This document shows, one piece after another, positions 1 to 45,590 of a DNA stretch of 45,590 nucleotides. The notes beneath the pieces are model-generated. The model was given only the letters and a program-made list of their open reading frames with translations. It did not search any database and was not told the DNA's origin. This DNA is from a virus. Lineage: Duplodnaviria > Caudoviricetes. Within the stretch, counting starts at the first letter, position 1. Each line of letters starts with the position of its first letter. Location of the stretch: positions 1 to 45,590 of IMG/VR virus record IMGVR_UViG_3300037419_001442; one strand, written 5' to 3'. The translations under genes and the position numbers were made by a program.

Positions 1-2
1 AC

Positions 3-1769
3 ATTGCTAATTTAACAAATCTTGTTGAGCAAGGTGGTAGTAGACGTGGTGCTCAAATGATTATGTTAGCTGATTGGCATCCTGATATTATTGAATTTAT
101 TATTTCTAAAATGCAAAACCCTAATATTCTTCGTTTTATTATCAAAGAAACAAAAGATGAACAAATTAAAAAATTAGCTAAAGAAAAGTTAAAATTTACT
201 ACATTAAGCAATAATGAAAAATATATTTATCAATGCATTTATTTATCATTACAAGAAAAATTAGGTTATTTAACAGATGAACAAAAAAATGCATATAATG
301 AAGCAAAAAAATTGTTAGATGATAATGGTCGTTATTCTGTCCATAACCCAGAATTTTTAACTGGTGCTAATATTTCAGTTGCTTTAACTCATGAATTTAT
401 GCATGCTGTAGAAAATAATTTAGAATATGAATTAAAGTTTCCATATACTGAAAGTTATACTAAAGAAGAAATGGAATATTATAACAAAAATTGGCATGAA
501 TGTGGCGATGTAAGAGAATGGCCTCTACCAATAAGAACATATCGTAAAATTAATGCTAAAGAATTATGGAATCTTATTAATATTGCTGCAACTTATTCTG
601 CTGAACCTGGAATTTTCTTTATTGATAATGCTAATGATATGACTAATGCTAAAGCATATGGTCAAAAGGTTGTTTGTACTAATCCATGTGGAGAACAACC
701 ACTAGCTCCATTCTCCGTATGTAATCTTGCAGCTGTTAACTTAGCTGAAATGACTAAAAATGGTAAAGTAGACTTTGAAAAATTAAAGCAAACAGTTAGA
801 GTAGGAGTTAGAATGCAAGATAACGTTATTGATGCTACTCCTTATTTCCTAGAAGAAAACAAGAAGCAAGCTCTTGGAGAACGTCGTGTTGGATTAGGTG
901 TTATGGGACTTCATGACTTATTAATCAAATGTAAATTAACATATGGTACTCATAAAGCTAATATTATAATAGATAAAGTGTTTGAAACTATTGCTATTAC
1001 TTCTTATGAAGAATCTATTGGATTAGCAAAAGAAAAAGGAAGTTTTCCATTCTTAGAAGCTGATAAACATTACCATGAATTAATTAAAAGAGAAGCATTT
1101 ATTCAATCAGGATATATGCAAAAAATGCCTAAGCATATTCAGGAGGGCGTTTTAAAATATGGGATTCGTAATAGCCATCTACTTACTGTGGCTCCTACTG
1201 GTAGTACTGGAACAATGGTTAATGTCTCGACTGGACTAGAACCTTACTTTTCATTCTCTTATTTCCGTTCTGGTCGTTTAGGAAAATTTATTGAAGTTAA
1301 AGCTCCAATTGCTCAAGAATATTTTGATGCTAATCCAAATGAAAAGGAATTACCACCATGGTTTATTTCTGCTATGGAACTCTTACCGGAAGCACATGCT
1401 GATGTTCAATGTAGTATTCAACGATGGATAGATAGTTCTATAAGCAAAACAGTTAATGCCCCTAAAGGATATACAGTGGAGCAAGTCCAAAAAGTTTATG
1501 AAAGACTCCATAAAGGAGGAGCTAAAGGAGGGACTGTTTATGTGGATGGTTCTCGTGATTCTCAAGTTCTTTCTTTAACTAATGAAGAAAATAAGTTTGA
1601 GGATAATTTTAGTGAAGAGAAACAAAAGTATATTCCTGAAACAAAGGAAATAGTTTATGGAGCAGAAGTAGGAGATACCTGTCCGATTTGCCGAATCGGC
1701 AAGGTAAAAGATATTGGTGGTTGTAATACTTGTACAAATTGTAATGCTCAATTAAAATGTGGATTATAA
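3..1769 (+). CDS. nrdJ: Adenosylcobalamin-dependent (class II) ribonucleotide reductase, 5'-truncated by the window edge
   Basis: Frame is open from base 3 (IANLTNLVEQGGSRRGAQM). Motifs TNPCGEQPL, CNLAAVNL, RRVGLGVMGL, TVAPTGS, SISKTVN, KGGTVYVDGSR and a C-terminal CPIC..CNTC..C tail. Confidence 0.95.
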   Translation: MANLTNLVEQGGSRRGAQMIMLADWHPDIIEFIISKMQNPNILRFIIKETKDEQIKKLAKEKLKFTTLSNNEKYIYQCIYLSLQEKLGYLTDEQKNAYNEAKKLLDDNGRYSVHNPEFLTGANISVALTHEFMHAVENNLEYELKFPYTESYTKEEMEYYNKNWHECGDVREWPLPIRTYRKINAKELWNLINIAATYSAEPGIFFIDNANDMTNAKAYGQKVVCTNPCGEQPLAPFSVCNLAAVNLAEMTKNGKVDFEKLKQTVRVGVRMQDNVIDATPYFLEENKKQALGERRVGLGVMGLHDLLIKCKLTYGTHKANIIIDKVFETIAITSYEESIGLAKEKGSFPFLEADKHYHELIKREAFIQSGYMQKMPKHIQEGVLKYGIRNSHLLTVAPTGSTGTMVNVSTGLEPYFSFSYFRSGRLGKFIEVKAPIAQEYFDANPNEKELPPWFISAMELLPEAHADVQCSIQRWIDSSISKTVNAPKGYTVEQVQKVYERLHKGGAKGGTVYVDGSRDSQVLSLTNEENKFEDNFSEEKQKYIPETKEIVYGAEVGDTCPICRIGKVKDIGGCNTCTNCNAQLKCGL

Positions 1770-1937
1770 TTATTTTTTAGGGTGAGTCTTTGACTCACTT
1801 TTTTTATTTCCTTTTTCATCAAAGTCTTTAAGTCCAAAACTATACTTTTTACCTTTAATAGAATCTTCCTTTTTAATATCAAAAATTGACTTTAACAAAT
1901 CATTATAACCATCTTTTTTATTGAGCACAATTATCAT
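1770..1937 (-). CDS. Small hypothetical protein (55 aa, MIIVLNKKDGYNDLLK...), not in the ORF track
   Basis: Open frame read by hand, with AGAAGGGA upstream and a TTGTGA-N16-TATAAT-like promoter at about 1957-1987. It runs through the terminator, so it may be spurious. Confidence 0.35.
   Translation of the reverse strand: MIIVLNKKDGYNDLLKSIFDIKKEDSIKGKKYSFGLKDFDEKGNKKSESKTHPKK
1779..1805 (+). terminator. Intrinsic terminator after nrdJ (probably bidirectional)
   Basis: GTGAGTC-TTT-GACTCAC hairpin followed by a T run. Confidence 0.85.
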
Positions 1938-2110
1938 TCCCTTCTATTTCTTATTTATAATTATATTATATCACAATTTATTCACAATTAATCCCTCATA
2001 TTAAAAGAAGGATGAAACCTATTAAAATTATCTATATTTATATTATATAATAAATATTTAATATATCATATAGAAATTATTTCCAGATGTATAAAAAGTA
2101 TTAATATTCT

Positions 2111-2143
2111 AAAAAAAAAGAGCCTTATTTAGGCTCTTCTTTT
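2111..2143 (-). terminator. Terminator ending the late/lysis operon
   Basis: AAGAGCCT-N5-AGGCTCTT stem with an A9 run on its left, which is a U run on the minus strand. Confidence 0.8.
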
Positions 2144-2340
2144 GCATCTTTCTTTTTAAATAATTTACCGAAGAAATCATTTTTAATTGCTGCATATAAA
2201 GATGCTATTACTAATAAAACAGAAGCTAAAACATCTCCAAAATTTTCTGGGATTACAAAATGTACTCCCATAATAGTCAAAATTGCATTAACTAAAATGA
2301 TTACTAATCCAATAATTCTAACTAATGCTGCTTTTTCCAT
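2125..2340 (-). CDS. Holin, SPP1-like
   Basis: 71 aa with two hydrophobic segments and a basic C-terminus. N-terminus MEKAALVRIIGLVIILVN resembles SPP1-family holins. Lies directly after the endolysin. Confidence 0.75.
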   Translation of the reverse strand: MEKAALVRIIGLVIILVNAILTIMGVHFVIPENFGDVLASVLLVIASLYAAIKNDFFGKLFKKKDAKEEPK

Positions 2341-2353
2341 TTATATCACTTCC

Positions 2354-3388
2354 TTATTTTACTCTTATTTTTTGACCTGCATAAATCCTATTAGCATTTT
2401 TAATCCCATTCCATTCTTGAATCTGGCTAATAGTTGTTCCATATTTTTTAGCAATATTTGTAAGATTATCTCCAGATTTGACAATATAATATACTGGCTG
2501 TGGTGCTGCAGGTTGTGGCGGTGTCAATGATAAATATTGGCCATTGTTACCAAATAAATATCCATTATATCCATCATTATCAATAATAACTTCATGCCAA
2601 TCATTAATATTAGCTGTAACATTGAAAGAGTCACCTTTCTTAGCAACAAATAATACTGGGGAATTTACATCAGGATGTTGTCTACAATTCAATGCATTAA
2701 CAATAACATAAACTTTAGAAACAATTGGATTTCCTGTTGAAACTGGTTTTACAGGATATTTAGTATTATTATCTGAAATAACTGGTGCAACAACAGATAC
2801 AGTGCCATCAAAGAATGGAAACTCTGCATGATTTGTAACTACATTTAAATCTACATTACCAGCAATTCCATCTAATTTTCCAACTGATGTGTATTGCCAT
2901 AAATCATCTTCAGCAATTGTAGGCTCAGTATGTTGTTGGCCATCATTTGGTCCGTACTTTGCAATCCATTGGAAATCAGATTTAATTGCTCCAAGATTAT
3001 GAGTTTTATAGAAATTTTCACCGCTGTAAAGGCCTATATGCTGCATACCTTTTGATTTAAGTCTATCAATATATGCTTGACCTCCACTAACTAAATCAGC
3101 CATTGAAGTTTCTTCAATATCTAAAACAAAAAATAAAGAATCTTTGTCTGTACGTTGAAATGCTGCTTCCGCTTCAGCAATAGAATCATTGACACTAACT
3201 CCAGCAAAATAAGCATAAGTTCCAAATTTAATTCCGTATTGTTTACACCCAGCAACATATTCATTATATTTTACATCTGGAATAGTATATCCGTGTTGTA
3301 CTCTTAAAATAACACCATCTACTACTTTAGATAGTTTAGCAAAATCAATTGTTCCTTGATATTTAGATAAATCTGCAATAACACCCAT
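2354..3388 (-). CDS. Endolysin: GH25 muramidase + SH3 + LysM
   Basis: DLSKYQG, LDIEE, WIAKY, DLWQYTS and NVDLN (GH25); ALNCRQHP..WHEV (SH3b); YIVKSGDNLTNIAKKYGTT..IYAGQKIRV (LysM). Confidence 0.95.
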   Translation of the reverse strand: MGVIADLSKYQGTIDFAKLSKVVDGVILRVQHGYTIPDVKYNEYVAGCKQYGIKFGTYAYFAGVSVNDSIAEAEAAFQRTDKDSLFFVLDIEETSMADLVSGGQAYIDRLKSKGMQHIGLYSGENFYKTHNLGAIKSDFQWIAKYGPNDGQQHTEPTIAEDDLWQYTSVGKLDGIAGNVDLNVVTNHAEFPFFDGTVSVVAPVISDNNTKYPVKPVSTGNPIVSKVYVIVNALNCRQHPDVNSPVLFVAKKGDSFNVTANINDWHEVIIDNDGYNGYLFGNNGQYLSLTPPQPAAPQPVYYIVKSGDNLTNIAKKYGTTISQIQEWNGIKNANRIYAGQKIRVK

Positions 3389-3822
3389 TATTTTTCCTCC
3401 TTACTAAATTGAGATATTCTTTTATGAGCATCTTTAATTAATTTTGGAACCCATAAATTTGCTTTATCTGCATTTTTTATTGTACTTCCAATTTCCCTTG
3501 TAATCAAAGATGCCATTATAAAATTGTGGAATAAGCCTTTAGTGTCTATTCCAAAATAGACTAAAGTAAAATCTATTAGAGCTGACATTATAATTAATAC
3601 TCCGATGAAAACTTTATTTGCTATCCCATCTAAGCATTTATCCCAATTTAATTGTTTATTTTTTATAGCACTATATACACCTAAAATAAAATCTAATGCT
3701 GAAAAAAATACTAGTACCCAAAAAAGAGGTGTACTTACTAAGCCATAAACATATGCTAAAAGAGTTATTAAGCTGCTAATAAAAGTTTGTTGCTTTGTTA
3801 ATATCAAGAAACTATAAAACAT
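3388..3822 (-). CDS. Holin (toxin-secretion/phage-lysis holin family)
   Basis: Multiple TM segments with LDFILGV..AIK, GIANK and REIGSTIKN motifs. Stop overlaps the endolysin start. Confidence 0.85.
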   Translation of the reverse strand: MFYSFLILTKQQTFISSLITLLAYVYGLVSTPLFWVLVFFSALDFILGVYSAIKNKQLNWDKCLDGIANKVFIGVLIIMSALIDFTLVYFGIDTKGLFHNFIMASLITREIGSTIKNADKANLWVPKLIKDAHKRISQFSKEEK

Positions 3823-3884
3823 AACTTCACCACCTTAGAAATAAAAGTCTATTCAAATTATTTACATTTTAGTATATAAAAGAC

Positions 3885-3911
3885 AAAAAAAATAACCCTA
3901 AAAAAGGGTTA
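3885..3911 (-). terminator. Terminator between tail and lysis genes
   Basis: TAACCCT-N-AGGGTTA stem with an A8 run on its left. Confidence 0.7.
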
Positions 3912-4133
3912 TAAAACAGAATCTTTTCCTTCATCTTCTTCAATACTTTTTATACAATGGTCTTTTTGAAATAAATTTAAAAACCTACATAGCATATTAC
4001 AAAAAGGACATTTATCATGTTTAGCCAAGTGCTTACCCATTCTGGAGGAGATAGTTTCATCTGGGTCTCCTCCAAGTAATGTATTACAAAACTGGTCGAA
4101 TGAAATTAGTATATTCCAAATATACTTTTTCAT
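3909..4133 (-). CDS. Conserved small phage protein
   Basis: DQFCNTLLGGDPDETISSRMGK..C..L..F.KDHC pattern, which I recall downstream of tail fibres in other phages. Translationally coupled to the fibre gene. Confidence 0.75.
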   Translation of the reverse strand: MKKYIWNILISFDQFCNTLLGGDPDETISSRMGKHLAKHDKCPFCNMLCRFLNLFQKDHCIKSIEEDEGKDSVL

Positions 4134-7063
4134 TATTTATTTTCCAAAGCTGACAATCTATTTAAAATATCAGCCATTTGAGATTTTAGTTGTTCATTTT
4201 CTTTCTTTAAATTATCAATTTCTGTTTGTTGATTATCATTTTTAGCAGATAACTGTTGAATAGACCTCCAAGCTAATGAAATCATAGCATATAAATCTAT
4301 ACCTTCTCCCTTAGCATTAACTACATCCATTGGCGCTTCTTGCATAATAATACCAACGTGAGGAAAATCAACACCATCAATTTCTTCTTTAAAATTATAA
4401 TATCTAATAGGTGTTGTATTTATTTCATTTAATGCATCACCTGAATAATCTTCTATATTTTTCTTTAATTCTCTGTCAGATGTGTTAGCTACTGAACTAA
4501 CAATTAAAGTTGCTGCTCCTCCATCATATCTTTCCATACGGAAAACTGCATCAGATTGATGAAATACTAGTCTTACATTTCCAGAATATATAACAGATGC
4601 CCCTGTAGCATCATCAAATACAAAATATTGGTTATTATCACAAATAAGTACATATCTTCCTTGTCCAGCAGGAGATGAAAATGCAGTTCCAGTGTTAGGG
4701 TCTGCACTAATTGTCATCCCAGATTGAGAACATTTTAACTGAAATGCGTTAATAACACCACTAAATTTTGCATTACCAGAAGTGTCTAAATCCATAGCTG
4801 ATGTAAATGTACCACCAGAAGTTGAACCAAATTGAAACATATCTGTAGTATTTGCATCATCTGATACTGAGAATTGCATATGAGCTGTGTTATTATTTTC
4901 ATAATGTTTAATAAATCCAGGGTCATTTGCCTGAGCAGTAAAATTAATTATCGAATCTGTGCCATTCTTTGATATTGTTAATCCTTTAAATGTAGGACTG
5001 CTTGCTGTATCTAAAGTTTGATTAATGGCATCTAATTTAGTTTTATCCCCTGAACTCATTGTTCCAGCTGTAGTTGTTGTAGCACCATTAATACCAATAG
5101 TAATTTTATCATTTGTAGTATCAGGAGTAAGTGTGATTGGAGCAGCTCCAGCTATTGTTAAAGTATCAGTTGCATTATCAGCTGCAATTGTAGAAGTTCC
5201 AACAACTACATTAGAAAAGGCATTTTGATTTGTTTGTGCTCCACTAGCAATACCATCAAGTTTTGCTTTATCTGTTGAAATCATAAGCCCATTAGCCGAA
5301 GAAGTAACAACAGCATTTGATGCTAATTGAACCCAAGCACCCCAAGTTCCTGCATTATTATATCTTATCCACATTCTTTGATTAGATGCAGACATTTCAT
5401 GATAAATTTGAAATGCAGTATTACTATTAAATTGATATACAGCAATCGCACCATTTACTGCTGCCGGTAAATTAGAAGAGGCTGCTCTTGCAGTAGCTCC
5501 ACAATAATAGAATCCTGAAGTAAAAAGAGTATCTATATCAGCATTCCAAGTAATTATTGTGCCATCATCTTTAGTTAGTTTTGATAATTGACTACTGTTT
5601 GCTAAATCATATGCTTTTTTAACAGAATTAGTAGTAGCTGCTTTTGATATACTTGTATCACTTGTACTATCTGATAATTGAGTAACACCAATTGCAGTTG
5701 TAGAGGCTGATGGTAAATTTGAAACAGCCACTTTTCCAGTAGAATCATATTGAGCAACTTGAGTCCATGATTGCCATGCACTACTTATTTTTCTTCTAAC
5801 ATAAAAATCTTGATTAGTACTTGATTTAAATGCCAATTGATATGCTTCAGTAGAAGAATAATCCATATGCAATATATACCAACTAGAACCAGTCATTGGA
5901 GTATTTGGAGCAGCACTATTATATGAATAAAAACCAGTGGCATTTTGTGTGTTTGGGTCGGCATTTGTAAGGTTTTGAATTTGTGTTCCAATACCAAATC
6001 CTTTAACCCAATCTACTACTGATTTAACAGAATTAGCTGTAGCTGCTTGAGTTGTAGAAGTGCTATTAATACTATTATTTAATTGAGCAATACCAGCAGC
6101 AGATATAGTTGCCGCAGGTAGATTAGTTATTGCTATCTTTCCATTAGAATCATATTGAGCAAGCTCAACCCAACTATCCCATGCTGTAGATTTACGACGT
6201 ATAAAAGTTCGTGAACTGCCAGTATGAAATGCCATTTGATAAGCTGATGTTGATGAATATTTAACATTTAAAATATAAAATCCCATTGCTGCTATAGGTT
6301 GGTCAGTTGCAGTTGTTCCAGCATAATAATATCCTGTTGCATCAATGTTATTTGCACTAGTAGCGCCAATATCTTTGGCAATATCGCCTAATCCAAAACT
6401 TTTTACCCAATCTGCCAGTAGCTTAACACTATTTGCTGTAGAAGCTTTAGTTGTGCTTGTATCACTAATACTATCACTTAATTGAACAGTACCTGCTTGT
6501 GTTGTTGAAGCTGCTAGCATATTAGTATTTGATGCCCTAGCAAATGACCTTAAATCTGTAATATTTCCAGCAGTAAGAGATGTAGCACCTGCTCCAACTA
6601 AAACTTGCGCTAAATCTAAGGCACCGGCTGGTGTTGCAGGTACAACAGGTGATACAGCAGCTGTTCCTTTAATAACTTGAATAGTATAAGAATCGTATTT
6701 ATTTTGAGAATAAACTAATGATGTACCTAATCCATAAGCATTAGTAGTATCTACATTATTTGTTATTGAAGTATTATAAGAAATAACAATTTTATCATAT
6801 CTTGGATTGCTTGGGTCTGCTGCAGATAATGTTATATTTTGTGTAGATTTAACATTGATAAAGCTATAATTGCTATCAAATGCTGTTCCTGTTGAAATAG
6901 ATAGGCCTAATCCAGAAGTATTTGCTACTGCCATACCTGACATTATTCCATAAGAATAAAGAGATTTTATAACATTTTGTATTCCTGCTTCTGTCCAATT
7001 AAGCATATCATTTGCATCGTTAATATCAAATGGTCTGTTTTTAATAAATAATTTTTTATCCAT
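4133..7063 (-). CDS. Tail fibre with three fibre-repeat/knob modules and a C-terminal S74 auto-cleaving chaperone
   Basis: N-terminal baseplate-attachment motif (AADPSNPRYDKIV, PVVPATPAG); three ASTT.AG..QL.DS..TS...A.TANSVK repeats each followed by a TG(F/Y)YY..AYQ..RR..W..W knob; SDRELKKNI plus coiled coil at the end. Confidence 0.92.
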   Translation of the reverse strand: MDKKLFIKNRPFDINDANDMLNWTEAGIQNVIKSLYSYGIMSGMAVANTSGLGLSISTGTAFDSNYSFINVKSTQNITLSAADPSNPRYDKIVISYNTSITNNVDTTNAYGLGTSLVYSQNKYDSYTIQVIKGTAAVSPVVPATPAGALDLAQVLVGAGATSLTAGNITDLRSFARASNTNMLAASTTQAGTVQLSDSISDTSTTKASTANSVKLLADWVKSFGLGDIAKDIGATSANNIDATGYYYAGTTATDQPIAAMGFYILNVKYSSTSAYQMAFHTGSSRTFIRRKSTAWDSWVELAQYDSNGKIAITNLPAATISAAGIAQLNNSINSTSTTQAATANSVKSVVDWVKGFGIGTQIQNLTNADPNTQNATGFYSYNSAAPNTPMTGSSWYILHMDYSSTEAYQLAFKSSTNQDFYVRRKISSAWQSWTQVAQYDSTGKVAVSNLPSASTTAIGVTQLSDSTSDTSISKAATTNSVKKAYDLANSSQLSKLTKDDGTIITWNADIDTLFTSGFYYCGATARAASSNLPAAVNGAIAVYQFNSNTAFQIYHEMSASNQRMWIRYNNAGTWGAWVQLASNAVVTSSANGLMISTDKAKLDGIASGAQTNQNAFSNVVVGTSTIAADNATDTLTIAGAAPITLTPDTTNDKITIGINGATTTTAGTMSSGDKTKLDAINQTLDTASSPTFKGLTISKNGTDSIINFTAQANDPGFIKHYENNNTAHMQFSVSDDANTTDMFQFGSTSGGTFTSAMDLDTSGNAKFSGVINAFQLKCSQSGMTISADPNTGTAFSSPAGQGRYVLICDNNQYFVFDDATGASVIYSGNVRLVFHQSDAVFRMERYDGGAATLIVSSVANTSDRELKKNIEDYSGDALNEINTTPIRYYNFKEEIDGVDFPHVGIIMQEAPMDVVNAKGEGIDLYAMISLAWRSIQQLSAKNDNQQTEIDNLKKENEQLKSQMADILNRLSALENK

Positions 7064-7067
7064 ATCA

Positions 7068-7517
7068 TCACACCTGTAGTTCTAAGCTATATAATAAGCT
7101 TAGAGAATTTTCTGGCTTTTGAAATATAGTATCACTAAACAATAATCTTGTTACTAGTATTTCTGTATTATTAGTTTTAAATGTTAAACCTGCCTCATTA
7201 TAATTAACAATATCACTAAAAGTGTTTTCTGCTATTTTAGTTATAAAGTTAATTCTTCCAGAAACAGTATAATCTTTTGTTACATCTAATAACAATAATT
7301 TATTTGTTAAAGAAATATCAGATTTACTTGCAGGAGTTAATCCACTACCTATTGCTAATTTATTAATACCGCCAGAAATATCTCCTCCTATTAATTTTAA
7401 TAAGTAATCTAATCCAATATCTGTAATTAAGTTTTTAAACTCATATTCTTCTATAAGTTTTTCTTTTTCATACTTTAATATTTTTAATCTGCCAATAATC
7501 CCAAAAGGTTCTCTCAT
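7068..7517 (-). CDS. Baseplate/fibre-attachment protein
   Basis: NLITDIGLDYL..LAIGSG..EAGL pattern. Position between wedge and fibre genes. Confidence 0.6.
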   Translation of the reverse strand: MREPFGIIGRLKILKYEKEKLIEEYEFKNLITDIGLDYLLKLIGGDISGGINKLAIGSGLTPASKSDISLTNKLLLLDVTKDYTVSGRINFITKIAENTFSDIVNYNEAGLTFKTNNTEILVTRLLFSDTIFQKPENSLSLLYSLELQV

Positions 7518-8416
7518 TACATACCTCCAAAGAAATTATTACTGCCAATACCTGAACATCCCATAAGAAAACAATCACAACAGCTATCATTAATAGTAAT
7601 AATTTCATTGTATGTTTCCATAATTTTTATTAATAAAGCAATCCCTGCTGCTTTAGTTCGTCTTAAAATATCTTTTACATCTTCTAGTGGAATCTTACTT
7701 AATGTAAAATCAAATGGAATCTGAACTGTTATTGATGCTGTATTAGTTATATAGTGTTCTTCTGGATTTAAAATATTTCTCATGTCAGTAATTGTATCAA
7801 TAGAAGAAGTAGTTATAACTGTAGCAATGGAAACTTGAGTACTATTTGGAGTAGATGTAGTATCAATAGAAAAAGTTCCATCAATATTTAGCTTAATATA
7901 GAGGGTAGAAGAACTAGAGAGATTTATAGTAGTATCATTTGATGTAATCCTCATTCCATTGATGTACCCAGTTCCTGACTTGATAGTAATACTTAATCCT
8001 CCTAAATTTATTATATCAAAGCCTTTAAGTATACCATTATCAAAATATGGATGCCCTTCTTCAGGTAAATAATGCTCAATAATAATAGGTTCTACTCCAA
8101 GATAATTTACTACTACTTGTTTTAGTGCAGAAATTGTTCCTCCACCAATAAATGATGATATACGAGATTTTATTCTACTTCTAAATGTATCATCGTTTTC
8201 ATTTAAAAATCTTTTTAGATTAATAATACTGGCAATTCTATCTAAATCATTAGAAGTAGCTTTATCAACAAATCTAGAATTTCTAACATTTTCTATATCT
8301 AATAAAAAGTTGTCTAAAGCAGTTCCGATAGGTGATAAGAATTTATATAAATTACTTGATTCATCTGAATTATATAAACTAGGCATATTATCAAAGATAA
8401 AGTTTATTTTACTCAT
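7517..8416 (-). CDS. Baseplate wedge protein (P2 gpI-like)
   Basis: ATSNDLDRIA..R..NENDDTFRSRI..GGTISAL and KAAGI motifs. Follows baseplate J. Confidence 0.8.
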   Translation of the reverse strand: MSKINFIFDNMPSLYNSDESSNLYKFLSPIGTALDNFLLDIENVRNSRFVDKATSNDLDRIASIINLKRFLNENDDTFRSRIKSRISSFIGGGTISALKQVVVNYLGVEPIIIEHYLPEEGHPYFDNGILKGFDIINLGGLSITIKSGTGYINGMRITSNDTTINLSSSSTLYIKLNIDGTFSIDTTSTPNSTQVSIATVITTSSIDTITDMRNILNPEEHYITNTASITVQIPFDFTLSKIPLEDVKDILRRTKAAGIALLIKIMETYNEIITINDSCCDCFLMGCSGIGSNNFFGGM

Positions 8417-8428
8417 AATTCACCACCA

Positions 8429-9508
8429 TCAATGTAATGTTATAGTACCTAAAGTAATTAAAGATGTACTATCCTCTGTAATATTTGACGATGGAGAGTT
8501 AATATTTAAATCTGCTACCCTTCCAATCGTATTATCTAAAATATATTTTACTAATTGATTTTTAACAAAAGTATCTCCAATTCCTAATGTAGCAAAATAG
8601 TTATTTATTGATGTATTGACATCTTCAGTAACATCTAAAATATTATATCCTTCTTTCATTGTTAATGTTATATCAACATTTACATTTGTATATGTTGGTT
8701 CATAAATTAAAATATCTATTCCACCTGATTTTGTATCCATTGCCATTTTAGTAATGCTATCCATTATATCCGAAGGCATAGGAACTGTATCGCCTAATAC
8801 TAAAATATCTAATGTTCCAATTCCTCTTTGCATATCTAAAACTTTTGTATATTTTACTCCAGGAATTTCTTGAATTTTATTTGTTATTGCTGTCACTGTG
8901 CCTTGTCCAGATGTTTCTAAAACAGATTTTGCTCTATTTCTTAAATCGTCGTCAGATTCTTCATTTTCTCCACCAGCTATTGGTTCTATATTTGTTACAG
9001 ATTCTATTCCTAATGGAGGATTATTAATAGTTGTTACTTTATTTGATGTAACATTAGAGGATAATCCAAGAGTAATTGCTTTAACATTTGCATCTATAAA
9101 TGTTTGTCCTGTTAATAATACAACATTTTCTGTAGTTTGATAAGAATTAAAAACTCCTTCTGCATCTGGAAGAGTTTCTACAATTGTACCTGCAGGAATT
9201 AAATAATCCAATGTTGCTGGAGTTTCTCTATAAAATTTAACTTTACCAAATGCTCCCTTAGCAGGATTTCTTGTAATTCCAAGTAATTTTACTAAGTTGG
9301 ATAAGTCATCACCATACGATGTATCAATAAAAGCATTATCATAAACTTGTTTTAATTGCCAATTTTGATAATCCATTTCAGTAACTATTGCTTCAATAAT
9401 TGTTTTTAATGGCTCTCCATCTGAAAAATCAATATCCGGTATTTTGGATAAAATAGAATTAATTATATCTTGAACTATCTGGTCTCTAGTTTTAAATTCT
9501 AAAGTCAC
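8429..9508 (-). CDS. Baseplate J-like protein
   Basis: FIDTSYGDDL..GITR..A.G.V.F, IPAGT and GGENEESDDDLRNRA motifs. Confidence 0.93.
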   Translation of the reverse strand: MTLEFKTRDQIVQDIINSILSKIPDIDFSDGEPLKTIIEAIVTEMDYQNWQLKQVYDNAFIDTSYGDDLSNLVKLLGITRNPAKGAFGKVKFYRETPATLDYLIPAGTIVETLPDAEGVFNSYQTTENVVLLTGQTFIDANVKAITLGLSSNVTSNKVTTINNPPLGIESVTNIEPIAGGENEESDDDLRNRAKSVLETSGQGTVTAITNKIQEIPGVKYTKVLDMQRGIGTLDILVLGDTVPMPSDIMDSITKMAMDTKSGGIDILIYEPTYTNVNVDITLTMKEGYNILDVTEDVNTSINNYFATLGIGDTFVKNQLVKYILDNTIGRVADLNINSPSSNITEDSTSLITLGTITLH

Positions 9509-9522
9509 TTAATTCACCTCAA

Positions 9523-9867
9523 TTATATTTTAAGATTTAAATTGATTATTTCATTAGTATCTAATATTATATTTATTTCTGCATAAATTAAATTGTCTAT
9601 ATTATTAATACTAATAACTTCTATCTTAAAAACTCTTTTATCAAAACCTATAAAAGTATTATTTAAAAATACTAACAAATTCTCTTTATTTATTTTTCCT
9701 TTAAATATTGGATGACCATAATCGTCATTATAAATTAATTCACCTTTTTCAGTTCTTATTCGCAAATTTAAAGATTGAGCTAGTAAATCTTTATCATAAA
9801 CAAAATTAAGTTTTCCTAAAGAATTAAAAGAAATATCACCATTATTATCAATTTTTAATGTTCTCAT
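9523..9867 (-). CDS. Baseplate wedge / sheath-initiator (gp25/XkdS-like)
   Basis: LAQSLNLRIRTEKGELIYNDDYG..DKRV pattern. Lies directly before baseplate J. Confidence 0.75.
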   Translation of the reverse strand: MRTLKIDNNGDISFNSLGKLNFVYDKDLLAQSLNLRIRTEKGELIYNDDYGHPIFKGKINKENLLVFLNNTFIGFDKRVFKIEVISINNIDNLIYAEINIILDTNEIINLNLKI

Positions 9868-9871
9868 TTAA

Positions 9872-10267
9872 TCACCCTTTTGAAATGTTACCGCTGTAAG
9901 TAATATTACCAGTAACATTTAAATCTCCATTTATAAAGATTTTTCCTTCTCTTAATAAAATATAAGAACCAGATTGACCATATAAAATTACTTCACCAGG
10001 ATTAATTTCTATTGGTAAATTATCATGTTCTATTCCAATGAGCGATGCTTTCTTAGTAGTATTATTAAATAAAATTTGACCATTTTGATTATTTAGAGGT
10101 AAAGAAAATAACCCATAAGGAGAAATAATTTTAATATCTCTTATTTCTTCTTGGTTAATTCTAACATAAACAGTGTTATTTGATTTTAAAACAGAGCTTA
10201 TTTTACCCATTAAAGAATTTCTAACACTATCTATACTTTTTTCTACTGCTCTTTTAATATTTAACAT
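9872..10267 (-). CDS. Baseplate central spike (Mu gp45/gpV-like)
   Basis: SPYGLFSLP..PGEVILY..G.I.INGDLNVTG. Lies between hub and wedge genes. Confidence 0.8.
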   Translation of the reverse strand: MLNIKRAVEKSIDSVRNSLMGKISSVLKSNNTVYVRINQEEIRDIKIISPYGLFSLPLNNQNGQILFNNTTKKASLIGIEHDNLPIEINPGEVILYGQSGSYILLREGKIFINGDLNVTGNITYSGNISKG

Positions 10268-10276
10268 ATTTACCTC

Positions 10277-11329
10277 CTACAATATAGGTAAAGTTGGAAT
10301 ATCATTATTTTTATATGAAACTCCAACTCCAGACATTAATTTCAAAGTGATGTTTGTTAAACTTCCATTTGACATATCTTTTGTGTATGTTACATCATCT
10401 ATCAATAAAGTTGCATAAAAACCAAGTTTATCTATTTCAACTCTAGCACATTTATTTTTAAAAATAGGGAATTTTGTATTTGTTGTTATTTTAACAGTTA
10501 AAGCATTTTTATTAATATTATAAAATTCTTGTTTTGCCTTCTTTTCAGCATCAGACGAATTTTCTATATCTGTTTCATTTGATATTTTTCTTTTATTTGT
10601 TTTAACATTTGGGTCAGAATATGAACCTTTAATATTTTTATTTTGTTCATAATCTCCTCCATAAATTATTACTTCCTTTCTTATATCATTACTTATTGTT
10701 ATTTCGCATTCTTTTATTTTAATACCTTTGGGATTTGTATTGCTAAATATATAACTAGGGCTGTTATTAGAATTTGGCTTAACACAATATAATGTTTTTT
10801 CATTAATTTCATAAATAATAATTAAATTTCTTTCTGCAGCTAAACGTTCAATAACGCTGTATTCTGATTCTCCTGGAGATACTGTAATTTTATCAAATTT
10901 AGTATTATCACTACAATAGCTTTTTATTCCATATTGACTTAAATATTTTGGAATTATTTTATTCATATAATCTCCTAATCCCATGGAATTATATGTTGCA
11001 GGTTCTGCATCATTATCTATTAATACTCCAACAATATCCCTTCCTGTCAATCTTATATCATTAGAACTTGTATTATATTGTAAATCTAAATCATCTATTA
11101 AGCCTTCAGCTGCTAAAATACCATTAAAATAAAATTCTATTCTATCTCCTGCTCCAACAATATTTGATGCTTGATTACTTGGATTTCCCGTAGTAATTTC
11201 AAATCCATCTGAAGCAATATCAATAGAACCTTCTAATTTATAAGATTTAACTGTATTTATTCTATACTGTCCGCCTGTTCTATTAGAGTATAGAATAATA
11301 TAATGTTCTGCATTAGTTTGAGTTGCCAT
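10277..11329 (-). CDS. Baseplate hub (Mu gp44/XkdQ-like)
   Basis: SDGFEI..GDRIE..GLIDD..LTGRD..LID, and PGESEYSVIERLA. Confidence 0.85.
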   Translation of the reverse strand: MATQTNAEHYIILYSNRTGGQYRINTVKSYKLEGSIDIASDGFEITTGNPSNQASNIVGAGDRIEFYFNGILAAEGLIDDLDLQYNTSSNDIRLTGRDIVGVLIDNDAEPATYNSMGLGDYMNKIIPKYLSQYGIKSYCSDNTKFDKITVSPGESEYSVIERLAAERNLIIIYEINEKTLYCVKPNSNNSPSYIFSNTNPKGIKIKECEITISNDIRKEVIIYGGDYEQNKNIKGSYSDPNVKTNKRKISNETDIENSSDAEKKAKQEFYNINKNALTVKITTNTKFPIFKNKCARVEIDKLGFYATLLIDDVTYTKDMSNGSLTNITLKLMSGVGVSYKNNDIPTLPIL

Positions 11330-11341
11330 ATTTTAACCACC

Positions 11342-11914
11342 TTATGGAATAATAAATTTTTGACCAGGATATATTAAATTGGGATTTTTTATTTGGGATT
11401 TATTAGCATCAGCAATAGTTGGCCATTTAGTACCTGTTCCATAATATTTTTTAGAAATGCCCCATAAAGTATCCCCTTTTACTACAGTATAATAATTTGC
11501 TCCAGCAGAGCTAGGAGTAGAAGCAGAAACAGTAGGTGCAATTATTTGTGTAATTAAATTCCAATCACTATGCTCAATAAATTCAAAGTCATATGCAACA
11601 AAATCTGGTGTAGGTTCTTCTTTTGATGTTAATTTTCTTATTCTTGCATTGAAAGAGCCATAGTTTGGATGAGTTAAAATTCTTACATCATTAAAATATG
11701 CCATAGTTGAAAGTTGAGAAAAGTTACTCCATGCAAGTGGACCATAAAAAGCCCCTTCACCAGAAAAAACCCTTGAACTTAATCCAAGGTTTTCTGTTTC
11801 TGATATATTTAAATCTGGGTAATCATGTGTTATAATTCTATTTTCATAACTCATAGTAAAAGTAGATGGATTATGGGGAAGAACCCAACCTCCAAAACTT
11901 AATATATTTCCCAT
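11342..11914 (-). CDS. Tail tube initiator with C-terminal LysM (XkdP/Mu gpN-like)
   Basis: HDYP..ENLG..R.F..G N-terminal domain and YTVVKGDTLWGISKKYYG..IYPGQKF LysM. Start moved to the TAATG overlap with the tape-measure stop. Confidence 0.85.
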   Translation of the reverse strand: MGNILSFGGWVLPHNPSTFTMSYENRIITHDYPDLNISETENLGLSSRVFSGEGAFYGPLAWSNFSQLSTMAYFNDVRILTHPNYGSFNARIRKLTSKEEPTPDFVAYDFEFIEHSDWNLITQIIAPTVSASTPSSAGANYYTVVKGDTLWGISKKYYGTGTKWPTIADANKSQIKNPNLIYPGQKFIIP

Positions 11915-14817
11915 TAATATGACCCCCATCCAATTCTTCTTTGGTTAATTGTATTTAATCTATTCATTGCTGCATTAGCTTTCATATCACCTTGAGGAGA
12001 ACCTCCTGTTGTTGTGAATCCTGTAGAACCAGAAGATTTAACTGTTAAGAATTCTTTAGGTATATTTCCAGAAACTACAACGCTTGGCGGTGCAACGTTT
12101 ACAGCAACCTGATTATTTAATTTAATATTTTGTAATTTAGTATTAGCAGTATTAAAACCACTAACAATAGCATTACTCATATTACCAGTTCCTTCTTTTA
12201 CTGTTGAAGTTATTTGATTATAATTTTTAACAAATTCTTTATAAGCTCCAGGGTCTTTATCTGCTTTACTTTTACCAAAGTTGTCAGAAGCTAGTTTTTC
12301 TAATTTACTAAATAATGCATTAGTTGTTTTACTATCTGCTAAAGTTGCACCAGAAGCAGCACTTGGTTTATCTTTTACAACTGTAGGAATAAAGAAGTTA
12401 GAATTTTTTGTAGGCTTTAATTCTGTAGAACCAGGAGCTTTAGGTCCTTTATATTTAGAAGGGTCTTTTAATATATTATACATTTCATCTATTTTTTTAT
12501 CTGTTTGTGGTGCTAATGGAGATTGAGATACAGCTTTTTGTATTGGATTTTTCTCAATCATTTGATTAGTTTCTTTTGGATGAGTTAATACATATGCAGA
12601 ACCTGCAGCTAATGCAATATTACTACCTAGTAATGCCCAAGGTCCAACTTTACTTGCAAAACTTTTCAATGCACTTTGTCCAGCACTTTCTGCAGCTCTT
12701 TCACCTTCTTGTGCTGCTGTTCTAGTTGCAGTACCACCACCAACTCCTGGCGTAGTGCCTCCACCTTTTCCATTAACAGTGGCTCCATAAACATTAACAA
12801 TATTAGCTTTAATATTCATATTACTACCTAATGCTTTAGCTACAGTACCTCCTACACCAGCAGGCCCTGCCTCTTTATCCATTAATGCCCCAAGAATAGC
12901 TTTACTTAAGTTTGCAGCAGTTTTACCAGTTTTTAATAAACCAGATACCCCTCTAATTCCTAATTCTATTGTTTTAATAATGACACCAGATACCATTAAA
13001 GCTATTCCGCCTTTAGTTACTGTTTCAATTAATTTTGCAGGGTCTTGTAAATCGGTCGGAAGATTTTTTACTGCATCATTAAATTCTTTATTTGCTTTAA
13101 AAAGGTCAGTTATAAATTTAATTCCATTTTTAACAATAGACATTGGAAAAGTTGCTATATTTGTTCCCCATTTACCATTAGTAATATCTTTAGTAAAAGC
13201 ATCCATAATTGGTTTAAACATTTGTGGCATTGTTTGACCAATTTGAATTCCTCCAATAGCCCCATTTCCTAGTGTATTAAGAGTAGAAGCAATTATTGGA
13301 TGGCCAGATTTTTCATAACCTTGTACAGTTTGGTCTAAAGCTTTTTTCATTTCTTTAAAAGGATTTGTTTGTTCATACATAGCAGCATCTAATGGCTGTC
13401 CTGGTCCTCTTGAAATTTGAGATGGATTAAATAAATTACTTAATTGTTCTGCACCAGTTTTAATTAAAGGAACTAAGCCATCTAATAATTTAATTTGTGC
13501 AGTTTGCCATGCATTACCTAAAACTTCCAATTGATATTTTCCAGATTCAGCAATAGTAGCATGTGTTTGGTCAACAGCACCATCTGAATTATGGACTTGA
13601 TTATACATTTGTTTTAATGCAGAAGCACCATAATATGTTTGACCTGTTGGATTACCATTAGCATCAACTGCATCATATTTAGTTTGTAAACCAGCAATAA
13701 TTGGAGCTGTACCTGCTGCTCCAAATACTCTAGAGATTAATGGCATTGCTTTCATTGAATCCCAAAAATCTGAAGGCGCTACACCATTATTTGCTGCCAA
13801 AAAATTCTCATAATCTGATTGTGATTTAATATTATATCTTGGATTAGTAAACCCTTGTTTAACCATTGCTTTTTCAATATCATCAATTAAATCTGGAAAT
13901 TCTTTTAATTTTCTTGTTACTGGGTCAAAAATAGCATCATTAATACCTAAATCTTGGAAGTATCCCATTGTTTTTTTATACAAAGTTGAATCATTACCAA
14001 TCCTAGAAACGTTTCTCATTGCATTCAAAAAATCTTGTGAACCTTGTGCTGCAGATACGCCTTGGTTTCTCATAGTCATTAAAGCAGTTAAAGATGAATC
14101 AAAAGATTGACCATACATATTAGCACGGCCTGCCAATTCACCAATAGCATGTGGTAATTCTTCAACATGCAATAATGATTGGTTTAAAGCAACAGTTAAC
14201 TTATCAGTAATCTGTTGGGAGTTTTTCATGCTCACTCCGAAACCCTTAGCGGCTGCTACTACCATTTCAGCAGCTTGGTCTGGAGCAGCGTCAACTGATT
14301 CAGCAAAATAAGAAACTGATTTCATTAAAGATTTCATATCTTGTGCTGTATTAATACCAGCCTGACCTAATACAATACCAATATCTGCAATATCAGTAGG
14401 CTTATATGCTGTTTTCATATCTGGACTATTAAGTACATAATTAGAAACATTTTGTCTTACAGCATTAGTTGTTCCCATACGAGATTGCATTGTTCTCATT
14501 TTATAATCATAATCTAATGCACTTTTAGTTCCTTGAACTGCAATAGCTCCTGCTGCTACTGCTCCAATAGCTGTTATATTTTGTAAGTTTCTTTGTAGTG
14601 AAGATGTATACATATTAAATTTATACATAGAGTTTGCTAAGCCATCCAGCTTAGTAATCGCACTATCCAAATTACGAGTAAAGGCACCCATAAAGGTGCC
14701 TGCACTATTTAATCCTCTTCCAATATTATTAAAAGAATTTTGGATATTACGTAATGCACTGGATGCCAAGTCCTTAACTCCAACAACTATATCTACCTTG
14801 TGGTTAGAACTGGCCAT
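11914..14817 (-). CDS. Tape measure protein
   Basis: Long Ala/Gly-rich helical protein with a TP901-like core (LGQAG, ITDKL..A.N.S). Follows the chaperone genes. Start moved to the ATG behind AGGTG. Confidence 0.92.
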   Translation of the reverse strand: MASSNHKVDIVVGVKDLASSALRNIQNSFNNIGRGLNSAGTFMGAFTRNLDSAITKLDGLANSMYKFNMYTSSLQRNLQNITAIGAVAAGAIAVQGTKSALDYDYKMRTMQSRMGTTNAVRQNVSNYVLNSPDMKTAYKPTDIADIGIVLGQAGINTAQDMKSLMKSVSYFAESVDAAPDQAAEMVVAAAKGFGVSMKNSQQITDKLTVALNQSLLHVEELPHAIGELAGRANMYGQSFDSSLTALMTMRNQGVSAAQGSQDFLNAMRNVSRIGNDSTLYKKTMGYFQDLGINDAIFDPVTRKLKEFPDLIDDIEKAMVKQGFTNPRYNIKSQSDYENFLAANNGVAPSDFWDSMKAMPLISRVFGAAGTAPIIAGLQTKYDAVDANGNPTGQTYYGASALKQMYNQVHNSDGAVDQTHATIAESGKYQLEVLGNAWQTAQIKLLDGLVPLIKTGAEQLSNLFNPSQISRGPGQPLDAAMYEQTNPFKEMKKALDQTVQGYEKSGHPIIASTLNTLGNGAIGGIQIGQTMPQMFKPIMDAFTKDITNGKWGTNIATFPMSIVKNGIKFITDLFKANKEFNDAVKNLPTDLQDPAKLIETVTKGGIALMVSGVIIKTIELGIRGVSGLLKTGKTAANLSKAILGALMDKEAGPAGVGGTVAKALGSNMNIKANIVNVYGATVNGKGGGTTPGVGGGTATRTAAQEGERAAESAGQSALKSFASKVGPWALLGSNIALAAGSAYVLTHPKETNQMIEKNPIQKAVSQSPLAPQTDKKIDEMYNILKDPSKYKGPKAPGSTELKPTKNSNFFIPTVVKDKPSAASGATLADSKTTNALFSKLEKLASDNFGKSKADKDPGAYKEFVKNYNQITSTVKEGTGNMSNAIVSGFNTANTKLQNIKLNNQVAVNVAPPSVVVSGNIPKEFLTVKSSGSTGFTTTGGSPQGDMKANAAMNRLNTINQRRIGWGSY

Positions 14818-14832
14818 TAATTTCACCTGCCA

Positions 14833-15506
14833 TTACATATATGTTTTTTTAAGTTTTTCAAACATTTCTTCATTAAAATTAGGATTAAGTGTTTCCTCAT
14901 TTACTAATTGAGTTCCACAATGGATACATCTATTATCATCCATATGTGTTTTACACTTTTTACAAGTCTTTTCCATTTTTTCTTCATCATCTACTGCCAT
15001 ATGAACCATTATCCAAATCCATTGGCCTTCTGTCATATTTTCTACGCTAGGGTCAGTAGGAAGTTTCTTAAAGCGATTAAGGACGGACCATTTAAATCGC
15101 TCAATTGGATTTTCCCTAGCGTTTTTTTTAGTTCGTCAAATGATTCTTGACTAACAGCACTTAAAAATGGGCTATTTTCACTTGTTAGTAAACTATATTC
15201 TACCATAAAATATTGAATTTCAGTATTATCTAAAGTAGAAAAAAACTCATCAAAAGAGTCAGCAAGATGTTTATTTAAATCGTCTTTATCTCTAAGTGAG
15301 CGATAAATAATTTGAGCTTGATGTACAATAGATTTATCATCTTCATCTTCAATATTTTTGCTTTTAATATAATCTTCAGCTTTAATAGAAGCATCAGTTA
15401 TCTCATTGGAAGGTAAGATAACCAATGCAACTTTTTCTTCCGTACCTGGAAAATTAACTAGTTTACTATTTTTCTTTCCTTGTTTTAATCTCTGTAAGGT
15501 ATTCAT
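14833..15506 (-). CDS. Tail assembly chaperone, -1 frameshift form (G-T type, about 224 aa)
   Basis: A8 run at 15122-15129 (CTA AAA AAA AC). The -1 frame is open from there (NARENPIERFKWSVLNRFKKLPTDPSVEN) into the 14833..15036 ORF. Confidence 0.85.
15042..15506 (-). CDS. Tail assembly chaperone (G type, 154 aa)
   Basis: Lies between tube and tape measure, with an AGAGGA RBS. Acidic helical protein containing the slippery LKK site. Confidence 0.85.
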   Translation of the reverse strand: MNTLQRLKQGKKNSKLVNFPGTEEKVALVILPSNEITDASIKAEDYIKSKNIEDEDDKSIVHQAQIIYRSLRDKDDLNKHLADSFDEFFSTLDNTEIQYFMVEYSLLTSENSPFLSAVSQESFDELKKTLGKIQLSDLNGPSLIALRNFLLTLA

Positions 15507-15525
15507 TATATATTCCTCCTATTAT

Positions 15526-15912
15526 TTAAATTTTATCTTCACGACGATGAGCGGCACGAATTGAAATATGTTCTGCGATAACATCATTAAGTGCTCCTTC
15601 CTCATCAATCTGAGTAATTGAGCAGCCAGTGTAAACAATACGACGGTCAGGTTTAACAATTACAAATTCAAAGTTATCAATATCATAGAAAGTAATTCCA
15701 TCTTGTAAAGCTGCTTGGTCAATATATGCTTTACTAATTTTTATTGTATATGCTTTTTTACCTGGAGTATAACCAACAGGGTCTATTTGACCGAAAGCAT
15801 CAATTTCTTTATCTTCTTTTGTATAAGAAGTATTGTAGCTTTGAACTACAGCAACTTTTCTGCCATCTACTTCAAAAAATACGTCTCTACTACTAGGGAA
15901 TGTTGCAGACAT
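15526..15912 (-). CDS. Tail tube protein
   Basis: 128-aa beta-rich protein directly after the sheath (IDAFG..P.GY.PG, YTGCSI..E). Confidence 0.85.
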   Translation of the reverse strand: MSATFPSSRDVFFEVDGRKVAVVQSYNTSYTKEDKEIDAFGQIDPVGYTPGKKAYTIKISKAYIDQAALQDGITFYDIDNFEFVIVKPDRRIVYTGCSITQIDEEGALNDVIAEHISIRAAHRREDKI

Positions 15913-15926
15913 TTTTTAACCTCCTA

Positions 15927-17012
15927 TTAGATAACTAAATATCCAGTTAAATTAATAATGTTAAGTGGACCAACTACATCATATTTAAAGTTAACATCGT
16001 TCACTAATGGATTAATTGGATTAATAACAATTTGAACATCAGTGCTAGTAACATTTTCAATATATTCCAAAGATTGGTAAGATAAAAGGCCAGTCATAAC
16101 TTCAGATTTAACTGCATCACGAGTACTTTGGCTTTGTTTTGCTCTTTGGAATTTAGAAGATAATCTATTCCTTAAATCTTTAAAAATATAGTCTGAAATT
16201 CTTACTGTTGTAACTTCTTGCCAAGTATAATCTACAGCACCAATATTATTTTTTGTATAAGTAGTAATACAGCGAACAATTCTAATAACTCCATTTAAAG
16301 TTTGGAGAGGAATAACTCCATTATCAATAAGAGATTCCATTTCAGTAATTTTAAGCTTTTTAGATAAGCCATGAAATCCTTTTATTTCTACACCAGTCAT
16401 TGGCATTGAAGGATTTTGTTCTGCAGCTAATTGTCCTGCAATTGCAGCAGCTGTATAGATTCCAGAAATTTCGTTTCCAAGAGAATCTAATGGATTAGGA
16501 TATGCCGCAAGTATTCTATTAGAATTTAAAGCATTTGCATTACTATTTGCAGTTGCATTATCTGTTCCAACAGCAAAACCAATTACTGCAGTACGTTCTT
16601 TTCTATCTGCTGAAGCATTATTTATACTATCTTTAAGAGTAGAAAAAATTGTAGGGTTTACAGAATCAATAATAACAATATCAATTGCTTCTTCTAATTC
16701 ACTAATAGCTAAAGCAGCAGCGTAATCTGGATTAGAAGAGTCACTATCATTAACTCGTACTACAATAAAATTAGTACCGCCATTTTCCATTGCTGTATCC
16801 ATAAGTGTTATAATATTTGAATCACTACCATATTTTTCTTTTGCATCGTCAAAAGAAAAAGGTGCATATGCTTTATTTGTTAATTTAATATTAGTATCAT
16901 CAGATGTACCAGAAGCAATAATGCCAATTACATATTGATTAGAGCTAATTGACTTTAAAGCTGCGCTAGCATCAACACTGGAATATACACCAGGAATCTT
17001 ATTGCTTGCCAT
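15927..17012 (-). CDS. Tail sheath protein
   Basis: PGVY N-terminus, AAAIAG, LIDNGVIPL, IRIVRCITT and VRISDY motifs. Confidence 0.93.
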   Translation of the reverse strand: MASNKIPGVYSSVDASAALKSISSNQYVIGIIASGTSDDTNIKLTNKAYAPFSFDDAKEKYGSDSNIITLMDTAMENGGTNFIVVRVNDSDSSNPDYAAALAISELEEAIDIVIIDSVNPTIFSTLKDSINNASADRKERTAVIGFAVGTDNATANSNANALNSNRILAAYPNPLDSLGNEISGIYTAAAIAGQLAAEQNPSMPMTGVEIKGFHGLSKKLKITEMESLIDNGVIPLQTLNGVIRIVRCITTYTKNNIGAVDYTWQEVTTVRISDYIFKDLRNRLSSKFQRAKQSQSTRDAVKSEVMTGLLSYQSLEYIENVTSTDVQIVINPINPLVNDVNFKYDVVGPLNIINLTGYLVI

Positions 17013-17022
17013 TTAATTCACC

Positions 17023-17610
17023 TCAATTATTATTTAAATTAATATCATTTGACATAAGGTCAAATATAGATTGATATTGTTGTAAAGCTCTAATTTTAAT
17101 TTCAAAGAAAGAATGGAAATCATATGAAACAATATTAGGAATTAGATTATTATTTTTAATATCAGTATAAAAATAATCCAATGTTCCCATATTATCTTTT
17201 TTAATAATTCCACTATCTGTATAACAATTTAATGGAATTCCATCTTCTCCTATTTTTAAAATATCGTCTAGGATAGAGCACCATTTATGGATTTCTCCTC
17301 TTGTATTAGAGTATACATTTAATTGAACCGTATACTCTAAAAAAACACCCTCAATTTCATAAAGCTTATTTTCATCTATATCCACTTTTTCACCTAAAAA
17401 ATTATTTAATGCAATAGATTTATTTTTTCTGTGAAGTAATTCTATTGACATAGCTGGCGAAATATAGGGCATGTGCTTATCCGAATAAGAAGAATAAACT
17501 GATACTGATTTATTATTGACAGTTTTACCTTCTATATTCTTGCTAAAATAATCAATTAAGGATATTAATACGTTATAATCCATAAACTCTATAATAGATT
17601 CTTTCATCAT
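17023..17610 (-). CDS. Tail terminator / tail completion protein (putative)
   Basis: Directly before the sheath. YTVQLNVYSNTRGE pattern. Confidence 0.6.
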   Translation of the reverse strand: MMKESIIEFMDYNVLISLIDYFSKNIEGKTVNNKSVSVYSSYSDKHMPYISPAMSIELLHRKNKSIALNNFLGEKVDIDENKLYEIEGVFLEYTVQLNVYSNTRGEIHKWCSILDDILKIGEDGIPLNCYTDSGIIKKDNMGTLDYFYTDIKNNNLIPNIVSYDFHSFFEIKIRALQQYQSIFDLMSNDINLNNN

Positions 17611-17617
17611 AAACCTC

Positions 17618-18082
17618 CTATATTAATCGCCCTATAGCTCTATCCATAATATCTGTAATATTATCTTCTTCATCTGCTAATGTTGTTCTCATATAACTAC
17701 GAGCAGGCACTTGTTTATAACCATATTCATGTACTGCAGCATAAGGATTATCAGAAAATATAGTTACTTCCATATCATTCATTTCTTTAGCAATACTATC
17801 TTTCAAATTACCAAATAAAATTAAAGGGTCATCTCCTCCAACAGCAACTTTTACTCTTTTTCCTCCACCTAAAGACCTTCTTTTATATTTAGCAATTACT
17901 GAAGCTCTTTTTAATTTAGGCCAAGAACTATGATAATGACCAAATCTGTCTTTTATTTTTTTCTCTAAATAATTACCAATTTCATTTAAACCCTGTAATG
18001 CAGTAGGTTTAATTCCAGTTGATAATTTTTGAAAATAGAATGCAACTTCTCTATCACCTATAACTTTTACTTCAAACTGCAT
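17618..18082 (-). CDS. Virion morphogenesis / neck protein (Mu gpG, HK97 gp10-like)
   Basis: WPKLK, L..FGNLKDSI and YAAVHEYG..PARSYM motifs. Confidence 0.85.
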   Translation of the reverse strand: MQFEVKVIGDREVAFYFQKLSTGIKPTALQGLNEIGNYLEKKIKDRFGHYHSSWPKLKRASVIAKYKRRSLGGGKRVKVAVGGDDPLILFGNLKDSIAKEMNDMEVTIFSDNPYAAVHEYGYKQVPARSYMRTTLADEEDNITDIMDRAIGRLI

Positions 18083-18479
18083 TATTTATCACCGGCCTTA
18101 AGCCAATCTCGACTTCTCCAATAAATTCACGATAGTATATAACTTCATACACTTTATTATTATCTAGCCTTTCAACTATATAATTAGTAATATCATCTAA
18201 TACTAATCCAAGATTATCATTTATTTTGCATTTATAATCATGAATTCCCAATGTACCAATTTCTTTCCAATCTTCACTTTGTTTGAATGCATCTATTTCC
18301 CCTTTAGTTTCAATAACTATTTCCCATTCTTTAGGCCCATACCATTCTCTCAATAATTTATTGTAATTAGGTTGTTGGTCTAATGGTAATAATCTTTTAA
18401 TTTGAATATCTGTGCCTAATATTCCTAAATTAATATCATGTATTTTTTTTATAATTCTATCATAATTTTTCTTTTTCAA
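18072..18479 (-). CDS. Head closure / stopper protein (putative)
   Basis: Size and position in the neck cluster, with overlapping start and stop codons. Confidence 0.55.
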   Translation of the reverse strand: MKKKNYDRIIKKIHDINLGILGTDIQIKRLLPLDQQPNYNKLLREWYGPKEWEIVIETKGEIDAFKQSEDWKEIGTLGIHDYKCKINDNLGLVLDDITNYIVERLDNNKVYEVIYYREFIGEVEIGLRPVINNAV

Positions 18480-19111
18480 TGTCTATCACCATCCGGAGAT
18501 TCTCCAAGCGGAGGATATGGAAGACAATAGTCTAAATTTTCCATTAAATTGTTAGCTCTCTTACCATACGCTTTAATAAATTTCTTCTTGAAAGCACTTT
18601 CTGCTTGTTTAAATAGCTTTAAATATTTATCAGATATTAAACTTTCATCAACAATTTTTTCTCCAGTACTAAATTTAATAAGTTCTGCTGTTTTAGAAGC
18701 CATTAATTTATAACATAATCCTTCAGCATATAAAAAGTATAAATCAACTTCTCTTTCGTCAATCTCTTCTGGCTTAAAATACCGATTATATGTTATTTTC
18801 AGAGTCCCAGAATCAACATTAGGTAAATCTTCTAAAATAACTTGAGTTAAATTATCAATGAAATTTAATTTTAAATTTTGTTCTTTTAATACAATTGACT
18901 TAACCTTAATTGAATCTGCAGGAATATCATAATATTCTTCTCCAACAATAAATGGAGTTTCAAATGTTTTAATAATATTTTTTAATCTGCTATAAACTGC
19001 TGCAGAATTATTTAAAATTGTTCTAAGCTCAGAATCTGTAATATTAGGGTCATCTAAATCATTATCACCTATTAGATTTCTAAGCTCCCTAATTAATTCT
19101 TGGATTAACAT
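18476..19111 (-). CDS. Head-tail adaptor (putative)
   Basis: LRNLIGD..ITDSEL N-terminus typical of adaptors. GAGGTG RBS. Confidence 0.65.
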   Translation of the reverse strand: MLIQELIRELRNLIGDNDLDDPNITDSELRTILNNSAAVYSRLKNIIKTFETPFIVGEEYYDIPADSIKVKSIVLKEQNLKLNFIDNLTQVILEDLPNVDSGTLKITYNRYFKPEEIDEREVDLYFLYAEGLCYKLMASKTAELIKFSTGEKIVDESLISDKYLKLFKQAESAFKKKFIKAYGKRANNLMENLDYCLPYPPLGESPDGDRH

Positions 19112-19125
19112 TTAATCACCTCATT

Positions 19126-19156
19126 AAAAAAGTCCTGTATATATAATATACAGAAC
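19126..19156 (-). terminator. Terminator/attenuator before the neck genes
   Basis: Minus strand GTTCTGTATA-TTATA-TATACAGGAC-TTTTTT. Confidence 0.65.
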
Positions 19157-19170
19157 ATTATCTTTTATCC

Positions 19171-19389
19171 TTATTTACTTGATGGTTTTTTTGTTTCCTT
19201 TTTTTCAACAACTACTTCTTTAACTTCCGGTTTTACTTGTTTAACTTTCTGAAATAAATCCTTTCTTCCTACAATAACTTTATTGTTAATAACTAATTCA
19301 TCACCATATTTTTCAACTTGTTGTCCATTTCCAAGAATATATGGCATATTACCTAAATAAATTGCTTTATCTCCTTTATTTAATTCCAT
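19171..19389 (-). CDS. Small Lys-rich virion-associated protein
   Basis: 72 aa, directly after the capsid gene, with an AGGGGG RBS. Confidence 0.7.
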   Translation of the reverse strand: MELNKGDKAIYLGNMPYILGNGQQVEKYGDELVINNKVIVGRKDLFQKVKQVKPEVKEVVVEKKETKKPSSK

Positions 19390-19404
19390 AATTTACCCCC
19401 TAAT

Positions 19405-19433
19405 AAAAAAGGAGCAGTTAATTCTGCTCCTTT
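19405..19433 (-). terminator. Terminator after major capsid gene
   Basis: AAAGGAGCAG-N6-CTGCTCCTTT stem with a U run on the minus strand. Confidence 0.85.
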
Positions 19434-19451
19434 ATTTCATTTATTAATTAA

Positions 19452-20387
19452 TTAAGCAGTAAGATGAAGAGTTGCTAATGCTTCACCAACAGTGATTTTC
19501 ATTGCTGCACGTTGACGAACTACGTAAGTCTCTTTATCATAGTTAGGGTCGTAAACTGGACCACGGAACATAGTTGGTACATAAACTTTATAAACTCCGA
19601 AAGTCATTTTCTTACCAATTACTGCTGTATTAACAGGCATGTTATTAGATTCAAAAACATCTAATCCACGAATCTTGCCAAGGAAACCAGTTTGTTGTAA
19701 TTGGTCAGAACCATATAGGTTAGCATGAACGAAGTCATCAGTTTTAGCAAGGTAACCAAAAACATCTGGGCTTACTAGTAAGAAGTCAGGGCGGTAGTTT
19801 TTCTTCTTAACGTTTTGAATAGAATCAACAACGCCTTCAACGATAGCAGCGCCATAATCTTTAGCAGATAAAGTGCCTTTAGAAACATCAACATTACCAG
19901 CAGCTGCTCCATTAACCATTAGATTCATAAGAGATGCATCAATTTCACGAGCAATATCTTTAGCAAGGTTAGCAATAGCTCGAGCTACGATATTAAGGTT
20001 TCCAGCATTTTGAGCATCTTCAATTGCTTCTGCAGTAAGAACTGATTTTAATTTGTAACCAACAGCTTCAATTGTTACTGAGCTGTAAGAAGTTCTACCT
20101 TGGTGAATTTGTCCGCCTTCATCAACTTCAGTAGTTGTAACACCTGCTTCACGGTCATAAATTTCAACTGGAGTTTTTTCAACTGGGCCAGACATTGTTC
20201 CTACTTCATAGAAATTAGTAGCAATCATATCAGCATATACTTTTTGGATAAGTGCACCAGTAAATTTAGGTTGATTTAATGCTAATGTAGCATCTGTATA
20301 TTGGTCAGTAGAAGCATCTTCTTGAATGCCAACTGATTTAAGGCTCTCATAATGTTCTAAAAGTTCTTTAGCAAATTCTTTAGTCAT
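19452..20387 (-). CDS. Major capsid protein
   Basis: 311 aa with V.EGG.I, AIEDA, IAREID, LLVSP and GKIRGLDVFESNN motifs (HK97 fold). Strong AGGAGG RBS and a downstream terminator. Confidence 0.92.
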   Translation of the reverse strand: MTKEFAKELLEHYESLKSVGIQEDASTDQYTDATLALNQPKFTGALIQKVYADMIATNFYEVGTMSGPVEKTPVEIYDREAGVTTTEVDEGGQIHQGRTSYSSVTIEAVGYKLKSVLTAEAIEDAQNAGNLNIVARAIANLAKDIAREIDASLMNLMVNGAAAGNVDVSKGTLSAKDYGAAIVEGVVDSIQNVKKKNYRPDFLLVSPDVFGYLAKTDDFVHANLYGSDQLQQTGFLGKIRGLDVFESNNMPVNTAVIGKKMTFGVYKVYVPTMFRGPVYDPNYDKETYVVRQRAAMKITVGEALATLHLTA

Positions 20388-20418
20388 ATCTATTTATTCC
20401 TCCTATTATTCAAAAAAA

Positions 20419-20976
20419 TTAATATTTCATTACCAAGTCCATAAAGTCTTGGTCATCTTTCTTATTTTTTTCACTAGAATGACCTTTACCGGAAATATCA
20501 ACACCAGTAGATTCTTTAATAACCATATTTAAGAATTCTACTTTTTCAGCAATTTTAGCATCAATTTCTTCAATTGATTCTAAAGTAGAAACTTCTTCTT
20601 TAATTTTAGCTTTTACAGAATCAGCAAATTTAAGTTCAGTAACTTTTTCTGCAATATGCTTTTCACGTTTTGCTTTTTCTTCAGCTAATTTAGCAGCCTC
20701 TTCAGCTTCTTTGATTTCTTGTAATTGTTTTTGAGCTTCTTTTAATTCTGCTTCCTTAGCATCAAAAGATTCTTTAAGCTCTTTATGTGTTTTTTCTGAT
20801 TCATCAAGTTTGCCCTGAAGTTCAGTTTTATCACTAGTAAGATTATCTACAGATTCTTGTAATTCATTCACCTTAAGCTCTGATTCAAATACTGGCTTAA
20901 ATTCAACTTTAAGGGATTCTACTAAATCCTTTCTATTTGCTTTAAGCTCTTCTAAAGTAATTTTTGAATAATCCAT
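20419..20976 (-). CDS. Scaffold protein from an in-frame internal start (185 aa, MDYSKITLEELK)
   Basis: AGAGGAGG-ACAAA-ATG lies inside the protease gene at the domain boundary. Confidence 0.7.
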   Translation of the reverse strand: MDYSKITLEELKANRKDLVESLKVEFKPVFESELKVNELQESVDNLTSDKTELQGKLDESEKTHKELKESFDAKEAELKEAQKQLQEIKEAEEAAKLAEEKAKREKHIAEKVTELKFADSVKAKIKEEVSTLESIEEIDAKIAEKVEFLNMVIKESTGVDISGKGHSSEKNKKDDQDFMDLVMKY

Positions 20977-21537
20977 TTTGTCCTCCTCTATATCAACAAT
21001 TTCTTCCTCTGCAATAGAGATAAAAACTCCGGAATTTTCGGCAGATTCTAAAATGTCTAACACTCTAGCACCTTTAACACCAGGATTAGTAACCAAATCT
21101 ACACCATTCAATTCCATCTCTAGTACATCATTAACACTTCGGCCATCAATATTCATCTTTTTCATTTTTGCTTTAGAAGCTCTAATTGAAAGCCCTTCTA
21201 CAAACTTACCGCGGATAAGTTCTTGTACGTCTTTTCCAACAGATGTATTAGCTATTTCTGCTTCAATGATAGCATTATTGCCTTCCATATACATATCGGT
21301 AATCTTACCTACTGTTGTTAAAGTTTTATTAGAAGTAAATCCATTAGGATGGTCTGCCATAACTGTTAATGGATAAGCACCATTAGCTTCAATAATACTT
21401 TTAACATTATTAACAGTACTTTCTACTAATGCTCCACTATATCTACGACCATTACCTGAAATACTGTCTTTAATCATTGCAATACCTTTAAATTTAAAAG
21501 GTTTATTATCTACATTTTCTTGAATAATATCAAACAA
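20419..21537 (-). CDS. Prohead protease-scaffold fusion
   Basis: NGRRYS, ADHP, GLSIRA and DLVTNPG protease motifs followed by an E/K coiled coil. TTG start behind GAGGTG. Confidence 0.88.
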   Translation of the reverse strand: MFDIIQENVDNKPFKFKGIAMIKDSISGNGRRYSGALVESTVNNVKSIIEANGAYPLTVMADHPNGFTSNKTLTTVGKITDMYMEGNNAIIEAEIANTSVGKDVQELIRGKFVEGLSIRASKAKMKKMNIDGRSVNDVLEMELNGVDLVTNPGVKGARVLDILESAENSGVFISIAEEEIVDIEEDKMDYSKITLEELKANRKDLVESLKVEFKPVFESELKVNELQESVDNLTSDKTELQGKLDESEKTHKELKESFDAKEAELKEAQKQLQEIKEAEEAAKLAEEKAKREKHIAEKVTELKFADSVKAKIKEEVSTLESIEEIDAKIAEKVEFLNMVIKESTGVDISGKGHSSEKNKKDDQDFMDLVMKY

Positions 21538-21547
21538 ACTTATCACC

Positions 21548-22417
21548 TCATTCTGGAGAATTTTCCCAGCCACTTAAAAATGGAACTAATATACATCTAC
21601 AACTAGAATGTAAAGGAGGAGGAGTTATATCTCCAATTGCATAAATACCAACACCAAAATCTCCACCTTCTGCTGCAGCTCTACAATCTTTACATAATTT
21701 TTCATCATTTACTTCTATCCATTTAGTCATTAATTTAGGTAAGTTATCTCTTTTAGCAACAATATATCTCATTAAAACTCCATGATTTAGAGCTCTATTA
21801 GATTCATTTTGTGCTGTTAATTTAGTTCTATAATTAATATTATTAAAGCTAGAATTAATATACTTACCAATAATAGCTCCATCCAATGCTGTATTAGTTG
21901 TAGAATTTTTATCTGTATTAATTTGTTTTTCAGCATTTCTACTATCTAAACGCTTATTGATAATATAGATACTTGACATATTTTTACCCAAATTACTTAT
22001 TAAGTCATTGTGTTGACTATCAACTACATTCTCAGCATAATTTAATAGAGTATTTAAGACTGATGAATAATCGGGATTAGTTAAATCGGAGTTATATGGG
22101 TCAATTAACTCACGAGAGATTTGAAGGAATTTTTGACCAGTTTCTATTCCGACTTTATAATCATCTCTAATAAAGCCATCAACAAAAGTTTGTTGTTGAA
22201 TTCTGTACTTATCCACAATAGGTTTTATTATTGTTTGAATAAAAGTTGGAATAACAGATATATTTAATCTTCCTGCTAAAAGAATTGCAGCAATAATTTC
22301 TTTATACATATCTTTGTTATTTTGCTCCATTTCTTTCATTCTCTTTTCTTCAATCTTTTTTCTTTTAGCCATAAATGATAATGCTTCATTTTGCATAGTA
22401 TCTATTATACTAGCCAT
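21548..22417 (-). CDS. Minor head protein (Mu gpF / SPP1 gp7-like)
   Basis: TAQNESNRA, W....D...C..C and PPLHSSCRC motifs. Follows the portal. Confidence 0.88.
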   Translation of the reverse strand: MASIIDTMQNEALSFMAKRKKIEEKRMKEMEQNNKDMYKEIIAAILLAGRLNISVIPTFIQTIIKPIVDKYRIQQQTFVDGFIRDDYKVGIETGQKFLQISRELIDPYNSDLTNPDYSSVLNTLLNYAENVVDSQHNDLISNLGKNMSSIYIINKRLDSRNAEKQINTDKNSTTNTALDGAIIGKYINSSFNNINYRTKLTAQNESNRALNHGVLMRYIVAKRDNLPKLMTKWIEVNDEKLCKDCRAAAEGGDFGVGIYAIGDITPPPLHSSCRCILVPFLSGWENSPE

Positions 22418-22433
22418 AATTATTCAACTCTCT

Positions 22434-23813
22434 TTAATTATTAAATGTAGTTTTTTGTGTGCCTTGCCCAGGATTTGTATCAGTTCTTTTTTGATATTTT
22501 ATTTTTTCTTGACTGCTTTGAATTTGGCTTTGAGGGTCCATATTTGGATTAGAAAATTGAGCAGCATTAAAAGATAAGAAATCATATTTTTTCTGCTCTT
22601 CTTCAATTCTTGCCATTTCATCCTCAAAGTTGTATCCCATTTCTTCAGTAGCTGTTTGCTTAGAAATAAATGAACCATTAGATTGAAGAATTAAGCGTTC
22701 AACTTTGGTATTCATATCCTCAATAGTTTTTTCTTTCCATAATAAATCATATTCTACATTTTCTGGGTCAATAGCTTTTAATTTTAGCCCCATATCAAAA
22801 ACATATCTAAATTGTTCACCAATTACTTCATCAATTTCACTTAATAATCGAATATAAGAAACTTCTTGTCTTTCAAGAGTTGCTTTATTTGAATTATCAC
22901 CAATGCCTAATAATCCTTTAGGTGTTCTTAATCCAATAAATAATGCATCTTCAAGATGTTTTACATCATCCATCATAGCTACACCATCATCAGATTTAAG
23001 TACATCAATTTTCCATTTACCATTTGAATAAAAATCTGTACGAACATTCATAGCAGTAGATTTATTCATTTCAATGTACTCATCTACTTCTTCCGGTTCT
23101 AAAGGCTCTTGTGCATCTGCTCCATAATGATGTAGTTTTAATCCTGCTCTTGTACGTCTACGAATAACTAAATCTTCTTCTGTCATTTTTAACTTTTTAT
23201 ATAGTAATCTAATTCCTTTTAACATAGATGTACCATATAGTTGGCCGGTAAAATTATTCCATCTCATGTGAAGAATTTGCCACGGTTCAAACTCAGCAAT
23301 AATTTTACTAGTATCATCTCTTTGAATAAAACCAATGAGATTTCCATAGTCATCTTCTTTTCTTTCAATAGTTTTAGCAGGTAATTTTTTTAAGTCTACA
23401 ATTTCATTTGTATTAAAATCGACAATTACCTCTAAAAATACATCACCAAGAATAAGTAATTCTTTTGCTATTGCTGGAATTTTACTTTTAAGTTTTGTAC
23501 GTTTAATAATATCATTTATAATTTTTTCTGCATCATCAATTACAGAATTTTGCATTTCTTCAATATCATTAAATTTTAAAGTAAAAGAACCATTAGTAGC
23601 AGAACCTGCTGTAGTATCAATTGCTGCAGAAATTCTAGCATCTTCATTATACATTACCCAGCATTCTTGATATATTTTTTTTCTATCTATTTCTACTGCC
23701 ATTTGGGCATATAAACGATTCATTTGGTTTGGATAAGTTTTTCCAGTCCCTTTAGAATCGTTATTAGTAAAACTTTTAAAAAAATCTGTTATTTTACTAA
23801 AAGGATTTGCCAT
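22434..23813 (-). CDS. Portal protein
   Basis: GDVFLE, WQILHMR, YGTSML, EEDLVIRRRTRA and L.TPKGLLG motifs. Start moved to MANPFSK behind AAGGAG. Confidence 0.9.
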   Translation of the reverse strand: MANPFSKITDFFKSFTNNDSKGTGKTYPNQMNRLYAQMAVEIDRKKIYQECWVMYNEDARISAAIDTTAGSATNGSFTLKFNDIEEMQNSVIDDAEKIINDIIKRTKLKSKIPAIAKELLILGDVFLEVIVDFNTNEIVDLKKLPAKTIERKEDDYGNLIGFIQRDDTSKIIAEFEPWQILHMRWNNFTGQLYGTSMLKGIRLLYKKLKMTEEDLVIRRRTRAGLKLHHYGADAQEPLEPEEVDEYIEMNKSTAMNVRTDFYSNGKWKIDVLKSDDGVAMMDDVKHLEDALFIGLRTPKGLLGIGDNSNKATLERQEVSYIRLLSEIDEVIGEQFRYVFDMGLKLKAIDPENVEYDLLWKEKTIEDMNTKVERLILQSNGSFISKQTATEEMGYNFEDEMARIEEEQKKYDFLSFNAAQFSNPNMDPQSQIQSSQEKIKYQKRTDTNPGQGTQKTTFNN

Positions 23814-23832
23814 AATATCATACTCCTTATCG

Positions 23833-23860
23833 AAAAAATGGGTGCCCTTATGGACACCCA
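23833..23860 (-). terminator. Terminator-like hairpin between terminase and portal
   Basis: Minus strand TGGGTGTCC-ATAA-GGGCACCCA-TTTTTT. Confidence 0.7.
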
Positions 23861-23890
23861 AAGAGGAATGGAAAGAATACCTTACTGTAA

Positions 23891-23919
23891 TATAATGGTA
23901 CTTTTCCAAGATGTTATAC
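23891..23919 (-). promoter_or_regulatory. Candidate sigma-G/F-type late promoter for the head operon
   Basis: Minus strand GTATA-N17-CATTATA matches the Bacillus sigma-G pattern GNATA-N17/18-CATWHTA. Confidence 0.5.
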
Positions 23920-23927
23920 TTAATTTT

Positions 23928-25655
23928 TTAATCATCGTCAAAATGGTTATCATTTATTTTAAATAGTTCACTCCAATCTTGCGTTTTAATTTTAATTGTG
24001 CTTTTTACTTTACTTTTTCTTCTATCATATGCAAGCCAAGCATATACAAGAGATTGGTATCCGTCATCTGGATTACTGTGTAAATATCTTGTATAACCAG
24101 TATTTCCTGATGTAGGTTCAACCCATTCTGCTTCTAATGATGTTAAATGTTCAAATAACCATCCTAATCTATCTGTTACTTGAATAGTCATCTTGTCATA
24201 AGGAATTACTATTTTTTTCTTGTGGAATAAATCAATAACCTTTTCAATATGATAACTCCTATCACAAGTATGGATTCTCGTTTTTCTATCCCATTTATAA
24301 GGAGTTTTAAGAGCTAATACATATTGACAAGCAGCAACTGTATTTGGATATTCAACTAATAATTCCTCAAACTGTCTTCTTGCATCCCCAATATCTATTA
24401 CGATATTTTCAACATTAAATGCTTTAATTAAAGTATGCATATCACTCATTACTTTTCCATAACCTGATGCATTATATTTTTGAACATATCTATAAACTAG
24501 CTTTTCTTCCCCATCAATAACTTCTGGGCCAATAATTGTTATAATAGAGAATGAATTATTACCAGAACCCCAGTCAACTCCCATAAAATTAGGTCCTTTA
24601 TGACCTTTATCTGGCAATCTTAATGTAGCATTAGTACAATCCATAATATTTTGCATATCTAGTGTTTTACCAAATACATTATGGAATTCTCCTAATACCT
24701 CATTATTAAATTTCATATCGGAATAAGTTGCACGCTTATAAAGAATTTGGTCTGCACTTATCCAAGAACACATTAACTGTGTAATATGGTAACCAGACAT
24801 TTTAGCACTTTCTTTATTTTCTGCTATCCATTCACCTTTACCTCTATCTAATTCTTTCTTACATTTAGTGCATCCAAAGTAAGCTGGAGTATTTTCATTT
24901 TTCTTAATAATATTATTCATTGTTACTTTCTGTTTATGACCACACTTAGGATTCTGGCATTCAACATACCATTCTTTCTTATCAGACATTTCCCATAGTC
25001 TATGGAATTCAGAACCACTATTTTTAGGTGTACCAAAATGAAACATTTGGCCTCCACCTTTTGCGTGTCCAAGGCACTCTTCAACCGTTTCTCTTGAAGC
25101 CCCTGTCATATCTTGCACTTCATCTGCATAAACCCTTTGAGCTGCAATACCACGAATAGCATCACCATCTGCCCAACAGCTATATAGATACATATTACAT
25201 TTAGAATCAAATTGAACAAATGAAGATGTATCTTTACCTTTTTTTAGGATAGAATCTTTTAATGCCCCACCTTGTGAATCCCTCATTGCATTCTTTACAC
25301 GTTCTGCAGAAAAACGAGTAACCTGCTCTTGTCTTGGAGCAGTATATAATGCAGTTAAGCCTTCATTTGTACACATATCTGCAAGAATTTTATTACGACA
25401 CATTGTAGATTTTTCTACCTGACGACCTGTAACTACTACAATCCTTGGATGTTGGTCCCTATAAAGGGGAAATAGATAGTTCCTATATTCCCCTTTTTCC
25501 GGTTTATCAAATCTAAATGGTACAATTCCTTCATCACCATCTGGAACTGTTAAAAACGCTTCTGTAAATACAACAGGGTCTGTAACTGCTACAGGGTCAT
25601 CTTCTAAAGCATCATGTACGCTATGATAATAATTACCTTTATATTCAAAAGACAT
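23928..25655 (-). CDS. terL: Terminase large subunit (lambda gpA-like, with Zn ribbon)
   Basis: GRQVEKST (Walker A variant), YADEVQD (Walker B), GTP coupling motif, C..C...C..C, FNNEVLG and MGVDWG nuclease motif. Confidence 0.93.
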   Translation of the reverse strand: MSFEYKGNYYHSVHDALEDDPVAVTDPVVFTEAFLTVPDGDEGIVPFRFDKPEKGEYRNYLFPLYRDQHPRIVVVTGRQVEKSTMCRNKILADMCTNEGLTALYTAPRQEQVTRFSAERVKNAMRDSQGGALKDSILKKGKDTSSFVQFDSKCNMYLYSCWADGDAIRGIAAQRVYADEVQDMTGASRETVEECLGHAKGGGQMFHFGTPKNSGSEFHRLWEMSDKKEWYVECQNPKCGHKQKVTMNNIIKKNENTPAYFGCTKCKKELDRGKGEWIAENKESAKMSGYHITQLMCSWISADQILYKRATYSDMKFNNEVLGEFHNVFGKTLDMQNIMDCTNATLRLPDKGHKGPNFMGVDWGSGNNSFSIITIIGPEVIDGEEKLVYRYVQKYNASGYGKVMSDMHTLIKAFNVENIVIDIGDARRQFEELLVEYPNTVAACQYVLALKTPYKWDRKTRIHTCDRSYHIEKVIDLFHKKKIVIPYDKMTIQVTDRLGWLFEHLTSLEAEWVEPTSGNTGYTRYLHSNPDDGYQSLVYAWLAYDRRKSKVKSTIKIKTQDWSELFKINDNHFDDD

Positions 25656-25661
25656 TAAGCA

Positions 25662-25922
25662 TCATTCCTCTTCTTCTTCTTCAACATATTCTGCATGTGG
25701 TAAGTTAGCTGAATCCCTAAATGATTCCCCTTCAATCTCAAACTTAACATAATGTCCATGATTGTTTATATCACTAATTACCTTAATAGAATTTATTTCA
25801 ATTAAAAATAATTGATAGAATGCTAATCCAATAAGTTTTTGTACATCTTTTATTGGAAGTGTGGAAAAATCTTGACTCCATTCTTTATTTAGAATGTCTC
25901 TCCAATGTTCTTTATTCTCCAT
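25662..25922 (-). CDS. Hypothetical protein
   Basis: 86 aa, coupled between the putative terS and terL. Confidence 0.65.
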   Translation of the reverse strand: MENKEHWRDILNKEWSQDFSTLPIKDVQKLIGLAFYQLFLIEINSIKVISDINNHGHYVKFEIEGESFRDSANLPHAEYVEEEEEE

Positions 25923-26454
25923 TGTTTTCCATCTCCCTTTTCTTTTTCTTCATAGCACTAAGTAATTTAGCAACAGAAGAATCGTCTGAAGCACCTTCCT
26001 TTTCTTTTAATTTTTCCAAAGTTTCAATAGTTGCCCTAATCTCTTGCCAAATCCCTCTAGCAGCATGAGATGCAACTAATGGCTCATAACTTTGTAATTT
26101 CATCAAATATTCTCTCATATCATTAATATTGTTATATAATAATGAAATATGGTTAATAGCTTTAATCTCTGCTAAATGCATATTTCTCTGTGTTTCCATT
26201 AATTTTTGTTCAGTTTCATAATCTTCTGCTTGTGCTAATTCATTTTGTTTTTCTTTAATTATTTTACCTGCTTGAGCTTCTACATCAAAAAATGTTTTCT
26301 TATATTCATTAATTGTAGCATAAGAAATCTCTTCTCCTCTAGTTTTTAGCCAATTGGCTATAGACCTTGGAGATTGACCAAGAGCCAATCTTTTTTCAAC
26401 CTCGTCCTTGTATGGTGACATAAAGACTTTATTTTTTGAAATATCTTTGGCCAT
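25912..26454 (-). CDS. Terminase small subunit (putative)
   Basis: N-terminal HTH-like segment (LGQSPRSIANWL..ISYATI) plus coiled coil, upstream of terL. Confidence 0.6.
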   Translation of the reverse strand: MAKDISKNKVFMSPYKDEVEKRLALGQSPRSIANWLKTRGEEISYATINEYKKTFFDVEAQAGKIIKEKQNELAQAEDYETEQKLMETQRNMHLAEIKAINHISLLYNNINDMREYLMKLQSYEPLVASHAARGIWQEIRATIETLEKLKEKEGASDDSSVAKLLSAMKKKKREMENNGE

Positions 26455-26745
26455 TTACAACACAACCTTAACTCTTTTATGGTCTCTATTAACCATAGGT
26501 AAAATAATGTCATTATAAGTTTTTAAACTGCATTCATCACTTAAAAATACTAAATCCGCTCTCATTCCTCTCATATTATTTTCTAGTGATAAAGAACAAA
26601 CTTTAATTTCACAAGTATCACTCTCAAAAATAGTTGGAGAAGTCTTTTTTAAATAAGGCATTAAAGGCAAAATATTTTCCTCTATATAAATAACTCCTCT
26701 TTCAATATATGGAAAAACTACTAAAAATCTATCTTTTTTACCCAT
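26455..26745 (-). CDS. Hypothetical protein resembling a terminase ATPase fragment
   Basis: MRGMRADLVFLSDE..IILPM, with a GGAGTG RBS. Confidence 0.6.
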   Translation of the reverse strand: MGKKDRFLVVFPYIERGVIYIEENILPLMPYLKKTSPTIFESDTCEIKVCSLSLENNMRGMRADLVFLSDECSLKTYNDIILPMVNRDHKRVKVVL

Positions 26746-26755
26746 TTTATCACTC

Positions 26756-28066
26756 CTATAAAATATCTGCTGCCATATCAGCTAATGGTGAACGAACACC
26801 TTTTATTAATTCAATATGTCCTGCAAGATTTTTATCTTTAAACTTTTCAATTGTATATGTTAAACCGTTATTAAATTTATCCAAATAAGGAACATCTATT
26901 TGTGCTGGGTCTCCCATAATAACAATTTTAGAACCTTCGCCCATTCGTGTAATAGTTGTTTTAATTTCATGCTTAGTTAAATTTTGTGCCTCATCCAAAA
27001 TAAAGTATTGCCCCGGTAATGAACGACCACGAATATAGTTTAATGCATCAATTTGAAATTCGTCTTGAAATCCTTGTAATGCATCTTTCATTTGTTCACT
27101 ACCGCCATAAATGTATTCTAATGCATCAAAGAATGACTGAACATAAGGTGCCAATTTTTCATCTTTATCACCTGGAAGAAATCCTAATCCTCTTCCCATA
27201 TCTACTGTTGGTGTAGCGCATGTAATTCTACTATAATATAATCCACCTTTTTCATCTCTTACGTCTCCTTGAACTAAAGCCAATGCTGCAGCAAGAGTAA
27301 TTAATGTTTTACCGCTACCTGCTTTACCTGTTAAAGATACTAAAGGAATTTCTGGGTCTAATAAAAGATGCATTGCCATTAACTGTTGTAAATTTTTAGG
27401 ACTTATTCCATATACTGAATCTATCTCATAAATCAATTCAATACAAAGATTTCTTTTATCAACTTTACCGATTAGATATTTAGAATTATTTGAATATGGT
27501 CGTAGAATAAAGAACATATGAGGATAAGTCTTAATATAATTGAAATGATTCAATGATAGAAATTTTTCTGAATACAATGTATTAATAAGTTCATCCTCTA
27601 CATTTAGCTCTAAATAACCCTTATAGAAATCATCTGAAGTATTTCCGTGAATTTCTTGGGTTAAACCAGTAGCCTCTATGTGAGCTAAATTCCTAGCTTT
27701 AATCCTGACCGCCATATCATTTGAAAGAAGGACTACTTTATGATTTTTATTTAGGCATTTAGCAGTATGAATAATAATATTATCATTAGTTCTACCACCA
27801 AGATAAAATAAATCACTATCTTTATAAGCTTCACTTATAAACATTACATGACAGTTTTTATCAGTCATATAGTTTGTTTCATGCAACTTATCCAAAATAC
27901 GATTAAATATTCTTACTTGCATTCCTAATTCTTTATCATATTTATGTTTATCAAGTTCTTCTAATACTACTCCAGGTATATAAATATTACAATTATCGAA
28001 TTTATTCAAAATGTATGGTTCGTTAAAAACAATATTAGTATCTAATAAATAGTTATCTTGGACCAT
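26756..28066 (-). CDS. phoH: PIN-PhoH ATPase (PhoH2/YlaK-like)
   Basis: LLDTN, VLEELDKHK, NDNII and LLSND (PIN); GKAGSGKT, LGFLPG, RGRSL, DEAQN, TRMGEGSK and GDPAQID (PhoH). Start behind AGGAGG. Confidence 0.93.
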   Translation of the reverse strand: MVQDNYLLDTNIVFNEPYILNKFDNCNIYIPGVVLEELDKHKYDKELGMQVRIFNRILDKLHETNYMTDKNCHVMFISEAYKDSDLFYLGGRTNDNIIIHTAKCLNKNHKVVLLSNDMAVRIKARNLAHIEATGLTQEIHGNTSDDFYKGYLELNVEDELINTLYSEKFLSLNHFNYIKTYPHMFFILRPYSNNSKYLIGKVDKRNLCIELIYEIDSVYGISPKNLQQLMAMHLLLDPEIPLVSLTGKAGSGKTLITLAAALALVQGDVRDEKGGLYYSRITCATPTVDMGRGLGFLPGDKDEKLAPYVQSFFDALEYIYGGSEQMKDALQGFQDEFQIDALNYIRGRSLPGQYFILDEAQNLTKHEIKTTITRMGEGSKIVIMGDPAQIDVPYLDKFNNGLTYTIEKFKDKNLAGHIELIKGVRSPLADMAADIL

Positions 28067-28263
28067 AAAATTCCTCCTACAAAGCAAAAGTAAACCTATA
28101 TATATTAAGGTTCAATGGTATAATTTACCTTATTAGTTTTAATATTCCATTTTACATTTTTATATAGATATATAATTGTATTATAAAATATGAATATTTA
28201 AAATTTTCAAAAAATTTAGAATATTAGTGTTTATAACCAGTTACAGTTGGATATAATGATAAT

Positions 28264-28515
28264 ATAAGATGAAGTTAAGAAATAAATTTTTATTTGCTCC
28301 ATATTAATAGGGAGGAGATGAAAATAACAGGACTTATTTCTTAACTTCTACATATTTTTTTATCAGTTAAAAAAATAAATGTCCTGTTTTATTTTTTGAC
28401 ACTACTATAAATGTGTATGTTCTAGGCTGCTGAAAAGTTGTTATTTCTCATGATTAACAATCATAAAGGCCTCGCAGAGAAACAAAAGAACTTATCCAAT
28501 AAACTAAAGGATAAA
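28264..28515 (+). ncRNA. Candidate structured non-coding RNA
   Basis: TTTATA-N16-TATAAT at 28230-28257, then a perfect 15-bp stem (28271-85/28334-48) with further nested and crossing helices. No substantial ORF. Confidence 0.5.
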
Positions 28516-28518
28516 CAC

Positions 28519-28544
28519 AAAAAAAAGAACCTAAAATTAGGTTC
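28519..28544 (-). terminator. Terminator ending the sigma-spoIIID-RNase H operon
   Basis: GAACCTAA-N-TTAGGTTC stem with an A8 run on its left. Confidence 0.75.
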
Positions 28545-28932
28545 CCAATAAACTTACTTTACTTAATATAATTTTCATCATCATTAACATTCCTGTTGTA
28601 GTGATAGGTACTACTGGTAAAACACTAATTTTCGGTAATTCAAAATGATGTTTTGGAGTAGATATAGTAGGTTTAATTTCTTGGCCATTAATTTTAACTG
28701 TTAAATCATGTACTTGGTCAGATAATAAGTTATTAGATTCTTTTAATAGATTTACTTGTTGATTCATATGGTCTATATATTGACCTTGTTCATTGACTTT
28801 ATCAATTAATAATAGATAATCATGATAGAAATTTTCTAAGAACTGAAGTATTAAGAATAGAATAATCATTATTAGAGTCCACTTAAAAAATGTTTTAAGT
28901 CTTTTCCAAAATTTATTCTTATTCTTTTTCAT
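28537..28932 (-). CDS. Membrane-anchored coiled-coil protein
   Basis: Basic N-terminus, TM helix, heptad coiled coil and hydrophobic C-terminus. Confidence 0.7.
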   Translation of the reverse strand: MKKNKNKFWKRLKTFFKWTLIMIILFLILQFLENFYHDYLLLIDKVNEQGQYIDHMNQQVNLLKESNNLLSDQVHDLTVKINGQEIKPTISTPKHHFELPKISVLPVVPITTTGMLMMMKIILSKVSLLGT

Positions 28933-29363
28933 GATTTAACTACCTCTCCTTCTTTTAAACTCTTACCATTTTTAGCAGGTTTATCTGCTAGATTTAACTC
29001 CCTTGGAATATAAACTACTTCTACTTTATATCCTCTTTCTTTTAACCATTCTATTCTATTATTAGCTGTTTTTAATAAAGGCTTTAATTTTTCATCTTTA
29101 CATTTCCAATTCCCATTAATTTGTTGAACCATTAAATTAGAATCAGAATGAATTGTTGTATCCATTAACTGTTCTTCCTTTATAATTACTAATGATTTTA
29201 ATAAGGCAGAATACTCTGCCTCATTATTAGTTATATTTCCTCCTCCAATAGAATATACTGAAGGTTTTTTACCTTGCCATTCAATTACTATTCCTAATCC
29301 CGCTTTTTGTTCTTTAGTACCATTACCAGTACAAGCTCCGTCAGTGAACAAATTAATTCCCAC
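28929..29363 (-). CDS. rnhA: Ribonuclease HI
   Basis: FTDGAC.GN, TNNEAEY, SDSNLMVQQING.W and IPRELN.AD motifs. Confidence 0.92.
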   Translation of the reverse strand: MGINLFTDGACTGNGTKEQKAGLGIVIEWQGKKPSVYSIGGGNITNNEAEYSALLKSLVIIKEEQLMDTTIHSDSNLMVQQINGNWKCKDEKLKPLLKTANNRIEWLKERGYKVEVVYIPRELNLADKPAKNGKSLKEGEVVKS

Positions 29364-29364
29364 A

Positions 29365-29619
29365 CTATTTCTTCCCTTCTATAACCATTTTTTCTAATTT
29401 AAATGTTTCTTTTACAATATTATCAATAGAAATTGTTACATGGTCCATTGAATTATTTTTTTCATTATAATATGCAACAATAATAGATAAAGGTTTTACA
29501 CTTACAACAACACAAGGAGTATTTATTTCATAAAAGCCATTATATTTCTGTTTAGTTAACCAATAAGCTTGACCAGGTTTAATTTCATTAGTATCAAATT
29601 GCGGTTTATTTACTATCAT
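29365..29619 (-). CDS. Hypothetical protein
   Basis: Open frame. Start moved to MIVNKPQ behind AAAGGA; the track start at 29700 is also possible. Confidence 0.65.
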   Translation of the reverse strand: MIVNKPQFDTNEIKPGQAYWLTKQKYNGFYEINTPCVVVSVKPLSIIVAYYNEKNNSMDHVTISIDNIVKETFKLEKMVIEGKK

Positions 29620-29774
29620 TTTTATCTTCCTTTCTCTTTTCTCCAGTATTTCTTTCCATAATTGTCTTTCACTAAACTTTTCTTCATGGGGATAAACCAT
29701 AAGTTTATATTCCTTTCATTCCCATTTATACATTGCATATATTAAAAGTGAAACTAATCCAATTAATAAGTATA

Positions 29775-30038
29775 TCACTTTTTCTTTTTCTCCCAATACT
29801 TTCTACAAGATTCTCCACCACGAATATGTTTTACCGCAAAATTATAATTTAATTTTTGTTCAACTTTTTCAAAAAGAGCTGGGTGAATTTCTTTTAATCT
29901 ATGCAAATCCAAATGAACTGTAGATTTATTACTACCTGTTTCTTTTGCTACGCTTCTAATAGTTGCATTCTTTTCAATAAATAATTTACCATGTTTGATT
30001 GCTCTTTTTTCAATTTCACTTTGTTTAGTCATAAGCAT
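29775..30038 (-). CDS. spoIIID: SpoIIID-like sporulation transcription factor
   Basis: ATIRSVAKETG.NKSTVHLDL.RL.EI.P.L...V...L.YN...KHIRGGE is colinear with the SpoIIID signature TVR..AK.FG.SKSTVH.DL..RL...RH.RGG. Confidence 0.93.
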   Translation of the reverse strand: MLMTKQSEIEKRAIKHGKLFIEKNATIRSVAKETGSNKSTVHLDLHRLKEIHPALFEKVEQKLNYNFAVKHIRGGESCRKYWEKKKK

Positions 30039-30039
30039 T

Positions 30040-30237
30040 TTATTTTCCCCTTTCAAAATAACCAAGTTTTGTTAAAGCATTTACTATTTTTTTTAACTGT
30101 GATATTTGGAATCCTATTTCATTAGAATCATTTTCTTTTAAAGCTTTAAAAAGTAATTCTAAATGAATATTCATATAACCATATCTAGTTTCAATAGCTA
30201 AGTCTTTTTTAGTAACTGGACCCCTCATTTCTATCAC
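30040..30237 (-). CDS. Small hypothetical protein (possibly IDEAL-domain-like)
   Basis: 65 aa in operon. LFKALKEND.NEI helix. Confidence 0.6.
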   Translation of the reverse strand: MIEMRGPVTKKDLAIETRYGYMNIHLELLFKALKENDSNEIGFQISQLKKIVNALTKLGYFERGK

Positions 30238-30238
30238 C

Positions 30239-30472
30239 TCAATTTTTTAAGTAATAAGCTAATATATTATGTTCAAATTTAACACCAAAATAACCTATTA
30301 CTTTACCAAAATCTGATAAAATTTCATGTTCTAATTCTAATATACCAAATACAGTACCACCTTCATAATGTTCTTTAGCATATTCATAATAATAAAATCC
30401 ATTAGGTACTTTATGAATACGTATAATTTTGCTAGATATTAGTTGCTCAAGCAAGCTGTAGCTCATTTTCAT
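30239..30472 (-). CDS. Hypothetical protein
   Basis: 77 aa in operon, overlapping the end of the sigma gene. Confidence 0.6.
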   Translation of the reverse strand: MKMSYSLLEQLISSKIIRIHKVPNGFYYYEYAKEHYEGGTVFGILELEHEILSDFGKVIGYFGVKFEHNILAYYLKN

Positions 30473-31148
30473 TAGCGTTTACCTCATAATAATTTCTTAT
30501 TTTTTCTAGTGCCTTTTTATATATTCTTGACACATGTACTTGAGAGATTCCAAGCATTCTACCAATTTCAGATTGTGTAAACTCATTAGCCACATATCTT
30601 ACAACAGTTTTTTCTCTTTCATCTAAAGTTTCTAATGCTTTTGTTAACTCATCATTTTCTATAATAAGTTCATAAAAATTAGCATTAATATCTGGTATTG
30701 TATCTTCTAATTTTACTTCTCCAAATTTTGTAGAAACTGGCCTTGACATGCTTTCAACTTTTAAATCCATTAATTCCAATGTTGTTCTTGCTATTAATTT
30801 TGAAAAACCGTATTTATCCATAACTTCTTCTACTGTTGGAGTAGGAATACCAAATTCTAAATAATCTCTCATTATTTTTTTTGATGCTATTTTAGCATGT
30901 CTTGATACTTTAAAGTAACTATTTCTGTCTCTTATTTCTTTCATTACTTCACCTTGAATTGTTGGAACAGCATAAGTAGCAAATTTATTTCCTTTACTTT
31001 CATCAAATTTTAAGCAGGCTTTCCATAAACCAATAAGTGCTATTTGTTCTAAATCGTCTCTTTCAAGCATTCCTTCTTTTTGGTCAAATTTTTTAAGGGC
31101 ATAAAATGCTAATTTTTTATTTTTTTCAAATAACTCCATTTTATTCAA
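30447..31148 (-). CDS. Sigma factor, SigF/SigG-like
   Basis: DDLEQIALIGLWKA..KFD..KG.KFATYAVPTIQGE....IRD...KVSR; region 3 PTVEEV; region 4 TQSEIG.MLGISQVHVSRI. Confidence 0.9.
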   Translation of the reverse strand: MNKMELFEKNKKLAFYALKKFDQKEGMLERDDLEQIALIGLWKACLKFDESKGNKFATYAVPTIQGEVMKEIRDRNSYFKVSRHAKIASKKIMRDYLEFGIPTPTVEEVMDKYGFSKLIARTTLELMDLKVESMSRPVSTKFGEVKLEDTIPDINANFYELIIENDELTKALETLDEREKTVVRYVANEFTQSEIGRMLGISQVHVSRIYKKALEKIRNYYEVNANENELQLA

Positions 31149-31368
31149 TAATATTTCTCTCCTTTATCTAAAATATCTTTTAATTTAAATTAATTATATA
31201 ATTTTAGTCTCTCATTTTTAGACAAGGTTTCCACTTATATAAAATGAGGGTCTATCAAAATTTTCTATATATATAGAAGAAATTAAAAAAAAAATAATTC
31301 CCTTTTATTACACTTTGGAATATAATTAATTATGAAATGATATTATATGAAATAGGAGAGATGAAGTA

Positions 31369-31911
31369 ATGAATATTGACGAAGAAAAAATCTATATCTA
31401 CAAAATGTTAAGAGACATTACAAAAGAGAGAAGACAATTAGTTGAAATGTATTTTGACTTAAAGAAAAGGTTGGACTTCCTTAATTTGATGGAAGAGAGA
31501 GGAGTTGAAGAGCTAAATATAACTGGTTATGTAAATTTATATAATCAAACACAAAAAGAAATAGCAGTAACAAATATAAAAAGAGAAACTGAACATATAA
31601 TAGAAAAAATTGAAAATAATATAGAAGAAATTGAAACTCCTATTATTCCAAAAGAAGAAATACAGAGGGTAATAGAACATGAAAATAAAGGTAAAAGACT
31701 TAGTAAAGAAAAAGTACAAAGTACAGTTATATCTATTTTAAAAGATGCTGGTGCTCCTTTAAAATTATCAGAAATTATAAAGAGAACTAATTTTGTACTT
31801 AGCTCAAATTTGAAATCAGGTTATTTTAGCAATATTATTATTCCTGATTTACTAAAAAATTCTAATAAAGTAGAAAAACCAGCTACTGGTTTTTATCAAT
31901 ATAGATTATAA
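31369..31911 (+). CDS. Rok-like DNA-binding protein (coiled coil + winged helix)
   Basis: N-terminal ERRQL...Y..L..RLD helix and C-terminal ILK..G.PLK.SEI...VEKP..G.Y, the same layout as Bacillus Rok. Confidence 0.6.
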   Translation: MNIDEEKIYIYKMLRDITKERRQLVEMYFDLKKRLDFLNLMEERGVEELNITGYVNLYNQTQKEIAVTNIKRETEHIIEKIENNIEEIETPIIPKEEIQRVIEHENKGKRLSKEKVQSTVISILKDAGAPLKLSEIIKRTNFVLSSNLKSGYFSNIIIPDLLKNSNKVEKPATGFYQYRL

Positions 31912-31929
31912 TATAGAAGAAAGTCGACT

Positions 31930-31960
31930 TAAGAGTTCCTTATGGGACTCTTATTTTTTT
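31930..31960 (+). terminator. Intrinsic terminator
   Basis: AAGAGTTCC-TTAT-GGGACTCTT-ATTTTTTT. Confidence 0.85.
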
Positions 31961-32036
31961 ATTGTGAAACCTAAATAAATATTGTTTACATTATAATTTA
32001 TAATTAAATTAATAATATTTATTAGGGGGATAATAG

Positions 32037-32921
32037 ATGACAAAGACTTATAATAATGAAGAACTAATTAAATTAGCAAAAAATGGTGATAAAGATGCAG
32101 AAGAAAAATTATTATTAGAAAATGAAAGTCTTTGTCATTATATTGCAAAACGATTTGATAATACTGGTATTGATAAAGAAGATTTAGCATCGGTTGCTAA
32201 AATAGGATTACTTAAAGCATACAAGAGTTTTGACTTATCCAGAAATATTAAGTTTGCTACTTATGCTTCTAGAATAATGCAAAATGAAATATTAATGCTT
32301 TTGAGAAATAATAAAAAACATAAAAATAATATAAGCTTAGAAACTCCAATTGCACATGATAATGATGGTAATAACATAACTTTAGTTGAAATTATTCCCA
32401 TGGAAGAACCTCAGTTTAATTTTGAGGATTATGATATGTTAAATAAAGTACTCCAGGAGTTCTACAAAACTGAGAAGGAAATAGATATTCAAGTTTTAGA
32501 AAAGTGTACTATGAATGGAAGAACCCAAAGAGATGTTGCTGAAGAACTAGGTTTATCACAATCTTATGTATCTAGAATTGAAAGTAAAGTTAAGATTAAA
32601 TTTAAAAGTATAGCATTAAAACATTTAGGTATAAAAGAACCTGTTGTTAAATTAGTAGAAAAACATGGAAATACCAAATATAATAAGGAAGAATTTCTTT
32701 ATATTTTTGAAAATTATGCATTCTTAAAATCAACAGAAATAGCAGAAATTATTGGATGTAGTAAAAGAATAGTTACTAAAACTAGGACAGAATACAAAGA
32801 CGGCCTTTTATTTAATATTGAACCTAAAATTAATTTAGAGTTAAGTAAAAAGATTAACGATTATATTAGGGAGTCTAAAAATAAAAATTTTAAATCTGAA
32901 AAGAAAGTTGTAAATCAATAA
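32037..32921 (+). CDS. Sigma factor, SigE/SigK-like, with C-terminal HTH extension
   Basis: FDNTGIDKEDL.SV..IGL.KA...FD..RNIKFATYASR...NEILM.LR, D.DGN.ITL and TQRDVAEELGLSQSYVSRIE, plus about 100 extra C-terminal residues. Confidence 0.9.
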   Translation: MTKTYNNEELIKLAKNGDKDAEEKLLLENESLCHYIAKRFDNTGIDKEDLASVAKIGLLKAYKSFDLSRNIKFATYASRIMQNEILMLLRNNKKHKNNISLETPIAHDNDGNNITLVEIIPMEEPQFNFEDYDMLNKVLQEFYKTEKEIDIQVLEKCTMNGRTQRDVAEELGLSQSYVSRIESKVKIKFKSIALKHLGIKEPVVKLVEKHGNTKYNKEEFLYIFENYAFLKSTEIAEIIGCSKRIVTKTRTEYKDGLLFNIEPKINLELSKKINDYIRESKNKNFKSEKKVVNQ

Positions 32922-33095
32922 TAAATGTATATTTCTTATCCAAAAGTTAGTGTATATTTAAAATCGGTTTATCATATAATATTTATAGATACTAAATGAT
33001 ATAATTATACTTTATCTTTGGATAAAAAAAAGAAACTTAATTAACTTAAAATCAAGCAGGGTCTTTTTAGGATTAACGAAAAATGAGGTGTCAAT

Positions 33096-33266
33096 ATGGA
33101 AGGACAAATATTTGTTGATACAAAAGAAATTAGAGAATATATTATAGCCAAGCTTATAGAAAGAGGAATTGTTCCGCCTAATGAAGAAGATATAATAGAA
33201 CTTGCAGATATAGTATTTGATTATCTTTTGGATAAGGGAATAATGAAAGAAGAGCCTAATGAATAG
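33096..33266 (+). CDS. yozD: YozD-like protein (56 aa), not in the ORF track
   Basis: GAGGTG RBS. MEGQIFVDTKEIREYIIAKLIERGIVPPNEEDIIELADIVFDYLLDKGIMKEE follows the YozD pattern DT.EI......L..RG.VP..E....ADI.FDYL..K. Confidence 0.8.
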   Translation: MEGQIFVDTKEIREYIIAKLIERGIVPPNEEDIIELADIVFDYLLDKGIMKEEPNE

Positions 33267-33278
33267 GCTCTTTTTTTA
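33250..33278. terminator. Bidirectional terminator between convergent genes
   Basis: AAGAGCCTA-N-TAGGCTCTT-TTTTT. Confidence 0.8.
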
Positions 33279-33581
33279 TATCTTATTATCTACTGGAAAA
33301 TTAACTGGGTCACTTGTATATTTACCTGTCCCGTCTTTCATTGTTATTGTAGCTTGAAACCAATAATTACCAGCAGTGGATAAATCATCAGATGTTAATA
33401 ATACTTGACAAATTCCTCCAGCTTCATCAGTAACAGTTGCATTTTTAGTAAATTCTCTGCCATTTGTTTTAAAATCAACAATTATATCAGCATCTACTAA
33501 ATCAATAATATTCCCATTCGCTAAAGCTCTTAGATTAAAAGTAACTTTATCATCTCCTACTTTAATAACAGGGTCTTTCAT
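33276..33581 (-). CDS. BppU-N-like Ig-fold accessory protein
   Basis: IKVGD, IIDL.DA and G.C...L...DL..AG.Y..Q motifs. Start behind AGGAGGG. Confidence 0.65.
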   Translation of the reverse strand: MKDPVIKVGDDKVTFNLRALANGNIIDLVDADIIVDFKTNGREFTKNATVTDEAGGICQVLLTSDDLSTAGNYWFQATITMKDGTGKYTSDPVNFPVDNKI

Positions 33582-33591
33582 TTTATCCCTC

Positions 33592-36500
33592 CTAGAATTT
33601 AATATCAAAATCCTTATATTTAGCAAAATTTATATCAAATGATTGTTCCATAACAAAATTCAAAATAAAGTCATAAATCTCTTTATACTCATGAATTTCA
33701 AATTTTTCAATGTTATCATCAGATATAATTGAATCATATAAATTAAAATGAAGGGATTTTGATTTACTTATAGAATCTGAAATTCCTAAATACTCTAATT
33801 TTTTCCTAATAACGTATTTATAAAAATCATCATCAACAAAAATTTGTTCAGCCAATATTATCTCTTTTTTATTAAAAGTTTCATCCATTAATAGAATATC
33901 ATCGTTAAAATATTCCATTACTTCTTTTTCTATATTCTTATCCAATAAATCTATTGTATCATAAAGATGTTTATTGGAATATTCTTTTTTAAATGGTTCG
34001 CTTATAATAAGTTTTTCAGATAACTTAATTTTTCTCCTTACAATCTTAGAGAATGTATCATTTACTAAAATTGTATCATGTAATAATTTTGTTTTCTTAG
34101 CTTTAATGGAATCTGATTGAGAGATAATGTCATTTAATATTCTGGATAAGAAATACTTTTTAATTTTACTATCCATTATATAAATTCCATCTTTGGCACT
34201 TTTTTTGTAATAACCATCTCTAATTGGCTCATTTATACCTATTGTTTCAGATAGCCTTACATTTCTATGGTAAACTTTTGATAAAGTATCATTTAAAATA
34301 ATACTATCAATAAAAGATTTACTATATAATTTCTTTTCAGTATCTGATAAAATAATAGAGTTTACAATATCTTTAGATAGGCTTTTATTTATTAATTCAG
34401 AACTTTTTATAAACTCCCTACGTATTTTTTTAATATTTTTCTGTGTTGAATCTAATCCATAAATAGAATCATTTTTATGAATTTTTATCTTCTTGCCAGC
34501 TACTATTTCATTTGCTAAAATAGAATCATTTAGCATTGTATTTCTATTTTTAACTATTTTTTCTGCTGTTTTAACGTAATCATTTAAAAACTTTAAGAAA
34601 TATCTAGTTCCATTAGTTAGGAATGTAGAATCTATTGATACCTTATCGTTTAATTCTTTAGTAAGCATAATATTTTTGGAATCGCTCAAATTTAATGTTT
34701 CATTTAATACTTTATTTGCTAAAACACTTGATGAATCAGCTATATTAAATGTTTCCAATAATTTCTTTGATGTATTGTTTCTTGATACATCATTTATTGA
34801 AATTGAGTCAATTTTTTGTATGCTTGTATTTCTTTTTATAAAATCATTAGACAAAATCGAGTCAAATAATGTTTTACCTTTTATGGATTTATTTATTGAT
34901 TCTGTTAATGTAATATTTTCATTAACTACTTTATTGTTCTTTTTATTAGCTTTTTCTGTTAAAGAAATAGAATCCGTTAATACTTTATTTGGTATTTTAT
35001 TAGATACATCAAATGAATAAATAATTTCAGGTAATAATTTACGTCCTGCCAATTTACTCTTTGAATCTGATGTAGTAATTGAATCATTTAAAGATATAGC
35101 TTTTGTGTATGCTTTACTAGCTATATCAGATATAACAACAGATTCTGATACATATTTTTTTATACTAGATACACTTTGTGTAATGCCATATACATTATTA
35201 TCTACAAATGTTAATGCAGTATTATTATCTGAATTCTCATCATATAAAAACATAGTTTCTTGTAGATTTACTCTATAAGTTGTGTATTTCAAAATTGAAA
35301 TTGAGCTATTATCTACAAATGTTAATGCAGTACTATTATTTTGTGTTTCATTTATAATTATAGAATCGCTAAGATTAATTCTTACATTATTAGTCTTAAT
35401 GCTAGCAATATCGCTTGTAGATATAGAATCATTTAATTTTTTTGTTACTTGTATTGATTTATTATCAGTAGCAGATACTGAATCAGATAAATTTTTTGCA
35501 GGAGGTAGAGCTACCATAGTTCCATTATTATAGTTTTGAATAATTTCTGATTGAGTTAGAACTCTGTTATACATACGGACATTATCTATAATTGCTGTAG
35601 GTGGTGATGTTGTGCTACCTAATCTAAAAACTGTGTCATTAGATAATTTTCCGATAGATGTTGGTTTATACTGTCCTTTTTGTACGGCATTTACAAAAAC
35701 AGTAATATATCCAGTAACTGTATCTGCAGTTATCGTAATGTAATTATCTACATTATCTGTAAAACCAGAAGGAGTCTTGTATATCCAATCTGTATAGTGT
35801 GTATCAAATATACCTGTTAATGCAACACCATTTTGATATGCCCATAACAAAGGTTCATTATCTGAGCTTAAAAAATATCCTTGTGAAGCACTATCATTAC
35901 TATTATTATTTACCCTAAATTCTATTGTTGCTGATGTAACTGATTGTAAAGCAGTAGGAACCGGAATATCTACATAATTTGATGCAGTTCCATTAAAATA
36001 CATACCATTGCTACCACTAAAAGTCGTAACAGTAGTTCCATGAATTGTTCCATTGCTTCCTGTAGCATTAGGGGCAATATTTTGCCAAGTTGTTCCACTT
36101 ACACCTTGTTTAGAATTCCAATAACCCAATAAACCGTTAGTTACAATTGGCATATTAGATACAATTGCATCTGAACAAGAAATTGAGTCATTTAATTTTA
36201 TACTATAATTATTAGCTATATTATCAGATATAATTACAGAATCTGATAGCGATTTTGTATATGCTTCTGAAGGTAAGCCTATTGCATTGCCATTATTATA
36301 GTTTTGGGTAATTTCAGCTTGTGTTAATACACGATTATACATTCTAATATTATCAATAATAGCTGATTTCGCCATAGTATTGGAACCCCAGTTACCTAGC
36401 CTAAAGACATTATCATTGGAAATAGTCCCAATTGTTGTTGTATACGAACCTTTTTGTACTCCATTGACATAAATTGTAATTGTTCCGGTTGATGTATCAG

Positions 36501-38220
36501 CAGTTATAGTAATATAGTTATCAACATTATTTGTGAAAGGTGTTCCTGGTGGATTATATCTCCAATCTGTATAAGTAGTATCAAAGATACCAGTTAAAGG
36601 AATTCCATTATTGTAAACATATAATAACTTTTTTGTATCCGAACTAATAACAATATTACCAGATGTACTATCTGTATTTACCCTAAATTCCAATGTTGCA
36701 GAAGTAACAGATTGCAATGCCGTTGGAACTGGAATGTCTATATGATTAGTTGTGCCGCTTGCAAGATACATTCCTGTAGAATTATTGAGAGTAGAAATAG
36801 TTGCCCCAGAAATAACTCCATTGCTTTCACTATTATTAGGTGCTATATTTAACCATGTTGAACCATTTACTCCTTTTAATGAGTTCCAGTAACCTACTAA
36901 TCCATTAGTTACAATTTGTGTATTAGACACGATAGCATCTGAAGTTAAAATAGAATCATTTAAATTTTTACTATATCTTTTATTTATTATATCCGAGGAT
37001 GTAACTGAATCATTTAATTTTTTAGTATCATTTTTATTTATCACTTCAGAAATAGAAACAGAATCATTTAGTATTCTACTATCGCTTTTAGTTATTACAT
37101 CAGAAGTAGACATTGAATCTGATAATGATTTATTATCATTTTTCTTTATTATTTCAGAAGTGGATAGTGAATCAGATAATGATACAGTTTTAAATTTGCT
37201 ATAACTTATTACATTATCTGCTACAGATATGGAATCAGATAAATTTTTAATATTAACTTTTGAAGCAGTTACTGAATCAGAAGTTGTAATTGAATCTGAC
37301 AATGATTTTATATCACTCTTAGTTAGTAAATCAGAAGTTGCAACTGAATCAGATAGATTTTTATTATTAGCTTTTGCTATTGTTGCGTCTAAATATGAAA
37401 TTGAATCTGCTAAATTCTTACTATCACTTTTATTTATTGCATCTGTATACGTAATTGAATCCGATAAACTTTTAGCATCAGCTTTAGCTACACTTTCAGA
37501 TGTAGATATAGAATCTGACAATGATTTTGTATATTGTCCAGCTGGTAAACCTACTGCATTACCATTATTATAGTTATTTGTAACATCTGTACTACTTAAT
37601 GCAGTATTATACATTCTAACAAAATAAAATTTACCTTTAAATGGGTAAGCAGTATCACCTATAAATATATAAGGGTTTGCTGTATCTCTGACACCATAGT
37701 TTTTAGTATTGTCTAGAGCTTGTGTACCTAATGAAACACCATTTTTATACACTGTAACGTTTTTAGATGTATGATTATAAACAATAGTTATATGATAATC
37801 TGTATTATCAGCAATTGTTTGACCTGTCCAAGCATGGTCAGTAACAGCATTTTCAGCATATAAAAAGTTAATATCAAAGTAGCTACTTGTTCTTGAAGCA
37901 TAAAATAAATATGCATTACTTGGATAAGTATTACTATTTGTTCCAGCTCTTAATAAGTCTGGGTCATCTACTGTATTAGTAGAGTTATATTTTAATTCTA
38001 ATGTGAAAGAGGTTGGGTTTGTGTAAGCAGGCAAAGGAGATAAAACTTTTGCATAAGATGTTGTGCCGTTATAAATAATTGCACTGCCATCTGTTGTAGT
38101 ATTATTTAGTGATACATCATAAGAGCCTTGTGTACTAGGAGCAATATTAGACCACGTTCCTGAATTTACACCTTGCAAAGCATTCCAATATCCTACTAAT
38201 CCACTAGTAACGATAGCCAA
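33592..38220 (-). CDS. Giant adhesin/fibre: three LamG (concanavalin-like) domains separated by about 17-aa K.L.DS repeats
   Basis: Three IVT.GL.GYWN..GV.G.TW.NIAP...RMYN..L......NYNNG domains and dozens of K.L(S/N)DS(I/V)...D repeats. TTG start with GAGGAGGTG. Confidence 0.85.
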   Translation of the reverse strand: MAIVTSGLVGYWNALQGVNSGTWSNIAPSTQGSYDVSLNNTTTDGSAIIYNGTTSYAKVLSPLPAYTNPTSFTLELKYNSTNTVDDPDLLRAGTNSNTYPSNAYLFYASRTSSYFDINFLYAENAVTDHAWTGQTIADNTDYHITIVYNHTSKNVTVYKNGVSLGTQALDNTKNYGVRDTANPYIFIGDTAYPFKGKFYFVRMYNTALSSTDVTNNYNNGNAVGLPAGQYTKSLSDSISTSESVAKADAKSLSDSITYTDAINKSDSKNLADSISYLDATIAKANNKNLSDSVATSDLLTKSDIKSLSDSITTSDSVTASKVNIKNLSDSISVADNVISYSKFKTVSLSDSLSTSEIIKKNDNKSLSDSMSTSDVITKSDSRILNDSVSISEVINKNDTKKLNDSVTSSDIINKRYSKNLNDSILTSDAIVSNTQIVTNGLVGYWNSLKGVNGSTWLNIAPNNSESNGVISGATISTLNNSTGMYLASGTTNHIDIPVPTALQSVTSATLEFRVNTDSTSGNIVISSDTKKLLYVYNNGIPLTGIFDTTYTDWRYNPPGTPFTNNVDNYITITADTSTGTITIYVNGVQKGSYTTTIGTISNDNVFRLGNWGSNTMAKSAIIDNIRMYNRVLTQAEITQNYNNGNAIGLPSEAYTKSLSDSVIISDNIANNYSIKLNDSISCSDAIVSNMPIVTNGLLGYWNSKQGVSGTTWQNIAPNATGSNGTIHGTTVTTFSGSNGMYFNGTASNYVDIPVPTALQSVTSATIEFRVNNNSNDSASQGYFLSSDNEPLLWAYQNGVALTGIFDTHYTDWIYKTPSGFTDNVDNYITITADTVTGYITVFVNAVQKGQYKPTSIGKLSNDTVFRLGSTTSPPTAIIDNVRMYNRVLTQSEIIQNYNNGTMVALPPAKNLSDSVSATDNKSIQVTKKLNDSISTSDIASIKTNNVRINLSDSIIINETQNNSTALTFVDNSSISILKYTTYRVNLQETMFLYDENSDNNTALTFVDNNVYGITQSVSSIKKYVSESVVISDIASKAYTKAISLNDSITTSDSKSKLAGRKLLPEIIYSFDVSNKIPNKVLTDSISLTEKANKKNNKVVNENITLTESINKSIKGKTLFDSILSNDFIKRNTSIQKIDSISINDVSRNNTSKKLLETFNIADSSSVLANKVLNETLNLSDSKNIMLTKELNDKVSIDSTFLTNGTRYFLKFLNDYVKTAEKIVKNRNTMLNDSILANEIVAGKKIKIHKNDSIYGLDSTQKNIKKIRREFIKSSELINKSLSKDIVNSIILSDTEKKLYSKSFIDSIILNDTLSKVYHRNVRLSETIGINEPIRDGYYKKSAKDGIYIMDSKIKKYFLSRILNDIISQSDSIKAKKTKLLHDTILVNDTFSKIVRRKIKLSEKLIISEPFKKEYSNKHLYDTIDLLDKNIEKEVMEYFNDDILLMDETFNKKEIILAEQIFVDDDFYKYVIRKKLEYLGISDSISKSKSLHFNLYDSIISDDNIEKFEIHEYKEIYDFILNFVMEQSFDINFAKYKDFDIKF

Positions 38221-38241
38221 TTATATCTCACCTCCTCTTAA

Positions 38242-38267
38242 TAAAAGGGTAGCAATGCTACCCTTTA
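38242..38267 (-). terminator. Hairpin terminator/attenuator before the 1542-aa gene
   Basis: TAAAAGGGTAGCA-TGCTACCCTTTTA palindrome. Confidence 0.7.
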
Positions 38268-38275
38268 TTTTATTA

Positions 38276-40375
38276 TTATTTATTATAAATATATGTTCCA
38301 TTAACTTTAACATAACCTGGAACAGTGGAACGAGTAGCAATTTGTGATTGTACTCCAGGAGTTCCATATATAGAACCAGAGTTTCCTGTTACAGTTGAAT
38401 TTGAAACAGTAATACTAATTGGATGACCACTTGTATTCATATAGTATAAATCTCCCCATACACCATGGCCTAAGTTGTTAATAAATTGACAGTTTGTAAA
38501 GTTAAGATTTTGCATGTATTGAGTTGCTTTATTAGGTTCAAAGTCAACACCTGCACATGGTCCAGCAGGGTTACCGCTAGTATTAGAGAATATACAACTA
38601 TCAACTGTTAAATCAATAGCGGATATAACTGACATGCCTTGTCTGTTATTCCTATCAAAAGTTGAATTTTTAATAGTAATTGTTTTATTATAAGGAGTTC
38701 CTGAATAATCTCCTAAATAAATTCCATCTCCCATGCAATAAGAGACATTGGCATTTTCAATAGTAATATTACTAGCATTAGCTAAAGAAATTCCCATTCC
38801 GCCTTCTGAGGAAGTATTTGCAGGACGAGCTGCTTTATCTCCTATTAATGTTGGATAACCAAGTATACTTACATTACTTACACCCCAAAGTCTTAGCATT
38901 TGATATGAGGTTAAAGATGAAGTTAATCCTTTAATAATAGCTCCTTGGTCAAACCAAACTGTCATATTAGAAGGTATGCTTAAACCTGTACTTAGATTAA
39001 TCCAGTAAGTTCCTGCTGGGAATGAAACTGCAACACCTTTAGCAGATGCATCATTGATTGCACTTTGGATTTTTGCTGTATCATCTGTTGAATCTGAACC
39101 TGTTGCGCCATAAGCTGTAACTTCAACATAACTTAAAGGCTTTGGTGTTATTGGTCCAGTAGAAGTAGTAGGTGGAGTAGGAGGAGGAGTTGTACCACCA
39201 CCGCTAACAGGAGCTAAAGGAATAATATTGAAATTATCTACATATCCAATAGGTGTACTATTAAATCCAATACCAAATCCTGTATTTGTTAATAAATCTG
39301 TTATTGTATCAGTATGAACTAAAGTAGTATTTACATACAATTTAGAAGTACCACCTTGAACTTCTACTGCAACTACATCATTTGCTTTTAATACTGGACC
39401 ACCTGTAATTGTTGCAACAGTAGTAAATGTTGCATTTTGTTCTTGTAAGTACCAGCCAGATGAGTTATAAGCATACCTATAATAACGGCTATTGCTATCT
39501 ACACGGAAATAAAAATTATGTCCATTACCTACAGTAACAATTGTTACTTCCATTCTGGCATCTGCTGTTCCAGCATCAACATATGCTGCTCCCGTTCCAG
39601 TAGGTGCATATAATTTATTACTACTAATTCCCAAACCGCCTGTACCAAATGCAGTCCAAGTTTTATTTGTTCCACCATTATAAGAATCTGTTGTTCCAGC
39701 ACCTGTCGTAGTATCTGTCCTATTAAAATCATCAGAAACTACAGAAGTAGCAGTTCCTGATACTGTTGTTCCAGTAACTGTAACAGCGGTTGAACGATTA
39801 CCTGAAGTATCAATAGCTATAATTCTAAAAGTATAAACAGTGGATGCCGTTAATCCATTTACAGTATAAGTAATAACACTTGAATTAAGAGTATTAGTTG
39901 CTACTGTATAAGTAGTTCCACCGTCAGAACTATAAGCCACTTCTTGGTTTGCTACATCGCCAGAACTAGATTTTGTCCAATTTAATACAATACTATTAGA
40001 TGAAATAGTTCCAGTAGTTAAAGATGTTATTGGATTAGGTGGAGTAGTATCAACAGGAGCTGACATTGTTGCGCTAGTAGCATCAACCCATACACCTGAA
40101 CCTTTGTACCAAATTGGTTTACTTAGTGTTGTATCAAAAAAAGGAGTTCCTATAGCTGGGTCAATAGGTCTTTCCATTGAAGTACCACTTAAACCTGCCG
40201 GGCTTACAGTGACTGTAACATTACCATTAGCATCAGGTGCAATATTATTGACAGATTTAACTGTTCCATCTCCCTTTGCATCCCAAGATGCTATTTGTTC
40301 ATCTGTAACCAATCTATGAGTACTATTATCTAAAAATTGGTTAAGATTTCTTGGAATTTCTTGACTAAATGGCAA
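38276..40375 (-). CDS. Tailspike/depolymerase-like protein: FN3 + lectin-like + right-handed beta-helix
   Basis: VKSVN...PD.NGNV and RP....G..FFDTTL.KPIW fibre motifs; DTTPP..YTFRIIAIDTSGN.S FN3; Pro/Thr linker; YGATG...TDDT..IQ.AI..FPAGTY and GDGIYLG, RQGMSV, GVDFEPN pectate-lyase-like fold. Confidence 0.85.
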   Translation of the reverse strand: MPFSQEIPRNLNQFLDNSTHRLVTDEQIASWDAKGDGTVKSVNNIAPDANGNVTVTVSPAGLSGTSMERPIDPAIGTPFFDTTLSKPIWYKGSGVWVDATSATMSAPVDTTPPNPITSLTTGTISSNSIVLNWTKSSSGDVANQEVAYSSDGGTTYTVATNTLNSSVITYTVNGLTASTVYTFRIIAIDTSGNRSTAVTVTGTTVSGTATSVVSDDFNRTDTTTGAGTTDSYNGGTNKTWTAFGTGGLGISSNKLYAPTGTGAAYVDAGTADARMEVTIVTVGNGHNFYFRVDSNSRYYRYAYNSSGWYLQEQNATFTTVATITGGPVLKANDVVAVEVQGGTSKLYVNTTLVHTDTITDLLTNTGFGIGFNSTPIGYVDNFNIIPLAPVSGGGTTPPPTPPTTSTGPITPKPLSYVEVTAYGATGSDSTDDTAKIQSAINDASAKGVAVSFPAGTYWINLSTGLSIPSNMTVWFDQGAIIKGLTSSLTSYQMLRLWGVSNVSILGYPTLIGDKAARPANTSSEGGMGISLANASNITIENANVSYCMGDGIYLGDYSGTPYNKTITIKNSTFDRNNRQGMSVISAIDLTVDSCIFSNTSGNPAGPCAGVDFEPNKATQYMQNLNFTNCQFINNLGHGVWGDLYYMNTSGHPISITVSNSTVTGNSGSIYGTPGVQSQIATRSTVPGYVKVNGTYIYNK

Positions 40376-40730
40376 TGTAACTCACTCCTTCACCATCTAT
40401 TGATGAATTAATATATAAAAGGTTTGTATTAGAAATATTAATTTCTAAACTATCGCCGGATAATAATTCTGCTCCATAAGAAGAAGATGAAACACCAGAA
40501 CCTCCTACAAATATAGAACCAACATTTAAACGTTTAGATATAATTAATATTCTTCTACAAGCCAAATTTGGAAATTGAACTGCAGTTCCTGCTGTTATTA
40601 CATTCAAAATTCCATGGTTTAAAGATTCGCTTCCCATCTCTCTTGCTGGTACATAAAAGTCTGTTCCATCTGAAGTCGCCTTTACTGCTCCAGCTTTATT
40701 ATTGGAATCATTTGGAAAAGTAAATGCCAT
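40365..40730 (-). CDS. Small beta-rich structural protein
   Basis: N.GSIFVG..GV....G.EL..GDS jelly-roll-like pattern, with an AAGGAGG RBS. Confidence 0.7.
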   Translation of the reverse strand: MAFTFPNDSNNKAGAVKATSDGTDFYVPAREMGSESLNHGILNVITAGTAVQFPNLACRRILIISKRLNVGSIFVGGSGVSSSSYGAELLSGDSLEINISNTNLLYINSSIDGEGVSYIAI

Positions 40731-40767
40731 TTAAATTGCCTCCTTTAAAAGGAAACCACATTCTCTA

Positions 40768-41217
40768 TTAAGAGAATGTGATTTGCCATGTAATTTGCAA
40801 ACTGTCAGATGAAGATGCAAGGTTTACTGCTCCAGTTAATTGATGGGCAAATAATGTTCCAGCAGATGAAGCATTAAATAGTCCAGCTTCTTGAACAGTT
40901 GTAGAAGTAGTAATACCAGTTAATGTTGCGACATATTGAATAACATTTCCACTTGGATTAGAACGAGTTACTGCAACACGAGCATAACCATTACCAACTA
41001 ATTCTGTTCCAAGACCTGTATCTCCTGCACTTACTGCAGTTGTAGAAGTACCAAATCCCATGTGAGTAACAACTGAGTTACCAGCACTTGCACTATTTAA
41101 TAATGAAGCTAGAGCATTTTTACCAACAGAAGTTACTACATTTTCTCTTTCTTCTACTAAATCACCATTTTTATATACCCAAATATGTCCAGTTACTTTA
41201 ATACCATCGTTAGCCAT
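40768..41217 (-). CDS. Virion structural protein, paralog-like to 7068..7517
   Basis: NVVTSVGKN.L..L, MGFGT......GDT.L..E, EAGLFNA and DSLQITW.ITF motifs. Confidence 0.75.
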   Translation of the reverse strand: MANDGIKVTGHIWVYKNGDLVEERENVVTSVGKNALASLLNSASAGNSVVTHMGFGTSTTAVSAGDTGLGTELVGNGYARVAVTRSNPSGNVIQYVATLTGITTSTTVQEAGLFNASSAGTLFAHQLTGAVNLASSSDSLQITWQITFS

Positions 41218-41308
41218 ATATTTTTCACCCTTCTTTTATTAGATTTTATTAGTGCTAATGCACTATATTAAAAATAATTTTATTTTTTTTACTTTTTATT
41301 CCTAACTT

Positions 41309-42127
41309 TTAAATTAATGTTATATACTTGCTAATTTCTATTCTATCAGCAATATATTTATCCATTGCTTCTTTAGCTTGTTGAATGTGTGTTTTATATG
41401 AAAGATAATGTAAATCTAAATTAGCACCATTTATTAAATTACCTAAATTTGTAGGAATAGATGGCAATAAATTATTTTGTATTTCAGTAATTGCATCTTG
41501 TTCTTGTTGAGTTAACGTTAAATTTAATGCAGGTATTACATAATGGAAAAGAGTATGCATTACAATACCATCAGCAGTAGCTAAATCTACATTAGCAAAT
41601 GACATATCCACTAAACTATTTTGATAATAATTTGCTAAATCTATGCTTTTAGTAGGAGCTATTTGATATATTCCATTACTATCTTGATAAATAGCAACAC
41701 TAATACTTCCATTATTACCACCAATTTCAATCATTGTAAGTGGAAATCCATCAATTCTAATGCTTAATGAAACTTTAACTTGAGCAATAGAAGGATGAAA
41801 TTTAACAGGAAGTGTAAAAGAATTATTTACAATTGCTACTTGATAAGTCTTATCCAATATAGAAATAGTAGCTTGTGTTGGATTAGAAGAAGCATTCATT
41901 AAATTACCAATTAGATTTGTTCCATCATAAGAAACATTAATATAAGGTTTATTAACCATTACTTCATCAAAACTATGCGAATTTATGTTAAATATTAAAT
42001 CTTTAATCCCATAATCGTTATCATCTACAATAGTTGTAAATAAATCTCCGTTAGGAAACAAAGGCATATTATAACCTGCAAATAGTACAGCATTATTTTT
42101 AGAGTTGGCTGTTATAAAAGTTAACAC
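41309..42127 (-). CDS. Hypothetical protein
   Basis: 272 aa, GTG start behind AAAGGAGG. Confidence 0.75.
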   Translation of the reverse strand: MLTFITANSKNNAVLFAGYNMPLFPNGDLFTTIVDDNDYGIKDLIFNINSHSFDEVMVNKPYINVSYDGTNLIGNLMNASSNPTQATISILDKTYQVAIVNNSFTLPVKFHPSIAQVKVSLSIRIDGFPLTMIEIGGNNGSISVAIYQDSNGIYQIAPTKSIDLANYYQNSLVDMSFANVDLATADGIVMHTLFHYVIPALNLTLTQQEQDAITEIQNNLLPSIPTNLGNLINGANLDLHYLSYKTHIQQAKEAMDKYIADRIEISKYITLI

Positions 42128-42276
42128 TGTGTTACCTCCTTTAATTAAAACCTATGTGCTCATAGCACTATATAAAATATTTCTTTTTTTTTACATTTTA
42201 TCCTTATTTTATATTCAAAGTTTTAATTTTGTTATATAATATAATTATATAAGAGATAAATAAGGAGGGATAAAGA

Positions 42277-42426
42277 ATGAAAACTCAGTTATATGCTTTA
42301 GTTGATAACGTTTGGTATCAAATATTGGATATTAAAGGTGATGAAAACAACACTTATTACAAATTGTATTCTTTAGATTATCTAGTACCGAACGAAGATA
42401 TTAAAGAACTAAGGGAATATATCTAA
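42277..42426 (+). CDS. Small hypothetical protein (49 aa, MKTQLYALVDNVWYQ...), not in the ORF track
   Basis: TAAGGAGGG RBS, upstream TATAAT boxes and an open frame to TAA at 42424-42426. Confidence 0.7.
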   Translation: MKTQLYALVDNVWYQILDIKGDENNTYYKLYSLDYLVPNEDIKELREYI

Positions 42427-42476
42427 GACACATTTCAGTCATATTAAAATAACTGTAGGTGAAGTTTAATACAAAA

Positions 42477-42507
42477 GAAAAGAGCCTATAAAAAGGCTCT
42501 TTTTTTT
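42477..42507. terminator. Bidirectional terminator
   Basis: AAAAGAGCCT-N6-AGGCTCTTTTTTTT. Confidence 0.8.
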
Positions 42508-42872
42508 ATGTGATTTATAGCGTATCCAAGATTAGAGTTTATTGTTTTACCACTTAATCTACATACTTTCCATCCGTTTTTCTTTAGATAGTAATTTTTT
42601 CTGGAATCATGCTTTTTCTGTTCTGGAGTAGAGTGCCATTCCTTTCCATCACATTCAATAGCTAGCTTATATTCCATTAATGCTAAATCAATTCTATACG
42701 GTCCGCATCTTACTTGTGGAATTGGATTAAAACCATGAGATTTTAGAGCATTATACAACCTTTTCTCTATATAGGATTCACATATATGATGATTTATATT
42801 TTTATCTTTATATTTATAATGATGAAATATCAATAAAATTATAGCAAATAATAGAACAATTATAGTAGCCAT
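42486..42872 (-). CDS. DUF559/Vsr-like endonuclease with N-terminal membrane anchor
   Basis: ES.IE..L..AL, Q...G.YRID.A, LAIECDG..WH and D..K...L...GW.V.R motifs. Hydrophobic N-terminus, AAAGGAG RBS. Confidence 0.85.
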   Translation of the reverse strand: MATIIVLLFAIILLIFHHYKYKDKNINHHICESYIEKRLYNALKSHGFNPIPQVRCGPYRIDLALMEYKLAIECDGKEWHSTPEQKKHDSRKNYYLKKNGWKVCRLSGKTINSNLGYAINHIKKRAFL

Positions 42873-42950
42873 AATATTTCTCCTTTCAGAAACCATTAGA
42901 TTTTGTTTTATCCATAATTGATATAATTAATATAGAAAAATTGATAGGAG

Positions 42951-43367
42951 ATGATTAATCTGGGCAAAGAACAAGTTACATTAAAAGAAAAGAAAGCATT
43001 AGACACTTTTTTAGAAAATCGTGGTAGTAATTTACAATATTTAATAGAATATTATATTGGTGATAGTTTTAATTGGGATGTAGAATATAAACCATTAAAG
43101 CTTATGGCTTTTGATAAATTTGTTAAATGTCTTGTTAATGGCTATGAAATTAAATTTGATGATGAACTGGAATTTAATATTCCTGTTGATTTAGGAAATA
43201 TTAATGTTTCTTATAATTATGAAATTGAAGAACTATTTAAAAATATTGATAAAGAAGTCATTTATTTAAGTGTCAAAGAAAAATCGGCAGGGCTTACTAT
43301 AGAACAAACTAAAGAGCTTATTAAATGCTTTCATTCTCTAATCCAACAGATAGAAGATGTTTATTAA
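42951..43367 (+). CDS. Hypothetical protein (paralog-like to next gene)
   Basis: V.L.E..A...F..CL.NGYEI N-terminal domain. Confidence 0.7.
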   Translation: MINLGKEQVTLKEKKALDTFLENRGSNLQYLIEYYIGDSFNWDVEYKPLKLMAFDKFVKCLVNGYEIKFDDELEFNIPVDLGNINVSYNYEIEELFKNIDKEVIYLSVKEKSAGLTIEQTKELIKCFHSLIQQIEDVY

Positions 43368-43392
43368 ATTGATTAACAAAATATGATATGAG

Positions 43393-43818
43393 GTGATTAT
43401 TATGAAAAAAGTTAAACTAACTGAAGAACAAGCAAATACACTTGAACTTTTAAAAAGAAATTTTGGAATAGAATATGTTATTAGAACTAAAGTAAAAGGC
43501 TTTATAAATAATGATAAAATTCTAAATACATTAAAAGTAGAAGATATTTGTCAAGCAATTTATATTGGATACGAAATTGAAAGGCCTCCTGCTCCAGAAT
43601 ATCATAGTAGTAATTTTGAAATTACCTATAATGTTGGTGTAGATGATTTAAAACATAATAAAGATAATGCAATTTATTTTGCTATTAAAAGACCTTCAAT
43701 TACTACACCAGGCATACCTTCATCCGCATATAAGGCTATTAGTTTTGAGGAAGCAGGCAAAGTTAGAGATGCATTGGATGAGCTTATTGGATATTACGAA
43801 AAATATTATAGTAAATAA
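43393..43818 (+). CDS. Hypothetical protein (paralog-like to previous gene)
   Basis: KVKLTEEQA..LE...AIYIGYEIE N-terminal domain. Likely start at MKKVK behind GAGGTG. Confidence 0.7.
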   Translation: MIIMKKVKLTEEQANTLELLKRNFGIEYVIRTKVKGFINNDKILNTLKVEDICQAIYIGYEIERPPAPEYHSSNFEITYNVGVDDLKHNKDNAIYFAIKRPSITTPGIPSSAYKAISFEEAGKVRDALDELIGYYEKYYSK

Positions 43819-43831
43819 TTTTCATTAATTG

Positions 43832-43867
43832 AAAGAGACTGAGTGTCATCCTCAGTCTTTTTATTTT
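43832..43867 (+). terminator. Intrinsic terminator
   Basis: AGACTGAG-N-CTCAGTCT-TTTTATTTT. Confidence 0.8.
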
Positions 43868-43943
43868 GACATATAAAAATCCGAAAATCTTTTCTAGAAT
43901 GATTTATCATTTTAAATTATTTTAAAACTTCTGTATTTATAAA

Positions 43944-44084
43944 CTAAAGTTGGTCATTATTTTGTTTTCTCTTTTGATAGTGCTTATGAACTTCAATTCC
44001 TCTTGTTATAATATCATCAAAACCTCCATTCATAAATAAAATAAGATAGGACATAATAAATAGTAAAACTATAATACATGCCAT
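43944..44084 (-). CDS. Small membrane protein (46 aa)
   Basis: AGGAGG RBS 7 nt before ATG (MACIIVLLFIMSYLILF...). One TM helix and a basic tail. Confidence 0.65.
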   Translation of the reverse strand: MACIIVLLFIMSYLILFMNGGFDDIITRGIEVHKHYQKRKQNNDQL

Positions 44085-44369
44085 ATATAAACCTCCTGTT
44101 AAGTAAAATTCAAAACTGCAAAATAAATTTTTGAAAAATCGACTTTTCAATGTAAACTATGGCTTGTGAAACAATTGTTTAACACTTTTTATTATATATT
44201 ACCTCATAAAGACAAGATATATTATCTAATATATTTTAATTAATATATTAAGAAATATCCTCTATATATTATTATATCAACCTTTAGACAAGTTATGACT
44301 CAAAGGATAATATTGAGAATATTTCATTTTTCATTCATTCTCATTCTCACTTTCATTTCAAATACCATT

Positions 44370-45590
44370 TATACTTACTGAATATTCAGAAAATTAAGGA
44401 TAGAAAATATTGGATGAATAGAAAGAATAACAGATGGAAATGATAAGAATAGGAAGAATAAAATGAGTGTTAAAGAGAATTTGAAAATGGGAGTTGTAGG
44501 TAGGGAGATGGTCCCCTGCGTGTGTGTGTTTTTTTGAGGAAAGTAGTCGGACCCCCAAGAATGTTTGAATATTTGAATATTCAGATATTGTTGGTCATTG
44601 TGTTGAGAATGATTATCATTCTCACTACGATTTCATATAATATTTAGATTATATGAACTGATTATTTATTGATAATGAGTCTAATGTACTCATGAGTCAG
44701 TGATAATGTTTATCATGTGATATAGTTCACAAAGTCTAATTGAGAATTTGGAACAAAAATTGTATTCGACAATATCGAATGTGCAACTGAGGACATTGTT
44801 CATATCATCACACACCATTATCCCCATATACTTTTATGTTCACCCTATCACAATCTATCTCACTTTCAATCATCTCACATTCTTATATCTTTAATTAAAA
44901 CTAAATATATTTCACACTTCGAATATCTTTAATTCAGATTATTTCTATAAATATATTTCAATTTTGAATATCTCACATTTGAGACATATTATATTACATT
45001 CATATATCTTGAATTCAATATAGTCTGTTCAATAGTTCACAATCTATTTCAAATTAAAGATTTATGAATTCAAGATAGTATGTGAATTGTTTCACATTAA
45101 TGTTCATATATCTGATTATTTGAATATTCATATTCAATAGTTCACATATTAGTTTAAATTAAAGATATTTTAATTCAAGATAAATTGTTCATAGTTTCAC
45201 ATATTAGTTTGAATTTAAGATATTAGTTTCAAATATTTGAATATTCAGACGTTTTATATTAATTTCATATATCTCACAATAAAATATCTTGATTTCGAGA
45301 TAATATGTTCATGATTTCACAATAAATTATACTATAAAAATAATGTGTGAATATAATCACAAATTAATAATTATTCATTATATGGAATAAATTATTCTTG
45401 GATAAGATTATGTTCAACAGTTCACAATCTCATTTTAAAATTATTTGAATTTTCAGATAATTTAAAATAACAAAAAAAAATCTCTAATTAAAGAGATTGT
45501 AAATAAAATAAAAATTATCTATAAAATATATCTGGATTTTTGATGATATTTGAATGTATTCAATATCAATATTATAATAAACAATCATAA
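44370..45590. repeat. Non-coding array of interleaved palindromic operator-like motifs
   Basis: About 10 TGT(GA/TC)-N6-TCACA, about 9 TATCTT.AATT.AAGATA-like, about 4 AAT(A/T)TTCAGA.., 2-3 TGA.AAT..TTATCA and one TTCGACA. No ORF of 60 aa or more. Confidence 0.75.

Follow-up and report, generated by a model that had tools for sequence, protein, structure and literature searches.

A multi-regulator array of host-type operators, probably in the terminal-repeat region of an uncultured myophage

Why would a phage carry, in DNA without genes, a dense series of sites that resemble the operators of unrelated host regulators? The question is raised by positions 44370-45590 of the window, by which we mean the whole stretch analysed here (45,590 nucleotides), a 45.6-kb linear fragment of an uncultured myophage that is 41% complete. 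Non-coding terminal blocks of large Firmicutes phages usually go unannotated. The block described here, in a terminal-region setting, is built from recognisable host operators of several regulons, and the set varies between relatives. It is a real and unusual multi-regulator array of host-type operators with exchangeable content, probably situated in the terminal-repeat region. If host proteins bind it, the array could provide gene-free sensing of host fitness, recruitment for entry or replication, or a drain on repressors. This bears on the staging of DNA entry and the marking of repeat boundaries in phages with long terminal repeats, and on the choice between lysis and dormancy in phages of spore formers.

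The window encodes a contractile-tail module, a large terminase (TerL) of PHROG 675, PhoH, RNase H, SpoIIID and two sigma factors. The best cultured matches of its TerL reach only 36-39% identity and are mostly Bacillus phages, while three uncultured relatives carry TerL proteins 80-85% identical: G001 (102 kb), G002 (24 kb) and G003 (46 kb). Like the window, these three records are linear fragments, and completeness across the four is 22-71%. In G001, where 93 ORFs of at least 80 aa outside the structural block were scanned, DnaE, a helicase, its loader, a primase, HU, a tyrosine recombinase, SASP and DUF444 proteins are additionally encoded. SpoIIID, the sigma factors, endolysin matches to Bacillus names (~41% identity) and the operator types point to a Bacillaceae spore former as the host. 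GTDB genome contigs contained no TerL relative and hence offered no prophage or host link; a metagenome terminase scan added only the contig of G003 plus distant terminases, and a sigma-factor scan yielded three further distant loci, all without arrays.

Two other gene groups deserve mention. Sporulation genes occur at 29775-32921 of the window (SpoIIID and the two sigma factors) and in four stretches of G001 (L012, L014, L015 and L016: four sigma factors, SpoIIID, an alpha/beta SASP and DUF444), a set that suggests manipulation of sporulation or spore entrapment. Upstream of the sigma factors, a late block at 33592-42127 encodes large accessory proteins (1542 aa; 699 aa, tailspike-like; 149 aa, fibre-like) and is absent at the equivalent place in G003.

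Composition and packing of the array

The features of the region are listed below with the evidence for each; a strand is given where one was assigned.

43836-43858: intrinsic terminator hairpin ending the genes left of the array; the only terminator in the scan of 43800-45590 (minus)
43944-44150, minus strand: 68-aa ORF without PHROG or Pfam match; ORF list and profile search
44107-44160: AT-rich conserved element, common to G003; alignment
44222-44296: anchor block retained by a related phage with diverged flanks; contigs of runs X4, X8 and X10
44372-44395: CodY-type site (one mismatch, at 44381) with a weak partner at 9-bp offset; consensus and matrix
44493-44558, plus strand: GC-rich block in AT-rich DNA; core kept in G003 and in the related soil-run phage
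44604-44624: perfect 21-bp palindrome with two overlapping Fur boxes (44604/44610); consensus and host loci
44670-44715: two more Fur-type boxes, weak at 44670 and with one mismatch at 44701; consensus and matrix
44716-45426: twelve redox-regulon-type 16-bp sites, symmetric (Rex/Fnr-like) at 44716, 45081 and 45346 and asymmetric at 44797, 44837, 44864, 45026, 45131, 45186, 45263, 45306 and 45411; consensus, hand map, matrix, and host enrichment and context
44886-45302: ten MhqR-type 18-bp sites, strong at 45005 and 45285 and degenerate at 44886, 44924, 44969, 45045, 45060, 45150, 45165 and 45205; consensus, matrix, host context and PMC6798810
45026-45235: diverged 105-bp duplication within the array, arms kept better than spacers; self-comparison
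45231-45254: weak CodY-type pair at 9-bp offset; consensus and matrix
45362-45379: single palindrome, ArgR/AhrC-like by a consensus that we presume
45439-45462: CodY-type pair at 9-bp offset (45448 at one mismatch); consensus and matrix
45469-45498, minus strand: hairpin resembling a terminator, with a U tract, to the right of the array and directed towards it; fold z=-2.7

A preliminary description of this DNA had reported more than 25 packed operator-like sites in the region, and this was borne out by about 27 matrix matches from four families: 11 redox-type (Rex/Fnr-like), nine MhqR, four Fur and three CodY-type, against a shuffle expectation of 0.2-0.4 per family (100 shuffles). One of the nine MhqR matches, at 45477, is a terminator stem. 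The matrices were built from stored loci, with the threshold set on the remainder of the window. Those for MhqR, redox and Fur sites derive from host loci fetched with window-derived patterns, so that their seed sites score high by construction, and the CodY-type matrix derives from phage P59; the independent evidence for MhqR, redox and Fur identity is host gene context. Consensus strings from the preliminary description, compared with 200 dinucleotide shuffles of 44370-45590, returned 11 Rex/Fnr-like sites at up to two mismatches (shuffle mean 1.2, maximum 5; nine in the other 44 kb), with perfect sites at 44716, 45081 and 45346. MhqR-like sites numbered three at up to four mismatches (shuffle mean 0.03) and six at up to five (mean 0.20), and at up to one mismatch there were two CodY and two Fur sites (mean 0.01 in each case). 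The proposed comparison with shuffles and with the rest of the genome, run with consensus strings and scoring matrices, thus places motif density far above shuffles, Spo0A excepted.

A hand map of 29 candidate sites covers 64% of 44790-45465 and 78% of 45000-45325. The centres of adjacent redox/MhqR pairs lie exactly 20 bp apart in seven of nine cases and 23 bp apart in the remaining two. GC content in the array is 0.226 versus 0.293, and the array ends at ~45465, at the terminator-like hairpin. Almost end-to-end packing, as first described, holds within the array but not for 44396-44603, a siteless interval occupied by a purine-rich tract and the GC-rich block. Similarly, the region contains no ORF of 60 aa or more, but it is not strictly ORF-free, a 54-aa TTG frame at 44394-44558 (minus strand) overlapping the GC block.

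Within the first 72 bases of the 105-bp duplication, mismatches affect eight of 57 site-arm positions versus seven of 15 other positions (Fisher p=0.011), a test that is partly circular because the sites were defined from the same DNA; the last 33 bases contain 21 differences. A motif-free palindrome count reaches its window maximum in the array, 21 per kb (median 5), yet this value is tied with the coding stretch at 39.5-40.5 kb, so that the count alone does not single the array out. That coding signal belongs to positions 39001-40500, inside the 699-aa tailspike-like gene, where 17-21 motif-free palindromes per kb perhaps stem from Thr/Ser codon content.

Host regulators matched by the sites

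Judged by sequence, the array sites match the DNA targets of four host regulators, which sense quinones, redox state, iron and amino acids. The MhqR operator is a 9-9 bp inverted repeat (PMC6798810), and compared with the symmetric form site 45285 differs at two of 18 positions and site 45005 at three. The approximately nine MhqR-like sites of the preliminary description are present above chance, but only these two fall within the score range of host secondary sites; the others (~8) are degenerate and below host range, yet among the best-scoring positions of the window. A search of seven of the 64 parts of GTDB with the pattern of site 45285 gave 122 stretches, mostly from Bacillales, of which 80 came with DNA and 65 with an annotatable downstream ORF. 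At 61 of these 65 loci the site precedes quinone-detoxification or MhqR-regulon-type genes or MarR genes. The downstream genes encode a glyoxalase-type dioxygenase at 24 loci, an esterase at six, DoxX at five, an azoreductase-type protein at five and a nitroreductase at two (together 42 of 65), MarR at ten, and pirin, YceI or flavin reductase at nine, leaving four unrelated or unknown; the correspondence between regulon genes and Pfam families is in part our assumption. This context fits the MhqR regulon of B. subtilis, for which only four operators are named (PMC6798810), and on these grounds the name MhqR appears sound.

Among the twelve Rex-like sites, nine are of an asymmetric variant, all in the same orientation. 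Across 61 Bacillaceae genomes this variant has 140 matches versus eight for a reversed control (~18-fold). Thirty loci were fetched, 26 of them annotatable, and at 15 of the 26 the site precedes anaerobic or redox genes (other genes at 11): pyruvate formate-lyase (4), cydA (3), NADH-linked oxidoreductases (3), lactate permease, adhE-like/aldehyde dehydrogenase, Dcu, COX2 and a 4Fe-4S protein. A smaller sample of 13 annotatable loci contained pflB, adhP, nirB and one NADH-linked oxidoreductase. Such context does not separate Rex from ResD or Fnr. The Rex operator is an 18-bp inverted repeat with an AT-rich 4-bp spacer, and in Staphylococcus aureus Rex positions 4-5 of the arms are reported to matter most, changes there lowering affinity (PMC2883068). 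Measured against this operator, three symmetric sites stand at two mismatches and four others at three, and one site in G001 is perfect; since arm position 4, 5 or both differ in the asymmetric variant, ResD or Fnr may be its readers. We consider it likely, from sequence, that Rex reads the three symmetric sites. The Rex/Fnr label given initially to about ten sites can be kept as that of a redox/anaerobic regulator, with the qualification that the asymmetric majority may belong to another regulator, e.g. ResD.

Fur-type sites follow the 7-1-7 inverted repeat of the preliminary consensus, two at one mismatch plus the overlapping pair 44604/44610. Their core has 19 matches versus one for the control in 41 genomes (~18-fold), a full 17-bp query having proved too specific (one match in the same number of genomes). 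Among 14 annotatable loci, five concern clear iron uptake (FecCD, iron-type binding proteins, FeoB), three are consistent with it and six are other or unknown, and this iron-gene context argues for the Fur assignment. The CodY box is described as a 15-bp pseudo-palindrome whose pairs overlap by 6 nt (PMC10415144), and the CodY-type sites agree with it, two standing at one mismatch and three pairs having the 9-bp offset, with partners at four mismatches; here too the original name is upheld by sequence, against the published box.

Evidence for further regulators is slight. The single Spo0A box (TTCGACA at 44765) pointed out initially is present at chance level (p=0.175), and a phi29-type cluster of 0A boxes was rejected on the same count. 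Consensus strings that we presume for PerR, CcpA, TnrA and CzrA found nothing in the array. Members of the MarR, Rex, CodY and Fur families were absent above cut-off from the four partial phage genomes, weak MarR matches falling inside sigma-factor genes.

Flanks, relatives and arrays of other phages

The array block lies between two converging terminators. On the left, the hairpin at 43836-43858 has a plus-strand fold of z=-3.9 with a U tract; on the right, the hairpin at 45469-45498 was not picked up by the terminator scan of 43800-45590. The first site lies 220 bp, and the first redox-type site ~570 bp, from the nearest gene start, that of the 68-aa ORF.

The GC block (44493-44558) precedes most of the sites, and its fold is no better than that of shuffles (z=-0.2). 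Its pattern was found at 30 loci, 29 of them in higher-GC DNA without arrays; the remaining one belongs to G003, the sole relative. By analogy we infer that it is a candidate site for a phage protein, either terminase or a repeat-boundary factor.

Near-identical contigs were recovered from several soil and rhizosphere runs, three of which are possibly the source sample. Those of runs X1, X3 and X5 reach 123, 235 and 10 bases past the window end, which is an assembly break; the DNA continues for at least 235 bases, so the array is not shown to occupy a physical end. A related phage in runs X4, X8 and X10 retains, in order, the anchors 44222-44296 and 44493-44518 and the Fur block 44604-44657, and has the spacers between them replaced (272 and 86 bases). 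Motif conservation with spacer divergence, which the preliminary description had proposed to look for in related phages, is thus seen for the Fur and GC blocks. Another X8 contig has Fur-like boxes on both loose ends of 44630-44661. Contig depth drops over the array in X1, X4 and X5, although contig depth is not copy number and the DNA is AT-rich.

Among the close relatives, G003 shares the upstream element and the core of the GC block, followed by an array up to the contig end. The 575 bases beside its GC block contain 13 CodY-type matches, one Fur match and no MhqR or redox match before the contig is cut, whereas the window has Fur, redox and MhqR sites at the equivalent position; a CodY-dominated array in the same place indicates that one operator set can be exchanged for another. 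In G001 the GC block is a different one, and the array, which lies at the far side of the genome, has 20 CodY-type matches in long 9-bp-phased runs, one perfect Rex site, one Fur box and palindromes that we take to be ArgR-like; G002 reaches neither array region. In this family, genes of both arms point toward the arrays, converging as in Bacillus phage Evoli.

As a separate observation on G001, positions 12967-16130 of stretch L014 contain consecutive SIS, HAD phosphatase, PfkB kinase and cytidylyltransferase genes, a row that we take to resemble a nucleotide-heptose pathway and that adjoins a deaminase and a divergent thymidylate-synthase-like gene; DNA or surface modification is a possible role.

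Similar designs were found in other phages. The CodY-phased pattern has 42 viral loci, seven with at least ten sites at up to two mismatches, and a small-terminase (TerS) gene lies within 3 kb at five of 14 ORF-scanned array or pattern loci. Matches to the G001 array occur in 72 cultured records (Bacillus phages in 62 cases), many of them at record positions 400-1200. SBSphiJ-type phages of B. subtilis showed short matches at 7.2-7.5 kb, a putative array of the CodY form. In Evoli, 17 CodY-type matches fall in the gene-free first 1312 bases of a record without repeat annotation, whose ends do not overlap in the stretches compared. QCM8 has 15 CodY-type matches ~2 kb from the left end, inside an annotated 6.7-kb terminal repeat, and P59 has 16, ~10 kb from the left end and within an annotated repeat of 13.3 kb. 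All three phages are Bastillevirinae, and their arrays have 0-1 matches of each other family. These arrays resemble that of the window in being gene-free and built of host-type operators where genome arms converge, but they are essentially CodY only (15-17 matches), a CodY-rich design shared by G001 and G003, whereas the window array is dominated by redox-type and MhqR sites. On this analogy, the window array is likely to fall within a presumed terminal-repeat region.

Searches for a second MhqR/redox-rich array, in IMG/VR and among cultured phages, returned none: a compound MhqR-plus-redox pattern had no viral contig, the exact MhqR-type pattern had 18 viral loci, none of them an array, and blastn of the array against cultured phages gave chance-level matches only. 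High-GC virus contigs of one sample number (L278, L279, L285, L288) have near-perfect MhqR-like palindromes, one at each of several intergenic places, and a phage-encoded regulator is a likelier reader of these than MhqR.

Several smaller observations concern the surroundings of such arrays. Short GC-rich similar repeats occur before or among the CodY-type arrays of Evoli (L074:105-160), QCM8 (L076:1885-2030) and P59 (L075:10070-10290), and are candidate phage-protein sites analogous to the GC block of the window. Pure 9-bp tandem runs of CodY-type half sites, with more than ten copies, were seen in other phage contigs (L049:375-720 and 1500-1660; L065:190-360), that of L065 directly upstream of a small terminase gene. 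An unrelated low-GC phage (L069:940-1530) shows a window-like order, from the terminase side: a dinucleotide run and GC block, a CodY-type array, a terminator and converging genes. The close cultured TerL relatives Eoghan and 019DV002 have direct terminal repeats of 794 and 839 bp ending at a G-rich block (L313:794-850 and L314:800-850), located just past the terminase small subunit gene and a candidate cut-site signal for this terminase class. In the intergenic stretch at its repeat boundary, Eoghan has no match (368 bases scored) and 019DV002 has one (296 bases scored), so phages with this class of terminase do not all carry an array.

Possible functions of the array

The reading that we favour, still tentatively and from sequence, is that the array acts in cis and would give the terminal-repeat region a coat of host proteins. 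CodY, Fur, Rex and MhqR hold DNA in a fed, iron-replete, redox-balanced cell that is free of quinone stress, and they release it under starvation, low iron, high NADH or quinone stress; the coat would therefore be fullest in healthy cells, and its occupancy would report host fitness. Early in infection, one or two genomes would face an excess of repressor and could be fully coated, and the coat may license or protect an end-linked step such as capture, anchoring or shielding of the entering DNA, or alternatively serve a replication start at the GC block. Many progeny copies would later exhaust the scarcer regulators, a late titration that would be a by-product here and is likely under a coat or a sponge. 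Such a coat explains operators without a gene to regulate, tight and regular packing, and an operator set that changes while the GC block keeps its position.

Support comes from the position of the array, by analogy with the QCM8 and P59 repeats and with TerS proximity. Against it, simple end protection fits poorly with the QCM8 and P59 arrays, which are 2 and 10 kb into the repeat; the 20-bp spacing may be partly inherited from duplications; and most MhqR sites are weak, while the asymmetric variant departs from Rex at critical arm positions. Of the preliminary suggestion of a coat at a genome end, position and exchangeable content thus agree with the data, but the window end itself is no physical end. 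A known case of a host protein at such a place is the IHF site at lambda cos, one architectural site for a packaging or entry step near the genome end. The T5 injection-stop signal is repeat-rich and, to our knowledge, has not been described as a tiling of metabolic-repressor operators. Both resemble the array, by description, in that host-protein sites or repeat-rich DNA serve an end step. Binding is directly testable, given that cultured Bacillus phages carry the CodY form and that B. subtilis regulators and mutants exist.

The main rival, somewhat doubtful and likewise drawn from sequence, is that the DNA works in trans as a protein-free sponge, rising genome copies titrating host repressors and thereby de-repressing NAD+ regeneration, iron uptake, amino-acid supply and quinone detoxification. 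It would account for many sites without an adjacent promoter and for their match to real host regulons. The two strong and ~8 weak MhqR sites per genome are, we estimate, of the same order as the four B. subtilis operators (PMC6798810). For a pure sponge, however, neither the fixed 20-bp packing nor a place at the repeat or TerS junction is required, and its sites would be expected to be perfected, whereas about eight of ten MhqR sites lie below host range. Relatives, moreover, carry mostly the CodY set, yet CodY has more than a hundred chromosomal sites (PMC10415144). A broader version, a modular protein-free cassette of operators in terminal repeats whose content is swapped between lineages and which de-represses several regulons as a sponge, is possible but likewise doubtful. 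Were titration to prove correct, it would amount to a DNA-only metabolic takeover, an element class absent from the literature searched, and confirmation of either a sponge or a coat would make the element categorically new. A search of mainly non-subscription papers, covering CodY in terminal repeats and elsewhere in phage genomes, decoys for transcription factors, host repressors at terminal redundancies and the non-coding DNA of Bastille-like phages, found no description of such an array.

A transcriptional sensor is unlikely. Here, in the manner of Spo0A in phi29, bound regulators would act, in or beside the array, on a non-coding RNA or on phage promoters of the sigmaA, sporulation or phage-sigma type and so tip the balance between lysis and dormancy or spore entrapment. 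The two sigma factors and SpoIIID of the phage, together with SASP and DUF444 in G001, accord with such a role, as do the identified ligands, all of which are physiological sensors, and single promoter-like sites that overlap the Fur palindrome. In phi29, which also carries parS sites, host Spo0A sites repress promoters and block replication initiation (PMC2731898), and the window shares with it host regulator sites on phage DNA, some near ends or origins, a link to host state and a spore-forming host. The phi29 arrangement differs: its six 0A boxes all serve one regulator, which occupies them under starvation, and they are sited at promoters and origins (PMC2731898), whereas the window has ~27 sites for four regulators packed between terminators, most of them predicted to be bound in healthy cells. 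Host operators of MhqR, Rex, CodY and Fur are likewise matched in sequence, symmetry and, for CodY, 9-bp offset, but they stand singly or paired on a promoter, whereas the window sites tile 1.1 kb without an adjacent regulated gene. Several findings speak against a sensor: sigma70-like promoters, the type scanned for, are not enriched (27 versus 21.5+/-5.3 expected), terminators face the block on both sides, the Rfam and tRNA scans of the window were empty, the redox/MhqR block is ~570-1250 bp from the nearest gene start, and the operator set differs among relatives. The gating function of the preliminary description is weakened in its adjacent-promoter form, since the block lies between terminators and shows no promoter excess, but gating of an end-linked DNA step is possible.

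It is improbable that a phage protein (a small terminase or a replication initiator) binds the sites and that their likeness to host operators is due to chance or descent. The array is AT-rich, internally duplicated and placed beside a conserved GC block, similar arrays lie by TerS genes, and in genomes 22-71% complete the binder could be missing. Yet the sites form four unrelated families, of which three are matched to distinct host regulons and one to the CodY box as published, a variety for which one phage protein would have no need; the motif mix changes between relatives whose TerL proteins are 80-85% identical; and no homologue of MarR, Rex, CodY or Fur passed the cut-off in the four partial genomes. 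In G001, cumulative GC skew has a maximum and no minimum near the array, although gene strand confounds this measure. An iteron-type origin was considered and discarded, the families being four and different in relatives; no initiator was recognised among the neighbouring ORFs.

Finally, a neutral satellite derived from a duplicated, captured host promoter fragment, or an assembly artefact, is very improbable and largely refuted: internal duplications and the breakage of three of the four family contigs in such arrays are outweighed by the recurrence of near-identical contigs across runs, the better conservation of site arms than spacers in the partly circular test above, the related phage that keeps its Fur and GC blocks amid replaced spacers, and the convergence of unrelated phages on the same design. 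In addition, short contigs of other phages (runs X1, X2, X3, X5 and X8) match only CodY-type pieces within 45099-45254 and carry different spacers between them, a hint that further variants of the array exist in these soils.
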